NCBI GenBank assembly: GCA_049999805.1
Contig: JBNGIO010001806.1
Coordinates: 1-47,953 of the forward strand
From: Folioceros fuciformis
Lineage: Eukaryota
Reading direction: 5' to 3'
DNA: 47,953 bases
The translations under genes and the position numbers were made by a program. Under the pieces are notes generated by a model that worked only from the letters and a program-made list of their open reading frames with translations, had not been told where the DNA came from and did no database searches. How positions within the stretch are numbered: position 1 is the stretch's first letter; the number at the start of each line of letters is the position of its first letter. Shown here in pieces: positions 1 to 47,953 of this stretch.

Positions 1-614
1 CAATTTCTTCGAGATGCATCTGAACTCCGATCTGTGGATAGCCGTCGCTCCTTCTCGCTGACCAAAAGTGGTGTGTGTTGGATCAGATTGGTGCAGGACG
101 GGAGATGGTTGAACAGCGTCTGATGCCGGCAAGCAATCAAGGTTGGGAACCGGTGATCGGTGGTAAGTTGGAGTCGGGCCTCCTCCACAGACACATCCAC
201 GGCGAGAGCCGCTAGCTGTCGTCTTTGCGATGGGAAAGCGGTCGGGATGTTGGGGCCGATATCCGGATTGTGCACGGCTGTATGAAGTGAGTACCGCGTC
301 TAGTAACGGAGGAACTCCACATCTCAGCGCGCGTTTGTCTTGGTAGCCATACCGTAGGGACTCCCCTTGATGAGTTCTCCTATGGTAGGCTCCCCGTCGC
401 GGCATCGCTCATGTACAGGATCCAGAGCAAAGCTCTGATACCATGTAACTAAGTTGGCTTGAGCGGAAGCTAGTTGGAAAACTACTTTATTAATAAAAGT
501 AAAGTCAATACAATACAATACATTGCTTAAATACCAAAAGTCGGTGACGGTTCACTAATGCCTATTTATCAAAAAGATTAAATAAGGTAGTTAATGTTTA
601 TACTTATTTTAACA
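1..614 (-). mobile_element. 5' end of an LTR retrotransposon (short LTR at 444-614, PBS, internal leader running off the window edge)
   Basis: The minus strand reads TGTTAAAA...AATAAA...GTTACA (about 171 bp, TG..CA ends, AT-rich), immediately followed by TGGTATCAGAGC. Confidence 0.8.
432..443 (-). other. Primer-binding site complementary to the tRNA-iMet 3' end
   Basis: Plus-strand gctctgatacca equals TGGTATCAGAGC on the minus strand, directly after the LTR-terminal CA. Confidence 0.85.
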
Positions 615-1620
615 TCCTTCACTTCTTGGCCACGTCGAATCCACCACTAGGGTTGTTGGCTCCGCTTTGGCCAAGTCGGCACACTTTTTAGCCATTGTGG
701 GGGTGTGAGCCACCACCCCACCCGAACACACCACCGTGGTGGAATACACTCCCTTCCCCTTTATATAGGCTTCTGGTTATTCTTACCCACCAAGAGCCAA
801 GGAGCTTCTTGCCTAGTCCATCCTCGTAGGTCATGAGCTGCGAACGAGTTGTTGTAACAAAACAATTCCTCCACTGTCCAAGGAACTTCAAGCCCGGCCT
901 CCCATGATTGTCAAGACCCGAGGATCTGTTATTGGTTAACCCAAAGCCATGCCAGAGAGCGAACTGCCATGAGCCAAGGAGACTCTTGGGTATAAAACAA
1001 ACCTCCCACGCCGTATTCAATCACTCTTTCGTTCAAAACAGAAAAAAAAAACTACTAAGTCCTATTGTTTGATTATTTCGAGAGGAGTCCTGATACCTAC
1101 ACTTGTCTACATACTCCTCGCTCCTCGGGGCTCCCCGCTCCTTGCCACTCAGGGCTCCCCGCCTCTCCCCGCTCGCGCTCTTCTCTGATCTGGTTTGTGC
1201 TCCTGCTCCTTCCCATCGATGCGAACTACAAGTTTTCACTAGTCGCTAAATGCTTATCTAAATTGTCTTTGGAATAGATGGGACTTTCCATGTCTTTTTC
1301 AATAATGAAAAACACACATCTTTGGATAGTGTTGACATAGACATTGCAAACGAAGCGTCTCTCAAAAGAGACCTTTTTTTCTCTTTGTCACAAAAGGAAA
1401 ATATGTTTGTATTGGTAATATGGTCATCACAAATCCTACTCAATATTTCCACTGCAAGAACCTCATCATCAACCCCCAAAGGCTGCAAAGGGATATGTAA
1501 TAGGCAAAGTACACAAATTCTCTCCCTCAATTGAATCATTGTTCTTGCCCTTGACCCCATAGGTCTCAAGAGAAAGGGAAATAAACAGATGATCAAGCTT
1601 ATCATAATCATAGGATTGAG

Positions 1621-3950
1621 GATGCAGGCACAATGGTCTCTGTCAACGGTTCCTTTACCGACAGGTTTGACATTACGTGTTCGGTAGGGTAAGGATGTCC
1701 ACTGGCCTTGTTCATGTTCATCATTGTCACTTACTTTCTCTTGCGAGCAGTCAAGCAGGACTCAAGGATAGAAGGCATTCAGAATCCCGATGGCTTGCAG
1801 CTGCATATCTCAGCATTTGTTGATGACACCTTGCTTTTCTCATAGGCAGATACGACGTCCTTAACAGCTCTGCTCTCCTAGGTACAGATTTTTGGGCAAC
1901 TATCAGGATGCAATGTAAATTGGAGTAAGGCTAGGATGATGTGCATTAACATGCAGGGGGAGCCTCCCGCATGCATTAGGCACATAGTACGGGTCTAGCC
2001 CGGCTCGTCACACAAGTACCTAGGCCTGCCATTCCAAGAAGAGGATGAGAATGCGGAGATTGGTAAATATGTTTGCCTCCGGTTCATCCGGAAGGCAGCC
2101 AGCTTACGTCTTTTGGATCTTAGTTTGGCAGGCAAAATTGTGGTCATAAACCATATTTTGACCGCTTCCCTGTGGTACTATTTGTTCTTGTGGGCTCCTA
2201 GCAAGGTGGACCTGAGGAGATTGCAACAAATTATTTCTAGCTTCTTATGGAGTAAGTCTAAGGATTGCTTTCTTCTTCCCATAAGGTGGCGTGGCAACAT
2301 ATTATTCAGAGCAAGCGCTTGGGTGGGCTGGGGTTGGTGGACTCCACAAGCAAAATGAAGGTCTTACATGCGCAATGGGTTCTGAAGGTAGCGGGCCCAA
2401 TGGGATACCCGTGGAAAAGTTGGTTAACCCAACACCTTCAGCAAACTCAAACGGTTGCCCGGGGTTGAAGGTCTATGGACAACCTATTGGCGGATAGACC
2501 CCTGTTGGACACCAGGGACTGTTCTCCTCTCTTTGCCTCAATCTGGCACAGCTTCTTGGAGGTTAAAACCTTCCTTCTCCTTGCCAAGCCTAGGAATAGG
2601 GATGATGTGCTAGGCCTTCCTCTCCAAGGCTTTAAAGGGGCTGTGGTCACAGGACTTCCTCTCTCGGGTGTGCTGGTCCTAGATCTTTGGTTCCGCTAGT
2701 AGAAGAGGCATTGTGCAACTTGCACACATGTGGAACCGAATAGAGGATGGCTGGAAAACAATGGAGGAGGTGTGAGAAGAGTTTGGGGTTTCTATTTGAT
2801 GTGTGAGACTAATGCTTTCTTGGCTACAGGAAGGGATAGCAGAGGAGGTGAAGGAAGCGCTACTACAGGAGGCCCAGGTGGGCATCAATATGTGGGGAGC
2901 TTACCCCATGGAAGATAGGTCATGTGACTTTGACCAAGAGATGGATGTGCCCCTCTCAGACTTTGATAGAGTGATGCTCGTGTCATCACTTACAGATGAT
3001 AAAGGGAATCTCTCTTATAGGACGCCGAACACTGAGGGGCTTCTGGAGGAGAGAGGTAGAGAAGAAGATGCGATTGGTGGAGTGGCTCTGAGAGGGATTT
3101 CTACGCTCTACAGGGCTAGGCAGGCGGGTCACTAGCTTACCCAGGAAGAACAAGGCAATAGGAAACAGACCCTGCAACAAAGTCCAGTAAGATGTTGGTT
3201 TCGCTTGAAGGAGAATTGGGAGTTAGTAATGCATCCCGACCTCTATACGTGGCTAGGGAGCTCAGGAAGTAAGCAGGCAATCGCGAAATCACTCTTAAAT
3301 TTTTGTCGGCAGTCATTTACCTCTAGCTGGTGCGTGCACAAAAATCTCTTCGGCGAAGTCGACTGGCTCCTAGCTTGAGGCTTTCCCTACGTCGGCAAAG
3401 GGCAACGATCAAACTCTTGTGGTCGACCTTAGGGATTCCCTCCAAGGTGAGGGTAACCATCTGGTGTTTCTTTCAAGCTTGCTTGCCTAAAGCAGACTGC
3501 TAAGACGGGTTGTTGGTGGCCAAGGGGGAGGAATGTTGCAGGCTATGCAGTGTTGGCACCCCTCATAAAAGCCAACATATTTTCTTTCAGTGTGACTATG
3601 CGCAATGTATCTGGAACGAAGTTGGCTAGTGGTTACAGAGACTTCTTCCTGAGAGAACCATCTTGGTTACCGAGCAAAATGCCTTATTCGGGCTTGATGG
3701 GCAGTTGGGAGGGCCAATACTTCAGTACCAATGGTGGGGAGTGGTATGGTCCTTGTCCTTTTTCTCCTTGTGACAAAACTGGACAGCAATGGTCTATGGC
3801 GAGAGCGATTCGGTTTCTGGGAAAGCTCTGCTATGGCGCATCTGGGAACATGTCCTTGTGCTCGCGGAAAGCATTCGAACTTCCACTCACACTAAGTTCA
3901 AACGGAAAGAGTGGAAATTAGCAGGTTTTCTCCGGCACAATGGCTAGTGG
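1621..3950 (+). mobile_element. 5'-truncated, decayed L1-like LINE ORF2 (reverse transcriptase and zf-RVT-like remnants)
   Basis: Frame from 1621 gives VSVNGSFTDRFDITCSVG*GCPLA (QGCPLS motif), ISAFVDDTLLF (YADD motif), SGCNVNWSK and YLGLPF. Later come LSLAGKIVVINHIL, KVAWQHIIQSKRLGGLGL and PSKVRVTIW. Many stops and frameshifts. Confidence 0.9.
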
Positions 3951-4150
3951 GACCACTCCTGCCCGTAGGGTAGGTAAGTCCCATAAGGGCAGGGTATCTC
4001 CTGCCCACAGGATAGATCAGATTTACTTGTTTTTGCAGCTTAAAATTAGCTTGTATGCTAACTCCTCATTCAGTTGCATACGTAATTGTTGTACCCTTAC
4101 TGCAGCCTAAGCTGCGAATAATCATAGGATTGAGACATTTCCTCTAAGGT

Positions 4151-4272
4151 GGCAATGTTTTGGGATGTGTCTCTCTTCAAAGAGAGCTTTGGCAATCTTT
4201 TGGGATGTGTCTCTCTTGAAAGAGAGCTTTGGCAATCTTTTGGGATTTGTCTCCATCGCTCTTCAAAGAGCG
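4151..4272. repeat. 40-bp tandem repeat, about 3 copies, with an internal hairpin (ctctctt-ca-aagagag)
   Basis: Unit ggcaatcttttgggatgtgtctctcttcaaagagagcttt at 4151 and 4191, degenerate copy at 4231. Confidence 0.85.
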
Positions 4273-5414
4273 CTGACTGACGTGGTTCATAAGATAGCAA
4301 TGAGTGTGAGTTAGGCAACTTCATTGGCATCCATTAGGAATCCAACTTTCACCTTGTCAAAGACATGTTATGAGTTGTTGTGGAGAATTAGGTCTTTAAC
4401 TAGCGGAAAGTTAGATCGATTATAGTCGAGCATGTGGATGTTGTAGTTGATAAAATGTTCCTTAAAGGTCTCCAACACAAAACAAAGCGATATCAGGTCA
4501 ACACTGTTGATGCTGAACAATCTTGAACTTGAAGTCAAAATCCTTATGAAGGTGGGTGATTTCAAGAGCAATGTTTGATCAAGTGGAATGAACAAAAAAG
4601 AGATACGAGATACGCAGAGGGACAAGGCATAGTGGAGGCACAAAAAGAGAGTTAGGCCTTCGTTTGTGATGCCAATTGTACCCTGCAGTTGTAGACGAAT
4701 ATGACGGGGCATGATTCTGGCTGGTCTATGGTGGACCACAGTGTGAGCGGATCGTGAAACTCTTTTGTGGGCTTGAAGCGGGCTCCAACAGCTGCTGTAA
4801 GTGTCCGGTAAAGTGCTCGCAAGCCTTGGCATCCAATTTCAGGAACCTTGCCAGATGTGGGATGGGATCTGATTCCCTTTCTTGAAAGCTTCGATGTAGC
4901 TACATGCTCGTTTGTTCGCAAGAAAATTATGTTCGTGCCTTAAAGTTCCATCCCGAGTTTCAGTGCCCTCTTGACCAAGGGAGATGCAAGACGTAACGTG
5001 CTTCAGACGAGCACAATTTGGCTCTGCGGGTTGTCAAAGAGCCTTCGACCACGCATTCTAGCCAGAGTGTTGGCCAGACAGATGAGAGGCTGCAGCCCTT
5101 TTCCACGGTACATATAGCATGCCTGCCCTCCCCAAGTTGCGTCACGGTTTAAGGGCCATCGCACGTGTATTGATACATATGTCGAAGAATGTTACACGAA
5201 AGGCACTCATCTGCAAGTCATCGTCAGTCTCACTCCTTCTGATCTATCAGGGTTTTACGCTTCTTGTATCCGAGGGGGAGATCGTGCCTTAGCCTCCGGT
5301 GGACGGCCCGTTTTTTCTAAATCCTGCACGGCCTCTAGTCCTCCTCGTGTTTACGACGCAAAGGCACCACCAGCACAGCGTGGTCTAGCAGATCTGTTGC
5401 CAAGTGGCCATCAA

Positions 5415-5423
5415 TTAGGGTTT
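5415..5423 (-). promoter_or_regulatory. Telo-box (AAACCCTAA) upstream of NFU
   Basis: ttagggttt lies about 80 bp upstream of the NFU ATG. Confidence 0.4.
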
Positions 5424-5502
5424 AGGCCTCTTTTCCCTTACCTGGAACGAAGGCAGAGAGCTCTTTCGGCAGAGAGCTGGACTGCGTAAGCGATTTCTCT
5501 CG

Positions 5503-6345
5503 ATGGCGGCTTCGTGGAGGTGCGTGCGGCAGTTGCTGGGAAGAATTGCATCTCGGCCAGCAGCTGCACAATCTCCGGGGAATGGAAGAGCTGTCACAAG
5601 CTTAGCAGGAGCAATACATCACCAGAGGGTTCTGAAATCTGGCTCCACGGCATCAGACACGTGTTCCTTGTGGTCAGAGTCCAGGGGTTCTTCTGCCCGA
5701 TGGCGTCCTCATGCCGCGCATTGCAGGGGTATGTTCATTCAAACGGAGACAACTCCCAACCCGTTGTCCTTGATGTTTCATCCAGGAAAGCCAGTGATGG
5801 AAGTCGGGAGTGCGGATTTCCCAAATGCTCGTGTGGCTGTGACATCGCCGCTTGCCAAGGCTTTGTTCAGAATAGATGGAGTGATGCGAGTGTTCTTCGG
5901 CTCGAATTTTGTGACTGTGACCAAGGCTGAGGAACAGCCGTGGGAGATTCTAAAGCCAGAGATCTTTGCAGCAATCATGGATTTCTACTCAACGGGCGAG
6001 CCCTTGTTTACAGATGCGCAGACTCTGGCTGCTTCGGACACTGCCATACATGAAGATGACGATGAGACCGTGGCCATGATCAAGGAGTTGCTGGAGACCA
6101 GGATCCGCCCTGCTGTGCAGGATGATGGCGGGGACATCGAGTACCGGGGCTTTGATCCTGAATCAGGGATAGTAACCTTAAAGATGCAAGGCGCTTGTAG
6201 CGGATGTCCCAGCTCCGCCGTAACCCTGAAGTCCGGCATTGAGAATATGCTGATGCATTATGTGACAGAGGTGAAAGGCGTGAAGGAAGCAGTTGACTCT
6301 GACGATGAAGACGAGGGAGGCGCTGTGGAAGGGCAATCCAGATGA
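5503..6345 (+). CDS. NFU4: Mitochondrial NifU-like Fe-S cluster carrier (NFU4/NFU5-like), single coding exon
   Basis: Arg/Ser-rich presequence, [11 protein letters not shown] Nfu_N domain, [12 protein letters not shown] and the [11 protein letters not shown] CxxC motif. Confidence 0.95.
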
Positions 6346-8141
6346 ATGGCAATGCCCTCGTACGAGTTCTCGTTCACCTTTCGACTTCACTTTTGCTACA
6401 GGTAGTCGTATCATCTGGTGCTGGTCAGATATCAACTTGGTTTAGCTTTCACAAGTATAGGGGTGCTACGTGTGGTGAGCCTATGCTTTGTCGGTCGTCA
6501 ATCTTGTAACGCTCTAATTATCATTCGCTTGGATCGAGGAGCTGTAGGTAGTGACTCCGGTATGGACCACTTGGACGGTTCATTAGGTTGCATACGTGTC
6601 CACGGAGCAGAGGGAAACTCGCCGGCTATTTCACAACAACTCTCTGCTTTCATAGCCTCGCGTCCGAGCTTTCACGGTCGGTTCCTGCTAGAATGATTCC
6701 GGTCCAGTACATGTACAAAAGGGCAGGTGGCCAGGACACGTCATTCTGGTTGTCAGACACGGACGTGGAGAGTGCTTCTGTGTGGCCTCGCAGGGAGAGA
6801 GTTCATAGGCAGCAGACAATCCAGTACGGACTCTGGAAGACACCGAATTGCGGCAGAAAATTACAAAGTAATACTGTATGTACATGCAGTCCATGCTTCC
6901 AAGGATGTAGGTGTTTCTTGGTGCAGGCCTCACTCATGTCGCCTTCTAATTACATATTCACATGCGGAGGACGTTTGGCCAGTACGGTCGCACCATCGTG
7001 GGCCTGGGCAGCAGGACAAATCGGAGAGCCCTAAAAGATCTGCCATGTCAGGAATATGGTTTGTGGATGTGGTTTTCTCGCAGCAACGGAATTATCTGTG
7101 AAGAACAGGAACCCGGCATCACAGCCGGTGCACACTTCAAACTTGTGGATACCTACCGGTTCGAACAGGTTGTGGACCTTGTGGTGCAGCGAGTGCCGTC
7201 CTTGCTGCGCACTTGAGGACGGCTTTGTCGGTCTCGTCATGGTGTGAGGATGAATCTGGGAAGGCGCCTGGACCAACCACCTGGCAATCGTTGTCGCTCG
7301 ACAATGTTGTTAGGAAGCGGCTTTCAAGTTACCCAGCCTGTAACTAGTCTGTTCAATTCACTGGTGGGGCATGGCTGGAGGACACTCCGTTCTGCACGAA
7401 GGTGGTGCTGACTCGTTTGGGTGATAGCTGAGACGCTAATATCTAGAGTCCTGGAGAAGCCATTGTAGTGACCTAAAAACGGGCAGTCTCGCTTCCGAGA
7501 TGAAAGAAGCGAATGGTTGCCCCACTCCACACAATCGAATCCGTGCAACGCTTTGTGAGGTCTGGTTATCAGGATGGCGTTGGACTAGCTACTACCTCCG
7601 TGATCAGTAAACCTTGCAGTCATGGACATTTTCCAGTCATCCATACTTCGTCGACCCTACATTGAGGAGTTGGCAAGCCAATCCAGTGAGTCAGCCGCAA
7701 CTGGTGAGGTAGGATCTGATTCCGGCGACGACCAAGAGGAGTACTTGGGCCTCCTTCACTTTACTTGCCGTAGCAGGGCCACTCTCATATGTGGCGCCAA
7801 GTCGGAATGAGGCCTCCCTTGGCTTCCGCCTCGGCTTCGTACGCACGTATCGGTCTGCACATCAACCACCTGTGCCGAGGCTCCTACGTAGCCCCCTTCC
7901 TCACCTGCTGAAAGCAAGGCGTACAAAACGCCATGCCATAGCCTGGTTTCAGTGGACAGTCCGAGCATTCGGCACGGGCTCGGCGTGACTCGTTCCCGGC
8001 AGAGCCTTCCTTCAAGACCGTCTGGACTTGCGTTTTGAGTAGCTGACGATTTCCTGTAGGGGGGATAGCCTTGTTGAGCGATTTGGTCCGCGATTTGGTC
8101 CGCGATTTGGGCGATTGTGAGTGAGTGTGGGAGGAGTCGCC

Positions 8142-10397
8142 ATGGGCGAGACGTCCAGCACGGACGTAGAGAGTGGGCGAGTGGGAGGAAAGCACCAGTC
8201 CCTGGGCTCCCGCCGGCGGAATTCTTATGGAGAGCTGTCGAGCCCCCTCCTGGGCAAGGGGGGTGAATCTGTGAGCAAACTGTCCTGGAGGAACTGTCTG
8301 TGCAACCAGAAAAACCTGGCGGTGATTGCAGGGCCGACACTGGCCATTTGCAGCATCTCCCTGTCGCGAATCCTCAATGTGCATCTGCCCCCGGAGTTGG
8401 CTGCCCAGAACATTAAGATCTGGTCGATGCTTGGAGCCGCAATCTGGATCTGCTTCTGGTGGCTGACGGGGGCGGTTCCCGTGGCCATCACTGCGCTCAT
8501 CCCGCTCTTCCTGTTCCCCCTCTTAGACATTCGGGATTGCGACACCGTGGCCAAAGTGTACATGAACGACACCATCGCGCTCTTCCTCGGTTCCTTCATC
8601 ATGGCCTTGGCTGTGGAGCACCACAACGTGCACAAGCGCCTGGCGCTCAAAATTCTGCTTCTCTTCGGGGGCAAGAACATGGACCCTCACTTTCTCCTCC
8701 TTGGCTTCTGCGTCGGCCCCGCGTTTGTGAGCATGTGGATTTCCAACACCGCAGCTGCCGTCATGATGGTTCCCATGGCCCTGGGCGTGGCGCGCAAGGT
8801 GAAGCAAGGCGCATCGCACAACAACCACACGTCCACTGAGACCGATTTCAAAGAGGGTGAGCAGCAGCAGCAACAGCAAAACCAGGAGTCCGACTTCATT
8901 GTGCCTGGCGAGACGCCTGAGCCTCTCCTGCTCTACTGCCGGGGGCTGATGCTTGCCATCGCCTACGCTGTGGCCATCGGAGGCCTGTCCACGCTCACGG
9001 GAACCGGGCCCAATTTGATTCTTGGGGGAATGTGGAAGAGCATGTTTCCCGAGGCTGCGCCGATCACCTATTTGCAGTGGTTTCTGTTTGCATTCCCTCT
9101 AGGCCTCATCTACCTCCTCATCCTGTGGCTTCTGCTGATCTGGTGGTACTGCCCCGAGCCCACGGCCACTCTTGTCTCGGCTTCCTTACATCGGTCTGTC
9201 ATCGAACAAGAGTACAATAATCTCGGTAAGTAACTCCTGTCCTCCATCTGGTCTCCAATCGCATCAGGCACCCATTGATTGCGCTAATCGAAACGATCTC
9301 GCGTGCAGGCCCGATCTCCTTCGCAGAAAAGACTGTTCTCTCTTCGTTCACGGTAAACTGCCCCATCTTTCTCTCTAAGCTGTGAAATCTTGTCTCTGTT
9401 ATTGCGAGCTCAGGGAAGGAAATGTGACTTAGCTGACACTGGGTTGCACAGGTTCTCGCTCTTCTGTGGATAACGAGGTCTGTTGGTGATTATGGATGGG
9501 GAAACTACTTCAACGGCCTCGCTGGCGATGGCACTGTCAGTGTAAGCAATTCAAGGCCCTCTTCTTTCGTCCATGAAAGAAAGAAGTCCACCACCACCTC
9601 TGGAACCTCAATCTCAAGTGAACGTTCCATCTTGCAGATTATGGTGGCAATTGTGCTGTTCATGATACCTGACTGCAAATCCCAAGGGGATAAGCTCATG
9701 AACTGGAAATTGTGCAAGAACTTGCCATGGGACATCGTTCTCCTCCTCGGCGGAGGTACCATAGAACTCTGGCGCGCAAGGCGCTCTGCAAACATGTATA
9801 CGTAATTTCCCACTCACCCGTTCTCGTTTCCCGCAGGTTTTGCTTTGGCAGATGGAATTCAGGCCAGCGGTCTGGCAGACTGGGTGACAGCGCGTCTCCA
9901 ATTTCTGGACTCGCTGCCATATCTGGTGATCGCACCCGTGGTGGCGGTGCTAGTCACCTTCCTCACCCAGTTCACATCCAACAACTCCGCCGCCACCATC
10001 TTCCTTCCCCTTCTGGCTCAGGTGGCCATATCTATGCATGCCAACCCACTGCTCTTCATGATTCCAGCTACCTTGGGAGCCTCCTTCGCCTTCACGCTAC
10101 CCATTTCAACGCCACCCAACGCCATAGCGTTCTCCACTGGATTGGTGCCGATGAAGGACATGGCTCGGTTCGGACTGGTTTTGATCCCCGTCGGGCTCCT
10201 CCTCATCGCCGTCGGCATTCCCACTTTAGGTCAGTAATTCTGTTTCGGTCGTGTCGCAATAGAGACCCTTTCCACTGTTCTTACGCTGACTGTTGAGCTG
10301 GATTGCAGGGAGCAAAGTTTTCGGGCTCTCGTCATCACCTTTCATTTCAGTTCCACAATGGAGCACAGCATTCTCCGTGCACCAGTTTATGGATTGA
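8142..10397 (+). CDS. TDT: Tonoplast dicarboxylate transporter (SLC13/DASS family), 6 predicted exons
   Basis: Predicted exons 8142-9225, 9309-9352, 9452-9541, 9638-9755, 9837-10229 and 10309-10397 have GT-AG ends and consistent phases. Motifs [24 protein letters not shown] and [10 protein letters not shown]. Confidence 0.93.
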
Positions 10398-10800
10398 GGA
10401 CCTCTTGAGCTAGAGCTGCTGCAGCTCGTCTTGCCTTAGTAAGTGTGTATTGCGTGAAGAGTGTGCACACCATTGTACCAGTATCCCATATACCACAACG
10501 TGATCGACAAGAAGCGAGCGTTCTGGTTGGGTGTAACATTATGTCTTGTTAGGTCTCTAGGTTTGGCTCAGATGAAGTCCTTGATGAGCTAAATTCAAAC
10601 GCAAGGAAATTGAGCAGGCAGAGTTTTTTGCCCGACTACAAAATTGTAACCAGATTGGAAGACAAAACTGCAAGTTCAAAGGTAGAAGAGTGAACTATAT
10701 GTGTTCAGAATCAACAATTTAACTGCGCGCTGCGAATACTTGAGGACCTCGAAGAAGAACATGGGTGCATCGTTTGAACATGGGTGCAGTGAACATGGGA

Positions 10801-11590
10801 TCAGGTTTTTCCCACAACATGGGCAACGCCCGTTGAGCCAAATCCTCCACTGCCTCTTACTGTTTCGCTCAGTTCTTCCACTTCGACAACCTCAGGTGTG
10901 ATGATCCGCTCAAGGATAAGTTGGGCAATCCTGTCTCCCGCCTTCACGACAAAGTCTACATCGGAGAAGTTGAAAAGAATCACCCCGAGTGGCCCACGAT
11001 AATCAGAATCCACCACCCCTGCACCAACATCGATAGAGTGCTTCCACGCCAGGCCGGATCGGGGAGCTGCAACAGACATCCGGAATCAAGCATGTAAGTG
11101 AGTGGTCTTATCAATTTAGCGGCCCACAATATTCTAGAGAGAACGTACACCAAAAAGGAAGTACCTATTCGGCCATACGTGTCCTGTGGCACAGCTATGG
11201 ACAAGTCGGTTTTGATGAGGGCCTTCCCTCTCGCAGGGACCACATCATCATATGCACTGCACGGAGAACCAGACGACGTCTAGACAGACAGGCCTCGCTT
11301 GTTTGGCAGCAATACGTACAACATCTCAAGACCAGAGCAGGCAACAGAGGTGCAACCATTGTGAAACATACTTTTGATTCAGTAACCGAGCTGAGAAGAG
11401 CTGAAAACCTGGAAATATCGTAACCAGCCGCGAAGAGAGAACCCCTGGATGGCAGAACAGCGTGCTCCGACAGCCGCTTCACCTGCAGTGCTGCTGGGGC
11501 AGCCACCGAAAGCTTATCATGCACCCCGATTTCCTGTTCCTGAGCGATCTTAAGAAACTTCGATGGCGGCTCGACCACAATGTCAGCCAT
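10801..11590 (-). CDS. DUT: dUTP pyrophosphatase, 3 predicted exons (an extra upstream exon is possible)
   Basis: Exons 11590-11409, 11256-11165 and 11066-10801. Motifs [38 protein letters not shown] and [10 protein letters not shown]. Confidence 0.95.
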
Positions 11591-11786
11591 GGGCGTCCCG
11601 GGCCTGTGCACTGACAAACTCCACCCGCTGACTGACTGCAACCTGGTTGCCCGACCGCAGAGAGCCTATTGCCACAGCAGTGTCTAAATAGCTGACCGGG
11701 AAAGCCTTCAGACAACAAAGAAAGGCTGCCTTCTTGCTTCGCTAAGAGCAACCGTCCAGCATTCAGGGCACGGCTGCATTGACATA

Positions 11787-11800
11787 TTTGGCGCGGGAAT
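11787..11800. promoter_or_regulatory. Overlapping double E2F site upstream of dUTPase
   Basis: TTTGGCGC on plus overlaps ATTCCCGC on minus within tttggcgcgggaat, about 200 bp upstream of the DUT ATG. Confidence 0.65.
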
Positions 11801-13128
11801 TTGGAGGGAAGAGCATTCAAGTTGCGGAATATCCACTAACGTACTTATCAAACTGAAAGACATCATGCCGTGCACACAAATCTGAACCATGGATCGTTCT
11901 TTACTGTTCTCTCACCATTCTGAGCAGGGAGGAATGAATCCGTAGATTTTCAGCTTGTACACGCCTACGATTGACAAGGATGCGCAGTCGCGTGTCCGTC
12001 TGGCTTCCACTGTAGGGCTCACCCGTACACATGGGCCTGACTTCTCTATACGAACAGTAAGACCTGTTTGGCAGCTCAGCTGGTGGCTGGCAGCGTAAAC
12101 AGTACACTTGTGAGTGTTTGTGGATGACGTTTTGCTGCTGGGATCTGTCCTCTGGGCTTTCTGTGACGCTGACCATCTCCAGTCCCACCCCCCTCCAATG
12201 CTGGCTACCTGGCACCTAGGTCTTCAGCTCTTGATATGCCCCCGGTGCTTGGGGCTTGTTTGCTTGGTGTAGTTTAGACGTTCGGTGTTGCGATTTAATT
12301 GCCCGTGACTCGAAATGAGCAAATCAACGGTGTGTCGGATCGCCCAAGTTCTCCAGAGAATTGCTGTAAGGTTGCTGTCAAGAGTGCCGTCGTTGAGCTT
12401 TCTGATGCACTCCTGCGATTGGTTTTTGTTCGAAGAATGGCTTCTACGCTGGCTCAGATGCCCCAAGAGCTCACACCATTCTACGTTTTTGTTCCAGGGA
12501 CCGAGAGTACCCCTGTACGAAGCCTTGGCCGAGGAGCATAACAGTGCTGCCACTGGGGGTGGAGGGTTTGCAGTCTCATGTGACCCAGGTATTCTTCTGG
12601 TGGCCTACCTAACGTCCCCGGTGCTGTGCTTGTCGGTTGTGAAATGACAGATTGGAATGGGGTGCAGATGTCTCAGCTCGCACAGGCTGCAGCGGGCTTT
12701 GGCCTGGAAAGGATCGTTGTCCAAAATCAGATTTTAGACAACGCATTGCCTCTTCTCCAACGGCCGTGCACTTAAAAGGTACGAACTCCTTGCCAAGTCA
12801 TGTGAATGTGGTGGTTGATAAGTGTGCTCCGAGTCTCCGGCTGCTTCAGGTCATTATCTGCAGCATGAACCAGGCAACTACCCTCGAACAAGGGGAGTGA
12901 GAGGTCGCCTCTGAATTGTTGTATAGGGTTATCAGAGGACTTCTGGCAAGGCTACATCCGCCATAGTGCTCCAAATGTTGGAGAAGTGGCAATTGGGTAG
13001 GATTGCATCCATCTTTTGTGCTTGCGTTCTGCTCAGTTCGTGGTTCCAGGGCAGTTGTCCGACAAACATTTGATGTGGCTGTATTTCTTGCAACCATCTT
13101 GACGAACCTCTGGTTTGATTTCTTTCAG

Positions 13129-14380
13129 GGCCTGTAGCTCTAGCCCCTTTTTTCAAGGGCATGGTTCTGCCGTCGTCGTAAAGGCGTGCCCGTGTCCATC
13201 TGTTGGCCGAAGGAAGTTCTCAGCCGCTGCAGACCAGAGTCAGGAGCGCACTTGCTGGCAATGCCAAACGAAAGCTCCTTCTGGGCCTTTTCTAGTTTGT
13301 CCTTCGTGCAGTGCTGTTCAACCCATAGATCTCTCCATCGACTACTTCCAGATTTTTGATTTGTAAGGTCTTTTTATTCTTTACAGCGTTTGATGGACTA
13401 GTTCCGTTTGTCTGATTTGTCCTAGTGTTCTCAGTCCATGCTCTGCAGTTCCAACTTCAAACCTGGGCTGGTCGACAAGAGTGTATCTGTCCAAAATTCC
13501 TCATGTTTGCTAGCTTTTGCGTTTGTGACAGAGACAGAGCTTTCAAGCTTGACACAAAGGAGTTGGAGAAAAGATACAAGAATTTGCAAAAGAAACTTCA
13601 CCCAGATCTTTTCTCCAGAAAGTCTGAGGTTTGTAGTTCCTCTGTGTGTTAGTCACGTTGCCATGCTTTTATGGTGTGATGTTAATTGATTTTCGGTTGC
13701 GATCGCTTCACGCAGAGGGAGCAGGGTTATTCTGCGGATCAGTCTTCCCAAGTCATTCAGGCTTATTACACGCTTTTACGTCCACTATCCCGAGCTCAGT
13801 ACATGGTAAGATACTATGTCCGTTTGCCCGAAATGGTTATGTGAAGATATATCTGGGTGGAATGGCTTTAAGAATGTACGCTGCATGCGTTCCTCACAGA
13901 GAATATGACATGGTTGAGCACAGCTCGAGCTTCAAGGATTGAAGATTGAAGAAGCGGAAACTGTCACTGACCATGGCTTGCTTATGCAGGTACGCTGCCC
14001 TGCCTATCCCTGTTGTTCTCCATTTTATCATTTCGCTCTTAATCCTTTCCTTGACCCAGCGTAGATCATGGAGACACGAGAGGCAATAGAAGACGCGAAA
14101 GATAGCTCAGGGTTGCGGCAGATACTGGAAGATGTATACCTCTCTCTTTTGAACATATTTGTTGCTCAGTGAAATCTCTGCTGACCGATTTCTGGAGTTT
14201 TGTAACCGAATACTGATTTGGATCGATGGGCTTCCGTTTCAGAACAAGGCAAAAATTCAAGAGACAGAAGACGTCTTGGTGCATGCCTTCGACAAGGAGG
14301 ATCTGTCAACTGCCAAGCAAGCAGTTCAGCGCATGACTTATTTTCAGCGGGTTGTGGAGGAGGTCACGAAAAAATTGTAA
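13129..14380 (+). CDS. HSCB: Mitochondrial Fe-S co-chaperone HscB/Jac1; first exon(s) and start codon not resolved
   Basis: CWQC..CPSCSAVQP zinc motif, DYFQIF, LQKKLHPD J-domain, AYYTLLRPLSRAQYM and IMETREAIE across 6 GT-AG exons; stop at 14378-14380. Confidence 0.92.
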
Positions 14381-15293
14381 ATATGTCGAGCTACTTGCTA
14401 CCTGGGCGATCTGAGTTCAGAGAACGCGTTTGCTCAGGACGGCACAAGACACTGGGCAGTAATCTGGGAGAATTTCAAAGACTGGCTGCAAGATGATCAA
14501 TACGAAAAGTGTCAGGCACATTGACTTCAATTATCAGATTGATGCCTTCTACCAACAGTGGTTTGTTGAAAACGTTCAACTACTGGCCCGCGAGAGGGAG
14601 TTGGGAATGTGTGTATTTTCACTTTCTGTCGAAGAAATGGACTTCCATTCCCTTCAGCCTCTACCCTAGAAGAGTGCTGAAGGCAGTCCCTGTACAAACA
14701 AAGCATTTGCAATCGATTCACAGCTCAACCACAAGGTGAAAAATGGTGAGACGGTCAAGGCTGCCTCTTGCGCAGACGAGTTAAATTATCACTCTTCCTT
14801 CGCCCAGCAGCAATGAACGAAGTCAAGTGTCAAATGATGTGGACTCCAGACCCACAACTATCTGAAGTTGAGAGACGGACCACCTGACCGCATGTTCAAC
14901 CATAGACGATACGCAAACCACAGATGTAGTGCTTGCGCTATGTCACATGCATGATGTACTTGACCGTCGTGTACCATCTTAGAACATCAAGAAAGTCCAG
15001 AATTCCTTCCCAACACGTTACCTGAATCGTGCTAGCAGTCTCAGTTTCGTACGGGCGCCCAGGATGCAGAAACCGGGTCTTCATAGTGGAAGTCATTAGA
15101 AAACTTGAAATACTGCCTATGGTGCTGGCCTTGTGATTCTGAAGACGACTAGCCATGCCAAACGCTCGGGAAATCAGCTGCTTGGTATGTATGGCATCAC
15201 GTTCTGCAAGCAACCCAAAAAGTTGTGCACCGAAAGCCCATCGTCCGCAAGCAAAGAGGTCAGAGATCCCCCTCCCACCCTCATCACATCACT

Positions 15294-17075
15294 TTATAGC
15301 TGATGGTAGGGCGAGTTGGCAGGCAGAGGGTTTGCGACAGAGTCTGCCATCTTTGATGCAGGCTTCATGCCAGCTCCTTTGAGCTCAAACACAGATCCCA
15401 AGTCCATGGCTCTCTTACTTTTGAGAAACAACTTATGCTTGTTCTCAGGGCTGTCAGTTGCAAGAGGCCTTCTTGTACCTGAAATTCCCGTTTCACCACA
15501 GTTCCTCATACTGGCGGGAGTCTCCATCACAACCAAGTCAGGGGAGCCGGTCGGTCTGATGGTCAGCATACTCCTCCTAGATCCCGATGGAGTCTCCAGC
15601 ACTCTTCTTCTGGGACTATGGGACACACATGGAGTCTCCAGAACAGTCATCTTCGATCTGTGGCACGCCACTGGAGTCTCTGGGATCGTTCTTGGAAAAT
15701 CATGGAACACCTCTGGCGTCTCCGGGACCACATCTGCCTTTGCAGGTTCCATGTGTCTTGCTCTCTTCCGCCTCTGAGAAGAAACCAAACTTTTCGGCCG
15801 TTTCAGAGGGGGCAACACACTAATCTTCTTCAGCGCCTCCACTGCTCTGCTTTTACCAAAATGGGACAATCTTCGAGCTCTTTCCCTCTTTCTCTGACAC
15901 TCCTCCTCGAACTGCTTACTACAGCCAACGTCCTTCCCGCACCGCGCAGAAACAGGAACCCCAGCGATCTCCTTCAGCAACACGGGAACCTTAGTGTTTC
16001 CGCTAAGGCTCTTCTGAATGCCGGCTTCCAGGCTCGGAGCCGAAGCCTGCCAGTCGGATATCGGAATTTCTGTATCGGCAGAACATTCAAGACTGGCTGC
16101 GGCCTCCACCGTATTCGGGATATCCATGTCTCCAAGTTCCTCATTGAATCCGAGAAACTCCATTTGCGTGAATATCTGCTTCACAACGTCAGGAATGCTG
16201 CCAGAATATCGAACACCAATCACCCTTTCCGCATAGTCCATCAAACTCTCACCATCCACTACACCAAGCGTGAACTGCACATTATCCAGCAAATCACACA
16301 CTTCATCCAATAACCTCCCGTTCTCTTCCCTCCACACCGACTGGAAGGCAAGAATGATCTCCATCCGAAACAGCAGTTGAAGCTCCTGTGCTCGAAGTTT
16401 CTCCCGCGCGTCACCAACCGACCCAGATTCGGTGTCTCCAAGAAGCAATCCGACTAAACGTTGCACTACTTCCAACTCGCCACCAGCCTCCGCTTCGTCC
16501 CCGCTGGATATCAGCTGCAGCGCCTTTGATCCACTCGACACCATCTCCTTGGCAAATTCATGCACATCCAATGCAGCATTGCAGACACAATGCAACACCT
16601 TTTCGGGTAAGGCTCCAATAAACAACTCCGCGTCCTTGACAGTCATCCTCCCGACCACATCCTCCTGTCCCGCTCCGAGCACCGCACTGTCAGCCCTAGC
16701 TGAAGCTGCCCTCCGCCGGCTCCTCGAATCCTCCTCCCCTGTATTGCTCCTGACGATGTCGCACTGTACGGTCGTACTGGCCATGCTGGAGCACACCGGG
16801 AAGGCGTTCTTCTCCACATCCCTGAATCGTGTTGCGGCTGAGCTCCTCTCCCCGTCGCCGGTGCAGGTTCTGCAATTACTCTCTTCAACAGCATTGAGGC
16901 ACGGCGTAGCTGGAAGCTTCTCCACCAGCCTCACCCCTGCTGTAGGAAAACCATGCTCATCACTACGGCCTCCAAGTTCGACCTGCCCTCCTTCCGCCGA
17001 TCCTTCAGGGGAGCTGGAGTCATCATCATCCTTGTCCGAGGGCCGCTTCCTCTTTTTGGAGGCCCTTGGCGCCAT
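15294..17075 (-). CDS. Treslin/TICRR (Sld3)-like replication initiation factor, single exon
   Basis: KLRAQELQLLFRMEI...VCDLLDNVQF...SLMDYAERVIGVRY...VVKQIFTQME and KRERARRLSHF resemble the plant Treslin STD region. Repeated ETP CDK motifs and an N-terminal NLS (KKRKR). First ATG is at 17075; the ORF-track start is a TTG. Confidence 0.7.
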   Translation of the reverse strand: MAPRASKKRKRPSDKDDDDSSSPEGSAEGGQVELGGRSDEHGFPTAGVRLVEKLPATPCLNAVEESNCRTCTGDGERSSAATRFRDVEKNAFPVCSSMASTTVQCDIVRSNTGEEDSRSRRRAASARADSAVLGAGQEDVVGRMTVKDAELFIGALPEKVLHCVCNAALDVHEFAKEMVSSGSKALQLISSGDEAEAGGELEVVQRLVGLLLGDTESGSVGDAREKLRAQELQLLFRMEIILAFQSVWREENGRLLDEVCDLLDNVQFTLGVVDGESLMDYAERVIGVRYSGSIPDVVKQIFTQMEFLGFNEELGDMDIPNTVEAAASLECSADTEIPISDWQASAPSLEAGIQKSLSGNTKVPVLLKEIAGVPVSARCGKDVGCSKQFEEECQRKRERARRLSHFGKSRAVEALKKISVLPPLKRPKSLVSSQRRKRARHMEPAKADVVPETPEVFHDFPRTIPETPVACHRSKMTVLETPCVSHSPRRRVLETPSGSRRSMLTIRPTGSPDLVVMETPASMRNCGETGISGTRRPLATDSPENKHKLFLKSKRAMDLGSVFELKGAGMKPASKMADSVANPLPANSPYHQL

Positions 17076-17110
17076 AGCTGTTTCTTCAGAGGAACGGGGC
17101 TCATTCGAGC

Positions 17111-17118
17111 GCGGGAAA
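17111..17118 (-). promoter_or_regulatory. Canonical E2F site TTTCCCGC
   Basis: gcgggaaa on plus, about 35 bp upstream of the Treslin-like ATG. Confidence 0.6.
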
Positions 17119-17338
17119 TAAGAACTTGAAGCCGGTCCCAACCACCGTGCAATGCCGGTCCGCAAATCATGAAGAATATATGTACATACATAGTAATTTC
17201 ATTTAAAAGCGTTTTGTTAAAGACAGGCAGTCAAGCGAAGAAGAATTTGATTGAAGTCCACGTTTCGTTATGGGACGCGACTGTTGTCTTTCAGATAGGT
17301 GGGAGTATGTACGAAAATGAAACCCTGTAATTAGGGTA

Positions 17339-20300
17339 ATGGACGACGATGAGACAAAAGGGGTTTGGATTTTGGTGTCCCCACTCGACGAGGGTTCGAT
17401 CTCGGTTTGCTCTCAACTTGGAGTTGCCTTCCCCGCGGACGAACGATACATAGACAAGGACTGGACGGAATCTATTGAAAGTACCCCCCGAATGGACACA
17501 GAGACACGGGCTCGATCTTTTGATTCCGAGGAGGAGGAAGAAGAGGAGGATGAGGAAGAGGAGGAGGAGGATGACGAAGAGCAAGTGGAGGAGGACGACG
17601 AAGGATGGACATTTCATCTACCTGCCCCGGCCCAGGCTCTGGCCTTCGGGTCCGCTCCTTTGTATCCCAACTCTGTCAAGTGGTCCAACGAGAACCTACT
17701 GGCTGTGGCTAGTGGCCATTTAGTGTACATCCTGGTGAAGCCCTGCCCGCCGAGAATGTTGAATTTGCCGGGAAAATGTCAAGTCGGAACTCTGAACTTT
17801 CGTTGTGCAGAATCCAGCTGCTCTGTCCGGGCCAAGAGGCTTCGTCTCGCTAACGACAAATCCTGCGTTCAACATCGGGAGGATAAGAAACTCGGGTTTG
17901 CATTGCTTGTATTTGCTTGCGTCGTGGTTTGCGCCACGATACACGTTTGGAGGGACATGAAAAAGGGTGTCAAGTTGCATTTTGCCGTTCTCTGTGTGCG
18001 TTTCTTGTTCAGACCGGCAGGCAGCTTCTGTCCAGGCACTCGCCCTAGCCAAGGAGAGCCGTCCATACGTTAGGAGTCTGGACTGGTCTCCGCAAGGATT
18101 TTCTTCGAATGGAGGGTGTGTGAAATTCATTTGGATGCTGTTGTGTGTTGTGGCGAGCATGCTTGTTTCCAGGCTAATGAACGGGTACGGACCTTGTCTC
18201 GTGACGTGCAGTTGTCTCCTTGCTGTCTGCACAACTGATCACCGTGTGAAGCTCTATCGTGCTCCATATCGTGAATTTCAGTCTGAGTGGATCGAGGTGC
18301 GGGGTTTCTCAAGTTTATGGTGTTGTTCGCTGAGACGCTTGTATCTCTGAGCGTACTAGTTGACGCGAAGACTACTTGTTATATTGCAGGTTCTGGATGT
18401 ATCGGCACTAATTTATGCTCAGTATGCCCAAAACCACTTTGCAGAGACGCAGTCCACAGCTCGGGCCCTGGCTTTGGTATGTAGCGTGGTACTAATGGGT
18501 TCAGTTGGTTGCTATTTTTTTGCCGTAGGTGCTCTGTCTGGATTCTGTCTAGCCAGCGTAATTGGCCAATGCTTTCCTCTTGCACAGGAAGACGAGGCTT
18601 CAGCTCCTCAAATCAGAACAGTTTCATCAAGAAAACGAAAAGCAGCGGATGAAGCCAGACTGCGTCCTGGAAAACGTAGGATAAACCGACAGTAAGTGTC
18701 AACAGTCGGCAACCCTTCAGGTGTCTTTGGCGTTTAGAAGAAATTCTTCACAAGTTTGTTAGTTGGTAAGCTGGTACAGACCCAAATCTTATTTCTTGAA
18801 TTGATGCAATGACACTTGCTGTTCAGAGTGATGCGCAACACCGTTGTTTTTGATGATCCTGAGATTCGAGATGGGGAGAAAGTGTGCGAGAAAGTGTGCC
18901 TTCTAACAAGCTCTCAGTTACCCCCAATCTCTCAGGGATCAAGAATTGAGGTGAGTGCTGCAGGATACCAATGTTGCATCGTAGGGGGGTCTCTTTCTTC
19001 GTAACTCAAGGTTGCCTTCCCTGTGAATCTCCTGTCAAATCAGGTACGGAGGGAGAAGGGGGGAGTGCGCGTCTGGCTATCTGGTATTGTGTTAAAGGTG
19101 ACAGGTAGCAGGACGTTGGTCAGATATGGAACATCATTATCAGGTCCACTACCACAGAGGAAGTGAATCTCTTCGTTTTAGTGGACCAGGCTAGTTCTTC
19201 AGTTTTCGGTTTGTAGTATTCATTCACAGTGCGTTATTATCTGGTGGCAGATGCGAAAGAGGAGTGGCTAGACAGTAACTTGTGCCGTGAAAATGGAGTT
19301 CTTCGGACTGCTGCCCCTTGCATGCGTCCTCTGCTCACTGCAGAAATGCTCTTACAGAAAGGGTTGAGTGTGAGCCTTCTCTACGTTGAAAGGGATGGGA
19401 TGTCAGATGGAGACCCAGTTGAGATATGGAAAAACGATAGGTATGTATGCTAAGCTGTTCCAGTTCACCTGTGACGTTTGTTTACTGAAACAGGAATGGA
19501 GTCTGGTATTGCAATCTTGTTTTAGTCAGAAGGTGATAGATAAGGCGCTGACTTGAGAGGTGAGTTGTCTGCTCAGTTTCATGCCTTGTAACTTGACAAT
19601 TACTGTTTTCTTGCAGGTGGCAGGAAGGAGTGCTGGTAGACGCAGCCTGCGTACCTCCAAAAGTTTCAATTACAGGTGCCAGCTCTGGTCGCGCATTTCG
19701 TCATGGAAAATCTCTCGCTTCCTCTTTTGAACATATATGTTGATAAATACTTTGCGTACAGGTGACCGTGCTGTACTTGATGTGGAGCAAGTGTTTTTGC
19801 GGAGGCCTCCACGATGGAGCGGAAAGGACTGGGTATGGTTTGCCCAGCGGTGTTAGCTCTTGTCTTTAGAGCTGATTCGCTGATGACTCCGTCCGGAAGC
19901 TTAGCAGCTATTTTACAGTGCAGGAATGGAGTTGTAACCAGGAGGAAGCAGCCAACAAACGGATACTTCTGCGCCGGGGACCAGAAGTTGAGGTTACTGC
20001 AGCACAATATGCAGCCAGGAGTAATGAGCTGGCTCATTTAGTTTCTGTATGGTCTGCACTATGTTCTGCAGCATGTGGGCAAGGTGGCAAAGGTGAACGG
20101 AGGAGACATTTTGTAATGCTTGCAATAGGCGGAAAATCTGGCAAAGTTTTCTTTTTCAGAGTTCCGAAGCTTCTGTCGTTTTCTGGAGAGACGGCCCTTC
20201 CCTTGCATGAGATGGATTACCTTGGCTCAGTCCCTGCCCATGAGTCCTGGGTGACAGGGCTTGCGTGGGCTAGCACCCCGGGTGAGTCTGAAGATGTCGG

Positions 20301-22828
20301 GACTGCGCTTTTACTTGCTTCTGGGGGCTCCAACGGCAGGTGGGATGTGTGCCAAGAGTTTTATGTCAGTCACGCGCCACAATTGTTGTTGAGGTGGTGT
20401 GCAGTACTGAATACTTTTTGGTCATGGCAGTGTGAAACTGTGGATGGCCGATGTTCAGTCCCTTGCAGACTGCTGTCCCTCACCAAATGGCTCACCACTT
20501 GAGTTACTGAAAGAGGTAATGCACGGCACATTACCGGTCTTCACGTGTCCTTTACTGCATGTGACCGCAGAGTGTGAAACGTTTGTTCAACTTCTGTATG
20601 TGCTTTCTGATTACGAAACAGGTACTACCTGTGGACCGTGTGCCAGTAACGTCTCTGGCAATGATACCTTGTTCACATGCTGCTGGACAAGTTGTATTGG
20701 CTGTTGGGAAGGCCTCTGGTAGTTTGGTGGCATTGGAGTGCCACAGAACTGGAGATTTGGGGTCAATTGCCTGTGAGCTCCGAGCGCATGATCACTTGGT
20801 AATCTTGTCTGCTGCGACCTGCAGTGTCTCGACCCCTTCGACCCTGTTCTGAGGTTAAAATGTTGGCAGGCAAACTGTGGGTGAATTACGCTTGTTCTCC
20901 CTCTTTTTGTTTCCTCAGGTCACAGGGTTGACATGGACATTTGATGGGCGGATCCTCTACAGCTGTTCACAGGTACTGTTCTCTCATGAGACTTGCGGTT
21001 ACTCCTTCCTAGTGGCAAGTTCCAGTTGTGTAGGAGCTGTACATCGTATCAAACAGCCATCCAAGGGTTTGTGAGCCTCTTTGGTCGATTCAGGATAGCA
21101 GAATGAGAACTTGGGAGTTTTCCAACAGCAGGTTGTGGCCTGTGGCCTTTCCGAGTGGCTCTTCATTGCTCACCACTGATACCTCTCAGACAACTTTAGA
21201 GGTAGCTTGCCTAAAGAGCTTTCATCCTTCCTTCGGGTTTCCATTGCGAGTTATGCTGCCAATGGGGCGTCCTGGATTCTGTCATGCAGCTTCCCGCATC
21301 ATCGCTGGAGTCCTTCTTCGGACTGGCCTTGTCCCCAGGGAACTTGGCTTTAGTGGTGGTACGCTTCGCACCTGCGTTTTTCTTCTGGTCAGTGACAATG
21401 TGGGTTGGTCTGGGCTTGTTTGTCTCGGGAGCCTTGTGTAAGGAACCTTGTAAGGAACTCTCATATATCCTGCTGCGCCTTGTTCAGTTAAGAAGCATAG
21501 CAGCCGATATGGTTGACCAAATGTACCAGGCCAGGTGAGCTCATCCTTGTCCATGTGTTTTCTCCTATACACATTGTTCAGACAAAAGCTTCTCTCATGA
21601 GGTGAAGTCTGCTCTTCTCAGGTCACAAAAAGGAGTTGTGCAGCTTTTCTGGATTGGGGGACAGCATATCCAAGGTGATTTTCCTCCAGCTCAAGACTGT
21701 GTTTCAGTTGGTTTGCCGGGTGAGGACCTTGCAAGATGGAAATCCAGAATTGTGGCGGCACTTCATCATATCGAGGAGAAGGAGCAGCCCTTAGTTCTGT
21801 GGGATATCGTGGCTGCAACTTCTTCGATCAGGGTACTCACCGAGAGCACGCAGCATGTCGGAGATATTCTGTCGAGCTGGATTTGTAGCAAGCAAGAGTC
21901 TTCAACAACTCCCTTGGAATGGAGTTTGGAGCAGATGGAGGAGTACCTGAGAGAAGCAAGTTGCCGGCGATTACAAATGCTGAACTTGACTTATCGATAC
22001 CTTCTCCTCGTCAGATTCAGAGCAGACGTCCTGAGCGGGCGAAGCAGCCAAGTCGTATGGGATACGCACAGAAGGATGATGTCAGAGCAGGATAAACAGC
22101 TGGAGAGTTCATCTCCTGATTGTGTCGTGCGCCAAGAAGAATTGTGGCGAGTTCACTTGGCGGCAATCGAGCTGGAATTGCGGCAGAGGCTTATGTATGT
22201 GAGCCTCTTCGCATCGGTCTGGAAGAGGATATATCTGGAGGAAAATGAAAACACAGCCTGTTTCGAAGATGACTGGAGTCCTTCCGGGACGCATCTCATG
22301 GCCGCTTGGGTGTGCACAGAGGGCTTCAAGACATTTCCTGAACTGTTGCAGATAACAGCGCGGGCGTCTGACTCCGGGAACGAGTAAGTTTCATAACACT
22401 GCGGAGTGCTATTTTTTGTCATGCTTGCTGAGCCAAAATTGTATGCTTTTGCATCCAGGTGTAGGTTGGGGCCCTGGGGATCTGGTGTACGTGAAACTTG
22501 CACAATTTGTGAGGCACCGGTGCCATTGGAATCACCTGAATTAGGTCATTGTTCCAGAGAAGGGGAAGCATCAAAGCACAAGCTGCAGAGGTGCGCCGTG
22601 TCCTTGGAGATATGCCCGGCCATCCCTCTTTGGCAATGCCAGGGTTGTGCCCGGTCTGTTGTCAATCTTCCCCCCTTTCTCTTCTTCTCCATGACCAGCA
22701 GAACACAGGTTGACTACATTCCTTTGCCTCTTCTCCTCCATGAAACTGTGTGTCCTTGTTGTCCCTTTTGCGGGATCCTAATTCTGAGACCGCAACCGAA
22801 ATTTCTGCTGGCCGCGTCCCTAGTTTAG
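17339..22828 (+). CDS. TFIIIC90/GTF3C4-like WD40 protein with C-terminal zinc finger and an internal tandem Agenet module; many exons
   Basis: Acidic N-terminus, YPNSVKWSNENLLAVASGHLVYILNPA..GPRG, VRSLDWSPQG, CLLAVCTTDHRVKLYR, HESWVTGLAW, LLASGGSNG, VTGLTWTFDGRILYSCSQD, FFGLALSPGNL, MYQARSQKGVVQLFWIGG, and C-terminal CTICEAPV..HKLQRCAVS..CPFCGIL. Confidence 0.85.
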
Positions 22829-23187
22829 TCCAGCATTCCGTCCCCTTGCTACACGGTGATCGGAATGGAGTCCAGGTTTCGCCGGAGTTTTTCCGGCGAA
22901 TGGGGGATCCCTCCACTGCTGCTGCTGGGTATCGGACAAATCCTAGGATTGAGGTTTTCGTGTTAGTGTCTCGTCTAAATTCATTGTACACGTATAATCG
23001 TTGTGTAGTCTGGGGGTTTCCCGGTCAATAGGGGATCCCTGCCCTCCTGCTTTTTGGGTTCGGACGGTCCTAGGTTGAGAAATCTCAGGATTGAGATTCT
23101 CGTATCAATGTCTCCCGGAAATTCTTTGTATAGAAACGGACGAGCCGTTATGGCACTTGGTATGTACAGCATGCACCTGCCAACTCG

Positions 23188-23260
23188 TACAAGCTAGAGG
23201 GTTGACAAGCCTCCAGAGGGTCTACAAGCTTCCAGAGGGTTTACAAGCTTCCCGGGAGGG
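23188..23260. repeat. 19-bp tandem repeat, about 3.5 copies
   Basis: Units of the form agagggtttacaagcttcc. Confidence 0.8.
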
Positions 23261-25644
23261 ACACATCTCATGAACTGTACAGAGAAGAACGCATGAGGAC
23301 CTCTATTTGGACTGTTTTCTATTTTTTTAGAATGGTCATAGCATCAACCAAGAAGACGACCAGCTTCCCTTTAAGGTGAACGTGAAGGTTGGCAACCCAG
23401 GAAGGTCAAGGTTGTCCATGCCTGGGAAATTTGTGGGGAGTGCAAATTGGAGTATAAACGTTTTTTCTTCTGCTTGGAAATGTAACCTTGCAAGCTAATA
23501 ATTGTGAGCCTCATAAGAACGCAACCAACTTTATTTTTTTATATAATTAATAAATATTTTAAACCCAGGCCGAAACCCAGAAAATTTCCTTTTGATGGCA
23601 ATTTCACAATTGGATTGTCACGGTGCGGAGGGGTTATGATTACGCCGAAAACCGTCCCGGCGTAGTCAGTCAGGAGTTGTGTCACCAAAATTTGTGCAAC
23701 GCCTTGGCAAGCCGTCTGTTGCGTTATGATTCGCAGCTTAGTTGCAGAACGCGTCTCATGCAAGGAACTTGACAACGGAATCCAAAATCGCCTCTCGCAG
23801 TCTTGACTGAGCAGTCTGCGGAATGGGTACTTGCTAGGCAGAGAGGAATGTGAGAACTCCAGCAATTGGTACAGCGGTATGTAGATTAGGCAAGTCTCCT
23901 GCAAGTGCCTCTCCGTCATGGCTCTGAACAAGTGCTTCGTGTGCTTACATATCGAGTGCGCCTGAGACAAAAGAATTTGTACGCCGTCCCTGATGTTTGT
24001 ACCCATATGGGATGTTCGCGTCAAATGCGTAACAGGCATGTTACCCTGATAGGGGACCTGATTCTGGCCTGTCTCAGCATACAGAGCACGTGGTGTCAAG
24101 GAGCACTGTTTTGTGCGGCATCTTCTGCATGAGAGATGGTATTTGGACAGCTGATACTGTTCCTGGAGCAGAACTGCACAGCTGTGTGTACATATTCTAC
24201 GATACAATGTAATGATAAGCAGTCCCTGACTGGAGGACAACGATGTGCTTCACCAGCCATGCTCCAGGCTTGAAGATGACCCTGTGTTTGTAAAAAAATC
24301 GAGAGAGAGGGGACGCGTCCCCTTTGGCATGCCAGACTGCAAGCCAAGAAAAGTTGTTGGAGTAGCTGACATACGGACATGTATACGTAAATGATTCAGA
24401 AAGTTTGTGGAATTGAGATTGAGATTGCTCTCAAATAGGAAAATATTTACATACGTACGCAATGCATGTGGGATCTTAGCTAGAAGTGTGGGTCACAATT
24501 CAAGAGGGATAGCCCACATCCAGAATGCCAGCTCACACGTTCACACCAGCCTGTGACAGTGATTGCACTTTGGATGGAGGGCCTGGGCGTGGGCGTGGGC
24601 GTGGGTCCTGGTCACGACACCGAAAGCAGTGGATTGATCGTGATGTTCAAGCGCAAGCTAGGGCTAGGGTTGATCGGGCAAGGCCCGAGCTTGACCGGCC
24701 TGCGTCGTCCCTTTCATAACCTGTCCATGTTGAGAAGCCTTATGACACCTAGTAAGACGACGGAGCAAGCTGTAAAGCCTTACCTTCCGAGTTCCCCAGA
24801 GTTGTTTGCAGTCGTGAGGGCCTCACATGGCGGGGTGCATGACAGATATTTGTGTCCGCTTGTCTTGGCATCGGTTGTTGTTCAGGAGTAGATTCGGAGC
24901 ATGAGGAAACAGCTGGTGCGGCCAAAGGCAAATTTCAAGGTCCTGACGACTTCATTGTCACAGGCTTCAGTGAGTGTCCTTTTGACTTGGGACAACGGAC
25001 GACGGCGAGTACGTACCAGTACAACTGTGAAGCAAACAGAGCCTCTGCGGGGAGAGAGTCGTGGCAAGGACGGCGTCCCGTCCCGTCATGTCCGGTCCCG
25101 ACTCATCCTGTTCAGGCAGTACAGGCTGTACGCCGTATTCAAATGTAAGGCAGTGCATCAATTGGATATTTGTCCTGTGCTCTGGTGTGGTGTGGTGGAG
25201 GTTTTGCGCTATGGCACCGCCCACGTGTGCACTCGGTGTCCCAGAATGTTTGTTTCATGTGTGGACTCGAGTAGACAGGAGCCGAGCAGCGAGCCGACGT
25301 GCCGGTGAGCTGCATTTTCGAGGCGGCTAAATGTTGTTTGCTGACTTCGTCTGTCACTGTGTCATTCTGGAGGCTCTGAAGAATTTGTTGGCCCCGACGG
25401 TCACAGCAATTGCAGCTAGGGTAAGAGCCTTGACCGCGGGGGAGTGGAATATGCGCTGGGCTGGCGACGACTGGGCCCTCCTCGTCGGGGCCCGAGCCCC
25501 TGTCGCGGTGCCAGTCTTTTAGGACAAGACGCGATCAGTTCCTGCACCACGGGGTTCCGGCCCCATGCCTTCAGTGCGGGTCGGGGCGCTTTTTGTTTAC
25601 GGTTTGTGCAGGGAATGTCACCAACCGGATCGTCAGAATTCCGA

Positions 25645-26806
25645 ACTGCCTGTGTCTCAATATGAATGCTTCACTCGTGTAAAATCCTACGTGGCATGTC
25701 ACGCCCCGTCCATCCAAAGACCTCCATACACCTAAGGCTATCCAGCTCATATACTGTTTTGCCGCGACGCATTGCGCCATGCGCGTAAGCGCCCCTGGCA
25801 ATAGGACCGAGCGGGCTGAACGAAGCATACTCGATCCCGCCCGCGTCCGGTCGTCCCTCCACAAATTCCTCTTGAGCACGCCCGCATCCACTCACCCTTC
25901 AAGGGTCTGTCCACCTTCACTCCCGGCTCGTCTCTCCTGCCGTGCCTACGTCTCAATCTAGGCAGGTGGGAGCTAAGGGGGAGAAGGAGAGGATACCGGG
26001 GTGTGTTCGGATCAGGCGTGAAGGGTCGGCAGTGCCGGCTTTGGGCAGGGGAAGGAATTGGCGGAGAAAGGGTTTCAAGCTATTGAGGGAGGCCGAGATG
26101 CGGCCGGGAAGAGGAAGGATTTTAAGATCGCCTATGTTGCATGAATGTCTAGACTGCGAATTGGTTTCAGGAGAAGGTCTGAAATGTGCTGACAGTTTGG
26201 ACTGTCGATGAAGAATAGCCCAAGCAGTGCATGGAATGGAATGCAGCACGCTTGCTTTCGCAGGCAGAACTTGGGTGAAGCACGGTTGGCAAGGAGTAGT
26301 GGGTTTGCGTTTCAATTGAGAAAGCTCGATCGTTTGAACGAGTCTGGCAGGACTAACTACGAGCCCGTGCACCATTGCCTGATCTGAGTCGATATATGTA
26401 CATGATAGGAAATGTGGGTTACGCTTGGCATCTGTAGAGGAGTTTGAAACCTGATCTAAACGTGTAGAATTCTCGCTTCGATGGAACTGAAAACGCAAAC
26501 AAATGTGTTTGAAACCTGATCTGAACGTGTAGAATTCTCGCTTCAATGGAAGTGAAAACGCAAACAAACGTATATGAGTTATCCTCTCCCATCGAAAGCA
26601 CGGCAGCGCGGAGTGAGGAAATCGAAATCTCAGCCTTCTCCCCTGCTTCCTCAGCGGGTAGACATAAAACGAGGGCGGGCGGTTTTGCCGTCTGTGTGCG
26701 GCCTAGTCTTAGGCGTACAAAGTTCTTTGGATGGACAGGACATGACGTGCCACGTCCGATTTCACACGAGTGAAGCATTCGTCGCTTCGGATATGGAGAC
26801 GCAGCC
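25645..26806. repeat. Imperfect inverted repeat pair (arms about 25645-25740 and 26704-26806)
   Basis: The reverse complement of 25665-25740 aligns to 26704-26780, sharing ctttggatggac, tgccacgt and cacgagtgaagcattc. Confidence 0.8.
26442..26571. repeat. 65-bp direct tandem duplication
   Basis: Two copies of gtttgaaacctgatct(a/g)aacgtgtagaattctcgcttc...gaaaacgcaaacaaa. Confidence 0.9.
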
Positions 26807-27857
26807 GAACGAACCATCCAGGCTGCAACCCATCTCACGCGCCACACCCCGTGATGCTAGGGAATCCGGATCCAGGGACTAGGCTTGTGAGGAAACTGAT
26901 TGGAGGGCCCATCGGCCCGTGGACGTCAGAAGCGGACCATTCAGAGAGAGTGAGACAGACGCGGCTCGGACAAGAGCATGCTGCCTGCTCTGCTGCCGCT
27001 CCTGCTTGCTCCTGCCACCCTCCTGCTATGATGACATGAGATGAGAGAGCAAAAGGCATACGACTTCCACCCTCCAGGCACATGCACTCGTGACATGTGC
27101 GGTGTGGTTCTGCTTCCGCGCCTGCCACAGCCTACATACCTCCTGCCACCAGGAAGACAAAATTATTGAAGGCATGCTTGATTACATTTGATGACCACCA
27201 ACGGTCCCAAACCAGCCTTCAGGCATCCCAAGCAAAGTGTACACAATGTGTGGGGCAACAGTTAATGGCCCTGGCCCGATATGGAACAGTTTGTGGGCCA
27301 CAGTTTATCAACCTTTGCCTTAATTCGTTCGGGAATCGGAATCTGAAGAGGAGAAGTTCATTGTAGTCCACGGACTTGCTTTTCTTTGCCGCTCGTGAAC
27401 AGAAATTAGACTAATTTGGAACTGTTGTTGTTGGTGGTGGTGTTGTTAACAACTCGAGTTTAGGAGCTGGAGCTAGAGCTGGAACTGGAGCTGGAGGTTG
27501 AGCCTCCGGCTTTGCCACGTTTTTCTTCCCCAGTGCCGTTTCCCAGGTCCCTTCGCTTTTTGCCTCTGTCCAACTAGCGTATTCCTTCATACGTACATAC
27601 TTGATTGCTCATAAGAATCGGCACCAGGCGGGGCAGGCAGGAAGTATACAACAACGTGCCATATGAGCATCCAGTTGTAAGCAATCTCAGTCGGCTCGGC
27701 CTGGTTGCCCATAGTCAGCACACGTCCTCTAAGTCAGTGTGTGGCCATAGAGCACACAGCCTGAGCTCCACATAATCTGCGGGAGCACCTCCTCCCCCTG
27801 CTTCTTCTTCTTGTTTCTCGGGCAAACCGGCTCCGGGCAGAGTGAGAGCGGAATTGC

Positions 27858-29323
27858 ATGGCAGATCATTTCAAGCTGTGGAAGGCAGCGGATGTGGCCT
27901 TAGGCAAGCCCGCCGTTCCGCACTTTCCGCTCACCGCCTCGGTTGCGGATGCCATCAGGGCGCTCCAGCAGATCAGCGATGGCCGGATCAGCGTCTGGGA
28001 ATGCCGCGGCGCCGCTCACCTGCGGCGGCCACCGCCACTCAAAGTGAAGGATTATTCTGAAGCCGGAGCTACAGTAACTGCGCACGACGCCTGCAGGAAG
28101 TGGGAGGAGACCGAGGGGCCTCTCAGCCTCGGCCAGCACCAGTGTAGATGTGTGGGGATTCTAACCAAGGTGGACATTCTGTGCCATCTGGCCGAGGATT
28201 GGCAGCATCGAGATCGGGCCTTGCGCACCTGCGTGTCGGAATTGCTGCCTCCTTTCTCCTCCGCGGTGGCTCATGTTGATGGTAAATCCAGGTGAGTCGG
28301 TCACGATTTCGGTGCCTGTGTTGCTCTCTTGGCGTCGGAGAATGTTTGGACTCAAAACGTTGTGGTGACAAGTGTACTTGTGTTTGTGGATTTGGGTGAT
28401 TCGACAGATTGCTAGATGCGCTCTCTTCCATGGCGGATCTCGGGGCGCATCACCTGGTGCTGCGGATGGAGGAAAGCCGCCTCCACGCCAGAATAAGCTC
28501 CATTTTTCGCCACTCCTCCAAGCCTACTCGTGCTACGTCCGGCTCGTGCCAGCTCTACTGCTGTTTGACCCAGGAGGACGTTCTCCGCTTCCTGCTGGGA
28601 TTCATTACCCGGGTGGCCAACGCACCGCTGATGACAGTGGAGGAGCTGGGGATCATCGACACCAATTTCCAGAGGATCAGTGCCACGGCACCTGCGGTTT
28701 CGGTCCTGAACTTGATCAAGGCAGCCAGCCAGGAGATGACGTCCGTGGCGGTCGTGGAGGAGCTGTCTTACCCTGACTACCTGTCAGGGGAGGAGGTGAG
28801 CGGAGTGCGGCTCATGGGAGACCTGTCTGCCTTCTCCATGCGGAACTGCGACGAGACTGGAGCGGAGGCGCTTGCCACACTCTCTGTGAAGGAGTTTCTG
28901 GATTTTGCCGGAGGGGACTTGACAGCATTGCTGCGGGCGAGGAGGCAGATGTCAGGCGGCCACGGGCTCGCTTCTTCCCTTCCTGCAGGCTGGGAGGAAT
29001 CATCGTCGGAAGACGAGTCATCCGGGCTGCCGTCCCCAACAGGGCCTCTCCGGGTCTCGTTCGACAGGATACCCCATCGCCCATGGCAGCTCTTCTCCAC
29101 GCAGTCGGGAATCCAGGCTCGGGTTGCTCCCATTACCTGCCGCCCCCAGAGCACGCTGGTGGCAGTCATGGCTCAGGCTCTTGCCAACAGGGTGACCTAC
29201 TTGTGGGTGACAGATGATAACGACATGCTCATCGGCCTCGTCACTTTCAGAAGCATCATCGGAGTTCTGGTGCACAATCTGGAGACCCTGGAGTTCCTGG
29301 AGACTGAAGGAGGTACTGAATAA
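27858..29323 (+). CDS. CBSX5: CBS-domain protein, CBSX5-like, 2 exons
   Basis: Exons 27858-28291 and 28408-29323 (phase-2 GT-AG intron). Motifs DVALGKP, SVADAIRAL, CRCVGILTKVDILCHL, CCLTQEDVLRFLLG and TCRPQSTLVAVMAQALANRVTYLWV. Confidence 0.85.
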
Positions 29324-31523
29324 ATTGTTTGATGCCCAAGGTAAGTCTCGAGCCGGGCAAGGCAAGCATAGCTTGGAATTGGAACTTTAAGTTAGCCCCA
29401 AATGCTGTTCGTTGTATAGAGAGTGTTTGAGAATCCGGGAAAACGATGCAAGTTTGTAGCATTTGTGAGGGCCTGTGATGTCCCCGACAATGGGACTGAG
29501 GTCAGCAGCTGGAGACCGCTGCGATTTATTCTCTTTTGCACGTCTGTCTTCGTTTCGAAGGCACTGTGGAATCGAGATACAAGCATGGATGGTGAGTTCT
29601 TGTATTGTATTAACGGCAAGTAAATAAGGCTGGTAGCCAAAGCTTATACAGTACATCTGAGGCTACGACAGCCTTATCTATCTGTGTTGCTACTTTCCAT
29701 TTCAGTACTTCAATTTAAGCAGTCGCGCCGAGATTCCCCCGATTCCCTGGACTCCCAGACACCGCTGGAATCTCGGCTGCTTGGTGGTGAGTCACTTCAC
29801 CCACCAATAACCTGTCCTACCTTACCCCGCACCCGGAATGAGGTTCATCGAATTCTCAGGACGATGTGACCTCTGTAGACAAGGAAAAAACCCTCACTGA
29901 AATGGTGCAAGTAATTCGTGAACCAGAACGTTTTGAAACGATTCGGACGATACAGTCAGGCCCACACATACTCTCAGACTAACGTACTGTAACATAGCCG
30001 TGATAAAACCACAGCAAACTGACAAGTGGCATGGCGTCTCTGATAAATAGTGTTCATACTTCCACAATTGGAAACGGCCTAAGCTTGAAGAGCTTTTAAG
30101 GCGCACTGACCATGACCAAGACCTCCTGCATCCAGCTACCTGCTACGATCGACCATCCAGCAACGTCCTAACCTGGTAATTGCTCTACTCAAACCACCGC
30201 AAGGTAAGCGGACGGCCGCTACTGGAGGAGTCGGAGTCGAGACCAAGACTGCCTAGTGACTCCTGTCATTGAACGTTTTACTTGAATGACATGTCCCGCT
30301 CCTGCACGCAACATGGCAGCCACAACCAACTCGGCGGGTTAACGTCCGAATTCGATCATGTATCCGAGCCGCCAGACAGTTTCAGATGTTACTGCGCGGC
30401 GCATCCAGGAACAAGAAATAAGAGTAGAACCGGTCACCTAAATCTCACTGTGAGCAGGTCTGCATCAACTTGATTCACGTCAACCGAGAATTCGCTCAAG
30501 GTGTTGTAGGAAGCATTCTCGAAGGATGGATATGGCAAGCCAGCTTGGTACGCATCACCCTTGCAATACGTGATCCAATGCCGCCGCTCGTCAATGACAC
30601 AGCTCCAGCCAAGGCTCCTCATGACGGGCATCAACACCTTGTGATTCTTCACCTGAAAGCCATTGCACACAAATTGGAGACGAGCTTTTGACTTCTTGTG
30701 ACCGATCTTCAGGAAACTGAAGCACGCTAACTTATCCGTCAGGGCTCTCCACCGGCTTGTTTTCTGCCCCGTTCTTTTCCGAGGATCTCCAATCAAGGAC
30801 TCCTTTGCTCCATCGCTGTGTGACATAGTTCTTCACACCTTCATTTACACACATTCATCGATTCTCAGGGACACACACAGCGGGCACCTCCTGCGTGATC
30901 CTCTTCTTCCCATGTTTTGGACATCCTAACCAACCTTTCAAATTCTGTACCATTAGACACAGGTTTTAAACTCGGTACCTTCGTAATATTTTTAAAATTT
31001 GATGAAACATTGTTAGATATGCACGGCCTTTAATTGTACATCATCTATCTCTAAAGAGAAACTTATCTAACCTTTAAGAGAGGAGACACACAAGCGATGG
31101 CGAGGCCACGGCCTAAGGGACTAACTCCTGAAGCCATATTATTTTATAGTATATTAATATAAAAAACATATATGTTTTATATTCTCATGAACATTGAATG
31201 CCCTTTCTCCTTCTGTAGTATAACGCGAGGCGCTATTTGTCACTATAAAGTAATTGAAAGCACGAAACCTGTCATGTCATGTCTTTGTTTGCATCATGCT
31301 AAGCGCAAAGTCACTGTGGTGTCCATGATCTGAGCTCTATGGTGTCCATGATCTGAGCTCTAATAACAGAGTACCTGGGCGTAATGCATGCGGTTCCAGA
31401 TCACTGTAATCTCACTGCAGCGTAACCGTAATTGTTTGTATTCCAACTATATACACCACAAATACCTTGCGCGAGTTACTTGACAATGCCTTATATCTCA
31501 CAACGGGTATTAAGTTACATCGT

Positions 31524-31607
31524 GTGGTTGCTTGTGTTTTGAGAGGACTGCTATGGTTGCTTGTGTTTTGAGAGGACTACTATGGTTGCTTGTGTTTTGA
31601 GAGGACA
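31524..31607. repeat. 29-bp tandem repeat, about 3 copies, inside the MULE
   Basis: Units of tggttgcttgtgttttgagaggact(g/a)cta. Confidence 0.85.
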
Positions 31608-31649
31608 TCAAAGCAGTGTGCACTAAAAGCAAGCTTCGTAGTTCACGCT

Positions 31650-32110
31650 CCATAGTGCACGAAGAGGATTGATCTCCAAGCGGTGATCGCTCAGTTGGAA
31701 GAAGATGAACCTATGCAACTCGGTTATGTGCCGCTGCGCATTGTTGTTGAAGATTATGATGTAGGCTCACATTTGTATCAAGGGTGTGTTACTTGTTTCA
31801 CAGCAATCTCCCCAAATGGTTGGTGCAAAAAGTGTAAGGAAGTTGTAAGTGATAAGCTGCATTATCATTTATGACTGCTGTTTGTAGATTCAAGTTCCAA
31901 GACATGGGCAACCGCTTTCGCAGCTGGAAGGGATTTTATGAGGTTGACTCCAGAGGAGTTCAGTATGAGAAAAGTGAGAGGAAAAGCCTCAACTTTGCTT
32001 AGAAGGTTGCAAGGAAGGCATTTCTTTTGTCTCTTCTCCATTAAGAGAGCCACTTCTCACCACCCTACAAGCATTATTATTTTACGAGTTGATGCAGTGT
32101 ATGTTCAGGA
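31650..32110 (+). pseudogene. RPA70 C-terminal (DBD-C)-like OB-fold/zinc-ribbon ORF inside the MULE, with one in-frame stop
   Basis: HLYQGCVTCFTAISPNGWCKKCKEVVSDKLHYHL*LLFVDSSSKTWATAFAAGRDFMRLTPEEF. ORFs 31683 and 31938 are in the same frame across the TGA at 31872. Confidence 0.65.
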
Positions 32111-32464
32111 CTTGTTTCCAACCATTTTAGACTTAGGGAGCACAATAACTAGACCACACCTAGGAAAACCATGTTGTGCTAATAGCCCAAGAACACCAAG
32201 CATTGAAGGTCTGTCCTTAGGTGTCCTGGACACGATCATACCCACATCTTCTCATGCAAACATGAATTTACAACTAGCAAACAAGTCTTTGTTATTGTCT
32301 GCTCTTGTCATTTGCTCCTACTTATCCATAGTTAGGGCTATAGTGATAATGTCCCTCCCAACTACCACCCTTGCTACTATTTTTCTCATACTTTGCTTTG
32401 CAGGCATTGCATTGTGCTGGCTTTTGTAAGACTTCCCCACGTTTTGTATTTGAAAAACGAAAGA

Positions 32465-32720
32465 TATGGCTTAACTTGGAAGCACCTTTTGTCCATCCAT
32501 ATTATCACAAAAATGGTACATATATGTACACACATTCATGATTCCAACAAGCAATAATGAAAACTACCTAGTTCAATATACCAATGTCAAATCTATGGCT
32601 TAAAGTGGAAGCATATTTTTGTCTATCCATGTAATCACAAAATGGTATATGTACACATATTCATGATTCCAACAAGCAATAATGAAAACTACTTAGTACG
32701 ATATACCAATGCCAAATCTA
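32465..32720. repeat. About 128-bp tandem duplication inside the MULE
   Basis: Two copies of tatggcttaa..tggaagca..ttcatgattccaacaagcaataatgaaaactac..ataccaatg. Confidence 0.85.
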
Positions 32721-32749
32721 ACAGAAACTATGCTTCATGTGCGTCTATT

Positions 32750-34990
32750 CTAGCAGCTACACGCTCCATGCTTCAAGTGTGTCTCTTCCAGCAGCTACAC
32801 ACTCCATGAATGATCGCTCCTTTTTCTGCTTAGAAAGCTTCCAACTACTTTTCGTTTCCCAAAATGCAAGCTTTCTTTTTAAGCTGTTATCAGAATTGGT
32901 AGGATCAACCAAGATAGGAAGTGTAGACAACATGGTCTTCTGCTTCTGCTCTCAATACCTCTAGCTGCCTAATCAGTTGTTGAATAAAGCTGCTACATGT
33001 TGTTGCAAAAAAGGCAACTTTTGTAACATGGTTGTTAACTATTGGCACCAAGTTTCCATGTTTGGAGTCGCATCTACTAATTGGCCTATTATGTGTGTGC
33101 ATGAATGGTCCACTGTGTGTAAGAAGGTAGTTGTACCTTGCCTTGCAGCTACAACCCCTTTGTTATGACAAAGAAACTTCTTCTAGAAGTTTGTGCTTGC
33201 ATCTTCAGTAATCAACATGCCAAGTTGTCAATAGTGTGTTTGAGCTTGGGTAACCTTGGAGTACCTGGCAAGTGACTTGTGAGTGCGGACTACATTGTCC
33301 ATTGCCATCATGACCTTCAATTGGTGCTTGCACATGAAGCCTCTTGTCCCATGCTTGCATGTGCAATAACCTCATGGTGTTCCCGCACCACTCACTGTAT
33401 ACATGAACACGCTTCCATGATCCTGACTTCACACATAAGCAAGGCTAGGAGATACTATGTTTGGCAACAATATATCACTGTTTGCATGCACAAGGCCTTT
33501 TGAAAGGCGCTCTTTACTATTTTCTCCTGCTTTGAGTTCTTAAGCATGCCAGCTCCTTTACATTATGCCACATACTAAAAATGTTTGTTCACTTCCTCAA
33601 ACAAAATGTGCAAAACCCAGTCTAAACGTTGACTACGTAGGGTTTTTCTAGATAGCAAGCATCTGTACTTCAAATGCTTGTGGTATGCCTCAATAGCTGA
33701 GTTGCAATCTTGTTCAGCATGCAGCTGTACTTCAAATGCTTGTGGTATGCCTCAATAGCTGAGTTGCAATCTTGTTCAGCATGTGGCATTATACGCATAG
33801 CTTTAATCCACTGATGCATGTTATAACCGCACTGGTCCCTAAAGTACTTGACAAAGCTAGGAGTATGCTCACAAAAGGTGTCATAGAAGTGTACCAATTT
33901 TTCTCTACAGGCTTGCTTCACATCAACACTCTCATTAAAGTCCATATGCATAATGTCACCCAAGCACTTCACAATGGCCAGTCTTATGTGGGGTTGCTTT
34001 ACTTTTTCAGCAGCTGCAGTAACTAGGCTCTTCTAACATGTCATAAGCATAAAAAGATGTGCACATATGTTCCAAACACAAGCTTGGATGACATTGATTT
34101 GTGCCATACAATCATCTATAAGAAAAGTAGTGGGCTGCGATGTAGACTAATGTTGTACCATCTTCTCATGCAAGCAATGCAACCACTGTGAAATAGCATA
34201 TGATCTAGCCTTACTTGTGACAACCCAAGCCACAAGAATGCCATTGAAGTGGTCATCAAATACCAAAACTGTGAAGAGCTAGAACTTCCATTTGTTAGTG
34301 CCAAATGTGACATCCATAGCAATGATTGAGTTGTGACCCTAATGGAGCATTGTCTACATTTGAAAATCACTCTGGATGCCTAGCACGAAGTTTGTGGCAT
34401 GGTCTTCTGTTCCTAGTAGTGGATAAAATATTTCAGATCTATAACTGAACACTCACCTCATCTCGTGCATGAAAACGTCTCACCCTGGCATCAAGTTCAG
34501 CTTGTACATTCCTAATGTCATTAGGAAGCACTGCTTGTGGATCACCTTGCTTTCATAACAAAACATTAGACTCATGATCTGAAAGGCTGATGTCTTGCAC
34601 AACAACTTGTACTTCACCCATTCCTTTTTGGCCACAAATAAGTAAGGAGCCTGAGTGCAATTTGGACTTGAGCTGATGGTAAGCACTTCATGACAACATT
34701 GCCTTGTGGAATGGATGTGGTATGTTTCATGTAATCGTAATTCCGCTACATCAAGGAACATTTCAAGTTGGCTAAGAAACACCAAAAATTGGCATCCACG
34801 CTTCTTACTCTCCCCACACATCACCTTAGAGCGCCTACTAGCAGCACCTGTCTCGGTTTGTTAATGAGATCAGCACAAATCTGATTCCATGAAATTGTAT
34901 ATTCGAGAACCAAAGGCACAACAAAATTTCATGTAGTGGCAAGGAGTGGTTGGAGAGATTGCATGTTGCCTGATGCTTGACCATGTCCAC
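32750..34990 (-). pseudogene. MULE transposase remnant (N-terminal C/H motif, DDE core, SWIM finger)
   Basis: ESKKRGCQF..HETYH, IAMDVTFGTNKWKF*LFTVLVFDDHFNGILVAWVVTS, FVKYFRDQ, DCNSAIEAYHKHLK and RGFMCKHQLKV; many stops and frameshifts. Confidence 0.85.
33664..33783. repeat. 62-bp tandem duplication frameshifting the transposase just after the catalytic E motif
   Basis: Two copies of tgtacttcaaatgcttgtggtatgcctcaatagctgagttgcaatcttgttcagcatg. Confidence 0.9.
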
Positions 34991-35071
34991 ACGTTCACCC
35001 TTACCAACTTCTTTGAAAAGGATTTTCCTCCCAAGCGATGAAATTTGCATATCTTTCCTATGGAATGTAAC

Positions 35072-35191
35072 AAGTTTTGACGGGACTAACTTTCTTCTTG
35101 AATGTGTGCACAAGTTTTGACGGGACTAACTTTCTTCTTGACTATGTGCACAAGTTTTGACGGGACTAACTTTCTTCTTGAATGTGTGCAC
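35072..35191. repeat. 40-bp tandem repeat, 3 copies
   Basis: Units of aagttttgacgggactaactttcttcttgaatgtgtgcac. Confidence 0.9.
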
Positions 35192-36210
35192 AGCATCTTG
35201 CCATTTCAGGGTTTTCTTTGAGAAAGGTCCTGGGCAAGGAGTCTGAACAATGAAAGGGCACGTTTGTGGCTGAACGAGAACATCTGCATTTCTACACCCA
35301 ACTTCCATCATGATCTTTGGAATCTAGAGACAACCCACTTAATTGTGCACGCCGCTTGGGTGTGCACGTTGCTTCAGACGCAGTTCGGAATAGCAACATG
35401 CACGGCATGCCTTGCATTTGTGGCTTAGAACATTTGAAAGGTTGTTGCGGTGTCTCCTCTTCAAATTTCCGCACCGTTGATGTATACAGCTAGAACATAA
35501 ACAGTTACGGTTACGCTGCAGTGAGATTACAATGATCCGGAACGGCATGCATTACGGCCATGCAGTCTGTTATTACAGCTCAGATTATGGACACGGTGAC
35601 TTTAGCATGACGCAAACAAAGACATGACCGTGACGACCTGGCGCTTCGGGTTTCGTGCCTTCAATTACTTTGTAGTGACGAATAGCGCCTGGAGTGGTGA
35701 CAGCGACAATCGTCCTTTGTCCTTGCCCTCGCTCCTTTTGTGTGGGTCTAGCAACCAATGTCCTTTGTCCTTGTCCTTTCTCCTTTATTTCGTGTCCGTA
35801 TAAAAATGGATTGCTCTGTCTTTGCCCTTTCTCCTTTTGTGTGCACATACGTACGTAGCTCCTTAGCCAACGAGTGCCTCTTCTCCTTCGGCGGGACAGA
35901 AAAATTTGAGGTCCAGCCGACGTACACGGACCCAACCTTAGCTCCATTCGTTATCACACCTTCGGTGCAAATGCCATTCGTCAAACCCTAGAACCCAGCC
36001 TTAGTTCCATTCGTTAACAATTGGTCTAAGTGCCAATCGTTAAACCCTAAACCCTTGGCGTCGTTCTAGAGATTCGAGATTGGTTCATTCTGGAACTTCC
36101 AATCCCTGTAGCATACATGAATTACGAATGCCTCGATACAGCTCCCAAATGAGGGGAAAAGCAGAAAATGTTAAGAACAATCCAGAGCAGTCGGCCATTC
36201 ATCAACCCGG

Positions 36211-39200
36211 CTACAAGACGTTAATGATCTGTGCATTCAGCTCCTCCAGCGTCGTAATAATGCTTTCATTTCCCCGTCGCTTGTTCTTGTCTTTCACGGA
36301 AAACATAAGCACCCTCTCCCTGTGCTCGATCCAACTTTGCCCGGGCCTTTTCCTTCCACCTGCACCCCGTCTCATACGCTCTACTTGTCTGGCTTCCTCT
36401 GGCAGGCCGCTGAGGGCATATATGTTGGACATCAGGATATACGCAGCACTCTGTTTCGGTTCCAGTTCCACAGCAAGGTTGAAAGCACGCCTTCCTGACT
36501 CCATGTCGCCATGCTTCCTACAAGCACCGAGTAAAGACAGCCACATTGCAACATCAGGCTGCACTGGCATTGTCAACAGCAACGTTTCTGCCTGCTTCAG
36601 GAGTCCTGCTCGTCCAAGAAGGTCAATGACACAGGAGTAGTGCTGCCTCACTGCAGCAATTCTGTAGTCTCTGCTCATGGACATGAAGTACTGCAGGCCT
36701 TTTTCCACAGTGCCGGCATGACTGCACGCCGTGAAGAGACACACAAATGTGATTGCGTCTGGTCGTATGCCTGCGTCCTGCATTTGTTTGAAACATTGCA
36801 AGCTTCTTGTATAGTCTCCGTGCCGCGCATATCCCGAAATTAGTCCATTCCAGGCCACCACATCTTGCGTGGACAGTGTGTCAAATAACTGCTGAGCTTT
36901 AACCATCCGCCCGCATTTTCCGTAGGCATGTATGAGAGCAGTTGCCACCAGCACACTGTTCTCCATTCCGTTTTGTATCATATCATGCCGGATGTCGGTG
37001 CACATTCTCAAAGCTCCAACATTGCCGCAAGCTCTTAAGATGCAAAGAAATGTTGCCTCACTCAGTTTCACGCCCTCCCGTTTCATTCGCAGGTAAAGTT
37101 GGAGGGCTTTCAACTCTAGCTCTTGCTCAATGTAAGCGCCCATCATCGAATTCCAAGATACCACATCACGCCCCGGATGTGTGTCAAACACTTTCCGCGC
37201 ATCCACGACGCTGCCACATTTTGCGTACATGTTGATGAGACTGTTGCAAACAAACGTGTCTGATGCATAGCCTCTTCGACAGATCTCTGCATGCAATAGT
37301 GCACCCTTTTGTAGAGCATCTGCTTTCACTGTGTAGCCATCAACAATCTCGCCCTTCTCCATAGCTGCCAAGCTGCCGCATGCTTTTAGAGTGGCCACAT
37401 AGGTCCGACTATCAGGCAGAACACCCGCAGCTTGCATACCTGCAAAAGCTTGCAAAGCCCTGTCACCCTCTTCTTGTTCAGCATAACCAGCAATCATGGC
37501 ATTCCAGGAAACGACATCACGATCAGACAATGAGTCAAACACATGCCTGGCATCCTCAAGGCTCCCGCATTTAGCATACGTGTGAACAAGCGTGTTGCAG
37601 ACCATCCTGTGTGATCCATAGCCCTGACGAATTAGTTCTGCATGGATGGCTTTCCCCATCTGCAAAGCCCGTGATTTCACACGCTGACCGTTAGTAAAGG
37701 TGCACTCCTCCATATTTGCAGCAACTGCACATGCTTTCAGGGCACCCACAAATGTTCGACTGTCAGGTGTCACACCTTTCTGCTGCATTTGAACGTAAAG
37801 TTGCAAACCATCCTCACCTTGTTCTTGCTCAGCATATCCTGAGAGCATCGCATTCCATGACACCACATCACGTATCGACAATCTGTCAAAAACCTGCTGC
37901 GCGTCTGATACACTTCCACATTTGGAGTACATGTGGACAAGGGTGTTTCCAATGAAGACATCCAATTCATAGCTCCTTTCAACAGCTTCGGCATGGATTG
38001 CCTTTATCGCGTGCAGACACAGCACTTTGACAGGACGCCCTTCAACTAATGTCCAACGTTCAATGCTTGCCATCCCACTGCATGCCTTCAGCATACTCAC
38101 AAAAATCCTCTCATCTGGACTTACGCCTGCATCTTGCATTTGGATATATAACTTTAGAGCCTCGTCACTTAGTTCATGTTCAGCATACACTCCAAACATT
38201 ACATTCCATGCTATCAAATCACGCTGACTCATCAGGTTGAACACATATCTCGCATCTTGAATGCTCCCACATTTCGCATACATATGAACAAGGGCGTTTC
38301 CGATAAAAACATCTGATCCAAAACCTGCTTTACATATTTTCTCATGAATAGTCTTACCCCTCGCCAACGACTGAGTTTTGATTGGTCTCTCAAACATCAG
38401 CATTCCTTCCTCGTTAGCGACAACGCAGGCACATGCTTTTAGTACACTCGCAAAAATCCATTTGTTTTCGATTTCACCTTCTGCCTGCATTCGTGCATAG
38501 AGTGACAAAGCCTCCTCCCCTAGTTCTTGCTGGACGTATCCTAATATCATTGTATTCCACGACACCACATCCCTCTTATCCAATCTGTCAAAGACAGACT
38601 GTGCCTCCACCATGCTCCCACATTTGGCATACATGTCAACCAAAGCAGTGCCCACGAAAAAGTCCAACTCACATCTAGTTTTGGCAGCTTCTGCGTGGAT
38701 CTGTCTGCCTTCGTGTATCGCAGTAAAACTTGCACAGGCTTTCAATATGCTGGCAAGCGTATACTTGTTTGGCTTTACACCTTCCTCCTTCATTTTGTGG
38801 TACAAATCAAGGGCCTCTCGATCTCGTTCCTCCTTCACATATGATGATATCAACTCCGTCCATGCGGAGACTTTGCGCACGGGCAATCTGTGAAAAACTT
38901 GCAAGGCTTCTGAAAGACTCCCGCACTTCACAAGCATGATGACGATAGAGTTGCCCAGGTAGACATTCGATTCCAGCCCCTTGTTGGAAATGAAGCCATG
39001 CAGGAGATTGGCTTCCCTGATGGCCTTCTTCCTACTACAAGCTTGCAAGAGACACTCATAAGTTTCCATGGAGATCTGAGTGCCTTGCTCGTCCATCCAG
39101 TGCAGAGAAGTAAATGCCTCCTCCAGTCTTCCCTCCTCACACAGTTTCTTCAACTCTCCATCCTTGCACTGTACACTGCAGACAGAAAGCCGTTTAGAAC

Positions 39201-39984
39201 GCTCATTACCATGTAACTAACCATTCGTTGCACCAGACGTCAATATTTGTTTCTATCACTCATTTTACCAATACCGCATACTTGTTGATTTTCAGATCAC
39301 CTAGCTTTGTTGCGACCCAAGCAGGTGTGAAATGACTGCTGATACAAAGGGCACCATTCTTGGTCTTGTGTCGAAAGTCTGGTTGCTGGGGATTTTTCTG
39401 TTCAGAAGACAGTGAGGCTTAAAAGTAATGTTTCTAAAAGTTACACCGCGATCCACCTGCAGCAACTGATTGTCAGCAAAGCGTAAAACACATACCTTGT
39501 TCAGCCTATTGTCCCACCATAGGGAAGGATCTTTAAAGAATTCTTGCCAAAGGAGCTCCTGCCTCTCCTTTTTCTTTGCTTCGCTGTATGCCTTAAAGCC
39601 TACACGAAAGCGGCTACTGGCATAAGCACAATCACCAGTGAGTAAAGGTTTTGATCGAAACAGTCACGTGAGAGTCTCACCTGCAGCAGGAGATTCGGAG
39701 TCGTGTCCTTGTTCTACGACCTGTAGCTCTTGTCCTATCCAGGCGGACCTCCCTTCAATGTGCATCCTCAAATGTTCGTTCCCTACCTGATGAAGCAGAT
39801 CAGGCTTGGTGGAAGATGTCTGCAGACTCCAAGCTTTCAACTCCCTTGAGCTGGCCCCCGTTATGGTGCCGTAGAACCCACCTCCAGCAGTGTTTTGACC
39901 CATAACTGCTGCAATCATCTCAACTTCATGACCCAGTCCGGCAGAATTCAAGGAAACCTTTCCGCAGCAGCTTGCCACTATCAT
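36211..39984 (-). CDS. PLS-class PPR protein, E+ type (PG box, truncated DYW), with long-L motifs and an intron-split N-terminal PDF motif; start codon uncertain
   Basis: The main exon (about 39175-36211) has P-L-S triplets, E1/E2 and KRPGQSWIE, then a stop before any HxE motif. Upstream phase-compatible exons end at 39681, span 39599-39496 (ELLWQEFFKDPSLWWDNRLNK) and span 39397 to about 39280 (KNPQQPDFRHKTKNGALCISSHFTPAWV). Confidence 0.88.
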
Positions 39985-41274
39985 CCGCTCGAATGCTACC
40001 CAGTTTTTGCAACTGTCGACATAATGGAGGGCACCAACGTCCTTGGCAGATTCTAGGAGTTGGTGAAGTTGGTGATGTTAGTGAATGCTCTGGCTCTGTC
40101 TGCGGCGAGATATCGTGCTTACCATTCTCCATGGTGAGAAGCATGATGCCTCTCCGAATTTCTAGCTTATGCCAGGGCTCGCTGGCCAGTTGGGACTCCC
40201 GGGCATCAAGCTAGCCTATCTCCAGGTGCTGGATCCTACCAGCCTGTTGCTCCAGATTACCGCGTCCCTGTCATTGTTCAGGGCCACTATAGCTATGCTC
40301 CCAACAGATCACGAGCTCCTGAGCTTCATGCAGTGCGATTGCTGCATCACTCTCTCACCATGTGTTGAGCTAACCGTTCAGGGCTGGGACGTTCGGAGTG
40401 CTCTCATACATGCTCCGAACGACTGCTGCAATCCCCTTTTACGATGTTTGCCATCTTTGGTGAAACTGATTTCGGATGTGTGGGATCAGAATGTGGGTCT
40501 CCGCCTGCTGCATCTTGTCATCTATGTGAGCCAACAATCAGAAAAGTACGGTGTGAAGACAAGGAGGAGGGAGGGTGCTGAGAAAGAAGCCTCCTAAAAG
40601 ATTCTGTGATGTAAGCAAATGAGAACTGCTTGGAATCCGTGACTACTCCGTGGCGTACGAGGAATAGCTCGATGGGGCTGCCTGCCGTTTTACTTCCAGA
40701 TAATTCTGCAAATATTTGCAAACAAAGGCTTCCTCAAAACCTGTTCGGCACCATTCAAGCCAAAACGGCCTGGACCTATCTAGGATGCAACGATGAAATG
40801 CATGTAGTAGATAGCCAAGGGCTGAATAAGATGGCTGGACGAAATGCATCCCTGGACGGCCGACATTATCGAATATCATTTCATCGGAAAGCCTAAAGGA
40901 CCTAGAAAGAAAGCTGCAACCATCTCAAATCAGATCCGGCGTATCATGCGATTTAGCAAGAGGGACGTCCAGCCATCCCGATGTCAGGCACAAGGCTTCC
41001 AAGGAGGCGCGGTGGCTGCATAACCAAGACATGCCCGCGGTGGATGGGTGGCCCTCGGGCAGGAGGCTGGTGCTCGAAAACGACGCTTTTCCGCATGAGG
41101 TCTTCCAAAGCCAACGTGTAGTGTACAAGATGATGAAGCTACATCGAGACGTGTACGTTTGTTCACTTAGAGCAGGTTCTGTATGCAGGATATCAGCTGG
41201 ATGCCGTTCAATCGCATTTCGTCTCATTCCAGCACCGAGATAGATTTCAATGGCCATGCCGGGAAACTGCTGAA

Positions 41275-44130
41275 TTAGTGGCGATCTCCACACGAGCACG
41301 ACCCCTGTACAAAACGATGCACAGAATGTGCATCTCTAACCGTGATCTCTCGTTTTTCCACACGTGACAAAACCTTCGTGCTACTATGGCAATCACTGCA
41401 CATGAGGAGATTCTTTGTGACCAGCAACGGTGTGCCTTCGGGTGTATTGAGTAGACCATACGCCAGTGCTAGCTTCTCAGCATGCCCACAAAGGGCATCT
41501 TCCTTCTCCTTTTCTGATACTGCCCTGAGCACTAATTCTGTTCGGGGAGTATGCCCTTCCTCCTTCAATCTCAAATTCACGCTCGTCAGTTTCGAAGAGA
41601 TGTCATTCCTCTTTTCCCCTACCGTAAACTCGTGCACCTTGTCCCTCACTTCAATGGTGGCTTTAGCTGGCTTCTTCTTAGCCCCTGCAGACTTCCTCAT
41701 GTTTTCTAGTCTCTCCACCTCTCCCCATCGCCCACAATTTGCATACATACTACCCAACATCACATACGCAGCTGCATTTTCAGGTTCCACAGCTATCACA
41801 CGACCAAAACACCTGCCTGCACGCTCTATGTCGCCATGGCTTTTGCAGGCACTCAGCAAAGATGTCCATCCCACTATAGCCCTCTCGGAAGGCAGGGTCT
41901 GCAAAATTTTCTCCGCCTCATCCAAACGGCCTGAGCGCCCAAGCAGATCCACCATGCAATGGTAGTGGTCCAATTCGGGCGTGATGCCATGCTCCTGCTC
42001 CATTTTTTCAAAATACTGCTCTCCCTCAGCTACAAGACCCTCGCGACTACAGGCTACTAGAAGGCAAATGAAGGTTGCTTTGTTGGGCTGCACTCCTTGC
42101 TGTTGCATTTCTTGGAAACACGTCACTGCTTGGCTGCCATCGTTACACTGGCCGTAGCCATTGATCATGACATTCCACGTGACCACATCCCTTTTGGGCA
42201 TCCTGTCAAAAACCTCACGAGCATCCACCAAACTCCCACATTTCGCATACATATCCACAAGGCAGTTGGAGACAACCACATGACCTTCGTGGCAGCTTTC
42301 CTTTATCTGTGCATGCAGTTGCTTTCCCTGCTGCAAAGCTCCAACTGTTGCACAAGCTTTTAAGAGGCAGGTAAAGGTAAAGTGATCAGCTGGTGTCATG
42401 CCCTCCTGTTGCATCCTTGTATGAAGGGCTAGAGCTTCTAGACCCAGCCCTTGCTGAACATAGCCGTTGATCATGCTTGTCCATGTCAGCACATCTCTGG
42501 TGGGCATTTCATTAAACACTTGTAGAGCATCACCTACGCTTCCGCATTTGGCATACATGTTGATGAGGCAATTACCAACTACCAGACCAGGTTCAAAGCC
42601 TCTGTCCTTAATCTGCGCATGGATTAGCTTGCCCTGAACCAAATCCCCTACGCTGCCACATGCCTTGAGGAGGCAAGCAAATGTGAACTGATTGGCTGAA
42701 GTAACGCCGTCATCTCCCATTCTTGCATACACAGCAAGGGCTTCCTGACCCAGTCCTTCCTGTACGTAACCGTTGATCATGGCAGTCCATGTCACCACAT
42801 TCTTTGAAGGCAACCTATCAAAAATTCTACGAGCTTCCTCTAAGCTCCCACATTTAGCAAACATGTCCACCAGACAACTGCCAACGAGCACATCAGCCTC
42901 AAGTCCCAGTTTCTGAATTCGCGCATGAAGTTGCTTCCCCTGTTGCAAAGCTCTCTCGCTCCCACATGCTTTCAATAGACACACAAATGTGGCTTGCTCA
43001 ACTAGGCTTATGCCCTGCTGCTCCATGTTCGCGTACAGAGCAAGCGCCTTCTTACTAAATCCTTGGCGCACATATCCATTCATCATGACATTCCATGTTA
43101 CTACAGTTCTTGAGGACATCCCATCGAATACACGGCGAGCATCTTGTAGGCTCCCACATTTCGCATACATATCGACGAGACAGCTCAAAACGTACTCATC
43201 GGGTTCCTCTTCACCGTTCAGAATGTCATCATGCACCTCCTTACCGGAAGCCAAATCTACTGCAGCAATGCATGCTTTTAGGACTGCCACAAATATTCGA
43301 TTATCTGCCTTCCCCTTTACCCTCCGCATAAGCCCGTAGAGCTTGATTGCCTGTTTGGGCTGTCCGTGCCTAGCATGCGCAAAAATTATGGACGCCCACA
43401 TTTGGTTGCTAGGCTGAGACAGCTTGTAGAAAACCTGACCCGCTTCTGCCAACCTCCCATGCGAAGCGTACATGCATATAACATGGTTGGCCAAGAACGC
43501 GTTTGACTCATAGCCGCATTTCACAAGAAGGGCGTGGACACGGCTGCCGAGAGCTAGATCCTTGTGAGCAATGCACCTCTTCAAGAGGCGGTAAAAAAAG
43601 GAATTGTCGATATGCGATCCTCTCTCCACGAGGAGCTCCAGGCCTCGCACAGTCTCATCGAGCTTCCCGTCCTCCAATAACGTGCTCCAATTCTCCAAGC
43701 TCAGGCTCAGCGCATCCGAGCCTGGAAGAGATGGCCTTCCAGAAGCGGAGGTGGAAGCCATTTGCGTTCCCAACTGCACATCCAAAATGGCGAGCCGGGA
43801 ATCCACCCAAGCAGGCTTGTACTTGCTGTTGAGCCATAGGACCTCCTTGGACCTCTTGTGCCTGAAGTCGGGATGGCGGGGACTTGTCTTGTCCTGCCTT
43901 CTGTCCCACCACTGCGTAGGATCCGCGAAGACGTCCTGCCAGAGGAGCTCCATCCGCCCCGGCTGAGCGGCCCCTTCATCGCCGCTATCACACTGCAACG
44001 GGCCAGTAAGCTTGGCTGGTGGGCGGCTCCAGGTCGCCACCTGTTGCATGTGGGAATCATTCGGGGAGGTAGTCGGTTGCTCGCCCACCACGTTCTTAAC
44101 AGGCTGCAGGAAGCTGAGTGACAGAGCCAT
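41275..44130 (-). CDS. PLS-class PPR protein with DYW:KP (KPAxA/DRH) deaminase domain and N-terminal PDF motif, single exon; alternative ATG at 44307
   Basis: P-L-S arrays, E1/E2, KKPAKATIEV, HAEKLA, KNLLMCSDCH and terminal CSCGDRH. N-terminal LWQDVFADPTQWWDRRQDKTSPRHPDFRHKRSKEVLWL. Confidence 0.93.
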   Translation of the reverse strand: MALSLSFLQPVKNVVGEQPTTSPNDSHMQQVATWSRPPAKLTGPLQCDSGDEGAAQPGRMELLWQDVFADPTQWWDRRQDKTSPRHPDFRHKRSKEVLWLNSKYKPAWVDSRLAILDVQLGTQMASTSASGRPSLPGSDALSLSLENWSTLLEDGKLDETVRGLELLVERGSHIDNSFFYRLLKRCIAHKDLALGSRVHALLVKCGYESNAFLANHVICMYASHGRLAEAGQVFYKLSQPSNQMWASIIFAHARHGQPKQAIKLYGLMRRVKGKADNRIFVAVLKACIAAVDLASGKEVHDDILNGEEEPDEYVLSCLVDMYAKCGSLQDARRVFDGMSSRTVVTWNVMMNGYVRQGFSKKALALYANMEQQGISLVEQATFVCLLKACGSERALQQGKQLHARIQKLGLEADVLVGSCLVDMFAKCGSLEEARRIFDRLPSKNVVTWTAMINGYVQEGLGQEALAVYARMGDDGVTSANQFTFACLLKACGSVGDLVQGKLIHAQIKDRGFEPGLVVGNCLINMYAKCGSVGDALQVFNEMPTRDVLTWTSMINGYVQQGLGLEALALHTRMQQEGMTPADHFTFTCLLKACATVGALQQGKQLHAQIKESCHEGHVVVSNCLVDMYAKCGSLVDAREVFDRMPKRDVVTWNVMINGYGQCNDGSQAVTCFQEMQQQGVQPNKATFICLLVACSREGLVAEGEQYFEKMEQEHGITPELDHYHCMVDLLGRSGRLDEAEKILQTLPSERAIVGWTSLLSACKSHGDIERAGRCFGRVIAVEPENAAAYVMLGSMYANCGRWGEVERLENMRKSAGAKKKPAKATIEVRDKVHEFTVGEKRNDISSKLTSVNLRLKEEGHTPRTELVLRAVSEKEKEDALCGHAEKLALAYGLLNTPEGTPLLVTKNLLMCSDCHSSTKVLSRVEKREITVRDAHSVHRFVQGSCSCGDRH

Positions 44131-44488
44131 CAGTGCAGCCAGACGCTGTGGTTGCCAGTGCGCTGTACAAAGCGTAGGAGTAGACACATGCGCATTATCC
44201 GGTGGCCAGAGGAAGTGAGGGCAATGCTTGAGGTAACTGTCGCAAAAGGAAAGTGAGTATGTTTGTTTGGATTTTCGTGTCACAGTTTCCGACTGGAAAA
44301 GGAACATCGAACGCCGACGTGGTGAAGCGCCTACTCGACACACACTTGTCACTCGTCTGTGTGAGCAAGTCCAACCCTCGAATGGCGGAGTAGCGAGTAA
44401 ACTCGGACGGCTCCACAGGTGAGACAGCAGATTTGCCTTGTGCCTGGTCTTGTTGGCTTTCCCTGCTTGTTGTTACCTGGTGCCCCTG

Positions 44489-45855
44489 ATGGTTGCGCAT
44501 CGACATCCACAGAACAAGGAAGAGAGTGCTGCTGCCGAACAGCAGGATCGAGAGAAGGAAAAACGGAAGGGCCGTCCTGGCAGAAGGAAGCCTGGAGAAG
44601 GTTGGTAGAGGCTAGTGTTGTGCATGCTGATGTCGATTCAGGTCCTGGCTGCTGACAGCTTTGGAGGCTGGCGGGACAGATGACGAGGGGCAGGGGGCAG
44701 GTCCAGGAGAGGAGTCTGAGGAAGAGCTTGAGAAGAAGGCTTGGGCGGCGCCGAGACGGGGGAGGAAGCGATGCTCTGTGGCTGCCAGGTCCCAGCATTC
44801 AATTGACGAGGGCGCAAGTGAAGCAGAGAACAGTGATGATGAGAAATGTGGAGAAACGACATCATGCAGAGGCAAAGCTGTAGGTCGCCGGACTCGGACT
44901 GCCGAGAAGCATGGTGAGCATGAGGCTCAAGGTCGCAGCTCCAGGGTAAAGAAAGCGTCCTCAGTTTCCAGGTCTGCAACTGAAAACGAAGATGGAGAAG
45001 ATGCAGCTACAAACGTCGCACTTGCGGACAAGGTTCTCGACACACACCCTGAAGAACGTGCTACTGGGCATAAGGCCAAGACGAGTAAGATGGAGGAGGC
45101 AAAGTCAGACGATGAGGAGGATGACGGGGAGAAGGATAGTATTTCAGAGGGTGATGCTGGGGGATCGGAATCGGATGAGGACGCAGAAGAGCATCCGCCT
45201 GATGAAGTCTGGGCGACCAAGTCAGCAGTGCTACTGCTGTGGGTTGCAGTGGTTGCGGAAAGGGAGGGCTCCACGTTTGAGGAAGGGCTGACCTACGGAC
45301 GGGCCATAGCTGCGTTGCTTGCACGCGCCAAGCTGCGGAAATTCGGTGTGATGCGGCTCCCTCGGAATTTCGGCTTGGGCTTGGGGGGAATGGGCAGGGT
45401 GAATGCGGAGCGGCGGAGGCGAGAAGGCGAGGAGATCGGGCAGGTGGACGTATTCGGTGGGAAGAGGGTGTTCGTGAAGTACGCGGATGGCTTACGTCTG
45501 GCTGCTGATCCTACAGGCAGGATCGTTGCTCCGGACGAAGTAAAAGAGTATCTGCGGAGGCAGTTTGGCAAGCACTTGGATGAGGTGAAAGGTAAGCGCA
45601 CCTATCCTCACGCCTTTCAAGTGTGAATTACAAGTGCAAGCGCCTTGTGTATCTCTCACTGTCTTGGTTGCAGAGGCCATGGAGAGACTTGCAAGAGCAT
45701 ACGCCAAGGAAAAGATCGGTAATGTGGCCTACAGTCATTACCAGAAATTCAGACCGCAGGTTCCCGATGACCTAAAAGGCTTTAGATGTAGAGGCTCCCT
45801 TCACCTGAGCAACCTTTTGGACTTCGCCGTGGATGCTGAGCACAATTCTGCATAA
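44489..45855 (+). CDS. Acidic, disordered N-terminus plus an uncharacterised conserved C-terminal domain; 3 predicted exons
   Basis: Exons 44489-44600, 44659-45591 and 45674-45855 have matching phase-1 GT-AG introns. Motifs AVLLLWVAVVAEREG, EEGLTYGRAIA, VKEYLRRQFG, EAMERLA and AYSHYQKFRPQVP. Confidence 0.75.
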
Positions 45856-45894
45856 TAAAGGCGTCCATGTGACACTGCGTATGTGCATATACGT

Positions 45895-46085
45895 AAATCT
45901 CTCATTTTCCCATTCCACATCACCACATTCTTTTTCCCAGAGTGCATCAAACACTCTCCGAGCGTCATCCAAGTGTGGAGTGCGTCATCCAAGACTCCAC
46001 ATGACGAGCAGATTCCCATCCAAGACTCCACATGACGAGCAGATTCCCATCCAAGACTCCACATGACGAGCAGATTCCCTGGGAA
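45895..46085 (-). pseudogene. Short PPR gene fragment, partly amplified into a 31-bp tandem repeat (45986-46078, 3 copies)
   Basis: Minus-strand pieces GNLLV, CGVLDDA, LDDARRVFDAL and KNVVMWNG; repeat unit catccaagactccacatgacgagcagattcc. Confidence 0.6.
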
Positions 46086-46109
46086 ATGGCAGAGTTTGCT
46101 TTTTTTTGG

Positions 46110-47953
46110 TTTTCTTATTGAAATTTGTAGAGGAGTGGTTAGGAGATTAGGTTAGATTAGAGGTTAGATTAACAGTGAGTCGATAGGGGCTTGGTGGGAT
46201 GTGTGGTAGGTAGGCCATGGGTCTAGGTCCCCTTGGCTAGGGTGTCTGGATGTGTGTGGAAGCCTAGGATTGTGCGTGGGAAGGGCGAGTCAGGGTTCCT
46301 GGGAAAAAAGACGGGGACGACGGGCCCTTGCTCTTGGTGCACCGACTAGGCAAGGATCACGAGAGCAAGGGTGGCTGGGTTAGCAGCCAGGCGGGTCGGC
46401 GGTAGGCTCCTGGCAGACACTAGTCAGGGCCGGAGGGCGTCTGGCCAGCAGGCTAGGAGACCAGCTGCCAAGCTCGACGAGGGGACTAGCAGGGCTGTGT
46501 AGTAGGCCGGGGATAAGATGGTTGGGGTCCCGGCTAAGCAGCAGCAGGGCGTGCCTGGTAGAGGTTGGAACGTCAAGAGGCTGCCGACGGGCAACACGTC
46601 TCAACCGCAGGCAGCCCAGCCTGGGGGCTGCTGGCGGGATCCAGGTGGGCTGAGTAGTAGGAGGTAGCCGAAGCCAAGACAGAGCCAGGGGCAAAAAGGG
46701 CAGTCAGGCGGCGGCTGAGGAGGGTCGACCTGGCTGCTTGGCCAGTCCACCCAGCCAGCAGTCCAGCCCGGGCTGGTGGCAAGCAGGAGGTCCGGAGCCA
46801 GATCTGAGCCGGGGTCCTGGCTGGGTTCAGCGGGCAGGAGGGTTGATCGGCTAGCTGAGCCAGTGGGAGCAAATCAAGCCCGAACCCAGGCCAGGAGTGG
46901 ATCCGGGCTGGGAAGACTGGTGGAGCGCATGGCGGCTGTCAGGGGTGGACCTGGTCGGGCTGGCTCAGCAGAGGCCGGCCGCTCAGCAGCAGCCGGGTCC
47001 AGGCTAGGTGGGGTGGCTACCTGCCAGATTGCCAGGGCAGGCCGTGGCCGGTGCCGTTAGGATCCAGGCCTAACAACAGCACAGGCGGGCGGGATTCGGA
47101 CCAGACGACCAGGTGGGTTGGATCCAAACAGTCGGGCTGTGAGCGTTGGGCAGCCCGGGCTCTGGCTCAGCGGAAGGAGGGGCTGGCAGATCTGAAGGCA
47201 GCCGTGCCTCGGCGGGCCTGGCAAGTGGGGTCTAGCTGGCCAGGGGGCTGGCTAGCATGGTGAGGATCCGCCAGGCAGAGGCGGCACTGGATCCACCTGG
47301 CCTGGCTGACCGATCTGAAGCAAGCCAGGCCTACTGCAAGTGAGAGGCGGCCTGGCTGGTTGATTTTTGGAGCCGGACAGCCAGGGGTAGCGATTTGGCA
47401 TCTTGGCGGACTCGTAGGCCGGCTGCAGGCAAGGCAGCAATTGGGCGAGTCAGGTGACGGGGGCCGGCTTGCAGCGGCTGGCAGGCAAACCTACCTGGCT
47501 AGATTTGGAGGCCAGAGGCAGTAGGTTGGATGAGGAATGGTCTGCGGGAGGCGCTGCACTAGGCGGACTACTAGCAGGAGCAGGTCGGATGTCCGAGGAG
47601 AATCCAGGCCGGGGAAAATCGGCTGGTGGAAGGCGGTGACTGAAGCGCCCAGCCAGCAGCCAACTTGGCCTGGCTGCAGGCAGGCATCGGTAGCTGGCGT
47701 ACTGGCTGGTAGCAGGTGACGGGGGTGGCTGCATGCAAGCAGGCGGGCCAGCAAGCTGACCGCCCGGAAGGATCTAGGGGGGGCTGGATCTGGCTGACAA
47801 GCAGGCGAACCTGCAGGCGGATCCCGTCGGGTCTGGCCGAATTGCCAGATAGCCAACCAGCCCGGCAGCAGCAGCCGAATTCCAGTCGGGTGAGTGGCGA
47901 CAGGGTCTAGAAAGGTAGAATGCAAACTGGGGCCAGCAGGCGGCCCAGCCGAC
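46110..47953. repeat. GC-rich, G-skewed low-complexity tract, probably a transposon non-coding region
   Basis: Recurrent ggcag, ggctgg, gccagg and ggatcc words; no credible protein in any frame; abrupt compositional change near 46110. Confidence 0.5.

Follow-up and report, generated by a model that had tools for sequence, protein, structure and literature searches.

A plant TFIIIC90-like gene with a predicted tandem Agenet cassette inside its WD40 propeller

A GTF3C4/TFIIIC90-like gene in the window

The window (the whole stretch of DNA that was analysed, 47,953 nucleotides) contains a GTF3C4/TFIIIC90-like coding region on the + strand at 17339..22828. It consists of 20 exons that give one open frame of 1163 amino acids after joining. 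The start was set at the first ATG of the open frame and is uncertain. Fifteen junctions of the gene were taken from contigs of two runs (X1 and X2). Exons 1-3 and the junctions 21534|21622 and 22383|22459 were inferred from GT..AG borders, reading frame, homology, and contig pieces. RNA is the presumed kind of both runs and is not on record; their contigs are presumed to derive from mRNA because at least 15 GT..AG introns are absent from them. Two other runs presumed to be RNA (X3 and X4) yielded nothing for this gene. Intronless PPR-E and PPR-DYW genes lie nearby, and they indicate that the DNA is from a land plant but nothing narrower.

Sequence comparisons identify the predicted product as the plant orthologue of GTF3C4/TFIIIC90, composed of a WD40 propeller and a C-terminal zinc finger. 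The zinc finger (zf-TFIIIC, Pfam PF12660) is carried by the last exon (22459..22828, +), and its match at 22397-22825 scored 26.2 bits (cut-off 23, E 8.4e-6). TFIIIC_delta (PF12657) matched a single exon stretch of the window with E 4.1e-4 and 20.2 bits, under the 27-bit cut-off, and full-length orthologues colinear with the window protein match this family with E as low as 9e-26. The colinearity is evident in an alignment with a Cryptomeria protein (P0019), in which residues 99-1163 of the window protein pair in one stretch with residues 6-1123. Further evidence comes from exon 12. A phmmer search with this exon found 67 proteins, nearly all of them plant TFIIIC90-like, and TFIIIC_delta was present in 33 of the 41 longer matches; a word-index protein search with the same exon returned 2 proteins only. 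Orthologues are recorded as [quoted passage not shown]; in Marchantia the record reads “general transcription factor 3C polypeptide 4”.

A profile of 31 plant orthologues also matched human GTF3C4 (8cli_B; E 4.5e-10). The alignment is a single block of 269 positions, with profile positions 410-678 opposite residues 238-492, and the match ranked below generic WD40-repeat proteins. When a single sequence (P0008) was used in a phmmer search of the PDB, generic WD40 proteins were the only matches and human GTF3C4 was not found. On the GTF3C4 gene tree the window protein groups with non-seed plants, with no firm placement among them.

Exons and predicted fold of the cassette

The protein departs from the conserved N-terminal part of TFIIIC_delta at the last propeller exon before the insert (18212..18296, +), which was placed by Pfam TFIIIC_delta positions 96-132 and by alignment with two orthologues (P0001 and P0002). 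On the same + strand, exon 6 (18588..18691) translates into a linker whose basic patch has two Lys/Arg clusters and, judged by composition, may be nuclear-localisation-like. Exon 7 (18827..18950), delimited by contig junctions, supplies the remainder of the linker, a clasp strand, and from ~18925 the first strand of Agenet 1; the profile match described below begins here at residue 320. The core of Agenet 1 is in exon 8 (19044..19143, +), which has its junctions in both X1 and X2 and a match to Pfam Agenet below the cut-off. Exon 9 (19251..19440, +) contains the end of Agenet 1, closed by an Arg-Pro motif near 19330, then the loop between the two domains; the first strand of Agenet 2 follows from ~19400. 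Strands 2-3 of Agenet 2 are in exon 10 (19617..19675, +). Its end is in exon 11 (19762..19832, +), with an Arg..Pro..Trp......Trp motif that is common to AGDP1-type Agenet pairs. The assignments of exons 9 to 11 rest on junctions, alignment, and HMM. Exon 12 (19924..20339, +), assigned from its phmmer matches and from the end of the cassette HMM match at residue 472, provides the closing clasp strand, a short linker, and the re-entry to the WD40 propeller.

The cassette is part of the spliced transcript. Its five junctions (18950|19044, 19143|19251, 19440|19617, 19675|19762, and 19832|19924) are all GT..AG. All five are present in a 3563-nt contig of X1 (at least 99% alike in 5 of 5 X1 contigs) and again in a 2731-nt contig of X2, which comes from a different organism (90-95% alike). 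These contigs are blind to minor isoforms without the cassette exons. In four other species, all listed isoforms that span the loop keep the cassette (six in Nymphaea, four in Cryptomeria, eight in Saponaria, and eight in Diphasiastrum), and the three members without it are C-terminal fragments.

Comparison with other plants shows that exons 7-11 encode a predicted cassette of ~150 residues, made of two Agenet (Tudor-like) barrels and set in a surface loop that follows the first portion of the propeller. An HMM (A1, 184 positions) was built from the corresponding insert in ten other plants, with the window excluded. It matched the spliced window protein with 70.9 bits over residues 320-472 (HMM positions 12-174 of 184); shuffling the insert region 500 times gave a best score of 7.6 bits. 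Taken alone, the 33 residues of exon 8 matched Pfam Agenet (PF05641, profile positions 6-37 of 61) with E 3.7e-4 and 21.4 bits (cut-off 27), and none of the other small exon pieces had a Pfam match when searched alone. Pfam Agenet also matched five of the ten orthologous cassettes at E up to 1, the best at E 1.2e-7. Against the PDB, A1 found the AGDP1/ADCP1 type of structure, with both halves aligned: 5zwx (E 4.8e-5), 5zwz (3.2e-4), 6ie5 (4.1e-4), and 6ie4 (8.3e-4), together with 6ie6 and 6ie7 (E < 1e-3). A PDB search with exon 8 alone gave chance matches only (E at least 0.39), and a word-index protein search with exon 9 found no proteins.

The double-barrel fold was modelled on the cassette of the Telopea orthologue, and the fold of the window cassette is assigned by homology to it. 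The AlphaFold model has a pLDDT of 82.2 and a pTM of 0.78. Each of its ten best Foldseek matches is a tandem Agenet from a plant (best E 3.5e-7, target-normalised TM 0.68). VIA-align gave Z of 11.6-12.1 and rmsd of 3.0-3.6 over 123-130 residues for eight plant tandem Agenet entries; beyond the plant Agenets came FMRP/FXR at Z ~10, followed by the tandem Tudor of UHRF1 at Z ~9. In the model, a strand before barrel 1 pairs with a strand after barrel 2, and the window segments that match these clasp strands lie in exons 7 and 12. The cassette would be held by a linker of ~95 residues with the basic patch on one side and by ~20 residues on the other. Such linkers and clasp would correspond to the usual layout of a loop-inserted domain.

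Much of the initial annotation withstood these analyses. The peptides it quoted are found by translation at their places in the window, and of the limits it gave to the insert, 18925 falls within exon 7, and exon 11 ends at 19832. Its five exons are spliced as claimed with the frame open, and the possibility that they are skipped in mRNA is countered by the contigs and by the isoforms of the four species. Its GTF3C4 host is borne out by TFIIIC_delta, zf-TFIIIC, the colinear orthologues, and the profile match to the human protein. The tandem Agenet module it described is upheld by the profile score against shuffled sequence and by the matched AGDP1/ADCP1 structures, and a Tudor-like fold is predicted for the Telopea cassette, at Z ~12 to plant tandem Agenets.

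Distribution of the cassette among plants

The cassette is found at the same site in many angiosperms, magnoliids and numerous eudicots among them: Nymphaea, Telopea, Macadamia, Protea, Nelumbo, Ranunculus, Coptis, Papaver, Tasmannia, Aristolochia, Tetracentron, Liquidambar, Saponaria, Gypsophila, Nepenthes, Impatiens, and Actinidia. Outside the angiosperms, two conifers (Cryptomeria and Taxus) and a lycophyte (Diphasiastrum) have it at this site. The homology between the window cassette and those of the other plants extends along its full length. All 17 matches of the cassette profile were TFIIIC90-like proteins. The initial annotation knew of no Agenet domain in angiosperm GTF3C4 and regarded the module as a feature of this lineage. 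Neither view survives the carriers from Nymphaea to Actinidia and those among lycophytes and conifers.

Orthologues without the cassette, as judged from gene models, include those of Brassica, Setaria, Marchantia, Selaginella, Rumex, Drosera, and Heliosperma. In Brassica, 22 cluster members of ~887 residues lack it and are otherwise intact. In a tree of 31 orthologues, for which 5 of the 153 cassette columns were kept, 12 rows have the cassette and the fewest state changes that account for the pattern number nine. The GTF3C4 gene tree agrees with plant phylogeny. Because the cassette is absent from many branches of a gene tree that follows the phylogeny, it is, on comparative sequence grounds, apparently old and repeatedly lost. 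Some of the apparent losses may be gene-model errors. For example, the Heliosperma entry without the cassette is partial and is sister to the cassette-bearing Saponaria. Kingdonia retains a 24-residue vestige of the first cassette strand. A long loop in the Marchantia protein, checked for a diverged cassette, had no HMM match and consists of low-complexity sequence.

Proposed function and comparison with known systems

What does the cassette do? We consider the account as a whole fairly probable: a GTF3C4 orthologue whose Agenet cassette is old, repeatedly lost, and not of the AGDP1 type, with a tethered docking module as the proposed role. The docking role taken alone is our best guess from sequence, and belief and doubt in it are about equal. 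In this role the cassette would recognise a partner associated with chromatin, which would be a histone surface or else a basic protein. Contact would be made through a surface outside the classical cage, and docking would assist in positioning TFIIIC on chromatin or in keeping it there. The cassettes are mostly acidic (23 of 25 sequences, with median pI 5.0 and median net charge -7), so a basic partner fits better than nucleic acid. The window cassette itself is not acidic (pI 8.15).

The initial annotation had proposed a built-in methyl-histone reader, through which TFIIIC would be linked to chromatin marks. The nearest solved relatives, both in sequence and in fold, are all H3K9me1/2 readers (PMC6208443), and most of the TFIIIC90 cassettes resemble the histone-binding face of AGDP1 in being acidic. 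According to the same paper, AGDP1 reads H3K9me2 and H3K4me0 through Tyr122/Trp127/Phe144/Glu149 and Glu45/Glu89. In the window and 24 orthologues, the positions of Tyr122, Trp127, and Phe144 are aromatic in 0/25, 2/25, and 3/24 sequences, respectively, as mapped by three gap-free HMMER alignments of ~15-20% identity plus a derived numbering offset. The acidic lid at the Glu149 position is kept in 9/25, the Glu89 position of the K4 pocket is Pro in 25/25, and the Glu45 position is acidic in 12/24. TFIIIC90 cassettes have aliphatic or polar residues at the cage and pocket positions; the window has Lys, Gln, and Ile in the cage, Ala at the Glu149 position, and Lys at the Glu45 position. Because the cage and K4-pocket residues are not kept, we think that the cassette is probably not an AGDP1-type H3K9me reader.

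A methyl-histone reader could still work through another pocket or through two invariant Trp. The first hairpin of Agenet 2 has two Trp that nearly all sequences keep, with conserved flanking Glu. Each of the two invariant Trp lies one residue ahead of a cage position, and an alignment shift of one residue would put both of them in the cage. However, the conserved Trp align with AGDP1 Phe/Trp that are not among the cage residues named in PMC6208443, and an Arg..Trp..Trp tail is found in AGDP1 too. Since these residues are non-cage in AGDP1 and the tail is common to it, the conserved Trp look like family-wide structural residues. A methyl-reading role in any of these forms is therefore unlikely. 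In other words, the initial interpretation holds for the identity of the host and for a tandem Agenet in a WD40 loop, and it fails for the lineage restriction and the methyl-reader role.

The cassette may instead have no outside ligand. It would then pack on the propeller or on another TFIIIC subunit and have a structural or autoregulatory role; this would account for its easy loss. The nine or more state changes among the 31 orthologues, whole clades such as the 22 Brassica members whose protein is otherwise intact, and conserved residues that are mainly generic to the fold are all consistent with this. From lycophyte to eudicots, however, the cassettes in A1 have 15 invariant columns and a mean column identity of 45%, which exceed the expectation for a dispensable spacer, and the cassette sits on long, poorly conserved linkers. 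This explanation is quite improbable. Binding of nucleic acid, either B-box-adjacent DNA or nascent Pol III RNA, is very improbable: the fold matches include, at low rank, Tudor-like barrels of the KOW kind (5ohq), and the window cassette is slightly basic, but the predominantly acidic cassettes argue against it and the top-ranked fold relatives include none that binds nucleic acid.

A more far-reaching reading is speculative and rather unlikely. The TFIIIC of the ancestor of vascular plants, perhaps of land plants, would have had its own chromatin-reading module, with a non-classical pocket for a histone state, and would have used it to steer or keep TFIIIC at tRNA genes, SINE-like repeats, or boundary sites. 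Plants that lost the cassette (Brassicaceae, grasses, Marchantia, and Selaginella) would have moved the link to other proteins. If this were true of the model plants, it would explain why the cassette has gone unnoticed.

TFIIIC is the first factor to recognise tRNA-type promoters; a further role of it, in yeast and animals, is the marking of chromatin boundaries. To our knowledge, its dealings with chromatin in plants are almost unstudied. Literature searches found no paper linking Agenet with TFIIIC or “transcription factor IIIC”, none joining TFIIIC, “Tudor domain”, and GTF3C4, and, among the matches listed, none on the plant TFIIIC90 subunit. One of these matches (PMC11893794) deals with fish. 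A conserved reader-type cassette in a TFIIIC subunit would offer a testable handle on the plant TFIIIC-chromatin question. Its patchy distribution explains why work on Arabidopsis, rice-type grasses, and Marchantia would not have come across it, and also provides natural comparisons with and without the cassette, for example Saponaria versus Rumex or Drosera within the Caryophyllales. Caution is warranted in that the fold is common with H3K9me2 readers and the cage is absent; it should not be assumed that Agenet means methyl-histone reader.

How does the protein compare with known systems? In both GTF3C4/TFIIIC90 (human 8cli chain B) and the window protein, TFIIIC_delta is followed by zf-TFIIIC. 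Relative to the GTF3C4/TFIIIC90 family, the window protein has an extra acidic N-terminal extension of ~98 residues, and in the searches made the Agenet cassette in the loop was seen only in plant orthologues. FMRP/FXR1/FXR2, with their N-terminal tandem Agenet, and UHRF1, with its tandem Tudor, have the same double-barrel fold, but they have no significant sequence match to the A1 profile and a different protein context. The plant AGDP1/ADCP1 and AGDP3 cassettes (5zwx, 5zwz, 6ie4-6ie7, 7yta, and 7yt9) are the best matches of the TFIIIC90 cassette in both sequence profile and fold. They have two Agenet barrels in tandem, as predicted here, and the Arg..Trp......Trp tail follows barrel 2 in both types. 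The inter-barrel loop of TFIIIC90 cassettes is variable and longer than in the AGDP1 type, with pLDDT <50 at residues 68-85 of the Telopea model. Finally, AGDP1/ADCP1/AGDP3 are free-standing arrays of cassettes, whereas here a single cassette lies inside a Pol III factor.

Transcript structure of the gene and its surroundings

The interval 18925-19832 lies in the interior of a + strand gene made up of multiple exons. The initial annotation had assembled an Agenet pair from five small exons, and its quoted peptides were recovered across three forward frames, each preceded by AG and followed by GT. Evidence of splicing comes from contigs of four public sequencing runs (X1-X4) placed on 16900-23400; X1 and X2 are presumed to be RNA. 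X1 held 0.52 of the gene's sampled words and yielded five contigs, each of at least 99% identity, the one of 3563 nt among them. X2, from another organism, yielded three contigs that were 90-95% alike, one of 2731 nt, and no contig of X3 or X4 was placed on this region. The X1 and X2 contigs contained at least 15 joints, all GT..AG among the matches listed. The five joints around the Agenet exons (18950/19044, 19143/19251, 19440/19617, 19675/19762, and 19832/19924, + strand, after cut shifts) are all GT..AG and were seen in both X1 and X2 contigs. Because these contigs leave out many canonical introns, they display the pattern expected of spliced mRNA, and the exons first proposed from the genomic sequence are borne out to the extent that the runs are RNA.

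The joined exons form a single open frame of 20 exons and 1163 aa (17339-22828, + strand), with introns of 75-176 bases. For exons 1-3 the borders are predicted from GT..AG sites, frame, homology, and contig pieces, as are the joints 21534/21622 and 22383/22459 and the start codon. One X1 contig (17866-18041) runs unspliced through the predicted intron 2 (17896-18012) at a depth of 10.5 versus 56.1 for the main transcript contig. Either this reflects intron retention or pre-mRNA, or the exon 2/3 border needs checking. From the predicted start codon, the frame opens with an extension of ~98 aa (17339-17632, + strand) that carries a long Glu/Asp run and is missing from angiosperm orthologues. 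A repeat inside it (17524-17601) was passed over in contig placement.

A 634-aa open frame (15294-17198, - strand) lies head to head with the gene, ~140 bases from its start codon. This frame resembles the Treslin STD domain weakly, below threshold (E 2.6e-4; 21.4 bits, cut-off 24.2), and its 16900-17097 part is covered by X1 and X2 contigs. Ordinary neighbors encode an Nfu/NifU iron-sulfur scaffold (5419-6345, +), a sodium:sulfate-symporter/citrate-transporter-type membrane protein (8121-9233, +), and a CBS-domain protein (28400-29323, +). Two adjoining long intronless PPR genes follow (36211-39216 and 41275-44472, both -), both with an E motif and one of them also with a DYW deaminase domain. 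In land plants, PPR genes of these types are tied to RNA editing in organelles.

A tandem Agenet cassette in a TFIIIC90 orthologue

Several lines of evidence identify the host protein. In Pfam searches of contiguous exon stretches, the last exon matched zf-TFIIIC (26.2 bits, cut-off 23, E 8.4e-6) and the region around exons 3-4 matched TFIIIC_delta (E 4.1e-4). When exon 12 was used as the query of a full HMMER scan, 67 proteins were recovered at E ≤1e-3. Among the 41 longest, which were scanned with Pfam after 26 short fragments were excluded, 33 contained TFIIIC_delta. Two angiosperm proteins identified with exon 12, P0001 and P0002 (Taraxacum), align end to end with the spliced window protein. 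Sources name the matches 'Transcription factor IIIC 90kDa subunit N-terminal domain-containing protein' and, for Marchantia, 'general transcription factor 3C polypeptide 4'. Two of the 41 scanned proteins, P0031 and P0068, proved to be unrelated chance matches in the Pfam scan. A2, a profile made from 31 full-length orthologues, matched the human GTF3C4 structure 8cli_B at E 4.5e-10 over a single stretch (profile 410-678, residues 238-492), with generic WD40-repeat proteins ranking above it; a single-sequence search did not find 8cli_B. Together, the Pfam matches, the orthologue alignment, and the 8cli_B match make the host the plant orthologue of TFIIIC90/GTF3C4, as had been supposed. TFIIIC90 is part of the B-box-binding half of TFIIIC. 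TFIIIC90 has been reported to have histone acetyltransferase activity in human cells; in yeast and animals, TFIIIC serves as a mark of chromatin boundaries.

The window protein is ~210 residues longer than cassette-less orthologues. The extra residues lie between exon 4, where the conserved N-terminal part of the propeller stops, and exon 12, where the propeller is re-entered. A phmmer search of 69 proteins with this insert gave ten matches (E 2e-15 to 3e-7) covering query ~35-185, nearly its full length, at the same site in every protein, and their alignment revealed motifs that the proteins share in each half. In a profile built from the matching parts of these ten proteins, with the window protein excluded (A1), 15 columns are invariant, including six Trp columns, and mean column identity is 45%. 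This profile scored 70.9 bits against the window protein (aa 320-472); the best of 500 insert-region shuffles reached 7.6 bits.

A1 matched solved plant Agenet structures: 5zwx (RsAGDP1 AGD12, E 4.8e-5), 5zwz (3.2e-4), 6ie5/6ie6 (4.1e-4), 6ie4/6ie7 (8.3e-4), and 7yta (0.036). In the 5zwz and 6ie5 alignments, both cassette halves paired with both barrels. Pfam Agenet matched five of the ten A1 members when each was scanned separately (best E 1.2e-7) and gave a sub-threshold match to window exon 8 by itself (E 3.7e-4; 21.4 bits, cut-off 27). Further evidence comes from an AlphaFold2 model of the Telopea cassette made with A1 (pLDDT 82.2, pTM 0.78), to which the window protein is tied by the 70.9-bit homology. 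The model consists of two all-beta units separated by a disordered loop (residues 68-85), and its N-terminal strand pairs with its C-terminal strand. The top ten Foldseek hits of this model in the PDB were plant tandem Agenet chains (best E 3.5e-7), with TM by target of 0.63-0.69 for nine single-cassette chains and 0.36 for the four-domain 7yt9. For eight plant tandem Agenet entries, VIA-align gave Z 11.6-12.1, with 123-130 residues superposed at rmsd 3.0-3.6. The insert is thus a tandem Agenet, as initially read.

Age and probable repeated loss of the cassette

The cassette had been considered specific to this lineage. However, by source names its carriers include the lycophyte Diphasiastrum, the conifers Cryptomeria and Taxus, Nymphaea, the magnoliids Tasmannia and Aristolochia, Ranunculus, Coptis, Papaver, Telopea, Macadamia, Protea, Nelumbo, Tetracentron, Liquidambar, Saponaria, Gypsophila, Nepenthes, Impatiens, Actinidia, and three Logan proteins. 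The architecture is therefore more general than was thought. In a large protein collection, all 17 matches to the cassette profile were TFIIIC90-like. Precomputed Pfam annotation assigned Agenet to 2 of these 17, so the architecture may be hard to see from annotation.

No A1 score above 5 bits, the measure of absence, was obtained for Selaginella, Marchantia, Setaria, Brassica, Punica, Acacia, Trapa, Linum, Taraxacum, Erigeron, Handroanthus, Escallonia, Rhodiola, Rumex, Drosera, or Heliosperma. The Marchantia loop is long and of low complexity. Kingdonia uniflora P0029 contains a 24-aa first strand of the first Agenet (aa 261-284, 12.6 bits) followed by an unrelated linker; this strand is either what remains after a loss or the product of an exon-skipping gene model. 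An orthologue tree of 31 rows, built with 5 of 153 cassette columns retained, matches plant phylogeny: non-seed plants are separated from seed plants, which run from Cryptomeria through Nymphaea and a Setaria (monocot) branch to eudicots. On this tree the window protein groups with the non-seed plants, with no finer placement. The cassette occurs in 12 of the 31 rows, requiring at least nine state changes. Among carriers, the isoforms on record that cover the loop all retain it. These data are most simply read as a single orthologous gene whose cassette is old and was lost repeatedly. A number of the apparent losses may be gaps in annotation, such as the partial Heliosperma model beside Saponaria. 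Separately, an X2 contig at 18691-18851 has the start of exon 7, the pre-cassette linker, swapped for 24 other letters with the cassette junctions intact, and so the linker diverges faster than the cassette.

Pocket residues and the possible role of the cassette

Does the cassette read methylated histones? In the plant H3K9me2 reader AGDP1, as described in PMC6208443, the second Agenet cages H3K9me2 with Tyr122, Trp127, and Phe144, Glu149 forms a lid, and Glu45 and Glu89 hold H3K4me0. In the HMMER alignment of A1 with 5zwx, chain index plus 19 recovered all of these residue names and fixed their profile positions, to which the window cassette and 24 orthologous ones were aligned. The cage positions are aromatic in 0 of 25 (Tyr122), 2 of 25 (Trp127), and 3 of 24 (Phe144) cassettes, with Lys, Gln, and Ile in the window. 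The lid is acidic in 9 of 25 (Ala in the window), Glu45 is matched by an acidic residue in 12 of 24 (window Lys), and Glu89 is replaced by Pro in all 25, the window included. The conserved Trp align one place ahead of the cage residues, and also within an Arg..Trp..Trp tail common to AGDP1 and the cassette. They are therefore read as probable fold residues, although these alignments are of low identity and a one-residue shift would alter the picture. As these pocket residues are mostly not conserved, a methyl-mark reader, the function first proposed, appears less likely than was thought.

How might the cassette act instead? What is shown is an old tandem Agenet cassette spliced into the loop of a TFIIIC90 orthologue. 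Judged from sequence, it would sit on flexible linkers, one with a basic NLS-like patch, and would be missing the classical cage. The best guess, with about an even chance of being right, is a tethered module that docks a chromatin-associated partner independently of methyl-lysine. Methyl-histone reading through a non-classical pocket is unlikely but carries some weight. That the cassette is an internal structural or regulatory element is quite unlikely. Nucleic-acid binding is very improbable. Of the 25 cassettes, 23 are acidic (median pI 5.0); that of the window is near neutral (pI 8.15).

A literature search of main texts found no paper linking Agenet or Tudor domains to TFIIIC, and none of the matches listed concerned the plant TFIIIC90 subunit. 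The component parts are of known kinds; their combination, together with how old it is and how patchily it was lost, appears to be undescribed. Beyond the plant tandem Agenets, VIA-align matched the fold of the Telopea model to FMRP/FXR at Z ~10, to the UHRF1 tandem Tudor at Z ~9, and to SGF29 and SAWADEE at Z near 8.

Follow-up and report, generated by a model that had tools for sequence, protein, structure and literature searches.

A PDF motif lies in frame with a PPR tract, an E motif and a DYW domain

The window, meaning the whole 47,953-nucleotide stretch of Folioceros fuciformis DNA analysed here, carries on its minus strand an open frame of 1025 codons that runs without interruption through positions 41275-44352. 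The features encoded in this frame, together with a second gene of related composition, are collected in Table 1. A preliminary description of the same DNA had picked out a peptide resembling the PDF motif of plant OSB proteins, and this peptide is found letter for letter in the minus-strand translation of 41275-44352; the plus strand over the same interval encodes an unrelated peptide. The motif itself runs from 43950 to 43792, so that the interval originally given, 43790-43955, brackets it. The same frame goes on to encode PLS-type PPR repeats, then an E motif and a DYW domain; the coupling of the motif to a PPR tract and an editing domain had been proposed from the letters.

Table 1. Features of the PDF-PPR locus and of the neighbouring gene (positions in the window; residue numbers refer to the 1025-codon frame unless stated otherwise).
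Feature	Position	Strand	Remarks
PDF-PPR-E-DYW:KP protein, probable CDS	41275..44130	(-)	ATG at 44130, stop 41277-41275, intron-free
N-terminal 59 residues, presumed organelle presequence	43954..44130	(-)	predicted disordered, pLDDT <50 (model residues 1-54)
PDF motif	43792..43950	(-)	residues 135-187; OSB-only HMM 67.8 bits; AF2 pLDDT 93.7
Ser/Gly/Pro-rich flexible linker, PDF motif to PPR tract	43714..43761	(-)	pLDDT <50, model residues 124-139 = frame residues 198-213
PLS-type PPR tract	41848..43698	(-)	about residues 219-835; Pfam PPR 6.4e-82, 12 stretches; PPR_2 1e-73
E motif	41650..41838	(-)	residues 839-901; Pfam PF20431, 1.1e-12
DYW:KP-type domain, 133 residues	41278..41676	(-)	residues 893-1025; Pfam DYW_deaminase 1.6e-31
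Second PDF-PPR gene	36211..39602	(-)	E motif, PG box, no full DYW domain; 1.9 kb downstream

In-frame ATG codons are present at 44307, 44130, 44049 and 43953, and the frame remains open above the probable start codon, as far as 44352. With translation from the ATG at 44130, the motif is preceded by 59 residues, and PPR helices first appear about 30 residues beyond it, which agrees with the earlier placement of the motif between a targeting region and the PPR array. The 59 residues are presumed to be an organelle presequence and may serve in targeting. A contig of 2013 letters from sequencing run X1 is identical to the window and covers 42229-44241 in one unbroken piece. The same run includes the spliced form of the neighbouring gene (see below), which indicates that it is at least partly RNA-derived. 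Contigs from relatives also cross the PDF motif (X17, 42776-44133; X3, 43144-44155); the evidence from the runs, X1-X22, extends to what their contigs cover or join.

The DYW domain carries the sequence marks of the DYW:KP class

The protein has the tandem PPR repeats, the E motif and the HxE...CxxC DYW domain of PLS-class PPR-E-DYW proteins. Its DYW domain opens with KKPAKATIEV, in which a KKPAKA box replaces the PG box; the name KP refers to the Lys-Pro of the altered PG box. The zinc-binding signature reads HAE (GHAEK) and not HSE, and the CxxC element is CSDCH. If the lysine of VTK is numbered 88, residue 92 is a methionine, and the domain, counted from the KKPAKA box to its end, is 133 residues long. 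The protein terminates in GDRH, which contains the DRH triplet, the hornwort variant. Canonical relatives in our sample have a Pro-Gly box together with HSE.

Published accounts of DYW:KP domains list an altered PG box, HAE, Lys88/Met92 and a length of 132-133 residues (PMC9478123, PMC11845758), with DRH and GRP named as variants (PMC9478123). Each of the KP marks tested here was found (HAE, Lys88, Met92, 133 residues and the DRH end), and the earlier assignment of the domain to this class stands. By these marks the window protein is a putative U-to-C editing factor. For DRH-type domains the direction of the reaction is itself only putative, since the designer proteins reported to show U-to-C activity were KP2, KP3 and KP6, and KP1, which is mainly DRH-based, was not among the active ones (PMC9478123).

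The motif is an authentic OSB-type PDF motif

By its published definition the PDF motif spans ~50 residues and bears a conserved Pro-Asp-Phe signature (review PMC6963530). In the window copy Pro-Asp-Phe occupies motif positions 30-32, and 14 of 14 invariant columns are retained in an alignment of 14 sequences that includes both OSB-type and PPR-linked motifs. We built a hidden Markov model from 80 PDF motifs of 25 proteins named OSB1, OSB2 or OSB3 by their sources, leaving out all PPR-linked motifs and the window's own copy. This OSB-only model matched residues 136-192 of the window protein over HMM positions 6-61 with a score of 67.8 bits (independent E 2.7e-20), and the best of 1000 shuffled versions of the motif reached 10.6 bits. 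The match lies far above the chance level, and the claim that the motif is of OSB type is thereby confirmed. When the whole window was scanned in six frames, the model found two sites only, one in the 43950-43792 region and a second, split site at 39567-39496 and 39403-39284.

Database searches gave a consistent picture. A phmmer search with a 64-residue stretch against 1.84 billion representatives returned 704 proteins at E<=0.001, of which 212 were at E<=1e-10. A word-indexed search with the single motif yielded 4 candidates only; a profile made from 14 motifs was used instead, and it retrieved proteins named OSB1, OSB2 or OSB3 that bear PF00436. Pfam assigned no family to the PDF motif alone, the sole match being CTK3_C at E 0.17, below its cut-off. 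Pfam holds no model of the motif, which means that surveys based on domain libraries would miss it, and the description of the motif as lying outside the canonical PLS-E-DYW architecture is upheld. We have high confidence in the identity of the PDF motif and in its in-frame position within the protein.

The PDF motif is predicted to fold as a separate unit

AF2 folded the motif on its own with a pLDDT of 93.7 into a helix, strands and a second helix. In a 346-residue AlphaFold model, the presequence and the linker have pLDDT values below 50 and the PDF motif and PPR helices values above 90, with PPR helix pairs present from model residue 145 onward. The predicted picture is that of a small, confident fold on a disordered tether, and on these models the PDF domain is a separately folding unit. 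In the relative represented by run X17, an in-frame deletion of 6 letters occurs at 43699, just downstream of the linker.

Searches for a related fold gave no solved analogue from which a mode of binding could be argued: the motif profile had 0 matches at E<=1 among PDB sequences, and of the 9 PDB matches that Foldseek listed at E<=10 the best had E 5.9, so that none reached E<=0.001. The best matches in the ESM Atlas were phage gp49-like clusters with scores of 0.78-0.82, which are below a meaningful level and were taken as chance.

A second PDF-PPR gene lies next to the first

The split site found in the six-frame scan belongs to the second gene, in which the PDF motif is interrupted by an intron of 98 bases (39398-39495). 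Contigs from X1, X2, X3 and X17 skip exactly this interval, which has GT..AG ends on the minus strand. Another intron lies at 39176-39281, and further exons extend upstream to at least 39882. Once the exons are joined, they read through in a single open frame, and the OSB-only model gives the restored motif 62.2 bits. The two genes are not recent duplicates of each other, as their identity is 38% over 707 aligned residues.

PDF-PPR fusions recur in non-seed plants and are not specific to reverse editors

The PDF-PPR fusion is not unique to the window. PDF and PPR occurred together in 62 of the 380 proteins that we collected; such fusions account for 14 among the 150 representatives listed and for 22 among the 120 profile matches listed. 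The named sources are Calypogeia, Sphagnum, Diphasiastrum and Adiantum, all of them non-seed plants, in a sampling that cannot show absence from seed plants. Across liverworts, mosses, lycophytes and ferns, the added motif is a common feature of editing-type proteins. The proteins have been deposited as "hypothetical" or merely as "PPR-containing". In homologues from annotated genomes, the PDF motif follows 20-140 N-terminal residues and stands ahead of the PPR tract. Arrays of 2-4 PDF motifs are also found (e.g. P0003, P0192-P0196 and P0203).

A special association between the PDF motif and reverse editing, as implied in the preliminary description, is not supported by these data. PDF motifs occur on E-type, E+-type and canonical DYW:PG proteins, and the neighbouring gene has a PG box. 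Among 15 sampled HAE-type (KP-like) proteins only 2 have the motif; the 13 that lack a match may include some N-terminally cut gene models. The fusion is therefore not KP-specific. In the close relatives P0288 and P0338 the motif is reduced to degenerate remnants. Judged from these sequences and from the 13 HAE-type absences, the motif is dispensable for the family.

Our literature search found no report of a PDF-PPR fusion, which does not exclude an earlier mention. One review covers the PDF motif and pentatricopeptide proteins, each separately; the Anthoceros genome paper contains none of the terms "OSB", "single-stranded" and "DYW"; and "single-stranded" does not occur in the available main text of the PMC13386178 survey.

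PPR-linked PDF motifs cluster together and conserve the core

In a tree of PDF motifs, 81 of 82 PPR-linked instances fell within one clade of 86 members (support 84), and the remaining 5 members of this clade are fragments of 89-164 residues. The tree required 6 changes of label, compared with a mean of 78 and a minimum of 73 for shuffled labels. With 40 PPR-linked and 70 other motifs, a tree constrained to a single PPR-linked clade lay 13.4 log-likelihood units above the free tree with a p-AU of 0.644, where a p-AU above 0.05 is no proof of a clade and the motif tree comprises 64 columns, with many rows that are paralogues from one lycophyte. A single origin of the PPR-linked motifs is thus not rejected by the sequences.

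The core of the motif is strongly conserved. W7, P14, W17, D19, R21, K24, P30, D31, F32, L41, W42, P49 and W51 are each conserved at 96-100% in the 82 PPR-linked motifs, at least as well as in 560 other motifs. PPR-linked motifs also have a signature of their own at columns 10, 12-13, 15-16 and 57, and a loop that is two residues longer at columns 46-47.

A proposed role in single-strand binding, and the alternatives

We propose that the gene at this locus is nuclear and specifies a DYW:KP (DRH) editing factor from the PLS class of PPR proteins, whose N-terminus would bear one intact PDF domain, the ~50-residue module credited with ssDNA binding in OSB proteins. The predicted domain (helix, small sheet, helix) would follow a disordered presequence and be carried on a disordered linker of ~16 residues before the first PPR repeat. 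The domain belongs to a distinct PDF subfamily that probably goes back to a single fusion with a PLS-PPR gene at an early stage of land-plant evolution, after which individual PPR genes in liverworts, mosses, lycophytes, ferns and Folioceros fuciformis would have retained the domain, multiplied it to 2-4 copies or lost it. The PDF domain may add a sequence-independent affinity for single strands at the 5' flank of the PPR footprint, so that the editing factor would become locally more concentrated on organelle transcripts that are unpaired, or at the displaced DNA strand or nucleoid of their synthesis; the PPR tract would continue to supply the specificity, and the DYW domain the catalysis. 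We give this explanation as a whole a probability of about 0.55. The single-strand binding mechanism, taken as a separate component, is put forward tentatively, at slightly under even odds.

Which partner the domain would bind bears directly on the first alternative. In AtOSB1 the PDF motif reportedly suffices to bind ssDNA (review PMC6963530), and for recombinant OSB1 and OSB2 a preference for ssDNA over dsDNA or RNA is reported (review PMC4166229). These preferences favour a role on the DNA side over the RNA-unfolding activity considered in the preliminary description, and they imply that assistance in binding RNA is not the first activity to be expected. The PDF domain might be a tether to ssDNA or the nucleoid that parks the editor on transcription bubbles, R-loops or replication intermediates, leading to co-transcriptional editing, which was the first role suggested in the preliminary description. 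PPR-linked motifs conserve the core residues as well as OSB motifs do, and with a flexible linker the domain could stay anchored to DNA while the PPR tract is bound to RNA. The signature of the PPR-linked subfamily, however, may reflect a changed ligand. We consider the tether unlikely as a distinct explanation; it is a special case of our proposal in which the partner is DNA instead of RNA.

A broader evolutionary reading would make the PDF-PPR architecture ancestral to the editosomes of land plants, through one early fusion that supplied the PDF domain as a general single-strand cofactor; this would have become dispensable and been lost in the seed-plant lineage as separate MORF helpers arose. 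If true, the domain would be a cofactor in bryophytes, lycophytes and ferns for C-to-U and U-to-C enzymes alike. This scenario seems to us distinctly improbable.

The PDF domain could also be a protein-protein module that, instead of binding nucleic acid, recruits partners or lets editors self-associate into an editosome where plants have no MORF proteins. MORF proteins are reported to be exclusive to seed plants (PMC13386178) and the named PDF-PPR proteins come from non-seed plants, so that the known distributions of the two are complementary. The same pattern would fit the replacement of MORF helpers considered in the preliminary description. Arrays of 2-4 motifs would suit avidity of either kind. 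Against this idea, the only activity reported for the PDF motif is ssDNA binding, and Trp, Phe, Arg and Lys abound in the conserved core. Surfaces of such composition are typical of nucleic-acid faces. We regard a protein-binding module as very unlikely.

Gene duplication alone might account for the presence of the motif, which would then be an evolutionary passenger, fused once, carried along with the PPR genes and contributing nothing to function in this gene. Massive expansion of the PPR family by duplication is reported in early-diverging land plants (PMC13386178), and the loss or degeneration of the motif in P0288 and P0338, with its absence from 13 of 15 HAE-type proteins, fits such a history. 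The conservation described above argues otherwise: the window copy has kept each of the 14 invariant columns, the core is 96-100% conserved in 82 PPR-linked motifs from several plant lineages, and both tandem genes retain the motif despite only 38% identity in the PPR region, the neighbour doing so across an intron with its frame open. The chance of a mere passenger in this gene appears slim.

That the motif is no part of the working protein, because translation starts downstream of it or because it is removed with the transit peptide at import, is scarcely credible: any of the four in-frame ATGs could be the start, but all 4 are upstream of the motif (the last directly precedes it), contigs cover the motif and PPR region in one piece, annotated-genome homologues place it after 20-140 residues and before the PPR tract, and a predicted folded domain of 60 residues with a pLDDT of 93.7 is unlike a transit peptide.

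Comparison with OSB proteins, DYW:KP editors and MORF helpers

The window protein shares with OSB proteins the ~50-residue PDF motif, with its core of invariant Trp, Pro, Asp, Arg, Lys and Pro-Asp-Phe, and organelle targeting is presumed for both. The arrangement is different, as the window protein has an N-terminal PDF motif followed by PPR, E and DYW and has no SSB domain; a Pfam search of the 1025-residue protein at E<=1 gave no match to PF00436 (SSB). The bona fide relatives P0035 and P0039, in comparison, have an SSB domain (39 and 53 bits against a cut-off of 26), with their PDF motifs placed C-terminally after it. The PPR-linked motifs moreover form a separate subfamily. With a PDF motif present and no SSB-like OB-fold, the window protein has a domain in common with OSBs and is itself no OSB.

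With the DRH subgroup of DYW:KP proteins, the hornwort candidate U-to-C factors on which the designer KP1 is modelled, the likeness extends over the PLS tract, the E motif and the 133-residue DYW domain, including the altered PG box, HAE, Lys88, Met92, CxxC and terminal DRH. The difference lies at the N-terminus: the available text of the published descriptions mentions no PDF motif in this position, and most of the sampled KP-like relatives are without one. The MORF/RIP helpers of seed plants offer a possible functional analogy only, as accessory parts that support PPR editors. They have no relation to the PDF domain in sequence or fold, and they act on PPR proteins by binding them as independent polypeptides, in contrast to the PDF domain, which is fused in cis. 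A precedent for fusing a nucleic-acid-binding or helper domain to a PPR protein is provided by the RRM-PPR and MORF-P motif fusions reported in PMC13386178.

PDF-PPR fusions bear on the question of how the editors of non-seed plants manage without MORF-type helpers, and on the way in which U-to-C enzymes locate and retain their substrates. They also widen the reach of the PDF domain beyond DNA maintenance. DYW:KP domains are under development as programmable U-to-C editors. The PDF domain, a putative binder of single-stranded nucleic acid that is conserved, predicted to fold separately and fused to dozens of natural editing factors, is a candidate accessory part.

Results

The preliminary description had placed a PDF motif of the OSB (Organellar Single-stranded DNA Binding) type at 43790-43955, fused to a putative U-to-C (DYW:KP) RNA editing enzyme. 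This interval lies within the longest open frame in that part of the window (1025 codons; Table), and the described peptide was recovered exactly in the minus-strand frame, as residues 135-187 (window 43950-43792), while plus-strand translation of the interval gives an unrelated peptide. No Pfam family matched the motif region of the protein, because Pfam holds no model of the PDF motif.

A phmmer search of 1.84 billion representatives with the 64-residue stretch retrieved 704 proteins at E<=0.001; 212 of these reached E<=1e-10 and 22 reached E<=1e-30. Many carry multiple copies (maximum 13). With a profile built on one motif from each of 14 proteins, 1228 of 8000 scored proteins matched at E<=0.001; OSB1 mitochondrial, OSB2 chloroplastic and OSB3 (NCBI or UniRef names) were frequent among the 120 profile matches listed, and PF00436 was often present. 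Direct scanning of two related proteins, P0035 and P0039, detected an SSB domain (39 and 53 bits, cut-off 26) followed by C-terminal PDF motifs, which is the OSB architecture according to the available text of three reviews (PMC6963530, PMC13393729, PMC4166229). An HMM was built from 80 motifs of 25 OSB-named proteins; neither the window's own copy nor any PPR-linked motif went into it. Against this HMM the focal protein scored 67.8 bits (independent E 2.7e-20) and 1000 shuffles reached at most 10.6, confirming the identity of the motif. The SSB domain of OSBs was not found in a Pfam scan of the 1025-residue frame; judged by its domain content, the focal protein has one domain in common with OSBs and is not itself an OSB.

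At the other end of the protein, DYW:KP domains are described as differing from canonical DYW:PG domains in the PG box, in the final triplet and in the HxE signature, which reads HAE in KP; Met92 is typical, and DRH and GRP variants occur in hornworts (available text of PMC9478123); Lys88 is conserved and essential in domains of 132-133 residues (available text of PMC11845758). The focal domain starts KKPAKATIEV, carries HAE, comprises 133 residues, ends in DRH, which suggests a hornwort source, and has Met at position 92 when the Lys of VTK is position 88. Every sequence mark taken from these papers (PG-box change, HAE, Lys88, Met92, length, DRH) is present. U-to-C activity was shown by three designer proteins, the mainly DRH-based designer not being among them (same portion of PMC9478123).

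Features of the window around the PDF-PPR genes
Feature	Position	Strand	Residues	Remarks
Focal frame	41275-44352	-	1025 codons	PDF motif, PPR tract, E motif, DYW:KP-type domain
In-frame ATGs, focal frame	44307, 44130, 44049, 43953	-		ATG 43953 immediately before motif
PPR repeats, focal protein		-		12 stretches; Pfam 6.4e-82
E motif, focal protein		-	839-901	Pfam
DYW deaminase domain, focal protein		-	933-1023	Pfam 1.6e-31
Neighbour gene, second PDF-PPR	36211-39882	-		E type, PG box, without full DYW domain
PPR frame of neighbour	36211-39153	-		long open frame
Intron of neighbour	39398-39495	-		98 bases, GT..AG ends
Frame upstream of focal gene	44661-45626	+	321 codons	acidic, Ser/Gly-rich, divergent; no Pfam family at E<=0.001
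Nfu/NifU scaffold protein	5503-6345	+		ordinary nuclear gene or exon; Pfam 1.3e-29
Na/sulfate-citrate transporter family	8121-9233	+		ordinary nuclear gene or exon; Pfam 1.1e-30
CBS domain	28409-29323	+		ordinary nuclear gene or exon; Pfam 1.5e-06

AlphaFold2, run on the 14-motif alignment, predicted a confident motif fold (pLDDT 93.7, pTM 0.77) with a helix at 2-12, short strands at 17-19 and 32-34, and a helix at 51-63. In a longer model (frame residues 75-420, 17 aligned sequences), the N-terminus (model residues 1-54) falls below pLDDT 50 and is disordered; the motif and the PPR helix pairs each exceed 90 and are separated by a disordered linker (model residues 124-139). No solved analogue of the motif was found by sequence search or Foldseek.

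The motif was also found in contigs of sequencing runs, none of them catalogued as RNA. In run X1, 0.92 of sampled words were present and all eight listed pieces were identical to the window; since one of its contigs carries the spliced neighbour gene, the run is at least partly RNA-derived. An X1 contig of 2013 letters (42229-44241) runs through the start of the PPR tract and the motif and continues 291 bases further upstream, where it includes ATG 44130. Contigs of relatives cross the motif in X17 (42776-44133) and in X3 (43144-44155). The X17 sequence lacks 6 letters at 43699 without loss of frame, and at 44061/44066 one letter is lost and one gained, five bases apart. The run contigs spanning the region gave no sign of a start downstream of the motif, although contigs cannot reveal transcript ends.

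A six-frame search of the window located Pro-Asp-Phe once more at ~39382, again on the minus strand and upstream of another long PPR frame (Table). This neighbour's motif is interrupted after the conserved Lys by an intron that the focal gene lacks at this site. The intron is skipped exactly in contigs of four runs, X1 (identical to the window) and the relatives X2, X3 and X17, and exons joined by coordinates form a single open frame, in which the OSB-only HMM gives the motif 62.2 bits. Over 707 aligned residues the two proteins share only 38% identity, which rules out a recent duplication of the tandem genes. Low-depth X1 contigs also occur in the spacer (40214-41116), overlapping the focal 3′ end and the neighbour's 5′ exon region; they could stem from read-through or long UTRs, or the run could contain DNA.

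PDF-PPR proteins were not confined to this contig. The motif was N-terminal to a PPR tract in 14 of 150 representatives listed by phmmer, and PPR Pfam families occurred on 22 of the 120 profile matches listed (21 from Diphasiastrum complanatum), none of them a seed-plant-named entry. Similarity searches collected 380 proteins, 271 with a PDF match and 62 with both PDF and PPR (isoforms and the focal protein included), with 1 to 4 PDF copies per PDF-PPR protein. Named sources were Calypogeia fissa (liverwort), Sphagnum species (moss), D. complanatum (lycophyte) and Adiantum capillus-veneris (fern). Of the PDF-PPR proteins that also had a DYW match, 2 belonged to the DRH type (P0311 and the focal protein) and 10 were canonical, with endings such as DYW or DSW, and only 2 of 15 HAE-type proteins had a PDF match; these proportions are indicative only, as the samples were drawn by similarity search and some models are N-terminally cut. 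A Sphagnum protein, P0091, is a complete PDF-PPR-E-E+-DYW protein. Two close relatives of the focal protein, P0288 and P0338, retain a degenerate remnant in which the motif start is recognisable and the Pro-Asp-Phe part is gone, showing at the sequence level that loss is ongoing within the subfamily. In P0203 (D. complanatum, 1362 aa), PDF motifs at residues 94-201 recur at 633-739, within the PPR region; two tandem PDF-PPR genes may have been merged in one gene model.

We extracted 671 motif instances (647 distinct) for a FastTree phylogeny, in which one clade of 86 tips (support 84) holds 81 of 82 PPR-linked instances. This tree requires 6 changes of the PPR label, whereas 200 shuffles averaged 78 and never required fewer than 73. 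Fragments of 89-164 residues account for the 5 non-PPR members of the clade, and two of these continue into PPR-like sequence. A random draw of 40 PPR-linked and 70 other motifs, with the five fragments excluded, gave 3 label changes in IQ-TREE (shuffled mean 32.9; 0 of 500 shuffles as low). Because the tree holding the 40 PPR-linked motifs together lies 13.4 log-likelihood units above the free tree (p-AU 0.644), a single origin gives the best tree obtained and is compatible with the test, though not proven with 64 columns and many lycophyte paralogues. PPR-linked motifs share distinctive residues at columns 10, 12-13, 15-16 and 57, and two additional residues lengthen their loop at columns 46-47. 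On a reduced tree, the single C-terminal motif of an OSB-like protein, P0125 (Ginkgo biloba, 364 aa), is near the focal motif by path length, possibly pointing to the type of OSB motif that gave rise to the PPR-linked subfamily.

Discussion

Conservation and the AlphaFold2 models together show a PDF domain, predicted to be folded and constrained as in OSBs, that is flexibly tethered to the N-terminal end of the PPR tract. A PPR tract and its RNA run in parallel: the N-terminal repeats contact the 5′ nucleotides, and the DYW domain works immediately 3′ of the footprint. The PDF domain would contact single-stranded nucleic acid upstream of this footprint, or nearby nucleoid DNA, and such contact could add sequence-independent affinity or a localisation signal. 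Both RNA and DNA are possible partners, since the available text of two reviews states that the motif suffices for ssDNA binding (PMC6963530) and that OSB1 and OSB2 bind ssDNA in preference to RNA (PMC4166229). A protein-interaction role for the domain appears unlikely. We consider it similarly improbable that the motif is a neutral passenger; its core residues are kept at 96-100% in PPR-linked motifs, a level no lower than in 560 other motifs. That it is removed before the protein works is a very improbable reading.

The proposed fusion of a PDF motif to an editing enzyme thus stands as an observation, with the identity of both protein ends supported, while a special tie to U-to-C editing is not supported, given the 10 canonical PDF-PPR-DYW proteins and the few HAE-type carriers. 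The PDF motif emerges as a widespread accessory domain at the N-terminus of non-seed-plant PLS-PPR proteins, apparently undescribed within the literature searched. In full-text searches of one literature library, no link between the PDF motif and PPR proteins came up. The term 'single-stranded' is absent from the available main text of a 2026 kingdom-wide survey of editing-factor domain fusions (PMC13386178), and the Anthoceros genome paper contains no mention of OSB or DYW. PDF-PPR proteins are already public, deposited as hypothetical or PPR-containing.

Two further proteins carry the motif in other settings. P0006 (Kingdonia uniflora, 1160 aa) has a weak match to SSB near its C-terminal part and 13 PDF stretches, far above the up to five motifs reported for OSBs in the available text of PMC13393729. 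A kinesin motor domain (Pfam 1.8e-86) follows three PDF motifs (residues 188-394) in P0048 (Coptis chinensis, 1526 aa), which is either a further type of PDF fusion or the product of a merged gene model.
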